Shown here: in pieces, positions 1 to 64,000 of the stretch
Position numbering within the stretch: the first letter of the stretch is position 1
How the letters are laid out: every line of letters begins with the position of its first letter
NCBI GenBank assembly: GCA_002269645.1
Contig: NIVC01001190.1
Coordinates: 276,428-340,427 of the forward strand
Direction of reading: 5' to 3'
Source of the DNA: Macrostomum lignano
Taxonomy: Eukaryota
DNA length: 64,000 bases
The notes under the pieces: generated by a model
What the model saw: the letters and a program-made list of their open reading frames with translations, nothing else
The model's database searches: none
What the model was told of the DNA's origin: nothing
Program-made: the position numbers and the translations under genes

Positions 1-557
1 TTGAGAGTTTAACTGCTGGCTCGAGTAGGGACTGGTGGGTGACTGTCCGCCCCCTAACAATGCCTCTCGTCTCTGCAGCTTCTCAGGCTACATCTGCTAC
101 TCGCAGCGGGGGGGGGCAGCTCTGCTCTCTGCCTTTCTCGAGTCGGGGCCCCGCAAGATTTGTTTTTTCAAGCGGAATCTCAACCCTCTCGCCAGCACCA
201 GCCGAGCTCCTCTACCCACTGCCGCCCGCCAATCGCTACTTTGCTTTGAAACTTTTTTGCGACTGCTCAAAAAATGAAACAGAACAGAACGCAAAACCCC
301 AAAATGCAGCAGCAGCCCAAATGTCGCCTCTAAACAGTAGCCGACTATTATAGTTGCAATAAAACTGCCTGTCTTCGAGGGGCCAGTCAGATGCGCAGCG
401 GTGAGAAAGACAGAAAAAAGGGGCGAGTCAGAGAAGATTGACAGACCTATATTGCATTCCAAACTAAGGTGAGCTGCCTACAGGCGATTAAGCAGACAGA
501 AGGCAGTGAAATCAATTGCGACAAACCTCTGCTGTTGAGACTGATGGCACGCTAGAC

Positions 558-1769
558 ATGGCCTCAGTTAGCAGCGGCCATGACGGCGGCAATGGCAGTG
601 CCGAAATCAAGTACTACCTGAAGTTCGCCATCAACATACCCTACAGCGACGTGAAGCGCATGCTGGAAACTGACACTCGCCTGCTGTACTCGCTCAAAGA
701 CTGCTCCAGAGCAGGCAGAGTGAACTGGAAGCTGAAGCTCTACCAGCACCAGGGCACCGATCAAAGCTACCTGGCGCTCTACCTGAAATTCGAGCCTCAG
801 GTGTGCACAGACGGCGTCAGCTGCACCACGGAATTCTCCGTGCGTCTGACAGGTCCCGACAATCGCAGCGTGGAGCGCCAGAGCTCGAGCCCGCGGCAGT
901 TCAGCAAGGCGGACGACAGCTGGGGCTGGTCGCAGTTCGCTGCCACCGATGAGCTCGGCAGCTTCGTCAGCGCGCCAGACGGATCGGAAGTGCTGCGACT
1001 TAGCGGCGTCATCAAGATCTACGAGTCCTCAAAGCTGCTCTACCCGAGAAGGAGGCACAATTTCACTCGGGCGCAGAACGGCGCGGACTTTCGCATCCAG
1101 GTCGGGCAGGTCACCTTCCATGTGCACCGAACTGTTCTGGTGCTCAACTCGGACTATTTTGCCGCCCTGTTCTCGCGTCAGGACTCCGAAGTGGCGCGCA
1201 GCGGCCTGATGACTCTGCTAGACGAGAAGGTTCAGGACGTCCACCTGATGCTGCAGTTCATGTACCCCGGCTACAGTCGCGTCCTGGAGGAGTCCACTCT
1301 GCTGTCGCTGAGCTCCCTGGCATCGAAGTTTCAGTTGCACAGCCTGACCTGGTCCTGTCTGCAGTTCGTCGATACCCAGCTCAGTAGCGAATCAGTCGAG
1401 CCTGAGAAGGCCATGAAGTACTATTTTATCTGCATCCGCTGGCTGCGGTGCCCTGACCTCGCCGAGCAGTGCGTCCGCTCCGTGTCTGGACAGCCGTGGG
1501 CGCGCGTCAAGGCGGCACCGCATTTTCGCCAACTGGACGAGCCGGAGCGGGCCGCCTTTCTCGAGGCCTTTCTCGACTTCAAAGAGGACCGCCGCCGGGC
1601 GCCCTCCGCTGCTGCTCCTGCGGAGGCTGGGGGTGAAAACGGCGATTTCGATGGAGCCAGCGCGGAAACTGAAAGCGATGGAAAGACCGGTCAGGTGAAA
1701 ATGAATGGAGTGCACGCGGATCACTCTGAGGACGAAGTGTTCCGGGATTCGGCTGATGAACGTAGCTGA
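558..1769 (+). CDS. Intronless MATH-BTB (SPOP-like, Cul3 adaptor-type) protein, ~403 aa
   Basis: MATH-like segment (NWKLKLY...YLALYL...WGWSQF), then BTB motif ADFRIQVGQVTFHVHRTVLVLNSDYFAALF and a helical BACK-like region. First in-frame ATG is at 558; TGA at 1767-1769. Confidence 0.9.
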   Translation: MASVSSGHDGGNGSAEIKYYLKFAINIPYSDVKRMLETDTRLLYSLKDCSRAGRVNWKLKLYQHQGTDQSYLALYLKFEPQVCTDGVSCTTEFSVRLTGPDNRSVERQSSSPRQFSKADDSWGWSQFAATDELGSFVSAPDGSEVLRLSGVIKIYESSKLLYPRRRHNFTRAQNGADFRIQVGQVTFHVHRTVLVLNSDYFAALFSRQDSEVARSGLMTLLDEKVQDVHLMLQFMYPGYSRVLEESTLLSLSSLASKFQLHSLTWSCLQFVDTQLSSESVEPEKAMKYYFICIRWLRCPDLAEQCVRSVSGQPWARVKAAPHFRQLDEPERAAFLEAFLDFKEDRRRAPSAAAPAEAGGENGDFDGASAETESDGKTGQVKMNGVHADHSEDEVFRDSADERS

Positions 1770-1900
1770 CTTGGTGGTGTAAATACGATTATTGTACTGA
1801 TTTTGCGATCTTTCATCCCTACATAAAACTAGATTTATGCAGCCTTTTAACCTAATTTTTTCTTGTACATTTATCTGTATACTTTTATTTGGCATTGCCA

Positions 1901-3316
1901 GCTGTATTACTGTGTCCGATACCTGCTGTATTACATGTACTGTGTCCAATGCCTGCTGTATTACTGTGTCCAATGGCTGATGTATTACTGTGTCCGATGC
2001 CTGCTGTATTACTTTGTCCGATGTCTGCTGTATTACTGTGTCCGATGTCTGCTGTATTACTGTGTCCGATGTCTGCTGTATTACTGTGTCCGATGTCTGC
2101 TGTATTACTGTGTCCGATTCCTGCTGTATTACTGTGTCCGATGTCTGCTGTATTACTGTGTCCGATGCCTGCTGTATTACTGTGTCCAATGGCTGATGTA
2201 TTACTGTGTCCGATGCCTGCTGTATTACTTTGTCCGATGTCTGCTGTATTACTGTGTCCGATGTCTGCTGTATTACTGTGTCCGATGTCTGCTGTATTAC
2301 TGTGTCCAATGCCTGCTGTATTACTGTGTCCGACTGCTGTATTACTGTGTCCGATGTCTGCTGTATTACTGTGTCCGATGTCTGCTGTATTACTGTGTCC
2401 GATGTCTGCTGTATTACTGTGTCCGATGTCTGCTGTATTACTGTGTCCGATGTCTGCTGTATTACTGTGTCCGATGTCTGCTGTATTACTGTGTCCGATT
2501 CCTGATGTGTTGGTGTGTCAAATGTCTGCTGTATTACTTTGTCCGATGTTTGCTGTATTACTTTGTCCGATGTCTGCTGTATTACTTTGTCCGATGTCTG
2601 CTGTATTACTTTGTCCGATGTCTGCTGTATTACTGTGTCCGATTCCTGATGTGTTGCTGTGTCAAATGTCTGCTGTATTACTTTGTCCGATGTCTGCTGT
2701 ATTACTGTGTCCGATTCCTGATGTGTTGCTGTGTCCAATGTCTGCTGTATTACTGTGTCCGACTGCTGTATTACTGTGTCCGATGTCTGCTGTATTACTG
2801 TGTTCGATGTCTGCTGTATTACTGTGTCCGATGTCTGCTGTATTACTGTGTCCGATGTCTGCTGTATTACTTTGTCCAATGTCTGCTGTATTACTGTGTC
2901 CGATGTTTGCTGTATTACTTTGTCCGATGTCTGCTGTATTACTGTGTCCGATGTCTGTTGTATTACTGTGTCCGATGTCTGTTGTATTACTGTGTCCGAT
3001 GTTTGCTGTATTACTTTGTCCGATGTCTGCTGTATTACTGTGTCCGATGTCTGCTGTATTACTTTGTCCGATGTCTGCTGTATTACTGTGTCCAATGTCT
3101 GCTGTATTACTGTGTCCGATGTTTGCTGTATTACTGTGTCCGATGTCTGTTGTATTACTGTGTCCGATGTTTGCTGTATTACTTTGTCCAATGTCTGCTG
3201 TATTACTGTGTCCGATGTTTGCTGTATTACTGTGTCCGATGTCTGCTGTATTACTGTGTCCGATTCCTGATGTATTGCTGTGTCAAATGTCTGCTGTATT
3301 ACTGTGTTACTGTGTC
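1901..3316. repeat. 24-bp minisatellite (TATTACTGTGTCCGATGTCTGCTG)n
   Basis: Directly visible, about 58 units. It explains the spurious repetitive ORFs (YYCVRCLL, VIQQTSDT). Confidence 0.97.
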
Positions 3317-3785
3317 GGCTGCAACCCCAATGGCCTCTGTAATATATGACCCAGCCAATCTTACCATTCAGACTAGAGGCCAGTTCGTATCATTCAAGCC
3401 GTTTAAAACTAATCACAGTGACTGCATTTTAGATAATATAATACTACGAGTAAAAGTAATTTCGTTTTAAGTTGAGCTTGATACAAGATATTGGAAACTG
3501 TTAGAGCGCTATGTACACTCTCCTTCTCTAACAGTATTATTTTACTATTTTAAATTTTTAATTGAATTCATCAATTTTATTATACATATAAAAATAACGA
3601 ATACATATTCTGCTGGGCTACTTCCTGACTAATAGTCAGCATGGACTGTTGTTTGTGTGCAGCCTAATCCATCCTTTATAGAGAAGAGTCGTGATTGGCT
3701 ACCGGCAACTTTGACCGCCACGTCCCCATCAGACAGATATTAAAACTCTTTATCGACTTGAAAAGCTTCCAAATTTTCTATACAG

Positions 3786-7650
<3,865 letters not shown>

Positions 7651-8544
7651 CCAAGGCTATTTATGCCAGGCTTCAAGGCTCACAGCGGTAACTAATTGAA
7701 GCGGCAACAGTTGCTATACAGCAAATTTATGTTTAATATTTTCTCTACCCCGCCTCTCATTGTATAAAATTTCTCTTTCTAAGTAGTCTGCCCCCAGCTG
7801 CTCAAGTTAAAGTGGCAAGGATTAGTTTGAAAAAATGGCAAAGTTTGTTTACACATATATTGCGTTCTCAAGCACGACAGCGGATAATTAATCTCGTCTG
7901 GAAGTTTCTTTTCTATGGTTGTTTGTTGCTAGAAAAGAGCTTTTAGTATCATCTTTATAGTTAGCTAAATTCATGGAAAACTAGCTGCATGCAACTTTGC
8001 CATTAGTAATTTTCCATTGTGCATAGACTGTGCACCGAAATACACCTTTGCGTTCTTTCAAGACGAGAAAAATGCTTGAGTAGCAATCTGCACACAAATT
8101 GTATTGTTGTTTCTGACATGGTTGCAAGAGCTGAATCAGCTCAAGTTTCTGGAGAGTTCGCCTCCACAGAAAAGTCAATCAAGTTATCCAACTGATAGTA
8201 TAGTGTGTGTCAGTTTTGAAGTATGTTACTAACTAACCAAGTCACTCTGCGTCCAAAGAAAGAGCTCAAAAAGTTTCCGTGCAGGACCAGCATGACTTGA
8301 TAAATTATTTAAGTGACACCTCCTACGAAGCACCTGTCTTGCTCTTGAATAATTAATTTGATTTTGAGGGACAGAGAACTGTAGCGTGTGGAATCATGTA
8401 GTTAGACGCACCTGTCTCGGCTTCCCGCCTACGCTCACACGCAAAAACGCGAGTCTTTTTTGTGCGGTATTCCTGAGCCAGTTGGATTTTTTGCAACGTC
8501 TTGACTTAGGTAATGTCAAACGCCTTCGTCCGAATGATTGACTT

Positions 8545-9610
8545 TTCCGAATGATTGTCATGGATATGTCTATGACCAAGATTGTTTATCATGGATGTGT
8601 CTATGACCAAGATGAGCGCCATGGATTTGCTATGATCAAGAGTGATTGTCATGTATGTGTCTTTGACTGTCATGTATGTGTCTTTGGCCAAGATGATTGC
8701 CATTGGTTGCGTATTTGGCCAAGATGATTGACATGGTCGTGTATTTGGCCAAGATGATTGCCATTGGTTGCGTATTTGGCCAAGATGATTGCCATTGGTT
8801 GCGTATTTGGCCAAGATGATTGACATGGTCGTGTATTTGGCCAAGATGATTGACATGGTCGTGTATTTGGCCAAGATGATTGCCATTGGTTGCGTATTTG
8901 GCCAAGATGATTGACATGGTCGCGTATTTGGCCAAGATGATTGCCATTGGTTGCGTATTTGGCCAAGATGATTGACATGGTCGTGTATTTGGCCAAGATG
9001 ATTGCCATTGGTTGCGTATTTGGCCAAGATGATTGACATGGTCGTGTATTTGGCCAAGATGATTGACATGGTCGTGTATTTGGCCAAGATGATTGCCATT
9101 GGTTGCGTATTTGGCCAAGATGATTGCCATTGGTTGCGTATTTGGCCAAGATGATTGACATGGTCGTGTATTTGGCCAAGATGATTGACATGGTCGTGTA
9201 TTTGGCCAAGATGATTGCCATTGGTTGCGTATTTGGCCAAGATGATTGCCATTGGTTGCGTATTTGGCCAAGATGATTGACATGGTCGTGTATTTGGCCA
9301 AGATGATTGACATGGTCGTGTATTTGGCCAAGATGATTGCCATTGGTTGCGTATTTGGCCAAGATGATTGACATGGTTGTGTATTTGGCCAAGATGATTG
9401 CCATGGTTGTGTATTTGGCCAAGATGATTGCCATGGTTGTGTATTTGGCCAAGATGATTTCCATGGATGTTTCTATGGCCTAGATGATTGAAATGATTTT
9501 GTCTATGGCCAAGATGATTGTCAGGGATATGTATTTGGCCGAGATGATTGTCATAGATGTATGACCAAGATGAATGTCATGGATGAGTCTATGACCAAGA
9601 TGATTTCTGT
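8545..9610. repeat. Minisatellite with interleaved 30-bp and 31-bp units (TTTGGCCAAGATGATTGACATGGTCGTGTA / TTTGGCCAAGATGATTGCCATTGGTTGCGTA)
   Basis: Homogeneous core at ~8680-9460, with degenerate copies on both flanks. Confidence 0.95.
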
Positions 9611-10883
9611 GGAGAGAACGCGAGATTTTTACCCAATAAAAAACTTTTTTATTCAGCGAGTAGACCCGCTACTGTTTGGGAAAACCTTCAAGCCTAAATT
9701 TCAACGAAAGCGTTTTAAAGGCCCAGAAAATGTGGCTCACTTATGCTACGACAAGTAAACAAACAGTTTTCACTGTTCAATTTAGCACGCGATTTTTTCG
9801 GAGCCTGAGCCGCAACACAGGAAGCTCAAATCAATGGAATTGGTCAGCTGATGCAGCCGCTCAAACAAGGAAGTGGAAAAATAATTAACGAGCCACTCAG
9901 GACGCGAGGTCAAACGAACCGACAGAAGAAAGTGAGGGTCTCCTTTGATGCCCCTTAGCACCGAGTTCTTCTCTGGCGCTTAAAACCTCTCTTTGAGGCT
10001 GCTCCGGACACAGCGGGGCGGAAGAGCCGAAGTAGAAGCAGCGGTTGCAGCAGGTCTGAAGCAATTTTATAGGTTCTGAGTCTTGAAAAGATTTCAAGAA
10101 CGAAAGAAACTTATAGAGAAGCACAGATGATTGTATTGAAAAAGCGCTCTGATCTATATATTCAGTATTTGGAGAAATTTATTTTTCATTAGCAACTAGC
10201 GATCACTTCTGATCGCTAAACAGCTGATTGCTAAACATACAAGCGCACCAATACTGTAGGCAGTCACGCACTCATACAAACGCTCACACGGGATGTAAAG
10301 CTGCCTTGAATTTCTATAATTGTTAGTCTCAATAGCTTGCACCCGAATCGTGAGACGAAACTCGAAAATCATGCATCTTAGACGACTATTTGCTTCTCAC
10401 ATAGAGAAACCGAAATTGAAGGCCAGCGAAGTCAGTCGGAGGAACTGGAAAAATCGAAGATCATTTTCTAATCTCCGCAGTCTCCAGGGTGCAGTCGGGC
10501 CGGGTGGCTTCAGAAGCAGTAACTTTCTAAGAATGAAAGCTCATCAACTTTGCTGGGCCAATTTTTCGAGTCAGGCAGCAGTGCAGGGACTTCATAGAAG
10601 TGCAAGCTCGAGTACCGGGGACTTTAGCGAAGAACAACTGAAAAAGAAATCAATTTACTGGGATTTTGGTTTAGCACCGTTGTTTGTGAGTTGATTGCTT
10701 TATTATTTGATTTTTCTTTACAAGAAAGAACGCTAGTGCAAAAATATTGAGTGCTGCTCTAAGAAAATGGAGAAAAAGATACATTAATTTGATGAAGATT
10801 ACTTAAATTCTCGGCGAAAGTAACTCGTCAATGAACCTGAGGTGTTTCCAGTTGGTCACATCAAGTCTGATCAAGCGAGACGC

Positions 10884-11160
10884 TGAGGTGTTTGATGTGT
10901 GACTAACTTGAAGACACTGGAGGGTTTGATGTGTGACTAACTGGAAGACACTGGGTGTTTGATGTGTGACTAACTGGAAGACACTGGGTGTTTGATGTGT
11001 GACTAACTGGAAGACACTGGGTGTTTGATGTGTGACTAACTGGAAGACACTGGGGTGTTTGATGTGTGACTAACTGGAAGACACTGGGTGTTTGATGTGT
11101 GACTAACTTGAAGACACTGGAGGGTTTGATTTGTGACTAACTTGAAGGCACTGAAGTGTT
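10884..11160. repeat. ~33-bp minisatellite (GGGTGTTTGATGTGTGACTAACTGGAAGACACT)n
   Basis: About 8 units; CTGGG at 10951 and 10984 gives the period. Confidence 0.93.
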
Positions 11161-11464
11161 ACATAAACTCGAAATTTCGCATTTAATTCCAAACTATCTA
11201 CTAAATAGTAGGTGATTTTGTAGGCACCTTTACAGACAGCTGTGGCACACTTTTTGCCTCCGACTTTGAATAAACTCCCTGATTATTCAAACAAGCGGAG
11301 CATCAATGCAGACTCTGATGCAGAGGTGCGGCTGTTTAGCCTAATTGGATTTCTGCATTGGATTGGCTTGCAGAAATTTATTCCATAGGCTTACATAGCT
11401 AGGCTCTTTTTGCGGAAGCGATCGATTTGGAAAATACAGAAATTGTTTTTTTTTCAACCTAATG

Positions 11465-12070
11465 TCCCTTTCTCATCGCTTGCTAGCGCTCCTTTCTCAT
11501 CGCTTACTGACGCCCCTTTCTCATCGCTTACTGACGCCCATTTCTCATCGCTTGCTGGCATCGCTTCCTGGCGCTCCTTTCTCATCTCTTACTGACGCCC
11601 ATTCTAATCGCTTACTGACGCCCCTTTCTCATCGCTTGCTGGCGCTCCTTTCTCATCGCTTACTGACGCCCCTTTCTCATCGCTTACTGATGCCCCTTTC
11701 TAATCTCTTACTGACGCCCCTTTCTCATCGCTTACTGACGCCCCTTTCTCATCGCTTACTGACGCCCCTTTCTCAACGCTTGCTGGCGCTTCTTTCTCAT
11801 CTCTTACTGACGCCCTTTCTAATCGCTTACTGACGCCCCTTTCTCATCGCTTGCTGGCGCTCCTTTCTCATCGCTTACTGACGCCCCTTTCTAATCGCTT
11901 ACTGACGCCCCTTTCTAATCGCTTACTGACGCCCCTTTCTAATCGCTTACTGACGCCCCTTTCTCATCGCTTGCTGGCGCCCCTTTCTCATCGCTTACTG
12001 ACGGCCAGTTCTCATCGCTTATTGGTGCTTATTTCTAAGTTTCTTGGTGCCCCTTTTTCATCGCTTACTG
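11465..12070. repeat. 24-bp minisatellite (CCCCTTTCTCATCGCTTACTGACG)n
   Basis: About 25 units visible. Confidence 0.95.
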
Positions 12071-12148
12071 GCGCCTACGCTCGTATGTCAAATATAAACT
12101 GAAATTTATACACGAGCATGCAATTCCCTCTTCTTTATGTTTTCACAG

Positions 12149-12275
12149 TTGCTGATAAAATAATTCAAAAGCATGCATCTGCTATTGCTTCTATCTACAC
12201 TGCTAATCGGAACTCAATGCAGCAATTCTGTGTGCTGACTGCTTACTTCCAGCGCGTGCTGGATGTTGACCGAAG
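12149..12275 (+). other. Possible isolated coding exon of an unidentified gene
   Basis: TTTTCACAG acceptor, an open frame (ADKIIQKHASAIASIYTANRNSMQQFCVLTAYFQRVLDVDR) and an AAG|GTAAC donor. No phase-compatible partner exons identified. Confidence 0.3.
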
Positions 12276-12513
12276 GTAACATTTTTATTAAAATCCTGTC
12301 CCTTGCAGAGAGATCTGACAAAATAAATAAATTAATTCACAGTCACAGCTACGTAAATACAGACGAGCTACGGCGCGCGCTGGGGACAGTGGAGTGACTG
12401 TCCTGAGGGTCATTTTGGCAACGGTTAAGTCACACAGTTCTTTAATACCATCGCACAAATCACATGTCTTCAACGTTTTAATAAATTTTCACACCACTCT
12501 TATACTGATATAC

Positions 12514-12880
12514 ATCCTACATCAGCGGTCGGCAGACTTTTATTCCAAGCGCTAGATAGAGAATCTAGCTCATGACTGCGGGTCAGAGGGGGAAAGACAG
12601 GAGAGAGGAAAGAGAGAAGATAGAAGGAGGAGAGAGAGACGAGAGTAGATGGGAGAAAGGAGAGTAGAGGAAATAAAGTAGAAGAGAGGACACGAGAGAA
12701 AAGGAGAGGAGGGAGGAGCGAGGAGAGACAATTGGGGAGAGGAGATAAGAGAGGAGAGAGAGAGGAGAGAAGGGAGAGAAGAGAGAAGAGATTGCAGTCT
12801 TGACGTCTCAAAGGACCCCGAGGACCGGATAGAGAGGCTTCGTGGCTCGCGGGCCGGAGTGTGCCGACCCCTGTCCTACA
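12514..12880 (-). mobile_element. LTR-like relic (possible solo LTR)
   Basis: On the minus strand it begins TGTAGGACAGGGGTCGGCA, has a CT-rich tract and AATAAA, and ends with an imperfect inverted copy TGCCGACCGCTG. No convincing TSD. Confidence 0.3.
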
Positions 12881-14222
12881 TACGCTCGGAAACAAGTAAA
12901 TACACTATACATACGCACGTACAGATTTATGTTGATGATTAAATAGAATCCATTTGCTATTTGCTATTTAGCGGTTTAGTTGGAGCATATGGCGAATGGC
13001 TGGTTGGACAGGAAAAGGTCATGTCCTATATGGTACACCGGGCTGCTTGCGATGGATGATCGCCCACCTTCGGTCTGGGGATTTCTTAATAACTATATGG
13101 CGATTACCACAGTTCTCATGATTTGTATGCAATGACTGTGGAGAGAGTAAGTATCTACTGAATGCCACCTACATATGCCACCTACATAACGGAGGGTTCC
13201 CGAATGGTGGAAAACAACTGCGCCCTTGCTGGAATGCCCCGGGAATTCGGCTATTTGCGGCATAAGGACACAAGTGGACGATGGACTCCCCATGGACAAT
13301 GTCGGTATGAATAACATTGAGATTAAATGCTGCCTAATGAGCTTATCAAGCAGCAAGCAAGGATGATATTGTGCCTTCTATTTATTAATGAACTATATTT
13401 ACAATTTGGTCTTGACCAATGAATTATTTAATATGTGAACGGAAAAATACAAGATGAACTTAAGCTTATCATAATAATGTTGATTTTTCATCCTCTTTTT
13501 CAGTATGAACTACTTAATCTCTGGTTTTAAGGCGTCTTTTCCCCTCGATTCTCTTTCAAAAGATATATTTTCGTCTTCTACTGTATACTTGGGTCGCTTT
13601 CATAGGATTGAAATTTCATAACGCCGAAAGACACCTGCCTTCACAAGACCGAAACTTTCGGAGTGAAGCGAACAGAAATGCTTCCTTGGCTGATCTCTGT
13701 AAAGCTGCAGGGACATGCACGACCCTCGCTCCTCATTTTAAGTTTCGTGAAGTTTGCTTCAAGGACGACAAAATGAATGCCCGCAGCGTCAAAATCAGTG
13801 GTAACAACAGCGATTTCCAGAATAAAATAGAATTTTTCGCTTAGAATTCATGGGTTTGTCTCCCCACCATCCATACTAGAAAACTCCGCTGACAAGGTGA
13901 GGGCAGGTAAGGTATATTGTACTTTTATGCCACTATTCAGCCAAAAACGCCCACGGACTAAAGACGTTTGCAGCACAGCTTCTTGGCAGCTGCATCCATG
14001 CTAGCAGGTTCTTTAATTGGCTTCCAGTGATGGCAACTGTCGGCTCCTAATTATTGAGAAGAAAGGGGAACTCTCCTCACTTCCTCAAGCATCCACTAAA
14101 GCAGGCGACAGAATATAGTATTGGACAGCTTGGGTTTGGCAGGTCTCTTTTAAACCGAAAAAAACTGAGGTGGCAAGCTGGACAATAGTCCTGCCTCACT
14201 GCTGCTTGCTTCTAGCTGCAAC

Positions 14223-15325
14223 ATGTCCACTTGTCTCATCACCGTTTTCGCGCTCTTGAGCTGCGGGTCTCCGATTGCGGCTGCCGTCAGCTCAAAATCT
14301 GGTGGGTGCGATTGGAAATTTAATTGCAGAAGACCCAAACTGAACAAAAATAATAGAGTATGAAAAAATCATTATCGTATTTCAGAGTTTTCTACTGAGG
14401 AGGTTTCGCAAACCACGACGGCTCCGATGACGTCACAGCCTGGTCGCAGCGCTGCGGACTGCGCGCTGAAATGCGAGCCCCCAGTTATGCCATACTGCTC
14501 CGCTTTCGCCTTTGTTCCTGAAAAGAAGATCTGCCTGCTCTCGGAACTGCGGAATGCGGAATTCGCGTCCGTGGCTCCCAGCGGCCCTGTCTATCGAAAG
14601 AAGAGCGACAGTGAGTTTTTGGGCCAGGCGAGATATATGAGATGGAATTTAATATTAGCCCGCGTTCATCGTTTTTATTCTTTTAGAAAAGCTAGTCCAA
14701 ATCAGCGGTCAATTATTCCAAGTGATCCAGCACAGATCGAAGGGCGAGCTCAGCTTTGCTCGCGGCTGGACTGAGTATGAGAACGGCTTTGAAGACGACA
14801 CGGACTTCTGGATTGGTGAGGAGCGCATAAAATAGCTCGTAATTCTTTCGGACAGAATGCTTAGAGGGACAAAATATGATATCAAATAAATTTTCAGGTC
14901 TCCGTAAAATGCACGAGCTGACCGGAAGCTCTCCGAAGCTTCTGCGAGTCGAGGCCGTCACCTGGTCAAATGAGCTGTACGTCTGCGAGTACTCCGGCTT
15001 CACGGTGGCCGATGCCAGCACGAACTACACCATGACTTACACTTCGTACCTGAGCGGCAGCTCCAACACGACCAGCAATTCGCTCGCTCATAACAATGGG
15101 ATGCAGTTCTCCACCGTGGACCGAGACAATGATAAATATGGACCCGCCTGTTCCAGCGGCCGTGGAAACTCAGGTTGGTGGTTCCAAAGCTGTTCAAAGT
15201 CCAATCCGAACGGGATCTTTCACGACTCTGCTGTGAGCGGACATGCATACATGTATTGGTCAGGCGCTACCGCTGGAGGCCTAGTTGCCCTAAAGAGCAT
15301 TCGACTGATGATCCATCTGGTCTGA
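14223..15325 (+). CDS. PAN/apple + fibrinogen-C (FReD) secreted lectin-like protein, copy A (286 aa); exons 14223-14301, 14386-14610, 14687-14815, 14898-15325
   Basis: Signal-peptide exon; PAN exon (DCALKC...CSAFAFVPEKKICLL); FReD motifs VIQHRSKGELSFARGWTEYENGF..FWIG, FSTVDRDND, GWWFQSCSKSNPNG. All introns are GT..AG, phase 1; total 861 nt. Confidence 0.92.
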
Positions 15326-15732
15326 TGTCACGGGCATTGGATACACACTCAAGTGCAAAATTACTAAATGGAGTTCTCAGATAAGCTCTGTGATTCATTT
15401 GGGTACAAGAGTTAAGAAATGCACTGAAGATTTTTTCGCGAGGTTAATGTCGTGTTCAGATTTAACTTTTTAAGAAACTTGGAAATCTGTTAATTAACTT
15501 TAAATGAATAATTCAAACATTACTGATTGTCACTGATATCCAGCATAGCTGTGTCTGTTCGATGTTTCAACGAAAAATTGTCCATGAGTACTTAGAGAGA
15601 ATACTTCAACTTTTTATGGTATTTTGTGGCTTATCACTAACTTTTTCTGCTGATTTCTAACTGATGTAGGAGTTGTGTCTCTTCAATTTTCTGACAATTC
15701 ATACTTACATCTACAATAGAATCTACTGTCTC

Positions 15733-16305
15733 TAGGTGGGCACCCCTGCTGTCTCTTGGTGGACACCCCTGCTGTCTCTTGGTGGGCACCCCTGCTGTCT
15801 CTTGGTGGGCACCCCTGCTGTCTCTTGGTGGGCACCCCTGCTGTCTCTTGGTGGGCGCCCCTGCTGTCTCTTGGTGAGCGCCCCTGCTGTCTCTTGGTGG
15901 GCGCCCCTGCTGTCTCTTGGTGAGCGCCCCTGCTGTCTCTTGGTGGGCGCCCCTGCTGTCTCTTGGTGGACATCCCTTCTGTCTCTTGGTGGACACCCCT
16001 ACTGTCTTTTGGTGGACACCCCTACTGTCTCTTGGTGGACACCCCTTCTGTCTCTTGGTGGACACCCCTACTGTCTCTTGGTGGACACCCCTTCTGTCTC
16101 TTGGTGGACACCCCTACTGTCTCTTGGTGGACACCCCTACTGTCTCTTGGTGGACACCCCTACTGTCTCTTGGTGGACACCCCTACTGTCTCTTGGTGGA
16201 CACCCCTACTGTCTCTTGGTGGACATCCCTTCTGTCTCTTGGTGGACACCCCTACTGTCTCTTGGTGGACACCCCTACTATCTCTTGGTGGATAACCCTA
16301 CTGTC
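15733..16305. repeat. 23-bp minisatellite (GGTGGACACCCCTACTGTCTCTT)n with a polar gradient of variants
   Basis: About 25 units, changing from GGGCAC/GGGCGC..CTGC at the left to GGACAC..CTAC at the right. Confidence 0.95.
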
Positions 16306-17300
16306 TATTAGACCCACATGAATAGAAGCCACAGATGCCACATTGAAGAGGTTGAAGGGTGCATAAGTTGAGCTCCTGTCTTTCGTGGAGCTTGTTTGAC
16401 CTCCTGTAGTTTTCTAAATAGCGCAGTTTTTTCGGGGAGATTAAAAGAGGTTGTTGAAGCCCCCCCCATTTCCCCTTCTCCCTTTGATCGGTGCGAGCGT
16501 AGAAGTGATAAATTTTTACTTTCTTTTCTGCTTTGCTATCGTTAATTTTTTACGTCAACTTTCTTTTTTGTGTTCTATCGTGAAAATAAACAGGTATCTG
16601 CAGTTTTCTGTCTATTAGACAGCCGGTTTTTGTGACTTTGTGAATTTGTGACTTTGAGGCAATGAATGAATTATTGACACACGTTCATCGAGTTGAATGA
16701 TTTTGCACAGACTCAATAGGCTTTTAGGGATAGAACTCCTCATTAGGTGGAATTTCGTGCGTTTCAACACGCAAGGGCTGGTTGCAATTAGCAAAGCTCC
16801 ATGACTTCTACAAGCTGATGAAGCGCTTAAATATGCTATGTGTAACAATGCCGCCACAAAACCCGGCAATGTGGAGCCTCCCATATTTTCAGTTTCGAGA
16901 GCTGCAGTTAGCGACGCTAGTTTAAGAAAAACCGGAAAACTGCATCCCAGATGCGCACACGCACTGCTGTACTGACAATGGGTTTGAAAAAGTCTTTACT
17001 GTTCAATGCGCCAACGCTCCGGTTAGACATAAGGCCCCAGAATCGATGAAACTTCCTTTAATTGGCTTCTATTCATTTGAAGCAGCTTGCGCGAAATTAC
17101 CGTCCTTAAATGCAGCTGCGCCTTTGTTAATGAGGAGATTTTAGGAGGCCTGCTTTGGAAACGCATCGACTCAAGCAGTTCAATAGCAACAACAGGTGCT
17201 TTAGGGAGGTAAAAGCGTTGAGACAAAGCCAGCAACCAGAGACAGTCGGTTTTTAGGCGAGGCAACTAAAATCGAGCGGATTCATAACCTTGCCTGCAGC

Positions 17301-20300
17301 ATGTCCGCTTTTCTTGTCGCCGTTGCTGCGTGTCTAATCGACGGGACTCCGTTTTTGACTGGGGCTGGAGCAGAAGCCGGTAAGTTCCATTGTACATTAT
17401 AGTTGACAGTTCAATATTTTTATCATTTTTACGCATATACTGAAGTATTAGCAATTCATGCCGTTTATTTTTTCTGAGCTCACTGCACGTATCCGATATG
17501 CTGTAGCGACGCCTAAAAGCTCCATCAACCCTGGGCCAGAAGAAAGTTCATTTCTACGTTTCAGTGTTTTCTACCGACGAGATTTTGCAAACCACGACGG
17601 CTCCGATGACGTCACAGCCTGGACGCAGCGCTGTAGACTGCGCCTTTAAATGCGAGTTCTCGCCCGAAAGAGACTGCTCCTCTGTCGTCTTTGTTCCTGA
17701 GACGAAGCTCTGCCTCCTTTCCGAGCTGCAGAATGCCGAATTCGCGGCTGTCGCTCCCACTGGTCTGGTCTATCGAAAGAAACTGGACAGTAAGTTGAAG
17801 TTTATTCGACCTTATTGGAACAAACGACTTAAAATTATCAATAGATTGAGGCACTAGTACCTGCGAGCTCGTTGGTAACAAGGCTTTTTATTAGAGAATC
17901 TTCGGTTCGTTATTTTTAGAGGGGCCAATCCACATTGACGGCCGGACATTCCAAGTGATCCAGCACAGATCGAAGGGCGTGCTGAGCTTTGCTCGAGGCT
18001 GGACTCAGTATGAGGATGGCTTTGGAGACGATACGGACTTCTGGATTGGTGAGTGTCACGTTATTTGATGTTGGCCGTGACCCTTAAAAGGGCCGTTTTA
18101 GTCCCAAAATAAGTTGAAGTCAACTTAGGCGAAGTGAATGGTGTAGCGGAGCACTTGGCAATAAGGGCAGGAAACTGCCGTAGTCGTTTTTATTATCAAT
18201 ATAAATAGTAAGTTTGGTTGTTACTGGCAAATAACAAACTATGGCTTTCTGGGCACTGGCGGCTGCAACAATGGTTTCTTTTTTGAAGATAAATTGGATG
18301 TGAGTTCAAGCGACAGACGAGTGATGTAATGGCGACGTAACGTGATGATCAATGGCAATGAGTACAGTGAAGGCAGTGAGACGTAGTAGGCAGGCAGATG
18401 AGCAGTGGCGAGGTTGGCGTCAGCCGTGGCGTGAGGTAAGGAGGCTCGAGGCAGCCAGACAGAGAGAAGGAAAACACACACAAGGCCAAGGACAGACGGG
18501 GAGAGAGAGCGAGGGAGAGAGAGGAGAGTGGAGTGCCCGCCGCCAGGCGGGAGGGGGGGTTTAATAAAGGAGCGCAGAGGGGGGTAGCGCGAAGCACGAG
18601 TGGTTTTCATTGGCTGGCGAGAGAACTTAAAATTATCGATCGTGCCAATTTTATACGGTCGCGAGAGAGGATAGCAAAATATACAGTGAATTAGAAATTG
18701 CCACAAAATCGTTGGGCACTACTACAAGTAAACGTCGCAATAAACAAATGGAAAAGTTTAGTTGAAACGGTGAAACTGAAGGGTTGAAACTATAGAGAAA
18801 CAGCAGTCCAACGGCCCTTTTCGGGACCACCTTAAACTGACAACGTCACAGTGAGCACTGAGTCACTCAAAAAGATGAGGCCAAGCGTCTTGTAATTTCA
18901 TTTTGATTTTTTAATATCAGATTTTACTAAATGTAAAAAATTGAAAACTCTCTTTTAGTCTTTTTAGTGTTCAAAAATCGAAAACTAAAAAATCTTTAAC
19001 TTGATCCTGTCGGTTTGTAACAGATTGCTCCACGAAATGAGCTCAAAATCAATATACGAGTATGCACGGAAACTGTGATGCAATAAGGAACTTTAAAATT
19101 CAAAACAGTGTGCTCTATTTCGTCATATATGTTCTTAAAAAAATTAATATTGTAACGGAACTTTATGTCCGGCTCTCCTGTCTGTTTCTACGATCAAAGA
19201 TGCTGGTGTCTTTCGTGCTGATTTTCTGAGCTGAGAGAGTGCGGAATAGTCAACGTAAATTACAATTTCGTGGCTGTCACTACCATATCACTCACTGTCG
19301 CACCTTTCCTAGATTACCTCTGGAGACAGTGAAGCAGCGAAATGTTAAAATTCCTCGGAATCAATTTGAAATCTGTTTTTGAACAGCAGTGGTAGGGTGG
19401 CTTACAGTAGTCCACGAAGTACTAAATTATGTTTACCTTCTCTTGTGTATCCGTCTAGTCTGAGGGAAAGTGGAATTTCCCGTAATTTCCCGAAGTAGCC
19501 TTTACTGTAGAAATCAGTTGTGATACCTTCAGTTGCAAGTGATACCTAATCGTCAATTATATGAGCAATTCATATCAAGAACAGTCAGCTCTGGTCTCAG
19601 AATGCCTCAGTATTTCTGTTAAAATGATGCAGAAGTATGTTCATGCTTGCGACATCATGATACGATGAGGAATGCAAAAATAGTCTCACAATGCACAAGG
19701 TCTAAAAACGACCTCATATTCATATTAATAGTGAAACTTCCGCTAGATATCTTTTAAAGCATTTAGAGTTTCTGTTCCTTTTGAAATACTGAATCATTTT
19801 ATTGTAACTGTAAGTAGTAAATTCGAATAGTTATTTAAAACAAGCTGCATGTAATAGCCAAGCAAACATATAGCTCGTATGGCCGATAACACTTAAAATT
19901 TTCAGGACTTCGCAAAATCCACGAGCTGACCGGAAGCTCGCCGAAGCTACTGCGAGTTGAAGCCGTCACCTGGTCGGATGAGCTGTACGTCTGCGAGTAC
20001 TCCGGCTTCACGGTGGCCGATGCCAGCACGAACTACACCATGACCTACACTTCGTATCTGAGCGGCAGCTCCAACACGACCAGCGACTCGCTTGCTGCCA
20101 ACAAGGGGATGCAGTTCTCCACCATGGACCGCGACAACGACAACTATGGATCTTCTTGTTCCAACCGACGTGGAAATTCCGGTTTGTGGTATAATGGCTG
20201 CTCTAGGTCTAATCCCAACGGAGTTTATCGCTACTCAGCAGGGACTGATGAAGAATTCATGCACTGGGCAGGTGCTACATCTGAGAATTTTATCGCGCTA

Positions 20301-20333
20301 AAAAGTGTTCGCCTGATGCTCCAGTGGCCCTAA
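17301..20333 (+). CDS. PAN + FReD protein, copy B (286 aa); exons 17301-17379, 17565-17789, 17920-18048, 19906-20333
   Basis: Same exon sizes as copy A (79/225/129/428), canonical splice sites and an open frame. Intron 3 is expanded to 1857 bp. Confidence 0.9.
18066..18850. mobile_element. Possible non-autonomous DNA element (MITE-like) in intron 3 of copy B
   Basis: Imperfect inverted ends share AAAAGGGCCGTT (~18087 and ~18811-18822); the right end is GGGACCACC-TTAA. It accounts for part of the intron expansion. Confidence 0.35.
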
Positions 20334-20925
20334 CTTTTTCAATGTTCAGTTTTGATGAATAAGTTTTGATTGAGAAACAGACTATCAAATTTTCACATCC
20401 AGACAGTTTCTATAAAAAACGGAGAAAAACTGAGTTATATATACACAATAATCTGCTGATCCCCATTAACTTTGAGAGCAAAACTCCTTCGTTCTTCGTA
20501 GCTTTTAAAGTACTCAATGAATTTTGATAATTTTGTGCGTTCAGCGCAAACAATGAATACAATTCTGACAAGCGGAATGAAAGCTTCATTGTGCCGCATA
20601 TTTAGCATACCGCAATGCCTTTCTGCTTGCAGTTCCATATGGTCTCTCTGCCTCAAACTTCAATTATAACAATGGGTGCCATGGGACTACTTGTATATGA
20701 CAAATTGACATGCCAAATTATTGAAAATGCCTTAAGAATGGTATGCTTAGTCTTATTAAGAATATGGCTAAAAAATAAACAAAAAAATATAGACATACTG
20801 TATTCATCTAATCTCAATACATGTAGTGTAACTCTGTCTCACTCGGAGATCAATATTTCGGGCTAATTCCCTCCGTTCTCTCTGAAAAATGTACAAATTT
20901 CTCTTATATGAGAGAAGCTAAGCCG

Positions 20926-21205
20926 AGCCTGTCTAACTGGTAAACCTGCCTGTCTAACTGGTAAACCTTGCCTGTCTAACTGGTAAACCTGCCTGTCTAA
21001 CTGGTAAACCAGCCTGTCTAACTGGTAAACCTGCCTGTCTAACTGGTAAACCAGCCTGTCTAACTGGTAAACCTGCCTGTCTAACTGGTAAACCAGCCTG
21101 TCTAACTGGTAAACCTGCCTGTCTAACTGTAAACCTGCCTGTCTAGCTGGTAAACCTGCCTGTCTAACTGGTAAACCAGCCTGTCTAACTGGTAAATCTG
21201 CTGGC
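20926..21205. repeat. 21-bp minisatellite (CCTGTCTAACTGGTAAACCTG)n
   Basis: About 13 units, with CCTG/CCAG alternation. Confidence 0.95.
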
Positions 21206-22191
21206 ATTATAAATCCTCTGAATAAAGTTTTAGGCGCTAGTCCTCACTATTCAACTTGCTCAGCTTCGGTCAGGCAAGAGGCCACAGAAACGATAGATTT
21301 TCCCTTAATTGGCTTATGTTCATTTTGAGTAGATGTAGGGCAGAATTCCTATTTTTGAATGCAGCTTCGTCTTTGCTAAAAAAGTAATTTTGCATGTAGG
21401 TGGCCTGCCTTAGAAACACATCGACTCAAGCGCGGTTTGCTGTGCTGCAGAAAAAACAAATCACCAGTTCAAACTCAATTGAAAGATCAGAATGCTTAAA
21501 GTTCAGATTTTACTTCAAAGGGTAACTGTTAAAATTAGGATACAACCTCACACATTTCTAATAAATAGGTTTATATCGTTTGATTCAGTTCTTACAATTT
21601 GAGTTAGATATAATAGAGAATAATATTTTAAGGCTTAACCTAACACATTGTTAAAGTTCTTAGTGCTGAGGCAAATAAGCCCCATTGTCTAAAGATCTTG
21701 TCTAAAGCTAGAAATCAAGCAGCGTGCACCTTTCTAGAATTTTCTCCAGCTAAAAGCTGCTCGAATGCTTTTCGTGTGCACATGCTTAATTTGGCAATTT
21801 CTCGACAGTGCCGAGCTCCAGAAAGGGATGATGAAACTTGAGAAAGTTTCTCAAATCTGGTGCTTGCGTTTGAAGGGGAAAAAGAGGGATGGGGCAACAG
21901 GAGTGAAGCATCTGCGTATGCCGTCTTGTGAGTTATCTCCCGCCCACAAGGTAGCTACTACAATCAGAAGATCAAGTCGTTTGAGTCTGTAAAACATCTG
22001 GTTAATGGGCAAACTGAATCAAGCCCAGGCGCCTCGCCACCGGGGGGGGGATGGAACAGGGGAGACATGCCCCCCCCCCAGTAAAAGCTCTGGGGGGACA
22101 TGCCAATTCTTTGTCCCCCCCACCCCACCTTGCGACTCGTCAAAAATAAATAATTTTTCTTCAGGGCGTCAAAATATAGCGCCTTCGGCGC

Positions 22192-22792
22192 TAAAATGAG
22201 TGCCTGCGGCGCCAAAATGAGTGCCTGCGGCGCCAAAATGAGTGCCTGCGGCGCTAATAGGAATGCCTGCGGCGCCAAAATGAGTGCCTGCGGCGCCAAA
22301 ATGAGTGCCTGCGGCGCCAAAATGAGTGCCTGCGGCGCCAAAATGAGTGCCTGCGGCGCTAATAGGAATGCCTGCGGCGCCAAAATGAGTGCCTGCGGCG
22401 CCAAAATGTGTGCCTGCGGTGCCAAAATGAGTGCCTGCGGCGCTAATAGGAATGCCTGCGGCGCCAAAATGAGTGCCTGCGGCGCCAAAATGAGTGCCTG
22501 CGGCGCCAAAATGAGTGCCTGCGGCGCTAATAGGAATGCCTGCGGCGCCAAAATGAGTGCCTGCGGCGCCAAAATGAGTGCCTGCGGCGCCAAAATGAGT
22601 GCCTGCGGCGCCAAAATGAGTGCCTGCGGCGCTAATAGGAATGCCTGCGGCGCCAAAATGAGTGCCTGCGGCGCCAAAATGTGTGCCTGCGGTGCCAAAA
22701 TGTGTGCCTGCGGCGACAAAATAAGTGCCGGCGGCGCCAAAATGAGTGCCTGCGGCGCCAAAATGAGTGCCTGCGGCGCCAAAATGAGTGCT
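22192..22792. repeat. 21-bp GC-rich minisatellite (GCCTGCGGCGCCAAAATGAGT)n
   Basis: About 28 units with a periodic variant, GCCTGCGGCGCTAATAGGAAT. Confidence 0.96.
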
Positions 22793-23589
22793 GACAACAC
22801 GATTCTCAAAATAATAGAAATGTACTAATTTAGTCATGTACATGTTGAATTCTTGACTTCGTCACCCCACCATAAAGGCAATGGCGACGTCCCTGATCAA
22901 GCCGTTTCAATTTTAAGAAAAAATCTGCGTTCTGTCTTCTGTTTTCAATCAAAGACTTTTTCGAAGCCTTCTTAGTCCAATATTGATAATAAACAACAGA
23001 ATTTCAGTATCCTAGGACTTGAGTCTCAAAACTCGAGATAGAATTTTTGTATCATGAAATTTTATATTTTTGGGTACTGCTGCACCGTCCACATTATTTT
23101 TGTCTTGTCGATCTGAAGGTCTCCTGTGCTGAATCTCGCTCTTTGGGGGCAGGTAGTCGAGAAGTTATAGGACTACCCGACCATCAGTAGTTGCAATTCC
23201 CTTCATTACTTGTTATCGACAGGGCAGCACAGAGACTTCTACAGATAAAAAACGGAAACGCACATTTTGAAATTGATGCGAAAAAATGCATTTCTATTCT
23301 TACGTTTCACTGCTAGATTTGCATTGTTAATGCAATGCTATACATTTACCTTAATCGATGCAAGATTTCAAGGAAACTGGCTTGCTAGAAAAATGTCTAG
23401 AAAGGTACCGGTATAACTGCAGTGACTTCCGCTGCGCTAGAAGCTTTAGTTTAAAAAAAGTTGAGCGATAGACAAGAATAGGGAAGTAACCAAGTCTCGT
23501 TGGAGACATTCATTCTGTTTACTCAACCCAGAATGAATTAAAAAAAAGAGTTAAAAAAGTCAGCAGCTGACTATCTATATAAGATCGAC

Positions 23590-23690
23590 AGCGATAGGGA
23601 CTGGCTGACGGAGCTGTCTGCCCCTCCATCAGGTGCTGAGCACTCAGCATGCAATGAATCCTCATTGCCGTTGCTGTCGCTCTCTGAAAT
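23590..23690 (+). pseudogene. Truncated duplicate of the 5' region and exon 1 of PAN-FReD copy C
   Basis: Matches 24060-24160 (GCGATA.GGACTGGCTGAC...CCATCAGGTGC.GAGCACTC.GCATG...ATTGCCGTTGCTGTCGCTCTCTG), but reads ATG CAA TGA and has no donor site. Confidence 0.75.
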
Positions 23691-24120
23691 TTCTTTGCAA
23701 AAAACAAAGTGCTCTCTAGTGCTCTTCATAGAAATCCGAAGTCAATTAATGCCCACCAATGGATGCGTGATACATACACATGACTTATTAACTGCAGACA
23801 GTAAGTGGACTAACTGCAGAAATAGAGCAGAATTTTCAGTTACAGAACTGGCCTTGTCTTCCGCTTTGCAAACAAACTCTGTTTCAGAGCAGCACTGCTG
23901 GACAGTCCAGAACAATGGAAGAGAAAAAGTCTCATTGGCCAACAAGTCGGTGTTAACTCAGCCCCAGTTCACTTCTGTTGATTCCTCAATCCTAGGTATG
24001 CATTGGCAACATGTCAGTCAATATCTCCTGTTTTTTAGAATCTCTATAAAACAGGAACGAAAGCGATAAGGACTGGCTGACAGCGCTGTCTGTGCCTCCA
24101 TCAGGTGCAGAGCACTCGGC

Positions 24121-25316
24121 ATGACACCATTCCTTATTGCCGTTGCTGTCGCTCTCTGCAGCGGCTCAACTGTTTGGACTCTGGACAGTGCAGCATCTGG
24201 TAAGTCAAGCTTTTTGAATGAGTGTGGAAGTACTTCAGTAGTTGTTAAGAAGGTTTAAATTCATGCGATTTGCAGTGTTTTCTCAAGAGGAAGTTGCGCA
24301 CACCACACCTGCTCCGATTCACCACGAGCCCGGTCGAAGCGTTGCTGACTGCGCACTGAAATGCGAGCAGCCCATCGTGAAGTTCTGCTCCGCCTTCGCC
24401 TTCGTGCCAGAGAAGAAGCTCTGCCTGCTCTCCGAGATACCGACTGCCGATTTTGCACCTGTCGCTCCTGGTGAACTGGTTTATCGAAAGCTTATGGCTA
24501 GTAAGTTTTTATGTCGAGCCTGTGTTCACTAATAATAAAATGAATAGCTGTGAATTCTCAAAAATTGTGAAAATAATAAGTCGCTAAACGGTAGCTAAAA
24601 TCAATCGCTTTGATTAATAAATGAATTCACTAGTTCACGCACCGCTAGACACACTTAAACATTGTTTGCTTTTTTGATATATCAGAACGAATCGTCCAAA
24701 TCAACGGACTAGAATTCCAAGTGATTCAGCACAGGTCGAAGGGCGAGCTGAGCTTTGCTCGCAGCTGGACTGAGTATGAGAACGGCTTTGGAGACGATAC
24801 GGACTTCTGGATTGGTGAGCAGGACACTTTAGCTTTACCAAACACTAATCGAATCAATAAAGACTTATGGATAATTTCATTTTTTTCATTTCAGGCCTTC
24901 AAAAAATCCACGAGCTGACCGGAAGCTCGCCGAAGCTTCTGCGAGTCGAGGCCGTCACCTGGTCGGATGAGCTGTACGTCTGCGAGTACTCCGGCTTCAC
25001 GGTGGCCGATGCCAGCACGAACTACACCATGACTGGCATTTCGTACCTGAGCGGCAGCTCCAACACGACTGCCGATTCGTTCACTTTTAACAGGGGGATG
25101 CAGTTCTCCACCATGGACCGGGACAACGACCAATTTGGAAATCATTGTTCCAGCAGCTTTGGAAACTCCGGTTGGTGGTTCAAAAGCTGCTCGCATACCA
25201 ACCCAAACGGTATCTATTATAGCACTGCTATGACTAAAACAAATGCAATGCACTGGGCTAGTGCTACATCCGGGAATGGTGTTGCACTGAAGAGCATTCG
25301 ATTGATGATCCGTTAG
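24121..25316 (+). CDS. PAN + FReD protein, copy C (284 aa); exons 24121-24199, 24276-24500, 24686-24814, 24895-25316
   Basis: Exons of 79/225/129/422 nt, GT..AG introns, total 855 nt in frame, same motifs as copy A. Confidence 0.92.
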
Positions 25317-26019
25317 GTTTGATGATAATTAGCAGTCACCTACCTACGTTGAGCTGGAGCCAACTATTTTAATAACATCAAACTGGTATCTCACGTGGCA
25401 GTTGAGCAATCCAACTCACTCAAGACTATAACCGTACGAGAAAATAAGTGTAAGTGAGCTTTAGTAGGAAACATTACCAAGGAGCTGTAATCCATTGATG
25501 CGAGCGTTGCGGTTTACGATCGTGAAACTTTTTTGACTCTTAATATTCAAGCTTAGGCAGTAACTCAGTACGTCAGTCTAATGAAAAATTACTGATAAAA
25601 TGCATTCGTTTTTTGTTCAGAAAAAGTTGTCAAGTTTCTTAAAAACAATGTATTCCTGTCTATTTCTGTGTATCTGTGAACCTCTACACTTTGTATGACA
25701 AACGTTCCTTCTCGCTTTCTCACTTTCTCAAAAAATCACAACTGCGGTACTCAAAAAACCTTTAACCTCATACTGAAAAAAATCTAAAAATTTAAGCTTT
25801 TCAAAAAATCTTTTGATTATTGAAAAAATCATTTTCTAACCCGTGCGTTTCTAATTCATATTCATATTTTTGCTAACCGTCCAAGACTCCGAAGTCCATA
25901 AACTGAAACTAAGTTTTTCGTTATGTAAATTTCTCTTGTTCTTAGCCTAATGTATTCCACACTGTACCACTAATCTACCCCGCAAGTGTTTTGGTAGCAG
26001 ATAATCTCAGTAAGTATTC

Positions 26020-26455
26020 TCCGCTGCCATAGCAGCACTGTCCAGATTCCCCGCTACCATAGACAGCACTCTCCATATTTTCCCCGCTGCCATAGACAGC
26101 ACTCTCCATATTCTCCCCGCTGCCATAGACAGCACTCTCCATATTCCCCGCTCCCATAGACAGCACTCTCCATATTCTCCCCGCCGCCATAGACAGCACT
26201 CTCCATATTCTCCCCGCTGCCATAGACAGCACTCTCCATATTCTCCCCGCTGCCATATACAGCACTCTCCATATTCCCCGCTCCCATAGACAGCACTCTC
26301 CATATTCCGAGATGCCATAGACAGCACTCTCCATATTCCGAGATGCCATGGACAGCACTCTTCATATTCCGAGATGCCATAGACAGCAATCTCCATATTC
26401 CGAGCTGCCATAGACAGCAATCTCCATATTCCGAGCTGCCATAGACAGCACTCCA
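26020..26455. repeat. 31-33-bp minisatellite (GCCATAGACAGCACTCTCCATATTCTCCCCGCT / ...ATTCCGAGAT)
   Basis: About 13 units in two sub-blocks. Confidence 0.92.
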
Positions 26456-27189
26456 GTCCTGGCTTGCATGGAATACATTTTATTGATACTATTCCACTGA
26501 ATCAAGAAGAGTGTCTGTGCAGAATATTCGAGGCGAAAATAAAGGACATATATCCAAGGCAAGCTTAAATTTACTCAACTCATTATATCCCTTTTATCTG
26601 TTTTAGCTGTTCTATCTATCTGTTTTAGCTGTTCTATCATCTCAACCTACTTGCCTATATTACGTTTTTATTACCATTCACTTTTCTTGAATGCAAGACG
26701 TTCTATAAAAATAAACTGATAAAGTCTTTAAACTTGACCTATCAACGGCATAAGCAAAATGATCTACCATCAGAGCCAAAATCTGTTTGCTGTTTGATTA
26801 TTACTGTTGAGTTCCTGGCGATCAAAGACTACGAATATTTCGACTATTACGTTGCAATACAGAACCATAAATTCCGGGGTAAATATATTCAACAGCTTAA
26901 CCAACCCACCTCCAACTCACACTGTCACGCGGCAAAAAAGTTAAACAATGCATTTAATGCTAGTTCAGTATCGTGTGCAGGAACCACGAGTGACTCGTCG
27001 TTGGCTCGATGGGGTTTATTTCTAGAGAGACCTTGACTGTCATTGTGTGGCACAGGGGCGTTGCCATGGATTTTATGTGTGGGGACGAAGCCAAGAATTC
27101 TACATGCACAGGATTTAATTCGTAAATGCGCATTGTTTTGAGAATCGGTATCGTTAGCGCTCATTTCGGCACCGTAGGCACTTGTATTG

Positions 27190-27760
27190 GCGCCGCAGGC
27201 AGGCACTCATTTTGGCGCCGCAGGGAGGCACTCATTTTGGCGCCGCAGGCAGGCACTCATTTTGGCGCCGCAGGGAGGCACTCATTTTGGCGCCGCAGGC
27301 AGGCACTCATTTTGGCGCCGCAGGGAGGCACTCATTTTGGCGCCGCAGGCAGGCACTCATTTTGGCGCCGCAGGCAGGCACTCATTTTGGCGCCACAGGC
27401 AGGCACTCATTTTGGCGCCGCAGGGAGGCACTCATATTGGCGCCGCAGGGAGGCACTCATTTTGGCGCCGCAGGCAGGCACTCATTTTGGCGCCGCAGGG
27501 AGGCACTCATTTTGGCGCCGCAGGGAGGCACTCATTTTGGCGCCGCAGGGAGGCACTCATTTTGGCGCCGCAGGCAGGCACTCATATTGGCGCCGCAGGG
27601 AGGCACTCATTTTGGCGCCGCAGGCAGGCACTCATATTGGCGCCGCAGGCAGGCACTCATTTTGGCGCCGCAGGGAGGCAATCGTTTTGGCGCCGCAGGG
27701 AGGCACTCATTTTGGCGCCGCAGGCAGGCAATCGTTTTGGCGCCGCAGGGAGGCGCTCAT
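27190..27760. repeat. 25-bp minisatellite (GGCACTCATTTTGGCGCCGCAGGCA)n, an inverted relative of the array at 22192
   Basis: The core ACTCATTTTGGCGCCGCAGGC is the exact reverse complement of the 21-bp unit at 22192. Confidence 0.95.
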
Positions 27761-29295
27761 TTTGTAGTGGGGGGGGGGGGGTCGGTGTGTCCTTAATTTT
27801 TCAGCTGTTGATTCAGCAGAATTTGTCTAAATCCGCAACTGATCTATTTTTCTGCGAGTACTGCAACACGCTCGTAGTCCATCTAAGCAATCGCTGGACT
27901 AGTAGGCCTGGACTAGCGGAGTCGACCGCGGTTAGTACGCCTATGTACGCTGCAAATATACCTGTAGCGGTTATTTAAAACTATTTAGAGAAGACAATGG
28001 AGTTAGTGCATGAACTTCTTTAACCATAGTCTAAAAAATAATCAGAGATTCATGCCGCATTGCGCTTTGTGAAGATATCATTGATACGTGGCAGGCTGGC
28101 AACCCGCACAGCAAGCAATCTGAAGCCTGCAATCCAATGATTACTCGTAAGATGTCCTCGGTCTTTCCTCTATTGATCTGTAGAATATTTTAAAATGTTG
28201 CGATTGTACATGCATACCACTAAAGGAAAGACTAGATTTGATTTTGTTCCATGATTTTACGGAGGCTTAAACTTTATAGAGTTCTTTTAACAAAAACTGT
28301 TAAGCCAATTTGTAGTGTTCTGTTAGTTTTATTCTCTAAATTGTTAATCGGATTTCTCCGGTCATTTAAATACAATTAAATGCGTAGAGATGCTACACAT
28401 TCTTTACGAGTACATGCAGGCATTTCCCAGTCCTAACAATGAGTTTAACTGCTCCTTTGTAATCTAATCAAAGTCAAGCGACTTTGCCAACAAACAGTCT
28501 GCAGCTAAAATAGACTACCGAGGACGGCCAAGGCATCGAGAGCTGCCCGAGAAGAAGGCCCGCTGTGTCAGCTCAAGCCAAATGGTCTCAAAGTGAGATT
28601 TGATTAAACGACCAAGTCTGCAGGGGAGTCTCCCCCGAGCACAATGGTAGCAGACCTCGGTAACAGGTCAAGAAAGGCGGACGGACTAACTGATAGTTAA
28701 TTATGAGTACACTGCAGCATGCGCACATGGAAATGGCACAGTTTCCTGGAAATGACAGACCGATAATAATTAGTTAATAAGAAGCCTATCGTTTGACGAC
28801 CAATATTACTCAAAAACTGCAGAAACCATTTAAAACGAGAAAAAAACCAATTGATAAACAGGAAAAACTTGTTTAACAATTAGAATTCATAACTGAATAT
28901 ATATAGAGAACGTATTATTTGCTTTATTAACATGTTCATATATAAAATACTTTCAGTCTGGATTTTAATCATCCAAATATGAAAGCTAAATAAATAAACA
29001 TTGATATTATTAACATTTGCTCAAAATAGTTTTTAAGCGCGGAGTCAATTAACAGCCAATAGCATTATTCGTTAAGCATAGCGATTCCCCCTACTTCAAG
29101 TAGCATAGATGACGTTTCATACGAAATTAGGATTATCAAAACAAAAATTACCTGGCAATCAGAAGCCATAGCGAATCAGTTCAGAAGACTTTTGGCCCAA
29201 ATACTTAATTAGTCAAGACTTCAAACTTCCACTTTCCAGGGCTTGCTCCGCCCACCCAAAGAGTCGACAAGACCCGAATTTGTTAAACTTTGCAG

Positions 29296-29721
29296 TCACC
29301 GCAACCGCGAACTGACATCCTGAAACTCCCTGTCCGCCTCCTTCTTCTTTTTAAGAAACTTCTCAGCCTTGCCCCTGTCCTTCTCCTGCAAAGCCGATTT
29401 GGCGTGCTGAGCATAGGTGGCCGACAACTGCTGCAGCACTGAGCAGTACTGCCGCTTCTCAGCCTCGCCACAGTTGGCCAGCAGCTGCTTGTGCTGGGCG
29501 AGGCGCTGCTCAAGGCCTCTGACTGCTTCGGCAGCTTTCGAGTTCGTGCCAGCGTGCGGCTTCAGCAGGCTGATCTCGTACTGCAGCACGTAGGCGCTGC
29601 TCTCCGGCACTGAGCCCTGAGGATGGCCAGCCCGACTGCCGCCTGCTCTGCTGGCCGATGCCTGGCGGCTTGGCGGCAGCTCCTGGTTGGTGTGCTCAAT
29701 TAGCAGCCACTGCTCACGGAC
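29296..29721 (-). CDS. CC2D1: 3'-terminal coding exon of a CC2D1A/B (lethal(2) giant discs)-like gene
   Basis: TTCCTTCAG acceptor. VREQWLLIE...SAYVLQYE...QYCSVLQQLSATYAQHAK...AEKFLKKKKEADREFQ* resembles, from recall, the CC2D1 tail after the C2 domain (VKERWLVID...SLSVLAFD...EYAAQL...Y.EAA...VESEL). Confidence 0.65.
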   Translation of the reverse strand, partial: VREQWLLIEHTNQELPPSRQASASRAGGSRAGHPQGSVPESSAYVLQYEISLLKPHAGTNSKAAEAVRGLEQRLAQHKQLLANCGEAEKRQYCSVLQQLSATYAQHAKSALQEKDRGKAEKFLKKKKEADREFQDVSSRLR

Positions 29722-29782
29722 CTGAAGGAAGAGGAGTGAGGGATGGCATAGATCTAGGGATTGTTGAGTGGCACAATCCATG

Positions 29783-29912
29783 ACGGGGTTGTAGCCTAGT
29801 GGTTAGAGCGACTAAAAGGTTGGGAGTTCGATTCGCGACCAACTCGGAACAATCTGTGTCCTTGAGCAGTCACTTAACTCTGCATTGCTTCAGTTCACCC
29901 AGCTGTAAAAAG
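29783..29912 (+). mobile_element. tRNA-derived SINE with a CORE/Deu-like central domain
   Basis: A-box TAGCCTAGTGG and B-box GGAGTTCGATTC, then GTGTCCTTGAGCAGTCACTTAAC...CTTCAGTTCACCCAGCTGTAAA, similar to the conserved CORE/Deu SINE domains. Confidence 0.7.
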
Positions 29913-30033
29913 TGTGTGTGGCGACCCCAGTCTTTTGGCTTTCAAAAGCGGTACGCAGCCTTCAGAAGCGCCGCGCAATAGCTGCGGCTGAGCTGTCGGT
30001 TGCACATTTGTCTATTAGGGCAGGTGTAGTCAA

Positions 30034-30405
30034 AGTAGAAGGCATGAGGGGGCTTTTGGGACAAAATTTTTCACATCCTCCATAATTCCATTAAATCCAT
30101 CTATATTATCCCCGACAGAATCAGAAAAAAAGGAGGGTCGCACTCGCTCACAAAACGTCCTCCATAATCCCATTAAATCCATCCATATTATCCCTGACAG
30201 AATCAGAGCATAACAGGTGTCCTACTTGTTCCGAAAACTTCAAACATAATCCCATTATAATCCACTGACATCCACCCATAGCATCTTCGAAACAATCAGA
30301 AAATAATCTGCATTCTTCTCCCCACATTCAATCCGCAACGTGCTACCACATCCCTAAAACTTTAAATCCCCTAACCCAGGGTCCTTACCCATTGAAAAAA
30401 AAAAT
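30034..30405 (+). repeat. Polinton left TIR with internal ~75-bp iterated units
   Basis: Reverse complement of ~45630-46000, with repeated ATAATCCCATTAAATCCATCCATATTATCCCTGACAGAATCAGA. Confidence 0.93.
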
Positions 30406-30547
30406 AATTTTATTATTCATTAGTAAGAATTATATATTTATTAACGGTTGCACAGCTGATAGGATATGTATTAACTATTACAAGATTATCAAAAATGGTA
30501 GAAAAAACAGACACTATGTAGGATCTGTGTTAGAATTCTTCAACAAC

Positions 30548-30985
30548 ATACAGAGCCAGCCTAGCGTTCCTTTGAGCCAGCAGCTAGATTCTCTAACGCC
30601 GTTAGAATTTTCTATGTGAAAATTTGGTGTGCCCAAGCTTATCATGCGGGAAGCTTTTCACATAGAAAATTCTAACGGCGTTAGAAAATTTCTACCCCCC
30701 CCCCTCTATTTAACCATACAGAGCCAGCCTAGCGTTCCTTTGAGCCAGCAGCTAGATTCTCTAACGCGTTAGAATTTTCTATGTGAAAATTTGGTGTGCC
30801 CAAGCTTATCTTGCGGGAAACTTTTCACATAGAAATTTCTAACAGCGTTAGAATTTAAAACCCACCGACTGAGTTGCACACAGTACTGAGAAAATTGCTA
30901 CCCTCCTCTACTTAACCAATCGGCTGTCTCCAGTTGTTGAATCTTCTCTTTGAACTTCTAACGCGTTAGAAAAATTCTAAATGAA
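30548..30985. repeat. Tandem ~168-bp duplication, each unit with a long hairpin and TCTAACGCGTTAGA-type palindromes
   Basis: Perfect 31-bp arms at 30592-30622 and 30655-30685; second unit from 30716; another palindrome near 30957. Confidence 0.9.
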
Positions 30986-30998
30986 CTGAATTTAAAAA

Positions 30999-31676
30999 TT
31001 ACACAACTTTCCACGCAGGATCACTGGCCAAAATTTCTTCTAGAAACTTCATCTTAGAGTTTAGTTCCCTAATTGGCATTGACACCTGTCTCAAGCCTGG
31101 GTAGGTAACAGACAGTTTGTACAGACGAATGTACAAATAGCCAGTTGATTCCTGGATGTTTACATTTTTACACAAATGGGCGAACCGCACTTTAACATCT
31201 TGTCCAAAGTTCTCGGTGCGATAAGTTTTTAGCAGCCGCCCAACTTCGAGAATCCAATGTAGACCTCCAATTTGAGTCTTCTTGTATTTTGCTAGAGCCG
31301 CCTTCACCCTAGTGATGATGTTCTGCTCGCCAGATGGAAGCTGGTGATCAACAGCGTCCATCAGCTGATCAGCTAGTGTTACGCGGGATGCGTACAACTT
31401 CTCCCTGAATATCTGCAGATCCGCCATCTTCTTCTGCAGAGCCGCCGCCTTCTTCTCTTCGCTACTCACATTTTGCGCTTCATTCGCTGCGGCGATATCA
31501 TCAGGGGCCATGGCGAAAAACTCGATTGGTAGGTCGCCAGTTTCTAGACCGAAAAAGGTGGTTAGTTCCTCTCTTCTTCTTGCTTGTAGATGTGACGGAA
31601 TATCCTGTAAAACTCTTTGTAGCATGGCACAAAGGCCTTGCTTATCTGTCAAATGAAGATTCCACTCGACTTCCAT
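30999..31676 (-). CDS. Polinton accessory protein of unknown function (225 aa, helical)
   Basis: Intact ORF with an AAAATG start inside the element; no family recognised. Confidence 0.75.
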   Translation of the reverse strand: MEVEWNLHLTDKQGLCAMLQRVLQDIPSHLQARRREELTTFFGLETGDLPIEFFAMAPDDIAAANEAQNVSSEEKKAAALQKKMADLQIFREKLYASRVTLADQLMDAVDHQLPSGEQNIITRVKAALAKYKKTQIGGLHWILEVGRLLKTYRTENFGQDVKVRFAHLCKNVNIQESTGYLYIRLYKLSVTYPGLRQVSMPIRELNSKMKFLEEILASDPAWKVV

Positions 31677-32547
31677 TTTCTAAATCTTCTTGTCTTCTAA
31701 TCTTCTAGTTTGGCGGACAATTTCTTAGATCACTTTCAGCGTGCTAAGTTCCTGCAGTCGTCGTTTCTCAGTCGCAGTTGATGGCATATGCGGGGAGAAT
31801 CAACCCGAGTGTTTCTGCATTTGCTTAAATACAGCTATACAGCTAGAAAATTCCAGAAAATTCTAGACTGTACAATCTTGGAGTCAAGCAGGGAAAAAAT
31901 AATCGATATAGCTCAGTGAACGATAGAACATGAGGCGTGTGAATGTGAGGGTGAGCGATCGATTCCCTCCACCCGCTTGAAGTCCCCATACATTTCCTTG
32001 GTTGATTGGGTTTGTCAAAGCGGAAAGGAAAGCACGCGTGGAACTTGTACATTCGCAAAATCGATTAGAGGGCTGCGCTCCCTCAGCAAATAGCAGTTAC
32101 CCCACCCCCCTTCTGCTTCTACTTTTCAAAATGCAGCTGTTGCGCTTGGTTAGGGCTGAGAATAATAGTTAACCCTTTTTCCGACTCAAGCGCCTCTCTC
32201 TACCCCGCCCCATATCTTCATACCGTAGAGACCAACTAGGCGGGCCACATTCCGAGGCCAAATCGGCGGGCCGAGGCCAACTCGGCGGGCCAACTGGCCT
32301 CGCAATTTGGCCAATAATCAATATCAATCAAGGAGGGAATCTCAATATACACAGTCCATGCATGCTAATGGCGGCGAAGCGGTTGACTTTTTATTTTCTG
32401 CTCTTAGCTCTCTGGAGAATGAGAATCTCTCTTGTGCGCAACTCTTTAGGGAATAAAAAACTGTACTTACTCAAATCAACACTTGCTCATGCCCTTCCCG
32501 ATTCAAGCGCCCCTTTCTACCCCCAGCTCTTTCAGCAGTCTTCCCAA

Positions 32548-33003
32548 TTAATTGTTAGGAGCGCACAAAATAAACTCTGCTCCCGTGCGTTCGCCCTCTC
32601 TCCCCGTGCACTCGCCCTCTCTCCCCAAACACCCGCCCTCGGCGTACACCCCCAACCCCAGTTTTGTCTTACTAAAAATAACAGCTTTAACTAGCTTCCG
32701 AGCGATCGACTCACGAAATCCGCTTGAAATCCCCATATTGTCGAGTCTCCTGAGCATTTCTTTGTCCCAGCGATTCTTCTCCTCAGGAAAATCTCTATAT
32801 TTAACGTCATGCCACATGCAGACAGAGTCTAGCTCGTTCACAGGCTCATGCCCAGGATGTGGATTATTGTTTTTATCTAACTGTATTTCAAGTGGATTCA
32901 AAGGCCCGCAATATTTATAGCCGGGAAGTGTCCAGCCTTTGTTTGGATGAGGAAGCTTTTCTATCAGTCCATGTGAATCTATTTTACCACCAGAGCGCTG
33001 CAT
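32548..33003 (-). CDS. Parvovirus VP1u-like phospholipase A2 (PLA2X), ~151 aa
   Basis: WTLPGYKYCGP (Ca-binding loop) and VNELDSVCMWHDVKY (catalytic HD..Y). Start taken as MQRSGG at 33003. Confidence 0.88.
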   Translation of the reverse strand: MQRSGGKIDSHGLIEKLPHPNKGWTLPGYKYCGPLNPLEIQLDKNNNPHPGHEPVNELDSVCMWHDVKYRDFPEEKNRWDKEMLRRLDNMGISSGFRESIARKLVKAVIFSKTKLGLGVYAEGGCLGREGECTGREGERTGAEFILCAPNN

Positions 33004-33033
33004 TATTTTATTTAAAATTTTCTTTTTAAATAA

Positions 33034-34071
33034 ATGACAGATCAGAAACTTAAAAAACTCTACTACAGCGACAAAGGATTCTTTGTAGGCAAAAATGCCG
33101 TTAGTAAACTCATGGAGCTGAGTAAGGAGCCAAAAGCTACAGTAGAAAAATGGCTCTCTAAGCAGGCTGTCTTTCAAGTCTATTTCCCACCAGTAAAATT
33201 TGAAAGGCCCCATTTCAGTATTTATAAACCTAATGAAGCGCACCAAGCAGATCTTTTGTTTCTCCCCAACGACTCAGGCTACAAGTATGCTCTTACAATT
33301 ATTGACATTGCTTCCAGATATAAGGAAGCTCGCCCACTCAAGACGAAGAAGTCAGAGGTTGTTGCCAGCGCACTGCAAGATATTTATAAAAACTCTCCGC
33401 TCACATACCCCCAAATCTTTATGACCGACCCGGGTAAGGAATTCATGGGTGTAGTGAAATCCCTTATGGAAAAGAAAAACACAGAGATTCGCTATGGCAG
33501 AACAAACTTGCACAGAGACCAGGCTTTTGTGGAAAGATTCAATCTAACTCTAGCCAAGAGACTATTCACTAAGCAGACAGCGCAAGAACTCAAACTGAGT
33601 GCGGGGCAGTACTATACCAAGTGGACAGAAAGACTCCCCACTGTTATAGAGCAACTGAACAATGAAGTCACACGCATGACTGGATTGAAACCGTCCCATG
33701 CAATTAAACAAGACACTGTCGAACTTAAGGCATCTCATAGAACAGACAACAACACGACAACCCCACACAACACACACAACACAAAACACACCTCGAACTA
33801 CCCTAAGCTTCCAGGAGTTGAATCACCATACATACTGACAAACTCTGAGTTTCTACGCTTTTTATATCTACCTGGAGAGCTAGAGAAAGACACCAAAAGA
33901 AGAGCTACAGATCCATACTTCAGCCTTGATGTGCATAAAATAGACAGACATTTTACCTCCGACTCCGGTGACTATTACTTTTTATCTCAAGCCTTTAACC
34001 CTAAATCCCCCACGCGGTCATTCACTAGAGCTGAACTCCTAGTGATACCAGCTGACACAGAAATTAATTAA
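33034..34071 (+). CDS. Retroviral-like (rve) integrase of the Polinton, intact, 345 aa
   Basis: DDE motifs HQADLLFL, FMTDPGKEF, QAFVERFN. Confidence 0.95.
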   Translation: MTDQKLKKLYYSDKGFFVGKNAVSKLMELSKEPKATVEKWLSKQAVFQVYFPPVKFERPHFSIYKPNEAHQADLLFLPNDSGYKYALTIIDIASRYKEARPLKTKKSEVVASALQDIYKNSPLTYPQIFMTDPGKEFMGVVKSLMEKKNTEIRYGRTNLHRDQAFVERFNLTLAKRLFTKQTAQELKLSAGQYYTKWTERLPTVIEQLNNEVTRMTGLKPSHAIKQDTVELKASHRTDNNTTTPHNTHNTKHTSNYPKLPGVESPYILTNSEFLRFLYLPGELEKDTKRRATDPYFSLDVHKIDRHFTSDSGDYYFLSQAFNPKSPTRSFTRAELLVIPADTEIN

Positions 34072-34087
34072 AATATTAAAATAAAAA

Positions 34088-34533
34088 ATGACAAAGATTG
34101 AAACCAGAACCATCAATAAACTCAATAAAATCATTGAATCAAAGAAACCAGGTCTTATATCAATTAAAGGTGCCAAAGTAAAAGTCGATCCCGTGCAGCA
34201 AATAGTTCAGTGTAATGAGCAAAGACACAGCATCACAGATGAAAAGTCAGGAGGAATCCTACCATTAGCAGCTCTTATCCCAATCATTGCAGGCGCTGTA
34301 AGTGCCGCAGGTGGTGTAGCTGGAGGTGTAGCAACTGCTGTTAAAGCTGGGAATGATAGGGCTCACCAGCTAGAATTGCAAAAGATTGCAAGAGACAAAG
34401 GTATAACAATTAAGGCAGGAGAGGGCTGCCCCGATCGTGATGATTGTGAGAATGAAAATTCTATAAGCAAGTCTGACATTGTCAAAGCATCATGACACTG
34501 CACAATGCTGGGTTTACAATAATGCGCATGTGA
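34088..34533 (+). CDS. Adenovirus pX/mu-like virion core protein, with a 1-nt frameshift near the 3' end compared with copy 2
   Basis: SGG|ILPLAALIPIIAGAVSAAGGVAG resembles the adenoviral pX tail GGILPLLIPLIAAAIGA. The copy at 62992-63438 is intact at 148 aa. Confidence 0.7.
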
Positions 34534-34656
34534 TGAGGTTTAAAACCCCACTTTATCCAGCTTCATAAACCTAGCGCTACTTATAGGATGTAGAAACAGT
34601 TCAACTTTTCTATCAGGGTGGTCACCCTCAAAAATTTTTTTATTTTAGAGAAAAAA

Positions 34657-37600
34657 ATGCCAAAAGCTAATCCAGCAAAAGATTTAGTCAACAAACATTT
34701 TTCAAAAGGCGTCTCATTTCAAGACAAAAGTAATTTACTAAGAGAAGCATGTAAACAAAAGTTTAACACCGACCCTGGTCACCTGGGAAGCTATGAAAAA
34801 CAGTTGGAAATCATCAATCAATTAGAATCCAACCAGTATGCGCCTATAAAAATCCTGCAAAGGAACACCAAGAGAGGAGTCGCAACTTAGTTAACAAATA
34901 CGAAACTCTCACTGGTGAAAAAGCAAAGTACCCACAAAATAAGCAGGAACAAGAGAAATTAGAGCAATTAATCCATTTAAAAGAGTCGGAGCTTGCCACT
35001 GAAGAGATTAATTTTGCACAGAGGAAGTTTACAGAACATTACATAGAGTACACAATCCCAATTAACGGCACCAACGGCACCACCGCAAACATCTACGACT
35101 ATAAAGACAGCATCCAATCAGTTGTTGATCACACACTCAAAACACGCAAGACTTTAAACTACAGATATCATTCAAGATTGCGTTTTATATGCCTGCAAAA
35201 CCCACTGAGCATCTCGAGTATTACATGACAACAAAGGCAAAGCCATTCACCCCTACAGACACACTGGATCCTTTCCTTCAAGATGTCACTAAGAAAATTG
35301 AAGCGTTTACATCCAGAGGTTCCGGATGGGTCGTGGAGGGATTCAAAGAGCGACTGTCATGGTCATGAAATATGACCCACTTAAAGCCTCCTCTTATATA
35401 GAGCTCCCGCATAAGCTAGCCGGTAAAAAAGCTTGCATAAATGTTAAAAATAAAGACAATTGCTGTGCTCTATGGGCAGTTCTTTCTGCACTTCTTCATG
35501 ATAGTGTACCTCACCACCCCGAAAGAACCTCAAATTATCAAAATTATTTCAACTACTATCTCATCGAATGCGAAAAGAAGGGAATCAGGTTTGACAAAGG
35601 AGGCTTGGCGATCTCTCAGATCCCAAAGCTAGAAGAAGTGTTTAATAACAAAATTAGAATCACAGTCTTTGAGTGGAGTGAAAAAACTGAGAAAGTTCAA
35701 CCGGTCAGATGTAGCAAAGACGTTTTAGATCCGAGGGGAAAAGGCGGACTGAAGTGGATCTTCTAGTGATTGGTAATTTACTAGAGGAGGCTCACTATGT
35801 TTGGATTAAAGATCTTTCAAGACTCATTCACAAGCAGTTGAATAATCATCACGAGGCTGTTGCCATCTGCCGCTTGTGCCTTAAGCATTACAGTGGACCT
35901 GAACGCTTTGAAAAACTAACAGAGCATGAATTATCGTGCGAGGATCACCCAACAAACTGCTCTCTTCCTTCAGCTGAAGAGAAGTATCTCCGGTTTAAGA
36001 ACTATCACAAGATGGAGAAGCTCCCATTTGTTGTATATGCTGATTTCGAATGCTCAATCGTGCCAGAAACTCAAAAACAAACTCCAACTCAAAAACAAAC
36101 TCCAACTCAAAACAAACTCAAACTCAAAAACATATCCCCAATTCAGTAGCATATGCCTTTATTAATACAAAAGGACTTGTTGAGTATAATTATTTCTTTG
36201 GAGAGCAGTGTGTGGAGCAGTTTATTGCCAGAATGTTAGAGTTGCAAAAGTGATTAGCACCCTTCAACCTGTTCCAATAATGATGACTGAGGAGGATGAA
36301 AGCAATTTCCTATCAGCAACTCATTGCCACATCTGCAGGAAACATTTAACTTGCACTAATATTAAAAACCCCACCGTTAGGGACCACTGCCACTTTACTG
36401 GGAAATTTAGAGGTGCAGCGCATAACACCTGTAATCTAAAGCTAAAATCGAACATTCATGATCTAACGATATTTTGTCACAACGCAAAGAACTATGACAT
36501 GCATTTAATAGTTGAAAAAATCGGCATGATTCCAGACATACACCTTGATGCATCGCAGAGAACAAGGAGAAGTTTAAGTGTGTTGATATTAAACAGGATA
36601 ATTCGGGTACAGGTAAAATAAGACTGAAGGATTCATATCAATTTCTAGCTGCCAGTCTAGACGAACTAAGCAAGAATCTAAAAGATGAACAATGTACATA
36701 TACAAAGATGTTTGCAAGTAAAATTAACAACACTGATGAATCATTTAAACTTTTAAGAAAGAAAGGCTTCTACCCCTATGAAAATATTACTGGGTATCAC
36801 GTATTTGAAGAAGGTTTACCACCACAGAAAGTTCTTTTCAAAGCTAACAGACTCTGGAATCTCTGACAAAGACTATGAGCACGCGAAGCATGTCTATAAT
36901 TACTTTAATTGTCAAAACTTCTTCCAGTATCACCTGCTTTACCTCTACACAGATGTGTTTCTGCTGGCCGATGTGTTTGAAACCTTCAGATACACCTGGT
37001 ACACAGCATATGGCCTCGATCCAGCACATTATGTGTCTCTGCCTGCCACTAGCTGGGAATCTTTGCTTAAAATGAAATGGGATCAAGATCCAGATTGGTA
37101 CATTGAACTTCTTACAGACATTGACATGTACAATTTTGTCGAATCGTCAAAGCGAGGGGGATCTCAATTTGCGTTAACAGGTATGCAAAAGCAAACAATC
37201 CCTACATTGAATCTTACAATAAGGAGCAGCCCTCAAACTACATTACTTACTTGGACGCTAATAATCTCTACGGGTGGGCGATGAGTCAAGATCTTCCAGT
37301 TAGAGATTTTCGATGGCTACCCTCATCAGAATTAAAGTGGGACTTTTCATTGGCTGCCATTTATGAGTTGATGTTTACATTCCACCAGAGCTTCACGACT
37401 ATTTCTCTGACTTTCCACCCTTCCCAGAGAACATCAAGTGCCCGAAAATAATCGAAACTCCCAATGATAATAATGGAACTTGGCACCTGTCAGGAACAGA
37501 AAAAGAACATACAGAGAAACTAACACAGAATCTAAACAACAAGACACGTTACAAAATCCATTACAAACTGCTTCAGTATTTTATCTCACTTGGTTGCAGG

Positions 37601-38532
37601 GTCACCAAAGTTCACGGGCTCTTACATTTACAGAGGAAGCGTGGATGAAACCCTACATTGATAAGAACACCCAGTTTAGGACCAAAGCAACCAACGACTT
37701 TGACAAGAACCTCTTTAAGTTGGCCAACAACTCTGTCTATGGCAAGACTCTTGAGAATGAGCGGAAAAGAACAAACCTGAAACTTGTTACCTCATCAGAG
37801 CCTGCTGTTATTCAGGCAAATATGTCAAAGCCAACATTCAAAGAACTCCATATCTTTAATAGCTACTTAGGTGTGATCATATTTTACAAAACCAAGGTGA
37901 CGCTGCGCAAGCCGATCTATACAGGTGTCACTGTTCTCGACGAATCAAAACGTCTGATGTACCAGTTCTTCTATGGCATGAAGCAGCAGTACAAGGATAA
38001 AATGAAACTCTTGTACACTGACACAGACAGTTTTATTATGGACATTCAAACAGAAGACATTTATCAGGACATGCTGCAGCAAAAAGATTTGTTTGACTTG
38101 TCTGAGTATGATGAATCTTGCAGGACACAGAATGGCGATCAAGTGTTTGACGCCACTAACAAGAAAGTGATTGGGAAAATGAAGGACGAGATTGCTGGTG
38201 ACATAATCACTGAATTCATTGGGTTGAGAGCAAAGTCCTATTTTGTAAAATGTGAGTCGTCAGACCCAATTAAAAAATCAAAGGGAATTCCGAAACGTGT
38301 GGTTAGGAAGGAAATTAATGAAGCTGAATACAGAGACGCCTTGAATTGCAACAAAAAGACATCACATGAGTTCTCAAAGCTACAATCTAAAAACCATATT
38401 ATTCACACAATTCAGCAAAAGAAGATTGGACTGTCAGGTGCAGATAACAAGAGATTCATTTTTGATGACAATATCAACAGTCTACCGTTCGGGCACTGGA
38501 GGTTAGGTTTAGGAGGTGGATATTGGGTTTAG
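34657..38532 (+). pseudogene. Protein-primed family B DNA polymerase (pPolB), with multiple frameshifts
   Basis: Motifs occur in order across frames: FTSRGSGW, YDPLKASSYIELP, VVYADFE (ExoI), RDHCHFTGKFRGAAH, HNAKNYD (ExoII), YTDVFLLADVFE (ExoIII), DANNLYGWAM (A), KLANNSVYGK (B), LYTDTDS (C). Confidence 0.95.
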
Positions 38533-38565
38533 GTTTGAGAGAAAGTTTAATAAACCTCATAAAAA

Positions 38566-38966
38566 ATGACGACAAATAACTTTCTTGAAGATTTGGCTAA
38601 CGAACTGGAAATCCCAAACTTTAGAGGAATATTTATGAGGGACACTCTGCCTGATTTTCCTCTAAGAAAGGAATGCGGCATCATGAACTTTGACACCACC
38701 GATAAGCCAGGATCTCATTGGGTTTGCTGGGTGATTGATCCCGATCGCAAGCACAAGTGTTATTACTTCGATAGCTATGGGACGGCAGTACCAGAAGAGC
38801 TAAGAAATTATATGAAGGGAAAAAATAATAAAAAAATTTATCGCTCAGACTTTATTCTCAAGGTCTTAGCAGTGATATTTGCGGTGAGCTGTGCATGACT
38901 GTTTTGTATGCAATGACCAAAACACGAAAGACCTACAAGGAAATTATTCTTGGCTGTGTTTCATAG
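38566..38966 (+). pseudogene. Adenain-like (C5) cysteine protease with one frameshift
   Basis: GSHWVC (His) and YFDSYG (Asp), then after a shift near 38860, QGLSSDICGELC (Gln/Cys); TAG at 38964-66. Confidence 0.88.
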
Positions 38967-38969
38967 GGT

Positions 38970-39617
38970 TCATTGTGCATTTCTCGTTGTACTTCTCGTT
39001 GTCCTTCTTTCCACATAATGTTGAAGAACTTTCTCGAGTTCATTTCTCAGCTGACTCATGTCATCAGTACCGACCATGTTCAAGTTCATTCGAATTGATT
39101 GTTCATAAAGATCCTGAATGGTTTTGAACTCATCCTCTGAAATGAACTTATCCTCGATTGCCCTTGAAATGTACCCTATGATTGATGTGTGCACCCCTTT
39201 CTCTTTTACTTGCTTCTCCTGTAGCTGCTTTAGTTTTTTTCGCCTGTTTCGCGCTAATGCTCCAGTAATTGCTGAAATAAGTCCACATGCAGCACCCACA
39301 GAGCCGAGCGGGATTGCGATTGGGGCTGTGATGGCTGGCAACACTGAGACAGCTGCAGCAGATCCAGATAGAACAGACACAGATCCTAGAATCATATTGC
39401 TGTAGTCGAAAAATTTACAGTGGTTGTCATAGCGCTTAATTTTCTTTGTGTTGTGGAAAATATTTTTTTCAAGATCATCGCGCATTTTTTGAATCTCCAC
39501 CAGTCGAAACTGTTGAGAGTTACAAGTAATGACGGGGTAAAGTTTTTGTTGCTCATATTGGGGTGCACTAGGTGCTGTGGGAGCATTCGGATCATAAAGA
39601 GAATTTTGAGCATCCAT
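38970..39617 (-). CDS. Polinton membrane protein (coiled coil + two hydrophobic helices; possibly the family called GasderminX in adintoviruses) with PTAP/PSAP motifs
   Basis: Intact from MDAQ. Contains FRLVEIQKM, hydrophobic stretches MILGSVSVLSGSAAAVSVL and IAIPLGSVGAACGLISAITG, and ISRAIEDKFISEDEF. Confidence 0.78.
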   Translation of the reverse strand: MDAQNSLYDPNAPTAPSAPQYEQQKLYPVITCNSQQFRLVEIQKMRDDLEKNIFHNTKKIKRYDNHCKFFDYSNMILGSVSVLSGSAAAVSVLPAITAPIAIPLGSVGAACGLISAITGALARNRRKKLKQLQEKQVKEKGVHTSIIGYISRAIEDKFISEDEFKTIQDLYEQSIRMNLNMVGTDDMSQLRNELEKVLQHYVERRTTRSTTRNAQ

Positions 39618-39724
39618 TTTTAGAGAATTTTTAAAAAAAATTGACAACTCGTTGGTGGTGGTTAGATTTGTTTTACGTTTGATTGTTTCGTCTGCAGTTG
39701 GCAGGTCTCTTCGAATCTACCTAT

Positions 39725-40521
39725 TTATTTGTCTATGCGCTCCATTCTACACTTGATCTCAAACAAACCGGTTGGCTCACGAAATTTTGGGTTAGTGGTC
39801 AAACTGGTTGGCTCACGAAATTCGTGGTCAGTGGTCAAGTCGGTTGGATCACTTATTTCCCTTGTGGTCTGTGGTGCCTCTTCAACAGTATCAATATCAG
39901 GAAGATTGTGTCTTCAAGACGACTGATTCTTCTCAACGATTTCTGCCATTCGGTAAAAATTAAATCTAAAAGACTTTAATTGCATCAAGTCTTTCTTTAT
40001 TCTATCATGCAACGATGTTGACTGAGTCATGAACTCTTCTAAATTCCTCACTTTACCTGTGTTGGTTGCGACGTTTTCTTTAATTCTATCATGCAACGCT
40101 GTTGACTGGTTCATGAACTCTTCTAAATTATTTACTTTAGCTCTGTTTGTGAAAACTCCTTCTTCAAGAATACGCATCCGTCTATCAGTGGAATTTCTCA
40201 GAAGATTAATTGTCGATGTTAACCGTTGATTTGCGAGACTGCCGAAGTTATTTCTGACCTAAGTTCATTAGTTGCGTGTACAACCTGTACATAAAGCTTA
40301 TCACTTTCAAACTTCTGCCTGGCTACTTTTATGCGGAGATCTTCTATGTTTATCTGTAGCTGGTGCATGGAGCGCTCTAATTGTTTCAGTCTGTTTTTAT
40401 TCAGTTTGATCTCTGGGATCTCTTCGTCGCTGTTGATATATCGCCTGTCAAGGATGGATATTTGAGCTGATGTAAGAGCGCTGTTGCCAGAAATGGATTC
40501 ACCTGCAAAGTTTATCGACAT
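39725..40521 (-). pseudogene. Coiled-coil protein with an internal repeat, frameshifted
   Basis: ORF pieces 40219-40521 and 39914-40177; repeated segment NRAKVNNLEEFMNQST..HDRIK / NTGKVRNLEEFMTQST..HDRIK. Confidence 0.6.
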
Positions 40522-40537
40522 CTTTTAATAGCAAATT

Positions 40538-41309
40538 TTAAATTACAGTTCTTTTTTCTTTGCTGATAATCACAAACTGGTAAGGCTGATTCCACTTGTC
40601 ATAGCAAAGATTAACGAATTCCTCTGTGAAATCTTTCTGCTTGAGTTTTTTGTTGGATTTATGAAATAGGCAGGCGCAATGACCTCATTGTAAAATCTTT
40701 TTAACCTGTCCTGTGGAATGGTTGGAAACAGGAGAATCAGATTGCAGTTCCCACGAATTGTTTTGTTCGGGAGCTCGAACCAGTTCTGTGCAATGTAAAT
40801 TACATTACAATTGTTATGTCGTCCTCTTGTAAAATAGTTTTCTATCTGCTTCTGTGGGCCTGTCATACAATCATCAAAGACGATCAAATGCTTTCTCCCC
40901 TTTTCTAGCTCATCTGGTTGGGGTAGAAGTTTGGTCTTTGGATCAGCCTGTGGATCTCCATAGGTGAACACTTTAATGTTCTGCCATTTTTCATTGTCTT
41001 TGAGGTGCTTTGCATATTCGGCAGCTACAATTTCAGGGTTACTGGGAAGGCTCATTTGGTTATTAAAACATGCAATAATGTCCTCTTTGTTCAGCTTGTT
41101 TTGAAACCCTGCAATCCTGGAGAGTAGATGTGCAGAGTGTCATAGTCGATAAAGCCAGGTCTAAGAAGCATGTTAAAGACTCTGAATGTTTTACCTGAAC
41201 CTGATGAACCAACAACAATGCATCTGAAATGACTCGGAATTGACTCGTGATGAGAAAACTTAATCTGATTACGCGTCCAGTGAGGATTGAAGTCGTTTGA
41301 AAAGTCCAT
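40538..41309 (-). pseudogene. A32/FtsK-like genome-packaging ATPase with ~2 frameshifts
   Basis: Walker A GSSGSGKT, Walker B LIVFDD, FTRGRH, IYIAQNWFELP, and C-terminal LCYDKWNQPYQFVII. Confidence 0.92.
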
Positions 41310-41349
41310 TTTTTCTATGATGAAAAAAAATTTAAATAATAAATAATGT

Positions 41350-41515
41350 AGATGTGTCATTTCGGGACTTAGATGTGTCATTTTGGGACTTAGATGTGTC
41401 ATTTTGGGACTTAGATGTGTCATTTTGGGACTTAGATGTGTCATTTTGGTACTTAATTGTGTCATTTTGGGACTTAGATGTGTCATTTTGGTACTTAATT
41501 GTGTCATTTTGGGAC
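41350..41515. repeat. 21-bp minisatellite (TTAGATGTGTCATTTTGGGAC)n inside the Polinton
   Basis: About 8 units between the ATPase start and the stop of the upstream ORF. Confidence 0.93.
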
Positions 41516-41558
41516 TAGTCTTGTACCTTTACATTTCTTGTACCCTCGGAAAGTACCT

Positions 41559-41948
41559 TTAGTCAAATTTGAAACCACTTCCTTTTTTAATGCTAGCTCT
41601 CATCTTCTCATAGACTGCAGGGTCCACACTGTCTGGATTTGGGGCCAGTGGGGCCAGCGGGGCCAGTGGAGGTTGAATATCTTGTTTAGGTGTTACAGTA
41701 TCCTTTATCTTTTTGGCTGCTGTGGCTACACTGCCAGCCGCTTCGGCAACGTTCTTGATGTTCTCTTTGTTCTCTCCAATGACCTTAAAAATCTTGGCCC
41801 CCTGAGCGATCAAATCGGCAAGGCCATTCCCAGAGCGTTCTTTTCTTGGATAGTGGCCTGCAGGGAAAAGTCCAGATCCGCGTTTCATGAGATTAAGTTC
41901 CTCTTTGTCATAGTATTTGTCCACGTCTTTCTCAAAAATAATCGGCAT
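41559..41948 (-). CDS. Small virion-core-like protein with GxG candidate protease sites and an amphipathic helix (~129 aa)
   Basis: RGSGL, SGNGLADLIAQGAKIFKVIG, KGSGF and a PPLAPLAPLAP tract. Confidence 0.7.
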   Translation of the reverse strand: MPIIFEKDVDKYYDKEELNLMKRGSGLFPAGHYPRKERSGNGLADLIAQGAKIFKVIGENKENIKNVAEAAGSVATAAKKIKDTVTPKQDIQPPLAPLAPLAPNPDSVDPAVYEKMRASIKKGSGFKFD

Positions 41949-41964
41949 TTTTACTTGAAATAAA

Positions 41965-43161
41965 TTATTTTTTGTTGAACCGCGAAAGCAGAAGCTCTCT
42001 CGCCCTCTTATCGATGTATTTTCTCTCAAGCATTTTGTCTAGGATGTTGACAAATTCTTTTCTATTTTCATCTTTCATTCCGGTCTTTGCTGCACCTAGA
42101 AGAACCGCTACTCGCTTGTAGATTTCAGAAATTCCTTTTCCAGTTGAGGGCGGTTGGTCTTGGGGTTGTGGAGTTGGTTGGGCTTGTAGCTGCTGGGGAG
42201 GTGATGCAAAAGACTGCTCACTTTCAGAGATGGAACTGTCATGTGGTGCCTGTCTTTGTTGAGGTGTGAAAACTCTTTGCCTGATTCTGTTCATTCGATC
42301 TGGAGAGTGTTGTTCTAAGTGTTGCCAATCTGTTGGGTTTTGTTTCTTATATTCAGCTACTTGAGTCGGATCTGCATTTTCCAGTTGCCTGAGTACTTCT
42401 GTGAAATGTTGCTGCTGCTGTGGTTGTGGTTGTTGTTGCTGTTGTTGTTGTTGTTCTAGATATTTTATGACTTCCCCCTGATCTGGCAAATCGAACCATT
42501 GTTTAAAGTGATTGTACTTTTTGAATCTAGTCAGGTTGACACCGTTATCATACATAAGTCTCAGGACTTCTGGGGCCTTTAGTATTGCTATATCTCTAGC
42601 AAGAGCAAAAGTCACTAGATCTCTATAGTTCTTTAGCTGTTTGTCCGAGATTCTCTCTTGGTTCTTGGTCATAAAAGTCAGTAAGGTTTCTGTGAAAGGA
42701 ATGCTCTTAGTTTCCGAGCCTTTGACAACAGAAATATGTTTCTTATTTATGTCGATATAATATTCCACTGGTTCATTATAAATGTTTCTTCTCCACATAC
42801 TTATTCCAAATACATATTTCCCATCATGTTCGACACGCTCTACTGGTCCAAAAATGTTATCTGTCACTTTTAGTTGTGATTGATGTGGTTGTGGTTGTTG
42901 TGGTTGCGGCTGTATCTGTGGTGCTTCTGGAATTTTGCCCAAAACCTTTTGCACTTGGGTTTCCTGTATGTCGTCGATAGTTTCTTTGACCTGATCAATA
43001 TTTTTCTTAGCTTCTCCATACCCGGGTTTATGAAACTCTGTGGCTGCTTGGACAAACTCATTGTAGGATTGTTGCTCCTTATTTATTAGCCTGGTAACTC
43101 GTTTCTCTGCTTGTGCTAGCTTCTCCAATTCAGATATCTGCTGTGTACTTTTTCGCTTCAT
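41965..43161 (-). CDS. Q/P-rich Polinton conserved protein (PZ-like), intact, 398 aa
   Basis: C-terminal TGKGISEIYKRVAVLLGAAKTG...EFVNILDKML resembles the common Polinton motif RL.LL.....AG...EI..I..L. Confidence 0.7.
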   Translation of the reverse strand: MKRKSTQQISELEKLAQAEKRVTRLINKEQQSYNEFVQAATEFHKPGYGEAKKNIDQVKETIDDIQETQVQKVLGKIPEAPQIQPQPQQPQPHQSQLKVTDNIFGPVERVEHDGKYVFGISMWRRNIYNEPVEYYIDINKKHISVVKGSETKSIPFTETLLTFMTKNQERISDKQLKNYRDLVTFALARDIAILKAPEVLRLMYDNGVNLTRFKKYNHFKQWFDLPDQGEVIKYLEQQQQQQQQPQPQQQQHFTEVLRQLENADPTQVAEYKKQNPTDWQHLEQHSPDRMNRIRQRVFTPQQRQAPHDSSISESEQSFASPPQQLQAQPTPQPQDQPPSTGKGISEIYKRVAVLLGAAKTGMKDENRKEFVNILDKMLERKYIDKRARELLLSRFNKK

Positions 43162-43192
43162 TTCTTATTTTATTTTATTTTTAGTTAAAAAA

Positions 43193-44479
43193 ATGAACGA
43201 CCCACTGACACCAGTTTTCTACAAGATTAACAAGCCTATTTTGAGTGATGATAGCACAATCAAAGCGACTCAGGTAAGAGTTCCCAGTCAGGAAAATCAG
43301 AATGAAACTAATCTTGGTCCTGGTCAAACACTGACATTTACATACAATGGATGTTCGTCTTTGGTTAGTGTGCACAGTCTTAAGAGCGGCTTCCATATGA
43401 CATTTCAATTCAAGACAAAGGGTGGTGCGGATGCGGCTCGTGCTAACGTTGACAAGCATGATGCGGATGTGGCTCTGATCAGTAACTTTTGGGCGTACAT
43501 GTTCAAGGAGTTTAGTGTATCGAATGGGAGCACTGAGTTGGAGCGAATCGCCAACTTTGGAATTGTCTATGACGCTCATTGTTTGATCGAGAATCCTGAT
43601 TTTATTCAATTGGGAAGTGGTGCGGGTTTTATTGCAGACGAAAAAGAAGGAGATACCAATGACAGTGGCTATAAAAATAGGAAGAAGAGATACAACTATG
43701 CATTGCAAGGTGCTGATGATGCTGCTAAGAACCCGCTGTATCGGTCTGTTGATGTATTTGTACCATTAAGATTCATGAGTGGATTCTGTAATACATTTAA
43801 TCGACTGACTAGCAACTTTAGCTACACATTTAGACTGACTAGAGATGATCGCAGTAGAGTGTTGTGGACTGGGGCGGACCACACAAGGATGGAGGTGAAG
43901 CTAACCGGAATCGAGCTGTATTTGGAAGTCATTGAGCCAAAGACTGCACTAAAAGCGGATTATCTCAAGGCAATAGAGAAGGACATTGATGTTGCATACA
44001 CAGCCTACATGTGTCGAGATGAGCGAAACGAAACTAGAACAAACATCTGCATTAAAGAGGGATCATGCAGCAATCCAAGGTATATCATTATTAACATGAG
44101 AAACCCAAATAGCATTATCCGCTACATGCATGGAGACGTGCGGTCCATTCAGCATGAAATCAGTGATAATCTTTACCCTGCACTGCCACAAAATGGAGAT
44201 TTCAGTCAGAACAAGATTAGCAAATTTTACAGCGAGTTGGTCGACTTGGCTGTGAAAGAGAACAATGGAATTGCTATCACTGCTCTTCAATATGGAACTC
44301 TATATCCAATGTTTGGAGCTGATGTGTCTGCCAGACAAATGCCTACTGATAACAGCCCTGTGAATATCGTGACTAACATTGAAAGGACTGCCGCAACACC
44401 CGTGGACCTGTACATTATCTATGCATTTGAGAGGAAGGTGAAGCTTAACATGATCAACAATTCATCCAGTGAAGTTTAA
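43193..44479 (+). CDS. Major capsid protein (double jelly-roll, PY/hexon-like), intact, 428 aa
   Basis: Size, beta-strand-rich composition, position next to the penton, and motifs such as VFVPLRFMSGFC, FRLTRDD and YPMFGADVS. Confidence 0.85.
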   Translation: MNDPLTPVFYKINKPILSDDSTIKATQVRVPSQENQNETNLGPGQTLTFTYNGCSSLVSVHSLKSGFHMTFQFKTKGGADAARANVDKHDADVALISNFWAYMFKEFSVSNGSTELERIANFGIVYDAHCLIENPDFIQLGSGAGFIADEKEGDTNDSGYKNRKKRYNYALQGADDAAKNPLYRSVDVFVPLRFMSGFCNTFNRLTSNFSYTFRLTRDDRSRVLWTGADHTRMEVKLTGIELYLEVIEPKTALKADYLKAIEKDIDVAYTAYMCRDERNETRTNICIKEGSCSNPRYIIINMRNPNSIIRYMHGDVRSIQHEISDNLYPALPQNGDFSQNKISKFYSELVDLAVKENNGIAITALQYGTLYPMFGADVSARQMPTDNSPVNIVTNIERTAATPVDLYIIYAFERKVKLNMINNSSSEV

Positions 44480-44500
44480 ATATTTTTTTTATGGGTGAAA

Positions 44501-45367
44501 AAAATGGAAGCGATTGCTGAAAGACTAAATAATATTGTTTCTCACTCCAAGGAGAGCATTCCTATTACAATAACTGGGCGAATTAATGACTCAAACGGGA
44601 TATTTATTCAAAAATTAGAGCAGGCGATTCGCCTGGATCCAGGTGCTAATTACCATGTCTATCTTAACGACTTCACTGGTTGGTCAAACGTTCCCAATGT
44701 GATGGCAGCAAATAATAAGTTTTATTACAAATGGAAAGGTGCAGCAGCAGAACCTGTGGTATTCCCTGTTAGCACGCAAAGTGTGGATACCTACAATTAC
44801 TTTCTAGAAAACGTCTTTACTAAGAGAGGCCATTTTGAGACACCTGATGCGAGTAAGCCAGAGAAGAAACTGTTCCCTGTCAAACTATCCTATGATCTCA
44901 CTGTAATGAGAGTGGTCATGCAAGTTCACAAAGATGCGGAGGTTGAGTTTAAAGATGACACTTGGTATAGGGAACTGGGATTCGAGAAGAAAGTTTATAA
45001 GGCAGAATCCGCGCCGCGGACCGCCACTCAAGCGTCAGGGGCCGTTAGCATGGCCCGGGAAAACGTAAGCGGTTTGTTCTTAGCACCCAATATAGCAGAC
45101 ATTGTAAAGGGTTTGAATATTCTAATCAGAAGCAATCTCAGTCTTGATTGGGTATTTAAGGGAAAGCGAACGAATATTTTGTACAACATCTCCAACTCTG
45201 TTGCTGGAGGACAGATGGTGGTAGAGAAACCAAATCCAGTGAAAAGAGTTGTATTGAGTAATAAGGAGATTCACGAGATTGTGCTACAGTTTGAGACTGA
45301 AGATGGGATGGGCGTTGATTTTAATGGGGAAGAGTTTGTATTGACGTTGATCATTGAAAGAATGTAA
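44501..45367 (+). CDS. Minor capsid protein (penton, PX), intact, ~288 aa
   Basis: YHVYLNDFTGWSNVPNV...NNKFYY, ILIRSNL, ILYNI, and EIVLQFETEDG..VDFNGEEFVLTLII. Confidence 0.88.
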   Translation, partial: KMEAIAERLNNIVSHSKESIPITITGRINDSNGIFIQKLEQAIRLDPGANYHVYLNDFTGWSNVPNVMAANNKFYYKWKGAAAEPVVFPVSTQSVDTYNYFLENVFTKRGHFETPDASKPEKKLFPVKLSYDLTVMRVVMQVHKDAEVEFKDDTWYRELGFEKKVYKAESAPRTATQASGAVSMARENVSGLFLAPNIADIVKGLNILIRSNLSLDWVFKGKRTNILYNISNSVAGGQMVVEKPNPVKRVVLSNKEIHEIVLQFETEDGMGVDFNGEEFVLTLIIERM

Positions 45368-45374
45368 GAAAAAA

Positions 45375-45614
45375 TTACAATTGTCTAATGATTTCTGCAA
45401 AGTTATAGTAGCTGTCGTAATCTTTTACATAGGTTACTCCATACTTATAAAACCAGTGTCTTTGGAGAGCTTGATTAATATTAGGGACATTGATATCAAC
45501 ATCGGGCCAATGTTTTCTCATGTACTCGCTGCATTCAAGTTTGCATTGGTACTTGGATTTGTACAATGGATTAGGCTGAGTATAATAAGAACCTGGAGAG
45601 ACAACTGGAAACAT
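45375..45614 (-). CDS. Small TIR-proximal ORF (79 aa, Tyr-rich), unknown function
   Basis: Preceded by TTCTCTAAAAATG, as is the 2-TM gene. It differs from copy 2 at 5 aa, against 8 aa for the antisense frame. Confidence 0.6.
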   Translation of the reverse strand: MFPVVSPGSYYTQPNPLYKSKYQCKLECSEYMRKHWPDVDINVPNINQALQRHWFYKYGVTYVKDYDSYYNFAEIIRQL

Positions 45615-45629
45615 TTTTAGAGAAAATTT

Positions 45630-46000
45630 ATTTTTTTTCAATGGGTAAGGACCCTGGGTTAGGGGATTTAAAGTCTTAGGGATCTGGTTTCGCCGCTTCG
45701 GATTGAATGTGGGGAGAAGAATGCAGATTATTTTCTGATTGTTTCGAAGATGCTATGGGTGGATGTCAGTGGATTATAATGGGATTATGTTTGAAGTTTT
45801 CGGAACAAGTAGGACACCTGTTATGCTCTGATTCTGTCAGGGATAATATGGATGGATTTAATGGGATTATGGAGGACGTTTTGTGAGCGAGTGCGACCCC
45901 CCTTTTTTTCTGATTCTGTCGGGGATAATATAGATGGATTTAATGGAATTATGGAGGATGTGAAAAATTTTGTCCCAAAAGCCGCCTCATGCCTTCTACT
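45630..46000 (-). repeat. Polinton right TIR
   Basis: Reverse complement of 30034-30405, with a diverged patch around 45675-45700. Confidence 0.93.
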
Positions 46001-46430
46001 AGTCTATATTTTTATATTTAATATTAGTTATTATAAGCTTAAAAAATTAAAATTTCGCTAACAGCGCTTTCGAAAAGAACAATTTTCATCGAATTAACTG
46101 TTAATAATCTGTTTGACGCGCCCAGCTCTTGTTGTTGCTTGGAGTTGTTTTCCATTTATGCTCGCGAATCAAGCGGATGCGACAAGGGCATAGAAACCCC
46201 ACACAATTTTGCTAATTCCAGAGGCAAATATGGTGCACTGTCTTGTAAAGCGATGCACTAATAGCGTAGAAACGTTTTACTCTCATATCCTCAATGCAAG
46301 CGGTAAGAAAGCAACTGCTTATTGCTGAAAAGTTAAAGCGCTGGATAGAGCCCCTGTTGGAATATACTTTTTAGAATGCAACTATTGCTGCACACATGCT
46401 GTGGGGGCGGCGGTCAGAAGTCTCTAGCAA

Positions 46431-48886
46431 GGGCCGATTTCATGAAGCAACTACAAGTGACAAGTTGACAATTTACAAGTGACAAGTGTAAAATATCACA
46501 ATTATTGCGTTTCATGAAGAGGGATGACAATTTGGCAAGTTACAAGTGATAAGCGACAGTTTGTCAAGCAGTTGTTGCCGTTCTTTTGGACATAGACAAC
46601 ACAGTTTAGCTTGAGCACTATCGAAGGGTCCCACTTGTCAATGACAAGTCTAAAAGTGGCTAAGCTCTTGTCAACAGTCTTCTTAGATAGGGAAACAAAC
46701 ATAATTGCTAGCATATAGCGTTCCTCTGTCCTCAATTTGTGAATCCACTTGAAATAAAGCATGTTTAGCGACAGTGAAGAAGATGCTCTTCTCAACAAAG
46801 CTTAATGCAGTGCGGATCTTCAAAGAGGGAATCAACTTTCAGCCACGTAGGATAGATTTCATGGAGAAAATTCCGGCTTTCATCTGATCAAGTTGAAGAT
46901 TTGTTGGAAATGATTGGACCTGTCTTGACCCACGGAACTGTCGCTGACCCAGGATCGCTGACTATGTTGCACTGTCTGGAATGCAATCAGACGCGAGCGC
47001 AGATAGCACAAGATTTCTACAGAGTCGGTGGCATGTCATGCGTTACTGGCTGTGCCGATGGTACGCTGATCAAGACCCGAGCTCCGGTTACTGATGAAGA
47101 TCAGTTCGTTGACAGGCACGGTAACCACCCTATAGCTGGAGACCATTTCCCAATGCACTATTATTGGGAGATAACGGATACAGTCTGAAGCAGTGGCTGC
47201 TCACTCCAATCGGTGGCGATAATGTTAAGGACGTACAGAATCAGTTTAACATTGTTCAGCAAAGACCAGACGTCTAGTCGAGTGCTCCTTTGGCGTTCTA
47301 AAGCAGCGCTTCGCCTGCCTATCTACACAGTTGCGAGTTGACCCTGTCTACGCATGTGAGATCATTAAGTGCTGTGCATTACTGTAGAATTACCTTGCGG
47401 CCTCTAACAATCGGCACGAAGAATTGCAACTCACGGAGGAAGAATTTATATACGAACCAATCCCCAATGAGGGCGATTCGTTGCAAGGAAATGGTTTACG
47501 CATTCGACTCCTGAACTTTATTAACATGTCAATTTAGCTTTTTGATGCTTTTTTCACGATAGTGTCACTTAATTTTCAGAGTTATCTCGTTCACGCTCAT
47601 TGGTTTAGTTCCCGTTCCAGCAGTTTTATTTCGAGTTCCAATTTCTTTTTTTAGTTCCCTAATCTTTACACCCTGTTGCAAACGGTGCTTTCGTAGGTCG
47701 CACACGCTCTCGCCGTACAGTGTTTTTAGTAGTTCCCGCTTCGCTAGTTGCTTTGGTCGAGACTTTCTTTCGGTAGTAGCTGCTGCACCACAACTGGATT
47801 CTGACTCTCGATTATCAGGCACAACCTTTCGGATGGTGACAGCTACTGCACCACTGCTGGATTCTGGTCCTTGCTTGTCAGGAGAACTGTGCCTAACCAT
47901 CTCTTCGGAGGCGTCGTAGCAAAGATCGGCAACAGACCCAACGAACTGCCCGCTTGACTCTGGAACGGGTAATCCGACAACTTGGGCTGATTTCTCACCG
48001 AGAATCTTCAGCACCTTCAGTTCGACTTCTCTCGACGAATATACAGCTTCTTCTATACAGCAGATACTTCCATGGGGCCTTCTCGCCTTCGGGTACGAAC
48101 CGGTAGCCCATTGACAGGCAAGCGCTCAGGATCTCCTTCCATTTATCCTGTTTCATTTTGTCAGCCAGCGAAGGACTGAACTTTCCAAAAAGAATATTCT
48201 TGTTTTCCTCAATTTTTTCTAGAAGAAATAGTTTGTCCTCACAAGTATTTTTAATTTTAGGCTTAAAGAGTTACAGAATGAAAGAAACCAAATAAAATAC
48301 CACTTATCATTTTAACACTAACTATTTATAAGCAAAAGCTAAAAGTTCAAAATTCCATAGTTCCAAGCCACAGTTTATAGCCTTGGAAGGACTGCAAGAC
48401 CTAAGGTTGACCCATAGACGGCGCAACTTTAGGGTCCTATTTTTAAACTTGACAAGTGGTTGCTAAGTATATTATAATAGCTATTTAATAAGCATTCTAT
48501 GGTCAGAATGTCCGAGGCTGCATTTAATGGTCTCGACCATTGAGTGGGGCCAAGGACATTCAGACCATAGACAGCTTAATTTAATGGCTATTATTTTATG
48601 TGAAATCAGATTGCTTATTTTTGGGATATTCCATCTGGTCGACCGTGGTTTCGGGCGGGGGTGCGGGGGCAGAGCCGTTTGAAGACCATTAAATGATTTT
48701 TTTGGTCCCGGTATAGAAGTATTTGTACCATAGACTATTGATTCTTTGCTGCGAAGGCGCCCATTAAAGGTCAATTAAATAAGCAATCGGATTTTATATT
48801 TTCATGAAACTGTAATCGCTGTCACTTATCACTTGTAACTTGTAATTTGTCACTTGTCACTTGTACTTGCTTCATGAAATCGGCCC
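46431..48886. mobile_element. PIF/Harbinger element 1 (degenerate, 2456 bp)
   Basis: TIR GGGCCGATTTCATGAAGCAA / TTGCTTCATGAAATCGGCCC; flanks CAA and CAG. Transposase remnants GCADGTLIKTRAP...FVDRHGNH and TRRLVECSFGVLKQRFACL, plus a convergent second-gene remnant (47565-48200). Confidence 0.88.
46761..47510 (+). pseudogene. Harbinger (HARBI1-like) DDE transposase remnant
   Basis: The motifs above, interrupted by stops, frameshifts and deletions. Confidence 0.85.
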
Positions 48887-49740
48887 CAGGTATTGAAAAG
48901 TTTCAAGCCAGGGGTGGATTTCATTAAGCCACTTGTCAGACAAATTACAAGTGACAAGTGGCAATTCCGACAAGTAATATGTTTCATGAGAAGTTATGAC
49001 AAATTAACAAGTTACAAGTAACAAGTGACAATCTGTCAAGCGCTATCCTGGCCACTTGTAAACATTGACTACGCTTTTGTCGCCAAGCAATCACTGGGAT
49101 TCTATGGAGCACATGGCCCTTGTATGAAATTTGAAAAGTGGTCCGTGCACTTGTCAAGTGTGCATTTAAACTCCACTATCAATTTTGCGAGCCATCAGCG
49201 TGATGTTTAGCGATAGTGAGGATGAGGACGATTGGTTGTTTAAACAAGCAGGGCCCGCGCAGTGAATCTTCAAAGAAAGAATAAATTTTCACCCTCGTGG
49301 ATTGGACTTTTCGGAAAGATTTCGCCTCTCCGCAAAACAAGGGGAGAGTCTGCTGGAGTCAGTTGGTCCCGTGTTAACATTTGACTTGTTAAAAAAAGGT
49401 GCCTTGACCGCAAAGGAGCAGCTTTTTTGGCTTCTTTGTCCTTCATTTAAAATAGGGAAAAATGTGTCAGATGACAAATAGGGAGACTAAACAAACATCT
49501 TCGACGAGATTAAAGATGCAGAAAAGCCTGTTCACTCAGAATAAAACTAGATCTTAATTCGACAGTCTATGGCCAGACTGAGAGATCGGTTAACAAACTG
49601 AGCCAAGAAATTCTAAATCTAAACTGGAATAACAACTGAAATAGCGGTGAGGACTTTTTATACAAGATAAGGCTTATCGCGATTGCCACAGACATAGGGA
49701 GGATTCGTTTGCCTACGTTACGTTTACGTTTTGTTACGTT

Positions 49741-50311
49741 TTGATGGGTAAGATTCAGTCTGACGACATCGAAGCGCGGTTCGGATGGATTCGTCAACTC
49801 AGTGGAGCCAATTACTTCATTTCGATGCGGCAACTTACCGAGAGTGACAAAAAGATTAAAGCTATTTCGCTTCTCAGATATTCAGGTCTGACAGTGCGCG
49901 ATCTGGACAAAGCGCTTCTGAAAAGGACCGGTCCGGATAGTAACAAGACACGCAAACTGGCGGCTGAGATTCGTGAAGAAACTTGTCTTAACTGTCTACC
50001 GGACGAAAGTAACACGGCCATAGTTTATTATGTTAGTGGTTTCTGCGCGCGTTCGTTAGTTAGAACGAACAAGTGTGAATCATGCAAACATACTCTGGTG
50101 TGCGAAAATCCGATTGTTGACTTTGAATTTGAAGAGACGTCTCAAATGAAAGAATCGTCGGAATTTCTTCGTGAAATCGATCGAGGTGGTCTCTTCTGGC
50201 CGCAGGAGCATCTGTTTCAGTTGGGCATGCTGTGATGGCGTGTCTTTACAGAAGTCAAGAACACACCCAACCTTAAGCACAAATTTCTGTCAGCTTTCAA
50301 TCAAACTTTGA
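49741..50311 (+). pseudogene. P-element/Galileo (THAP9-like) transposase C-terminal fragment
   Basis: GKIQSDDIEARFGWIRQLSGANYFISMRQ, VYYVSGFCAR, CESC and IDRGGLFWP. Confidence 0.78.
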
Positions 50312-50325
50312 TTGGAAGTCAAACA

Positions 50326-51795
50326 AATCAAACTTTGACTTGTTCGACGAGATCAAGAAGGTCGCCTTTCTTCGGCCGGTAGAAACACGTTGGCTGCAAC
50401 TTCTTCCAGTCGTTCAGCGTGTGCTTCGCATGTATCAACCGATTGTCCGCTTCTTTTCTGACTCAAAGACAAAGGCTACTGGCGCCAACTTTGCCGCTAT
50501 TAAGGCTGACGTGCGAGACCCCAAGGTTGAGTTTTTTCTGACTTTTCTAGCAGAGGTTCTCCAGCCACTGCAGCAATTCGAGATGCTGTTTTAACAGCAG
50601 GGTTGCCAGATTCATCATCTGTATTCGCAGCTCGTGGATGTTACCAAGCGCTGGCTCCTACGCTTTGTAAAACAGAGAAGCTGCCAAAGAAGAAGCTTTC
50701 GAAGCTGGACATCGCGGACGAGTCAATTTGGCTGCCGCCATACGAGATCAGCATGGGTGAACCCGCCAAGCGTCATTTTGTTGACAGGACAGGAGAGAAT
50801 CAGCAGGAGTGTCTTGTGACTGTGAAGGCATTCTTCAGGACTGGTACAGCCAAGCTTTTCGACTATCTGCCGCTAAATAACAGCATTCTCTGCGCCTGCC
50901 AGCTCCTCGATCCCAAGAAGCAAGGCAGCAAAGATTTTGTGCAATGGGCTTCCACCTTGGCCAAACATCTGCCAGTGGTTGTGCCCGACACGGAGATCGG
51001 CAACTTGGAGACTGAGGCGCGCCTTCACCAACTTCACCTGAAGGAGACACCAGGCACAGGCACAGCCATGGACATGACTGTGACAGACTTCTGGAGTTAC
51101 ATTGCCGCTGACACGGACAGATGTCGTCCTCTCCTATTGCGTCTGGTCCGAGCGTTGCTTGTTCTGCCTCATGGCAACGCAGATGTGGAACGCGTGTTCA
51201 GCAGTCTAAGTGATGCTGTCACGAAGAAGCGCTGCAGTCTTGCACCACAAACAGTGAAGGCGATTCTAGTAGCCCACTCCTGCCTGCAGGTGAAGCAGTG
51301 GTCTGCAGCAACTATTCCGATTGTTCCACAGCTGCAGAACATGTGTGCCAGTGCTTGTGCTGCTTATCGTCAGCGCCTGCAAGACGAGAAGATTGCTGCC
51401 GAGCGGGAACGAACACAGCAACTGGAAGCCAGTGTCGTGACGGAGCTGCAGGCTGAGAAGAAAGCCAGCAAAAAGTGTACACGCACCTGGACAAGTCGCT
51501 GGAGCAGGTCGAGCTGGACATCCAGCGGAAGCAAAAGGAGAAGGAAGACTCCCATAAGCTGCTTCACGAGTTGACGGCGGCCACCAAGAGCAAGGACGCC
51601 GAGATTGAAGAACTGAGGCGTCAGCAGCAGAATGTGCAGAAGAAGAAGCAGAAGGAGGCAGAGAAGCTAGCTGAGCTCGTCTTGAAGCGCAAGGCTGCTG
51701 AGCTGCTGTCAACGTCGTCAATCACCAGCACGAGCAGTCGTCTGTCTGCAGACATCGCCAACAAGAAGTTCAGGCGGGACACGGCTGGGACATGA
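50326..51795 (+). pseudogene. hAT-type transposase C-terminal fragment with a coiled-coil tail
   Basis: LRPVETRWLQL, and the dimerisation domain LPHGNADVERVFSSL...KKRCSL. Stop at 50592-94 and later frameshifts. Confidence 0.82.
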
Positions 51796-53379
51796 GAGAC
51801 ATGCTAATTGGTAGCCAGACGCATGCTGCTAATGACAACTGTTGCAAATTGGAAATTGCACGTCATGTGTGACTGTGAAGTTCACGTCATACAACAAACT
51901 ATTTTAACTGATTTATTATTTTGCATATACAGTGTCTTGTAATTGTGAATTCGCCAACATGCATATTCAGCACAATGCTTACTTTTCTTTCTGCGGCAAT
52001 CTTTATTTTGTCTGTGTTGTCTGGTTTGTTTGTTGTCTGGCTTGTTTGTTATCTGGATTGGACAAATCACAAGTATAAAGCAAAATTATGCATCTTAACA
52101 AGTGTCATCAATTGACTTATTTGGCTGTCAGTAGAATATTATTGGCATGGCGCGAAAACTTTCAGTCGGCGCGAAATTTGGCAAACTTTCCAATCACACC
52201 ACTGAATCAAAGGGAGACATTTTATTTCGTGATGGACCTCGTGCTGACAGATAATGGTGACTTTCTATTTGGTAGGACACACTGCACCGCTGGCCCTGAT
52301 CTGGCCATGGTCCGCGAGATAATCAACAGGTTTTTTCAATTGCATGTCCAAGATGCTAACAAAACAGATTAATCAAGCTGAGACAAACAAAACATTGAAG
52401 AGGAAGTTTACGAAACTGCAAAAACTCACAGGTGGGAAGCATTGATTTTGATGCGTGGTGCCCACTAACAATTTTGCGTATAGCCAGACTGGCGTAACTG
52501 GCCTGGCAAAAGTGAGATTCATTTAGTTTTATTGCTGTATTCTTTCTCTGCTTGCCAGACATTTCTGAATTGTGCTTACAGTTTTTATTTCTTTTTGTTT
52601 GCTCTTCGATGCATTTTCTCAATACAGTTTATAAGCCATCTATTCTTGCTTTGCTTGCTTGACATACTCCTGTGCCTACTTGTGTTACATCTAGAAATTG
52701 ATATAATTTCAACGTCTTCTTATGTCGCGTTTCATTCCTCTGCTTTTGTCATTGTTTCGGAAGTATACTTTGAAATACGATCCTTCTTTTTGAATACTCT
52801 GTGTTTACATCGCACGCTTGCGATCTCTAATCTTGGCCTCATCTTGTATAGCTGATATTTCAGTTTTTATTCCAGTTGCTAGATTTAGAATTCCTTGACT
52901 GGGCGATAAGATCTACACATTTCGGCCCATAGACATGAGTTTCGAGCGAGCACTTTTGAAAATTGTCAATCGTTTCCTAAAAGCTTCATGAATCCGAAAA
53001 GCTACAATTTGTCACTCGTCACTTGTCACTTGTCAAATTGTCGCTTGTCACTTGTAGTTTTCTCATGAAATCCACTCCAGTAGGGCAGTCATGCAGAACT
53101 GACGACTTCGAGAAATGCGAAAAAACAGATGGAGAGGCAGAGCCATGGGGATGCGTTAACCGTGAGGGCAAGAAACAAGTCAAGAAGGGGAGCAGCTGGT
53201 TGGCGCATTGTCTTTTACTAACCGCCACTCAAAGCCTAACCCGCGCTCAGCCTCGCATTCGCCCCGCCCCGCAGTCCCGAGTAACCATGGGAAAGTTTTT
53301 GTCACGCAAATAAAAAAGAACCTACGATGGTGAGAATAGGGACGGAGTTGAACCGCTCGTGCTAAGCGAATTCGACAGC

Positions 53380-54759
53380 ATGTCTCGATTCCTACTAGCT
53401 GTTGGATTCTCCCTGTGCCTGCTGACTGTTGTCAGCGCCGAGACTGGTACGTTGCATTAACAGATAAGACTGTCTTCTTTCAGAACTCGTATATCTTTGA
53501 TCAATACTCGTACATGTCAAGTTGATGCGCAAAATGTTTCTCTGCAGTTTTCTTCACTGATGAGGCTACCCAGACAACATCTACTCAAACGACGGTAGCG
53601 TCTGGTGGCAGCCTGACCGAGTGCGCGCTGAAATGCAAGCTGCAATTCCTGAAGGGCTGCTCCGCTGCCGCCTTTGTATCTGGGACGCAAAAATGCCTCC
53701 TCGCGGACACAACCAATGCCGACTTTCCTGGCGGAGTAGCTGTCCGAAAGCAAGCTGCGAGCACTCGTAAGAAGCTGAATGCGATGGCTGTTAAGTTTGG
53801 CTACGCTTTACTTTAACCAAATCACTTCAGACCTTACCGTGTTCCAAACAGAAAATAGCTGTTAATTTGTGCACAAACTTAGCAACCATATGTTGATTAA
53901 TGTTCACCTTACTAAGAGTAAGTGTATGTCATTATCCGCCACAACTGTGATATTTTAGAATACTTAATAGCAACTTAAAATGAGTGTAGCAACCAAAAGT
54001 TATACTTTTTGAGCACAGTTACATGTAGACTGCTCAATATATTACAGCTATTCTCTGTCGGCAACTAACGAATGAGTTCGAAAAGAATTCAATGACAACA
54101 GAGAATTGATTGCGATTATTTTTCAGAAGACCCAGTTCAAATCGAAGGCCGAACATTTAAAATCATTCAACACCGATCGAAGGGAGTGCTCAGCTTCGGT
54201 CGCGGATGGACTGAGTATGAGGACGGCTTTGGAGATGAGACCGACTTCTGGATTGGTGAGCAGTAATGGATTGTCACCAGAAAGGAATACATGCCATAGT
54301 TAAGGTGTCATATCAAATACATTTTGAGGTCTGAGAAAAATTCACCAGCTGACCGGAAGCTCGCCGAAGCTTCTGCGAGTCGAGGCCGTCACCTGGTCAA
54401 ATGAGCTGTACGTCTGTGAGTACTCCGGCTTCACGGTGGCCGATGCCAGCACGAACTACACCATGACCTACACTTCGTACCTGAGCAGCAGCTCCAACAC
54501 GACTAGCGACTCGCTTGCGGATAACAAAGGGAGGCAGTTCTCCACAATTGACCGCGACAATGACCAAATCAGTAGCTCCTGCTCTGCTGCGCGTGGCAAC
54601 TCCGGTTGGTGGTTTAAAAGCTGCTCAAAGTCCAACCCGAACGGAATTTATCACGCCTCTCCGAAGAATAATTATGAGAACTATATTTATTGGATAGGCG
54701 CTACAGGTAACAGTGTGTTGACACTGAAGAGCATCCGACTCATGCTACAGCTGGCCTGA
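53380..54759 (+). CDS. PAN + FReD protein, copy D (281 aa); exons 53380-53446, 53548-53766, 54127-54255, 54329-54759
   Basis: Signal exon, PAN exon (ECALKC..GCSAAAFVSGTQKCLL) and FReD exons; total 846 nt in frame. The last acceptor is a weaker GAG. Confidence 0.88.
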
Positions 54760-55901
54760 GTGCCCGAATCGGCGAATCTGCAGCAAGCAGCTCGAGATGT
54801 CGTTCAATAAGTCTCGAGTTTATCAAGGAACTTGACAAAAACAAACTGGCCTATAGAATAGAAATTGTTCTTCACAGACACGCAAAAGTCTCCCAGATAC
54901 TATTTTAGATCGTACATCAACTTTTTAAAATAATAGCTAAATCTGCAAGCAAAATTTACATTTTTTAAAAATAATATTTTTATTTAATTTGAAATCTCTA
55001 TAGTAAATCCTTTCAGAAAATATAAGTTTAAATAAAGCTAATAGTTCCCAGAATTTGAACTTCAACTGTCCTCAGCAGCAAATGACTCGTTTGCGTTGTC
55101 CTTTCTGTCGGAAATAATAGACGAAGAGAGCCTGCTAGCATACCCGTTCCCGACGGCTTGGTCCGAAATCGGGCCATAGACAAATTAGACAAAGTTTCTT
55201 AGTCTAACTTTGACACCCGTAGACGTCGGGAGCTGTTAAAGTCAAATGCATTGTCGGCTGATTTTCCATGCAGGAATGGCATTCTTGCACTCTTTTGCGT
55301 GCAGAAAGGATGTCTATGGTAAAATCTCACTGAAAATGCATTAGGCGCAGAAATGCATTTCTGCACGGTTTTGTGCATTCCTGCACGATGAATTATCCGA
55401 CAATGGAATTCCTTCACGTTCACTCGTGCAGATGTCATTCCCGCACTCGTGACCGTGCAGGAATCATTCATTCTTATTTGAGCCAGCGTGCGAAAATGAA
55501 GGCAGTCGTGCAGAAATTAAATAATCTATAGTCAAATCTCCACTGTTTTACACATTTTACATTCCTGGACATCGTGCAGGAATGAAACTCTCCGTTCCTG
55601 CACGCAAACAATTTATTAAACAATTTATTTAACAATTTATCTACACAGAGAGTGTAGAGGGAGGAAAGAGAGAGGAGGTTAAAAATAAATCGATTTTTGT
55701 GCTTTTTTATTTCACGCCGAGATATAAAATTAATTTAGTGAAAGGGGGAGAATGGCTCTAATAAGAATGAAATTCATGAAATTTCGCGCACTCGTGCTTT
55801 TGCCATTGACGCACTCGTAAGCGTTCAAGAATTATACTTTCCATGGAGGTCTAGCATAAATTTTCCAAGATCCATTCAAACTAATCTTTTATCAACAAAC
55901 C

Positions 55902-56979
55902 ATGGAGTCTGGTGCGAGTTCGGATTCAGCTGATTCGTCTAGCTATTACTCAACTGCTGACGAGGCCGTTGATGAGTTTGAAGATAAGATAGAGAACCCA
56001 GGAGTCGAACACGTTGCTGAGTGGCACATGGTTTAAGCTGACACTGATAATCGACCATCAGCCTTGCCTGAATTCCTCGGTACCCTCGGTGCACGACCTG
56101 ATTGGCATTCTCCAACTGCTGCGGATGGAAACGAAGAAGCTTTCCTGAAGCTATTTCTGACGGATCAACTGTTTGAAGATATTAGCCGATGGACCAACGC
56201 AAAAGCTTGGAAGATCTTTCAGGAGGCAGAGACTCAGGATGCTGTACCGAAGCTGGTGTTAAACTGGCGTGATTGCTCCACTAATGAAGCTCGAAAGACG
56301 AAAGTTGGTGGGCATTGTGCTGCTCATGGGAGTCGACAAGAAGCCAGAAATAGCCAGCTACTGGTCAACCGACCTGATCTTTCACTGTCCGTTTCTTTCC
56401 AAGCCTTTCTCTCTATCAAGAGACCGATTTAAGCAGCTCCTGTGGTGTCTCCGTTTCTACGACTGCTCCGAGGCTTTAGGTGCTGGTCCATTGGCAAAGA
56501 TGGAGCCCTTTCTCGATCGTGCGAGGCACCTCTGCAGCAATAACTACATGCCCCAACAGCGACTTTCAATTGATGAGACGCTGGTGCTTTACAAAGGGAG
56601 AGTTGCTTTCAAGCAATATATCCCGTCGAAGCGAAGCAAGTATGGCCTAAAGCTGTACTGCCTCTGCGAGACTAAGAGTTCATATTTATGGAACTTCGTC
56701 ATACACACGTCTCCTGAGGTTAATCAACAGTTTGGTGCAGGACTCGGATGTCAAGGCTTGAGTATGAGCGAGAGAGTTGTGGCAGAGCTGTGCCGGGGTC
56801 TCCTCCATCTCGGACATCATGTGTTCACTGATAGTTGGTTTACATCACGCCTGCTGGCCGATTGGTTGCTGCAACACGATACGCTGCTGACCGGGACGGT
56901 GCGGAAGAATCGCGGCATTCCCGCTGATTTGCAGGCTGTCAACATCCACCCAACTTCATCTGCATTCGCACGTTCAGGT
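55902..56979 (+). pseudogene. piggyBac (PGBD4-like) transposase remnant, interrupted by the Copia LTR
   Basis: LKLFLTDQLFEDI..WTN, LSIDETLVLYKGRVAFKQYIPSKRSKYGLKLY, and HVFTDSWFTS...LTGTVRKNR, with an acidic N-terminus. Confidence 0.9.
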
Positions 56980-59900
56980 TGTTAAAAAAGTAATGTAAAT
57001 TGTATCTATGCTAATTATAGTAACTCTCGTTAGATTCCCCAAGTCTTAGAACTTTCTAGAACGATACTGTATAATTTTGTCTATGCCTAAAACTAAAGCT
57101 ATTAAATCAGCCTCTGGCTTCATCCTCTCTTAACTTTCCCCTTTTGCTCGTTGACTAAGAAATATACTCGATCAGCTACACTACTGCGTTTGAAAAGCCA
57201 ACAGATTATGAGCCCAGCACGCTTCCACTGCGCATAAGTGGTAGCTGATCCAGAAGCCTCGCTCAGACGGAAAATAGGCTTGTTCTCGACACGAACTTTC
57301 CGAAGAAATGGCGGATGATAAGTTTCAAGTCGACAAGCTGGGAAGCGGAAACTGGACTACCTGGAAGATCCAGATCAAGTTCTGTCTTATAGCGAGGAAG
57401 CTCTGGGGAGTCGTCGACGGTTCCGTAATTCTCGCAGAGGATGCTACTCAGGAGCAAGAAAACGAATTTCGAGAGCAGCAACAGAGAGCTGCTGCAGTGA
57501 TCGTTCTTTCAATCAAGAAAGAGTTAATCTATCTAATAACTTCGTGTGGCGAAGATCCACATCGGATGTGGCAAGCTCTCCAACAGCACTTCGAACGAGA
57601 ATCAACTGCGAATAAGATCTATTTGAAGAAACAGCTTTTCCGGCTGCAGATGAGTGAAAGGACCCGCTTACAGGATCATATACGCCATATGAAGGAGCTG
57701 ACCGACAAACTGGCCTCTATCAACGCACCCGTCAGTGAAGAGGACCAAGTGGTCATGCTGCTCAGCAGCCTGCCTGAGAGCTACTCTACCTTGGTTACTG
57801 CCTTGGAAGCTCGCGGTGATGATCTTACTCTGCAGATGGTTCACCAAGCACTCATCAACGAGGAGCAAAAGCGGAGTGAATTAGGTGAGCGAGGGTCTGG
57901 TGGTACACAGGGTGGAGAGTCTGCACTGAAGACCCAAAAAGGCCAAGGTCTGCCACGTCGTGCTGTCTCATTAACTCATTATGCTCCTGCCACATGGCAA
58001 GCGTTTCAAGACAGCTGTAACAGATGTACTTCTAGTGCCTCAGCTGTCGTGCAATCTGTTTAGTGTTCGAGCAGCAGCAGCAAAGGATAAAGTGATACAG
58101 TTCGGTCACTCTAAATGCTGGATTCGCAACAAGGATGGACTCCTTGTTGGAAAGGGATCTGTTGTTAACAGAATGTACCAGCTTGACTGTGAAGTAAAAT
58201 TGCCGGCGAACACTGCGGCAGTAGTAAATGCTGATTCACCAGACACAAGTGCAACTTTATGGCACCAGCGCCTTGGTCATGTCAACGAACACCAGCTAAA
58301 TCAAATGAGCAAAGACCAACTCGTGAGTGGTATCTCTAAGTTGCAGACTGCATGTGTAGACTTCTGTGAAGGATGTATCGAGGGCAAAATGCACTGCAAG
58401 CCTCATAGGTCGATTTCCGAAATCCGCTCTACCGATAGGCTACAACTAATTCACAGCGATATATGCGGTCCTATGCGAACAGAGTCATTTGGTGGAAACA
58501 AGTACTTCGTCACCTTTATTGATGACTACTCACGCTGCGTTAAGGTTTTCTTCATGCGACAAAGGTCAGAAGTGCTTGATAAGTTTAAGAAGTTTGAGGC
58601 CATGGTTACAACAGAAACAGGACTCAATATCAAAGCACTGCGAACTGACGGCGGCGGAGAGTATGCATCAAGCCAATTTACAAAATTCCTGGAGCAGAAG
58701 GGCATTCGGCATGAGACTACCGTGGCTCATACACCTCAGCAAAATGGTGTTGCCGAACGGATGAATCGCACTCTCGTTGAATCAGCCCGCACAATGATGG
58801 CCCATGCTGGAGTAAGCAACCAGTTCTGGGCAGAAGCAGTAAACACCGCAGCTTATGTGCGAAATAGAGTCGTGACGACTGCTGTTACTCCGCAAATGAC
58901 GCCGTACTAGCGTTGGTATGGGCGCAAGCCAGACGTTGGGCACTTTCGTGTTTTCGGCTGCGTAGCCTATGCCCACATACCAGATGTGAAGCGAAAGAAG
59001 CTGGACAAGAAGGCTGAAAAGCTACGGTTCGTTGGCTACAATACGGATGGAAGAAGCTACAGACTGTTTGATGAAAGGTTGAGAAAGACAGTCATCCGCT
59101 ACGATGTGGTGTTCAACGAGACTGATTTTGGGAGCTCAAAGAATAGAGCGAGAGACAAGGACGCGAGCTGGTTCAACTTGGAACTTGATGAGCCCAATAT
59201 GACTGAAGAGACACCAGGTCAAGAACAGGAACAGTCGGTGTCGACAGAAACTGATCAGAAGCGATACCCTCAACGTGAAAGGAGAGCCCCTGACCGCAAT
59301 CGGATGCAAATGGATCTTTAAGGTCAAGTATGACGGTGATGGCAAGGTAGATCGTTTTAAGGGAAGACTTGTAGCCAAGGGCTATTCACAGAAGTTCGGC
59401 ATTGATTATGAAGAGACCTTCGCGCCAGTTGTAAAATTCCCATCAGTTCGTGCAATGTTGGCATTAGCGGCTAAACATGGATTACACGTTCACCAGATGG
59501 ACGTTGTAACTGCCTTTTTGAACGGCGAATTGTGCGAAGAAATTTACATGGAGCAGCCACCCGGTTTCGTCAAGCCAGGAGAGGAAGAGCTGGTCTGCAA
59601 GTTAAAGAAGTCGCTTTATGGACTTAAGCAAGCGCCCCGCTGTTGGAACAAAGCCTTTTGCGACTACCTAGCCAGAATTAACTTCGAGGAAAGCTCAGCC
59701 GACAGCTGTGTCTTCATTAGGAAAAGGGAGGATCTCACGGCCCTAGCTGTGTACGTTGACGACCTAATACTAATTGCGAAGAGTCTGGTGGAAATGCAAC
59801 AAATCAAGGATGAACTTTCCAAAAGGTTCAAGATGAAAGACATGGGCGAGTTGCACTACTGCCTAGGTGTCAACATCCAAACAAACAAGGAGGACCGCTG

Positions 59901-60422
59901 TGTCAAGCTTAATCAGAAGCAGTACATAACCAAACTGCTTGAACGCTATGGACTTGCAGAGGCGAACCCAGCCTTAACTCCGATGGATCCCAACGTAAAA
60001 CTAGCCAAATACGACGAGGGCAGCAAGCCAGTTGACTCTACAGTTTACCAGTCAATGGTTGGAAGCTTGCTCTATGCAGCAACTGCTACACGTCCAGACA
60101 TCTCGTATGCAGTGGGAGTTGTCTCCAAGTTCAACAACAAACCAAGAGAGATACATCTAACCGCAGTAAAACGAATCTTCCGATACCTAAAGGGAACAAT
60201 CGACTTTGGCCTAGAGTACAACTCTAGTGTAGAGAACTTGATCGGCTATTCTGATGCAGACTGGGCGAGTGACGTAGATGATCGACATTCCACCTCTGGC
60301 ATCGTGTTTAAGCTATCTGGTGGCGCTATCAGCTGGCTTAGCAAGAAGCATTCAACTGTCTCACTCTCGACAACGGAAGCTGAGTACGTTGCGCTGAGCT
60401 CTGCAGCACAAGAAGCCATGTG
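56980..60422 (+). mobile_element. Ty1/Copia LTR retrotransposon (5' LTR 56980-57203; PBS 57204-57217; gag-pol 57308-60422), defective
   Basis: TG..CA LTR of 224 bp; PBS GATTATGAGCCCAG; gag KLGSGNWTTWK; LWHQRLGH; integrase IHSDICGP/RTDGGGEY/QQNGVAER; RT QMDVVTAFLNG/YVDDL; RNase H YSDADWA...TEAEYVAL. Confidence 0.95.
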
Positions 60423-60880
60423 AGTAGAAGGCATGAGGGGGCTTTTAGGACAAAATTTTTCACGTCCTCCATAATCCCATTAAATCTATCCATATTATCC
60501 CTGACAGAATCAGAAAAAAGGTGGGTCGCACTCGCTCACAAAACATCGTCCATAATCCACCTAAATCCATCCATATTATCCCTGACAGAATCATGAAAAA
60601 GGGGAGGGGCCGCACTTGCTCCAAAAACTTCGAACATAATCCCATTAAATCTATCCATATTATCCCTGACAGAATCAGAGCATTATCCCTGACAGAATCA
60701 GAGCATAACAGGTGTCATATAATCCACTGACATCCACCCATAGCATCTTCGAAACAATCAGAAAATAATCTGCATTCTTCTCCCCACATTCAATCCGAAG
60801 CGGCGAAACCATATCCCTAAGACTTTAAATCATCAGCGCAGGGTCCTTACCCTTTGAAAAAATCTAAATTTTCTCTAAAA

Positions 60881-61120
60881 ATGTTTCCAGTTGTCTCTCC
60901 AGGTTCTTATTATACTCAGCCTAATCCATTGTACAAATCCAAGTACCAATGCAAACTTGAATGCAGCGAATACATGACAAAATATTGGCCCAGCGTTGAT
61001 ATCAATGTCCCTAATATTAATCAAGCTCTCCAAAGACACTGGTTTCATAAGTATGGAGTAACCTACGTAAAAGATTACGACAGCTATTATAACTTTGCAG
61101 AAATCATTAAGCAATTGTAA
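60881..61120 (+). CDS. Copy 2 of the small TIR-proximal 79-aa ORF
   Basis: Five aa differences from 45375-45614. Confidence 0.6.
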   Translation: MFPVVSPGSYYTQPNPLYKSKYQCKLECSEYMTKYWPSVDINVPNINQALQRHWFHKYGVTYVKDYDSYYNFAEIIKQL

Positions 61121-61462
61121 TTTTTCCTACATTCTCTCAATGATCAACGTCAATACGAACTCTTCACCGTTGAAATCAACACCCACTACTAAAAGGAGTA
61201 CTATATGCTAGGACTACTATTTGTAGATAATGAGTTTTTGTTTGCGACAAATATCCGACAAACTGCCGGATTTTTTTGCTCAACAAAAACTGTCGGAAAA
61301 CTGCCGGAAAACTGTCGGAAAACTGTCGGAAAACCACCTCAAATACTGGAAAATGCACTGTCGATGTACGCAGTCTCTATTTGGCGTGTGCAATGCAAAT
61401 CCCCCTCCCGGTTCTCTCTTCTCCCAAACAGCCGCCAATCCAGCTGAATTTTCTTACTTGAA

Positions 61463-61910
61463 TCATTCTGCTCTCTCAACCCCCAGCTCTTTCAACAGTC
61501 TTCCTAATTCTTTACTTGGTGCGTGCAACGCAAAGCCCACCCCTTCTCCCAAACCAACCCCCAACCCCAACTTTGCCTTACTAAAAATAACAGCTCTAAC
61601 TAGCTTTCGAGCGATCGATTCCTTCCACCCGCTTGAAGCCCCTATATTGTCTAGTCTCCTAAGCATTTCTTTGTCCCAGCGATTCTTCTCCTTAGGAAAA
61701 TCTCTATATTTAACGTCATGCCACATGCAGACAGTCTAGCTCGTTCACAGGCTCATGCCCAGGATGTGGATTATTGTTTTTATCTAACTGTATTTCAAGT
61801 GGATTCAAAGGCCCGCAATATTTATAGCCGGGAAGTGTCCAGCCTTTGTTTGGATGAGGAAGCTTTTCTATCAGTCCATGTGAATCTATTTTACCACCAG
61901 AGCGCTGCAT
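61463..61910 (-). pseudogene. PLA2X, copy 2 (2-nt deletion just before the HD motif)
   Basis: GACAGTCTAG here versus GACAGAGTCTAG in copy 1. Confidence 0.85.
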
Positions 61911-61940
61911 TATTTTATTTAAAATTTTCTTTTTAAATAA

Positions 61941-62973
61941 ATGACAGATCAGAACCTTAAAAAACTCTACTACAGCGACAAAGGATTCTTTGTAGGCAAA
62001 AATGCCGTTAGTAAACTCATGTTGCTGAGTAAGGAACCAAAAGCTACAGTAGAAAAATGGCTTTCTAAGCAGGCTGTCTTTCAAGTCTATTTCCCACCAG
62101 TAAAATTTGAAAGGCCCCATTTCAGTATTTATAAACCTAATGAGGCGCACCAAGCAGATCTTCTGTTTCTCCCCAATGACTCGGGCTACAAGTATGCTCT
62201 CACAATTACAGACGTTGCTTCCAGATATAAGGAAGCTCGCCCAAGACGAAGAAGTCAGAGGTTGTTGCCAGCGCACTGCAAGATATTTATAAAAACTCTC
62301 CGCTCACATACCCCAAATCTTTATGACCGACCCGGGTAAGGAATTCATGGGTGCAGTCAAATCCCTTATGGAAAAGAAAAATACAGAGATTCGCTATGGC
62401 AGAACTGAGCTCCACAGAGACCAGGCTTTTGTGGAAAGATTCAATCTAACTCTAGCCAAGAGACTATTCACTAAGCAGACAGCGCAAGAACTCAAACTAA
62501 AAAGTGGCCAATACTATACCAAGTGGACAGAAAGACTCCCCACTGTTATAGAGCAACTGAACAATGAAGTCACGCGCATGACTGGATTGAAACCGTCCCA
62601 TGCAATTAAACAAGACACTGTCGAACTTAAGGCATCTCATAGAACAGACAACAACACGACAACCTCACACAACACGCACAACACAAAACACACCTCGAAC
62701 TACCCTAAGCTTCCAGGAGTTGAATCACCATACATACTGACAAACTCTGAGTTTCTACGCTTTTTATATCTACCTGGAGAGCTAGAGAAGGACACCAAAA
62801 GAAGAGCTACAGATCCATACTTCAGCCTTGATGTACATAAAATAGACAGACATTTTACCTCCGACTCCGGTGACTATTACTTTTTATCTCAGGCCTTTAA
62901 CCCTAAATCCCCCACGCGGTCATTCACTAGAGCTGAACTCCTAGTGATACCAGCTGACACAGAAATTAATTAA
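61941..62973 (+). pseudogene. Polinton integrase, copy 2 (frameshifted)
   Basis: Deletions near 62240 and 62310 split it into ORFs 61941-62339 and 62323-62973. Confidence 0.9.
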
Positions 62974-62991
62974 AATATTAAAATAAAAAAA

Positions 62992-63438
62992 ATGACAAAG
63001 ATTGAAACCAGAACCATCAATAAACTCAATAAAATCATTGAATCAAAGAAACCAGGTCTTATATCAATTAAAGGTGCCAAAGTAAAAATCGATCCCACAC
63101 AGCAAATAGTTCAATGTAATGAGCAAAGACACAGCATCACAGATGAAAAGTCAGGAGGAATCCTACCATTAGCAGCTCTTATCCCAATCATTGCAGGCGC
63201 TGTAAGTGCCGCAGGTGGTGTAGCTGGAGGTGTAGCAACTGCTGTTAAAGCTGGTAATGACAGAGCCCACCAGCTAGAATTACAAAAGATTGCAAGAGAC
63301 AAAGGTATAACAATTAAGGCAGGAGAGGGCTGCCCCGATCGTGATGATTGTGAGCATGAAAATTCTGTAAGCAAGTCTGACATTGTCAAAGCCATCATGA
63401 CACTGCACAATGCTGGGTTTACAATAATGCGCATGTGA
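62992..63438 (+). CDS. pX-like core protein, copy 2 (intact, 148 aa)
   Basis: Same sequence as 34088 but with an unbroken C-terminus, IMTLHNAGFTIMRM. Confidence 0.75.
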   Translation: MTKIETRTINKLNKIIESKKPGLISIKGAKVKIDPTQQIVQCNEQRHSITDEKSGGILPLAALIPIIAGAVSAAGGVAGGVATAVKAGNDRAHQLELQKIARDKGITIKAGEGCPDRDDCEHENSVSKSDIVKAIMTLHNAGFTIMRM

Positions 63439-63582
63439 ATGTGAATGTGAAAGTGATGAGGTTTAAAACCCCACTTTATCCAGCTTCATTAACCTAGCGC
63501 TACTTATAGGATGTAGAAACAGTTCAACTTTTCTATCAGGGTGGTCACCTCAAATCAAATTTTTTTTATTTTAGAGAAAAAA

Positions 63583-64000
63583 ATGCCAAAAGCTAATCCA
63601 GCAAAAGATTTAGTCAACAAATATTTTTCGTCTCATTTACCCTACCCTACAACCTTAAAAGGCGTCTCATTTCAAGACAAAAGTAATTTACTAAGAGAAG
63701 CATGTAAACAAAAGTTTAACACCGACCCTGGTCACCTGGGAAGCTATGAAAAACAGCTGGAAATCATCAATCAATTAGAATTCAACCAGTATGCGCCTAT
63801 AAAAAATCCTGCAAAGGAACACCAAGAGAGGAGTCGCAACTTAGTTAACAAATACGAAACTCTCACTGGTGAAAAAGCAAAGTACCACAGAATAAGCAGG
63901 AACAAGAGAAATTAGAGCAATTAATCATTTAAAAGAGTCGGAGCTTGCCATTGAAGAGATTAATTTTGCACAGAGGAAGTTTACAGAACATTACATAGAG
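63583..64000 (+). pseudogene. pPolB N-terminus, copy 2 (partial, with a frameshift)
   Basis: MPKANPAKDL... homologous to 34657 onward. Confidence 0.8.

Follow-up and report, generated by a model that had tools for sequence, protein, structure and literature searches.

A frameshifted endogenous Polinton and its second copy in the genome of the flatworm Macrostomum lignano

We analysed a stretch of 64,000 nucleotides (the window) from the genome of the flatworm Macrostomum lignano and found that an element of 15,967 bp (30034-46000) is almost certainly an endogenous Polinton, by class an "adintovirus" with a polymerase of the Alpha or pPolB1 type. At 558-1769 the window carries a gene with 98% identity to a named protein of M. 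lignano, the species of all 4 matches to it. The element probably belongs to a multi-copy family that was recently mobile in Macrostomum, with reading frames broken mostly by errors of the assembly. An adintovirus-like Polinton with these boundaries and this gene inventory (Table 1) is what the original prediction had named, and our analysis supports it.

Of the genes on which Polinton membership is based, pPolB, an rve integrase (INT), a double-jelly-roll capsid protein (MCP), an ATPase and a protease (PRO) are represented, and the element also has the terminal inverted repeats (TIRs) and a length within 15-20 kb. In the class Polintoviricetes the corresponding family is Eupolintoviridae, formerly Adintoviridae (PMC12451622). 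The TIRs measure about 377 bp; their 307-nt arms are 99% complementary and they agree at 96.8% over 379 columns, which places them at the predicted ends. Their outer 300 nt differ by 2 substitutions and 0 indels. A target site duplication (TSD) had been claimed as well, and a 6-bp pair does flank the element, but only 5 of its 6 bases agree, as equally well do 27 of 4,000 flanking 6-mers taken as background.

Table 1. Features of the element (copy 1), of the second copy and of the interrupted retrotransposon; positions are those of the window.
Feature	Position	Strand	Remarks
Left TSD	30028..30033	.	6 bp; 1 mismatch to right TSD
Left TIR	30034..30411	+	begins AGTAG; internal subrepeat, period about 82 bp
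Variable left region	30412..32547	.	absent from copy 2
225-aa open gene	30999..31676	-	cargo, family unassigned; A-rich start context as in core genes
PLA2, parvovirus-type, stand-alone	32548..33003	-	151 aa; PF08398, E=4e-13
INT, retroviral-type integrase	33034..34071	+	345 aa, open; PF00665 (rve), E=2e-8, above cut-off
pX-like core protein	34088..34495	+	PF05829, E=4e-7, above cut-off; frameshifted near end relative to copy 2
pPolB, Alpha / pPolB1 type	34657..38532	+	endonuclease-VII-like insert; split into 12 pieces
PRO, adenain-like cysteine protease	38566..38966	+	PF00770, E=0.002, below cut-off; frameshifted near 38860
Two-transmembrane protein	38970..39617	-	215 aa, open; from hydropathy
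Coiled-coil gene	39725..40521	-	28-residue repeat; 2 or 3 pieces; only weak coiled-coil matches; 3' end uncertain
Packaging ATPase, A32/FtsK-type	40538..41309	-	PF04665, E=0.002, below cut-off
21-bp tandem repeat	41349..41516	.	between ATPase and GxG gene
GxG protein, basic	41559..41948	-	129 aa, open; three GxG motifs and amphipathic helix
398-aa open gene	41965..43161	-	head-to-head with MCP
MCP, double-jelly-roll	43193..44479	+	428 aa, open; PF21738, E=2e-5; fold model
Probable penton (minor capsid protein)	44504..45367	+	287 aa, open; from position and size
79-aa open gene	45375..45614	-	adjoins right TIR; also present in copy 2 (dN/dS 0.25)
Right TIR	45623..46000	-	terminates in CTACT
Right TSD	46001..46006	.	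6 bp
Decayed Copia retrotransposon	57308..60422	+	Pfam gag, rve and RVT_2 matches
Copy 2, left part	60423..64000	+	extends past window end

INT lies head-to-head with PLA2, with 30 bp between the two. In pPolB, the Exo and Pol motifs occur in order and collinear with those of relatives; the C-terminal piece has at least 120 relatives among the matches listed (41-49% identity), many of them carrying PF03175. We see that the pieces align along the PolB of the Megastigmus adintovirus from residue 231 to its end at 27-56% identity, with 44% over 297 aa. A Beta-type polymerase was rejected on this identity to a PolB of the Alpha panel, since the Beta type is less than 30% identical to Alpha (the comparison was with the Alpha side). 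The piece at 35353-35718, where we looked for an N-terminal OTU domain, shares 41% identity with the corresponding part of the Megastigmus PolB, and Pfam gave no OTU match. A tree of 47 rows was built from the query, the named sequences and the best 40 of 120 matches, and in it pPolB forms a long branch without a firm placement.

The model of the MCP (pLDDT 86.9) is folded as a double jelly roll, and a Foldseek search with it finds the MCP of Sputnik (E=1e-17, TM 0.66). The named viral matches of the fold search are only 6-13% identical, and sequence and profile searches of the PDB sequences gave nothing significant, so that here the protein is placed by the fold search alone. No named adintovirus hexon is among its 9 matches, and in a quick tree of 63 rows, with matches shorter than 380 aa excluded and all relatives unnamed, it falls in a clade of unnamed sequences. 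A fragment 94-96% identical to it exists in the protein library. The neighbouring gene is a probable penton, judging from its position, its size and the weak fold matches of a low-confidence single-sequence model (pLDDT 33.8), which are to minor capsid and penton proteins, the best (E=8e-4) being minor capsid and MELD proteins. In PRO, the first piece carries the His and Asp, and the presumed Cys segment is out of frame. Walker A and Walker B of the ATPase are in different frames because of a break near 41110-41140, with a probable second break near 40650; both main pieces weakly match one terminase PHROG. Peptidase_C5 and Pox_A32 are the best Pfam matches of PRO and the ATPase, respectively, and both fall below cut-off on broken genes. 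All core genes had been claimed: INT, pPolB and MCP are indeed secure, but the penton is weak and the matches of PRO and ATPase do not reach the curated cut-offs.

Concerning the entry and accessory genes, PLA2 and a pX-like protein had been predicted and both were found, as separate genes on either side of the integrase and not as a fused PLA2X. In an alignment to AAV VP1u, PLA2 retains the YxGP loop and the HD dyad; it ends just short of a small tail that copy 2 keeps in frame. The amphipathic stretch of the GxG protein, picked after inspection, is reached by 111 of 10,000 shuffles. We were not able to find a significant family or PDB match for this protein, and we infer that it is cupiennin- or protein VI-like. 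It had been described as a GxG-cleaved amphipathic protein; the GxG motifs and the amphipathic stretch stand, but canonical adenain motifs were found in 0 of 8 element proteins searched and, as the canonical site is absent, the label "cleaved" is unsupported. The predicted 2-TM protein is present as an open gene and belongs to a family that is widespread among eukaryotic DNA viruses and in the genomes of invertebrates (Atlas feature scores of 0.93-0.94 to viral and mollusc clusters, a recognition slightly below the reliable level). A Pfam match to gasdermin was not found in the element.

As to the remaining genes, the coiled-coil gene is probably fibre- or cement-like, a function that we infer. 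The C-terminal helical motif of the 398-aa gene presumably resembles a conserved Polinton protein without known function; the gene has no usable match in Pfam or PHROGs and none in the Atlas. The variable left region carries a 140-bp direct repeat (30547-30686 and 30715-30853, 96%). Searches of Pfam, PHROGs, PDB and phage records gave no significant match for its 225-aa gene; they did not support a similarity to DUF3102-like domains, which was rejected. We also rejected a trans-splice-acceptor signal before the start codons (2 of 13 starts, the ATPase start excluded, against a background of 5.7%).

Copy 2 begins 14,422 nt beyond the end of copy 1, in agreement with the similar copy that had been predicted 14 kb away. 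Both copies are 97% identical over the aligned columns (66 substitutions in 2,388 columns). The right end of copy 1, with its 79-aa gene and the 3' end of the penton, recurs in mirrored form in the first 763 bp of copy 2, and copy 2 has frameshifts of its own in PLA2, INT and pPolB. Its insertion interrupts the pol frame of the Copia element, and the two copies represent two independent insertion sites. They have diverged under purifying selection: in INT there are 19 synonymous and 10 non-synonymous changes (dN/dS 0.14) and in the penton 3' end 6 and 1, and pX and the 79-aa gene behave likewise. In 116 codons of PLA2 we counted 7 synonymous and at most 11 non-synonymous changes.

For two M. 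lignano assemblies, a published table (PMC10748475, Supplementary Table 3) has 253 rows of pPolB linked to an integrase, which we matched to the element by coordinates only. In 12 of the 253 rows an INT of 1,038 nt lies just upstream of pPolB, as it does here; three of these are near full length (pPolB frames of 1,257-1,312 aa), and the other nine, in two separate assemblies, have shortened frames of 905-1,178 aa. Two rows have an INT-to-pPolB offset of 1,562 nt and a pPolB of 1,312 codons, within a few bases of the element. Other Polinton families of M. lignano have more full-length rows in this table than the family of the element. Taken together, the two insertion sites (one of them inside the Copia pol), the low divergence, the selection on INT, the closely similar MCP fragment and the rows of the same layout support the predicted recent activity of the family.

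About 17 frame breaks are present, all within a block of 6.65 kb (34.5-41.1 kb). They affect pX, pPolB, PRO, the coiled-coil gene and the ATPase; INT, the GxG protein, the 398-aa gene, MCP and penton are open. The element had been called complete, which in the sense of intact is too strong, because genes for replication, maturation and packaging are frameshifted in the sequence. An intact (potentially active) Maverick has been defined by open core ORFs, TIRs and a 6-bp TSD (PMC8097293), and the element falls short of this definition. Across 3,711 nt of pPolB there are 0 stop codons, where 3-6 would be expected at an assumed ratio of 5-10 substitutions per indel; therefore, many of the breaks may be assembly errors. 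Furthermore, 10 of the 11 frame changes in pPolB go in one direction (p = 0.012), and wherever a difference between the copies breaks the frame, the broken copy is the one with the loss. On balance we favour deletion errors of the assembly over mutations for most of the frameshifts, and some lesions could be genuine. Several findings count against assembly error: certain indels measure 2 or 4 nt or fall away from long runs, the mismatch in the TSD and the stop of PLA2 point to substitutions, and the Copia RT frame and a host BTB gene are each open over 1.2 kb, although both are poor in homopolymers. The breaks are also uneven, with none in INT or at 41.3-45.4 kb despite a comparable homopolymer density (5.2-8.7 runs per kb in unbroken regions versus 6.0). 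Plain random error does not produce such clustering (p about 1e-4, for a block chosen after the fact).

If all breaks were real, both copies would be dead and decaying by slippage-biased deletion in A/T-rich viral DNA. We regard this as the less probable account, even though both copies have private frameshifts, the 2- and 4-nt indels, the TSD mismatch and the PLA2 stop fit it, nine of the twelve rows of the same layout have shortened pPolB frames, and vertebrate Mavericks are mostly degraded (PMC8097293); the stop-free pPolB, the one-way frame changes and the near-identical outer TIRs imply far fewer substitutions than 11 indels normally bring. The open capsid block and integrase beside a single broken block could also reflect domestication or a non-autonomous element, in which a host- or helper-dependent cycle keeps the former open and the replication genes decay. 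This is very improbable: the breaks fill one continuous block without regard to function, taking in the ATPase, PRO and pX, on which a capsid depends, copy 2 has a broken INT, and a mosaic or low-quality assembly segment is the simpler account of the clustering.

Under the reading that we prefer, a recently mobile family with mostly assembly-borne breaks, the anatomy suggests that the rve integrase would insert linear DNA, leaving a 6-bp duplication, and that the protein-primed polymerase would copy the excised linear DNA from the TIR ends, as established for the class. By homology, MCP and penton would form a non-enveloped capsid, the ATPase would package the DNA together with the core protein pX, and maturation of the particle would fall to the protease. 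PLA2 and the amphipathic GxG protein may breach the endosome at entry, by analogy with parvovirus VP1u and adenovirus protein VI, and the two-TM protein may act on membranes; these entry and egress roles are putative. Copy 1 as sequenced is incapable of this cycle because its frameshifts break five of the genes. Alternatively, the family may spread only as a transposon inside cells, the capsid and entry genes being recent relics or serving another step. The element is known here from its genes alone, and according to the abstract of PMC8097293 Maverick particles have not been observed. Nevertheless, we think this unlikely, since the MCP keeps its full length and is conserved at 71-78% in several relatives, purifying selection between the copies is seen in pX, the 79-aa gene and the penton 3' end, and a dedicated PLA2 with intact catalytic motifs would be hard to explain without an entry step. 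An equally tentative idea is that of a polintovirus lineage of genus rank, specific to flatworms, that has a capsid clade of its own and combines several entry proteins (stand-alone PLA2 and pX, a protein VI-like peptide, the two-TM protein), with left-end cargo swaps by end-copying, and intact copies and particles in M. lignano. If true, it would offer a culturable laboratory animal for testing virion formation by animal Polintons.

It has long been asked whether Polintons of animals produce virions. As a single locus, the element is nothing out of the ordinary, one partly broken Polinton among many in this genome; its value is that of a pointer to a capsid lineage without a named member among the matches and to membrane-entry genes arranged unlike the published Alpha and Beta modules. 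M. lignano is kept in laboratories, and many Polinton polymerases with long frames have been recorded from it; it could be a place to look for Polinton virions.

With Polintons and Mavericks in general, the element shares the length of 15-20 kb, TIRs, pPolB, rve integrase, ATPase, protease and a double-jelly-roll MCP, and probably the 6-bp TSD and the penton adjoining the MCP (PMC4028283); it differs in being frameshifted and in its MCP, and its ends are AGTAG, whereas vertebrate Mavericks end in (AG)3 or (AGT)2 (PMC8097293). The Alpha-type PolB, PLA2 and pX are shared with Alpha adintoviruses such as the Megastigmus wasp adintovirus (PMC8502044), which the text labels of Fig. S2 of that paper list in the Alpha panel. 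However, Mayetiola-class modules have a fused PLA2X (PMC8502044), whereas here PLA2 and pX flank the integrase on opposite strands. According to PMC8502044, PLA2 typifies a module type other than Beta; compared with the Beta-type virion module, with Cupiennin and GasderminX (PMC8502044), the element has the small amphipathic GxG protein and no gasdermin match. The GxG and two-TM proteins are similar by description to genes of cnidarian Alpha elements labelled Cupiennin and SLATT (PMC8502044). The suggestion of an undescribed accessory set therefore mostly fails, as PLA2, pX, cupiennin-like and SLATT-labelled genes are all in PMC8502044 and only the arrangement differs. The suggestion of an undescribed host lineage stands in that we found no paper naming Macrostomum Polintons, but not entirely: the M. 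lignano pPolB1 Polintons of PMC10748475 are given as coordinates in its 253 rows, the family being neither named nor described there, and bioRxiv 2025.04.19.649669 mentions Polintons of flatworms. What is new here is the capsid lineage without a named member among its matches, the combination of stand-alone PLA2 and pX, and the variable left ends.

Copy 1, the element under study, is a true Polinton, and its family in Macrostomum was mobile in the recent past. The original prediction of its boundaries stood, since the terminal inverted repeats (TIRs) connect 30034 with 46000 (15,967 bp). A repeat search of the window gave arms of 307 nt that are 99% complementary, and a self-alignment of the window gave 96.8% over 379 columns; the outer 300 nt of the pair contain two substitutions and no indels, the inner 76 nt six substitutions and three indels. 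The element is flanked by a probable, near-perfect 6-bp target-site duplication (TSD), the flanking 6-mers being identical in five of six bases (chance level 27 of 4,000 neighbouring 6-mers). Over most of its length, copy 1 is richer in A/T than the nearby host gene.

Among its genes (see table), PLA2, the integrase (INT) and pX exceed the curated Pfam cut-offs, the major capsid protein (MCP) falls slightly short (24.4 against 27 bits), and the protease and the ATPase have weak Pfam support. PLA2 aligns with the AAV VP1 unique region (E = 0.014); the two match in their calcium loop and HD dyad. The predicted fold of the MCP is a double jelly roll (32-row alignment, pLDDT 86.9), and the model matches virophage, iridovirus and PBCV-1 capsids, the best in the PDB being Sputnik (E = 1e-17, TM 0.66). 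The penton model is poor; two of at least 500 fold matches reach E <= 0.001, namely one minor capsid protein and one MELD virus protein. The orphan frames are supported as element genes because all 13 correctly placed start codons have A at -3 and an A-rich context, as against 11% of 576 background ATGs.

Features of copy 1 and of the rest of the window
Feature	Position	Strand	Observation
MATH-BTB gene	558-1769		single frame; 98% identity to a named Macrostomum lignano protein; 4/4 matches M. lignano
Minisatellite/microsatellite arrays	1893-12075, 15723-16309, 20926-21201, 26015-26453		dense; units of 4 to 33 bp
PAN-apple + fibrinogen-C (FReD) tandem genes	14364-15325, 17559-18053, 19890-20333, 24270-25316, 53546-54759		78-87% alike, ~5 kb apart; one member on far side of Polinton
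Related minisatellite arrays	22165-22895 / 27053-27765		21-bp and 25-bp units; inverted, ~4.3 kb apart, 78-80% alike
Probable host exon	29296-29802	-	230 bp off left TIR; weak, probably spurious Pfam match
Direct repeat, 140 bp (96%)	30547-30853		variable left region; many short palindromic motifs
225-aa orphan, PLA2	leftmost genes of copy 1	-	
INT, pX, pPolB, protease		+	one run
Two-TM protein, coiled-coil gene, ATPase, GxG protein, 398-aa gene		-	one run
MCP, probable penton		+	
79-aa gene	adjoining right TIR		
pX break	close to gene end	+	
Protease break	near 38860	+	called by eye, no homologue alignment
Second ATPase break, probable	near 40650	-	called by eye, no homologue alignment
ATPase break	near 41110-41140	-	
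Coiled-coil gene breaks, one or two		-	called by eye, no homologue alignment
Transposase-like fragments	near 46856 and 49651		no Pfam match
hAT transposase fragment	50277-51574		PF05699
piggyBac-type transposase fragment	56037-56985		PF13843
Copia retrotransposon	57308-60422		in-frame stop near 58909; apparent internal deletions; cut by copy 2

Judged by its MATH-BTB gene, the host is M. lignano or possibly a species very close to it. Around the element, the tandem PAN-apple/FReD family is possibly an immune gene cluster, and the inverted minisatellite arrays may represent the two termini of a foldback-type element. Given the probable host exon, copy 1 may lie within an intron of a minus-strand gene.

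The element had been called complete. Its layout is indeed full; its sequence is broken by frameshifts, and copy 1 is not an intact Maverick by the definition in the relevant part of PMC8097293. In tblastn with 10 of at least 120 relatives, the protein-primed family B polymerase (pPolB) passes through successive frames. When the comparison to copy 2 is added, the gene falls into 12 pieces separated by 11 frame changes (nine based on homologue alignments, one on copy 2 and one required by frame bookkeeping). About 17 breaks fall in 34488-41140, none in INT and none in 41289-45367, an open block within which the end-to-end comparison with relatives covers the MCP alone.

We lean towards assembly error as the source of most frame breaks. 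Ten of the 11 pPolB changes share one direction (p = 0.012), and 3,711 nt of this gene contain no stop codon, where 5.5% of substitutions would create one and three to six stops are expected if there were 5 to 10 substitutions per indel. Moreover, each of the seven frame-breaking differences that the copies show within coding sequence is a loss in whichever copy is broken at that point. On the other hand, the breaks are clustered (p about 1e-4, post hoc) despite a like homopolymer density in the open blocks, some indels are of 2 or 4 nt, and both the PLA2 stop and the mismatch in the TSD are due to substitution.

Recent family activity, as originally predicted, was borne out by independent insertions and by divergence under selection. 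Copy 2, a Polinton of which the window holds the left part, starts at 60423 within a Copia pol frame and is therefore a separate insertion. The body common to both copies differs by 66 substitutions in 2,388 columns. The dN/dS is 0.14 for INT, 0.21 for pX and 0.25 for the 79-aa gene, and six genes or pieces pooled gave ~39 synonymous changes in 437 sites and ~25 non-synonymous changes in 1,648 sites. The low dN/dS implies that the divergence happened while the family was under selection, which acted on INT and the structural genes. The two copies differ at their left ends. The first 763 bp of copy 2 mirror the opposite, right end of copy 1 and so contain the 79-aa gene as well as the 3' end of the penton gene; in copy 1, a 377-bp TIR is followed by 2.1 kb of different sequence that carries the 225-aa gene. 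This difference was likely caused by end-copying in strand-displacement replication.

The MCP gave nine matches among 4,024 candidates, seven at 70-78% and two at 43-44% identity, all without an informative name. An exhaustive MCP search gave 104 representatives, with E <= 1e-30 in five; one of these is a fragment of 157 aa, nearly identical to the MCP but internally deleted. In a quick MCP tree, the MCP of copy 1 falls in a six-row clade that is nested in a nine-row clade (SH-aLRT 100% for both). The C-terminal piece of pPolB is 41-49% identical to at least 120 proteins; among the matches listed are the PolB of the Megastigmus wasp adintovirus and proteins of insect, spider and sponge origin. 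In a pPolB tree, it has a long branch placed without firm support.

For flatworms, the part of PMC10748475 used here counts 748 pPolB1, from 8 of 73 genomes. We took all 175 + 78 table rows of two assemblies, which are M. lignano according to an excerpt of PMC11589783. A 1,038-nt INT lies directly upstream of pPolB in 12 of these 253 rows (counted by eye; a match of coordinates, not of sequence). Their pPolB frames have 905-1,178 aa in nine rows and 1,257, 1,312 and 1,312 aa in three, in a table that leaves out frames below 900 aa. Supplementary Table 3 also holds, in many M. lignano rows, another Polinton family with a 1,221-aa pPolB and a near-constant INT score (~428), which suggests that this family is younger than that of the window, and more homogeneous. 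Polinton-type insertions in Rhabditophora are reported in the portion seen of bioRxiv 2025.04.19.649669. In a literature search judged by title and start of abstract, we found no dedicated paper on Macrostomum Polintons, Mavericks or endogenous viral elements. The consulted sections of PMC11071296, PMC11131425 and bioRxiv 2026.10.13.758929 add nothing further on accessory genes or Macrostomum.

In Polintons as a class, TP-primed replication starts at the ends, and the virion module comprises MCP, penton, ATPase and protease (PMC11161782 and PMC4028283, each in part). PLA2 and the amphipathic GxG protein would serve entry, pX may condense DNA, and the two-TM protein would act at a membrane. Segment 43-60 of the GxG protein is equalled in amphipathicity by 111 of 10,000 shuffles. 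Cleavage of this protein at GxG, as predicted, found no backing: its motifs fit neither (M/I/L)xGxG nor the GG form, the adenain motif as given in an extract of bioRxiv 341131. Likewise, for a role in egress the two-TM protein offers two hydrophobic helices and unnamed Atlas neighbours, and nothing further.

The portions of PMC8502044 considered here describe PLA2X as typical of Alpha and GasderminX with Cupiennin as typical of Beta virion modules, report module mixing for adintoviruses, and, going by the text labels in Fig. S2, mark SLATT genes on some of the maps; the part of its supplement covered does not mention Macrostomum, Platyhelminthes, Schmidtea or flatworm. The current family name is Eupolintoviridae, according to a section of PMC12451622. 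In its mode of working, copy 1 is like an Alpha adintovirus; it has most of the defining features of a Polinton but is not intact, and the likeness stops short of the genus level.

Follow-up and report, generated by a model that had tools for sequence, protein, structure and literature searches.

A predicted hairpin membrane protein encoded by a Macrostomum lignano Polinton carries conserved TSG101- and ALIX-type motifs and may act in ESCRT-dependent egress

A Polinton/adintovirus-type element in a window of Macrostomum lignano DNA (the whole stretch analysed, 64,000 nucleotides) encodes a 215-residue protein in which a predicted membrane hairpin follows an unstructured N-terminal tail containing PTAP, PSAP, and LYPVI. 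Since both types of motif are kept across the protein family and the tail is predicted to face the cytosol, the sequence comparisons give good support to the view that they serve in ESCRT docking and are under selection. The finding is one of known late-domain signals in a new setting, a family of Polinton membrane proteins. By analogy to NS3 of bluetongue virus we lean, with limited firmness, towards a membrane-anchored ESCRT adaptor that would take part in non-lytic release.

The finding bears on the exit of animal Polintons from cells, and hence on their reach into the germ line or across species, and points to one gene, two host partners, and the extracellular-vesicle fraction as the place to look. 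For a large unnamed viral family previously read as a pore, it suggests a function that can be tested. If the egress reading is true in the wider form given below, these "non-enveloped" integrating DNA viruses could pass between cells and hosts in vesicles and without lysis, which would explain the rarity of naked Polinton particle sightings. An earlier note on this DNA knew of no such demonstration for Polintons, and a literature search agreed with it, finding no paper that links Polintons and ESCRT (most subscription journals lay outside the search).

The Element and Its Genes

The Polinton setting assumed in the earlier note was borne out by the termini and by the Pfam gene content (Table 1). 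The two terminal inverted repeats, of 307 nt each, are 99% complementary, and the left and right copies of the flanking 6-bp target-site duplication match at 5 of 6 positions. The core genes were present, namely, integrase, protein-primed DNA polymerase B, ATPase, protease, and double jelly-roll capsid protein. The polymerase pieces, for which the Pfam scan gave no match, were assigned by motifs typical of polymerases of this kind, and the probable minor capsid ORF had no Pfam match either. No fusogen was matched by Pfam among the 17 ORFs of the element that were scanned. Several core reading frames are broken in this copy, through decay or assembly error; the ORF of 215 residues is intact, and the protease frame is its convergent neighbour. 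Three sequencing runs, presumed to be of RNA, gave coverage over the entire element and its repeats, as the DNA-type run did, and were not taken as evidence.

Table 1: Features of the element and of the 215-residue protein (positions in the window).
Feature	Position	Strand	Basis or remark
Polinton/adintovirus-type element, ~16.0 kb	30034..46000	.	TIR pair, gene content, termini and flanks
Left terminal inverted repeat, 307 nt	30034..30340	+	6-bp target-site copy at 30028-30033
PLA2-like protein	32548..33213	-	PF08398 E=3.5e-13, above cut-off
rve integrase	33034..34071	+	PF00665 E=2.1e-8, above cut-off
Protein X-like core protein	34088..34495	+	PF05829 E=3.7e-7, above cut-off
Protein-primed DNA polymerase B, several pieces	35326..38532	+	polymerase motifs
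Adenain-like protease, short frame	38566..38898	+	Peptidase_C5 E=0.0027, below cut-off
SLATT-like hairpin membrane protein, 215 aa, late-domain tail, intact frame	38970..39617	-	ORF and AlphaFold2
C-terminal helices, residues 161-214, predicted cytosolic	38976..39137	-	AlphaFold2
Polybasic RNRRKK, residues 123-128, directly after hairpin	39234..39251	-	
Uncharged hairpin tip, residues 72-122	39252..39404	-	two predicted membrane helices, 6-residue turn
Unstructured N-terminal tail, residues 1-33	39519..39617	-	without secondary structure, pLDDT 58-66
LYPVI, residues 26-30	39528..39542	-	predicted ALIX V-domain ligand
PSAP, residues 16-19	39561..39572	-	overlaps PTAP (one proline in common); in variable 9-nt repeat
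PTAP, residues 13-16	39570..39581	-	predicted TSG101-UEV ligand
A32-like packaging ATPase, in pieces	40570..41507	-	PF04665 E=0.0067, below cut-off
Double jelly-roll major capsid protein	43193..44479	+	PF21738 E=2e-5, below cut-off
Probable minor capsid protein	44504..45367	+	inferred from position and size
Right terminal inverted repeat	45694..46000	-	target-site copy at 46001-46006

Other features of the window are recorded here for completeness. A single LYPAL lies inside the major capsid ORF at 44171 (+) and is probably a structural feature; VP2 of hepatitis A virus has buried YPXL motifs. In an ORF of 129 residues (41559-41948, -), which had no match in the Pfam scan, glycine-rich sites are followed by a stretch predicted to be amphipathic; it presumably resembles the adintovirus "cupiennin" gene or protein VI of adenoviruses. 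The same Polinton family is represented a second time at 60423-64000, by a partial copy (TIR, PLA2, integrase, pX) that runs past the window end; it is adjoined at 57308-60423 by what its motifs suggest to be an LTR-retrotransposon-like gag/integrase/RT set, and the ORF at 56284-56985 is on the same footing presumably transposase-like. Minisatellites arrayed in tandem, with 21-nt units among others, at 22201-22870, 25975-26411, and 27077-27767 yield long repetitive ORFs that are probably not genes.

Tail Motifs and Genomic Copies

The ORF starts MDAQNSLYDPNAPTAPSAPQYEQQKLYPVI, and its residues 13-30 correspond to 39528-39581, where the overlapping PTAP and PSAP and the LYP motif described in the earlier note were located, beyond what chance would give. 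The six frames of the 16-kb element contain P(S/T)AP at three sites, of which two are in this tail and the third is in no ORF that begins with ATG. The LYP motif had been called imperfect, which it is not, as LYPVI matches [LIVM]YPx[LI], the commonest signal of the family. At the start of the tail there is also an NSLY (residues 5-8, 39605-39594, -), shared by 11 proteins of the element's clade and by none of the others examined.

A genome search with the 215-residue protein returned at least 151 matches, and 39 of the 40 copies with flanks (37 distinct places) have the same gene neighbourhood as the window. Tails were read at 77 distinct places, a nonrandom choice made up of the 30 best matches, 7 reached through a distant-relative query, and 40 picked by hand. 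An anchor was missing at two of these places and an in-frame Met at 14, and at 5 the tail was cut short or shifted; the 56 full-length tails all carry LYPx[LI] together with P(S/T)AP units, numbering one in 25, two in 24, three in 5, and four in 2. Considering that the genomic copies have from one to four units, the PTAP/PSAP overlap is a 9-nt repeat that expands and contracts, that is, a local repeat and no family trait. The overlap to which the earlier note gave prominence is thus present here but has no weight family-wide, a second P(S/T)AP in the first 90 residues being found in 0 of the 148 non-seed relatives listed; the two overlapping motifs probably cannot be occupied by more than a single UEV domain at once. 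The 56 tails fall into two types that differ in the place of P(S/T)AP, 34 short and 22 long, and in the long type a lone PTAP stands further upstream and the proximal site is mostly without the motif. The genome search that used a distant relative as query found nothing beyond this family, although one of the copies was more diverged. In a more diverged Polinton copy (C85:929000-938900) the integrase comes next after this gene, unlike the order in the window, and PSAP and LYPVI are retained.

Retention of the Motifs across the Family

Retention in homologues was the check proposed in the earlier note, and both motifs are kept. In nine close homologues (43-53% identity), P(S/T)AP is found in 7/9 and Tyr-Pro in 9/9. 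A profile search reached 579 clusters (50% identity) at E≤0.001; of the 150 matches listed, 148 did not belong to the seed. The counting set was formed by 126 of these 148 after 22 were dropped, 5 as fragments and 17 for tails shorter than 10 residues, which are possibly miscalled starts. Among these listed distant homologues, P(S/T)AP was present in 58/126 tails and [LIVM]YPx[LI] in 96/126, the YPxL signal being the more constant, and at least one of the two in 112/126; P(S/T)AP was missing in 68 and neither motif was found in 14. For the same listed tails, 1000 composition-preserving shuffles gave a mean of 0.77 and a maximum of 5 for P(S/T)AP and a mean of 0.47 and a maximum of 4 for [LIVM]YPx[LI]. 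Outside the tails the listed proteins showed the motifs in 2/126 and 0/126, respectively, in 23,290 residues, some 7 times the 3,265 of the tails. With the short tails included the listed matches gave 58/143 and 96/143. Because the seed profile contained tail columns, the count was repeated on the 74 listed matches whose best alignment starts in the core, with P(S/T)AP in 30/74 and [LIVM]YPx[LI] in 53/74; core-only E-values were 8e-7 or better for all among the matches listed.

The residues within and around the motifs are restricted as well. Among the matches listed, S or T occupies the variable position in 58 of 62 P-x-A-P sites, Pro stands at +1 in 115 of 130 sites where Tyr has a hydrophobic residue at +3 (YxxPhi-type), and L, I, V, or M precedes the Tyr in 109/116, with PPxY in 6/126 tails, versus 3.4 expected by chance. 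The protein has an exact P[ST]AP and a hydrophobic-Y-P-x-L/I, each in an unstructured region and each retained in homologues, which is how late-domain and YPXnL sequences are recognized.

The arrangement of the motifs is variable. In the 52 listed tails with both, P(S/T)AP precedes the other motif in 24 and follows it in 28, and the spacing among the matches listed runs from -17 to +54 residues, with the fused form YPxLP(S/T)AP in 13. Two core-only trees require a minimum of 10-11 switches of order (59 rows) and 31-33 changes of presence (134 rows), compared with 20 and 44 changes, respectively, when labels are shuffled; as these are fewer than with shuffled labels, kinship matters, and turnover is still repeated. 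Such repeated order swaps would be the behaviour of genuine short linear motifs. Two further sets, of 36 and 119 proteins, were left out of the main statistics because nearly all are close kin in two clades and because one set had been picked for motif-bearing rows; the two motifs occur in them in 34/36 and 29/36 and in 115/119 and 119/119.

With respect to genomic setting, the Polinton context of the family comes from the copies in the Macrostomum lignano genome. Many distant members have many copies on megabase eukaryotic contigs, one being a Hydractinia protein, a setting that is compatible with endogenous elements and no proof of them. The search for related loci in viral contigs and metagenome contigs gave no confirmed locus. 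The ESM Atlas offered, as a lead only, unnamed clusters in which Mollusca and Nucleocytoviricota were commonest, with recognition scores <2300.

Structure, Topology, and Fold Matches

The AlphaFold2 model has a mean pLDDT of 86.9. Residues 1-33 are without secondary structure, followed by a hairpin of two helices (34-91 and 98-156) and by two shorter helices (161-182 and 186-214), in agreement with the earlier description of a disordered tail ahead of two hydrophobic helices. The model of a distant relative has a similar fold. Residues 72-122 include no charged residue, the family median for the uncharged run being 50, and the hydrophobicity of the hairpin, with a peak of 1.85, is no more than moderate. 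Around the tip there are five K/R before and nine after, and a signal-peptide-like N-terminus was found in 1 of 188 proteins. Taking into account the lack of a signal peptide and the basic flanks on both sides of the hairpin, both ends of the protein are predicted to be cytosolic. The motif-bearing tail is accordingly predicted on the cytosolic face, and not on the luminal one, which the earlier note had named as a finding that would count against it. A sequon lies within the uncharged hairpin in 10/134 family members. The C-terminal helices 161-214 are a candidate contact for cargo or capsid.

The best Foldseek matches of the first model were uncharacterised invertebrate iridovirus proteins (E from 1.8e-6 to 6.5e-5), and a second, independent model matched the same proteins with E from 1.1e-8 to 6.2e-7 at 25-27% identity. 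Next came SLATT-annotated giant-virus proteins at ranks 5, 12, and 13, the best with E=6.6e-4 for the first model; for the second, the best annotated SLATT protein had E=4.6e-3, and it should be kept in mind that long helical hairpins match many folds. The SLATT architecture of two membrane helices with cytosolic helical flanks is present in the model. The Pfam SLATT families gave no match to the 215-residue protein itself, SLATT_5 was matched at E≤5e-4 by 1/129 members and SLATT_1 at E≤0.05 by 5/140, and the label "SLATT-like" is used because no member reaches the curated Pfam cut-off (best SLATT_5, 27 bits against 29.5). Relatives also match RTX and ApoL pore-type hairpins weakly. In the PDB there was no Foldseek match at E≤0.001, and the best VIA-align Z, 12.1, fell among generic helical bundles. 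A profile match to AopB (E=3e-4) was taken as hydrophobic-hairpin likeness, and fold matches to ESCRT-III/PspA and BAR proteins were judged generic.

Host TSG101 and ALIX

The Macrostomum lignano genome encodes a TSG101 UEV domain (E=1e-44 to human). In human numbering it keeps T58, Y68, N69, T92, M95, P139, V141, S143, and R144, and has His at Y63 and Val at F142; we take all these positions to line the PTAP pocket. The exons of the ALIX V domain are present as well and retain the residue aligned to human F676, which we assume to belong to the V-domain ligand pocket. The host ALIX has its own PSAP directly after the V domain, and both genes are found at three assembly places each. By this comparison, the host TSG101 and ALIX pockets appear largely intact.

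Proposed Function and Alternatives

According to the mechanism we favour, the hairpin 72-122 would insert in the membrane with both predicted cytosolic ends on the same side. Late-domain biology (PMC7923801, PMC5217368) makes it highly probable that P(S/T)AP would bind the TSG101 UEV and LYPxL the ALIX V domain, with recruitment of ESCRT-III and VPS4. The coiled coil or the C-terminal helices may hold capsids, and budding into endosomes or at the surface may release quasi-enveloped particles, a step that by analogy seems rather likely; ESCRT would in this way pinch off membrane-wrapped Polinton particles without lysis. With PLA2, with protein X, and with no fusogen match among the 17 ORFs scanned, the gene content of the element fits a host-membrane cloak on a naked-type capsid and not a true envelope. 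Egress is preferred as the purpose over nuclear budding, over sorting, and over a repair function linked to a pore by analogy to orbivirus NS3. The egress reading of the earlier note is in this respect partly supported: motif retention and the predicted cytosolic tail speak for it, and its emphasis on the overlapping pair does not hold. A caution comes from Toxoplasma GRA14, whose PTAP recruits TSG101 and is dispensable for the uptake that it serves, and whose YPX(n)L mutant still recruits TSG101, as reported in PMC8700025. In a wider form, which we put forward tentatively and as falling a little short of probable, many animal Polintons would exit quasi-enveloped by means of a dedicated NS3-like ESCRT adaptor shared with invertebrate iridoviruses; this adaptor would be a SLATT-type hairpin that acquired TSG101 and ALIX late domains, in a family of at least 579 sequence clusters.

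The fold matches bear most directly on an alternative that is unlikely but still carries weight: a SLATT-type pore, viroporin, or sorting adaptor whose tail binds ESCRT to send the protein itself or membrane proteins of the host to multivesicular bodies, or to tie up ESCRT repair of the membrane near the pore, and not for budding. The SLATT-annotated giant-virus proteins among the fold matches and the weak SLATT_1, SLATT_5, RTX, and ApoL matches agree with it, as does the description of SLATT proteins as predicted pore-formers in 10.64898/2026.04.29.721553. NS3 also has viroporin-like activity (PMC7409164), so that a pore is compatible with the adaptor reading. Against it, the hairpin has no charged residue to line a channel, PPxY, the usual route of ubiquitin-driven down-regulation, is at chance level, and TSG101 and ALIX are the pair used by HIV-1 Gag in budding (PMC7923801).

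The greater constancy of YPxL over P(S/T)AP (96 versus 58 of the 126 listed) could also be explained if ALIX and ESCRT-III were recruited at the inner nuclear membrane and nuclear capsids budded through the nuclear envelope in the manner of herpesviruses. ESCRT-III is active at this membrane in HSV-1 (PMC6107581). Polintons, which lack a transcription apparatus, probably assemble in the nucleus. Nevertheless, nearly half of the family has the TSG101 motif, ESCRT-I is not listed in the nuclear-envelope module (PMC12607486), and a perinuclear particle would need a de-envelopment fusogen, of which there is none among the ORFs scanned; we regard this route as improbable. Less probable again is a particle-borne entry protein that forms a pore for endosomal escape and whose motifs steer incoming particles, comparable to the PPxY of adenovirus protein VI, which recruits Nedd4 (PMC5217368). 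Entry was proposed for the SLATT proteins of cryptophyte Polinton-like viruses (PLVs) in PMC12220804; that proposal rested on missing lipases, whereas this element has PLA2. Moreover, ESCRT budding leads out of the cytosol, whereas escape has to lead into it, and an uncharged hairpin of 50 residues would be hard to fit in a membrane-free capsid.

Slightly less likely even than entry is a function without ESCRT, with the Tyr motif as a generic YxxPhi clathrin-adaptor signal, which LYPVI formally matches, and another partner for the Pro motif, as the listed relatives show Pro after Tyr (115/130), an aliphatic residue or Met before it (109/116), and the exact TSG101 consensus in 58/62 P-x-A-P sites. 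The 9-nt microduplication behind the overlap, with one to four units among copies, speaks for a last alternative, in which a tail rich in proline and prone to repeats gave rise to the motifs by chance. This has next to no likelihood, since at the family level it is refuted by shuffles that reach at most 5 and 4 of the 126 listed against 58 and 96 observed, and the motifs stay while flanks, spacing, and order vary.

Comparison with Known Systems

The closest parallel is NS3 of the orbiviruses (bluetongue), which is likewise a small membrane protein of a non-enveloped virus (PMC7409164). It carries its late domains in a cytosolic N-terminus and has, besides polybasic motifs and a coiled coil, two helices in the membrane and a C-terminus that is again cytosolic. 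Bluetongue NS3 mediates non-lytic egress via TSG101, and its capsid-binding C-terminus bridges capsids to TSG101 (PMC7409164). NS3 differs in belonging to a dsRNA virus and in having PSAP with PPRY (NEDD4) and a glycosylated loop of 21 residues, where the Polinton protein has LYPxL (ALIX) as the partner motif and a turn of about 6 residues. The NS3 arrangement of PPxY beside PSAP with a glycosylated loop is not the family's, to judge by PPxY in 6/126 tails among the matches listed and a hairpin sequon in 10/134. The best Orbi_NS3 sequence match had E=0.043 (in 3/10), and NS3 stood at rank 39 in Foldseek with E=0.095. NS3 is treated as an analogue of the Polinton protein.

HIV-1 p6 has the same two motifs (PTAP and YPXnL) within one short unstructured stretch, and the PTAP duplication of HIV-1 subtype C resembles the 9-nt repeat of the Polinton tail (PMC7923801); EIAV p9, with its YPXL late domain, is a further retroviral parallel. 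In retroviral Gag the motifs are on the capsid polyprotein, whereas in the Polinton they are on a separate, predicted integral membrane protein.

The viral SLATT-like proteins of adintoviruses, PLVs, and giant viruses resemble the protein in their helical hairpin with cytosolic helices on each side. In Supplementary Fig S2 of PMC8502044 a "SLATT" label is placed on adintovirus maps, and the likeness to this family is by label; in this work the genes counted as membrane-active are PLA2X, GasderminX, and cupiennin, and its main text makes no mention of late domain, egress, budding, or envelope. Neither this protein nor the 140 members gave a gasdermin or pX match, among the matches listed, to the adintovirus GasderminX type, and pX is on a separate ORF of the element, apart from the hairpin protein. 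SLATT genes are common in PLVs (PMC12220804 and two PLV preprints, which do no more than list them), where the literature, in the portions available, treats them as pores and leaves late domains unmentioned. As for the best fold matches, the invertebrate iridovirus proteins IIV22 S6DF61, Armadillidium iridescent virus A0A068QKD3, and Liz-CrIV A0A5B8RH66, the likeness is of fold, and they are not equated with VP031L, VP065L, and VP093L of tiger frog virus; a vertebrate iridovirus buds via ESCRT (PMC4880917).

The single published hint of membrane-coated Polintons in the parts of the literature available is MFUS-1 of nematode Mavericks (10.1101/2022.07.12.499685, 10.1101/2023.08.22.554363). The word "budding" does not appear in 10.1101/2022.07.12.499685, and 10.1101/2023.08.22.554363 names as a matter for further study whether only the nematode Polintons are enveloped. 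MFUS-1 is a gB-like entry protein of the nematode elements, while the present element is without a fusogen among the ORFs scanned.

Hepatitis E virus joins a naked capsid and a PSAP in ORF3 to release in ESCRT-made vesicles, with no viral fusogen. Hepatitis A virus (VP2 YPXL, pX) is alike in that a naked capsid is released in ESCRT-made vesicles, which have no viral protein on their surface and no viral fusogen, according to 10.1101/2022.04.26.489493. Both differ from the Polinton in being RNA viruses whose signals are borne by the capsid or by a palmitoylated protein, and not by a membrane protein of two helices.
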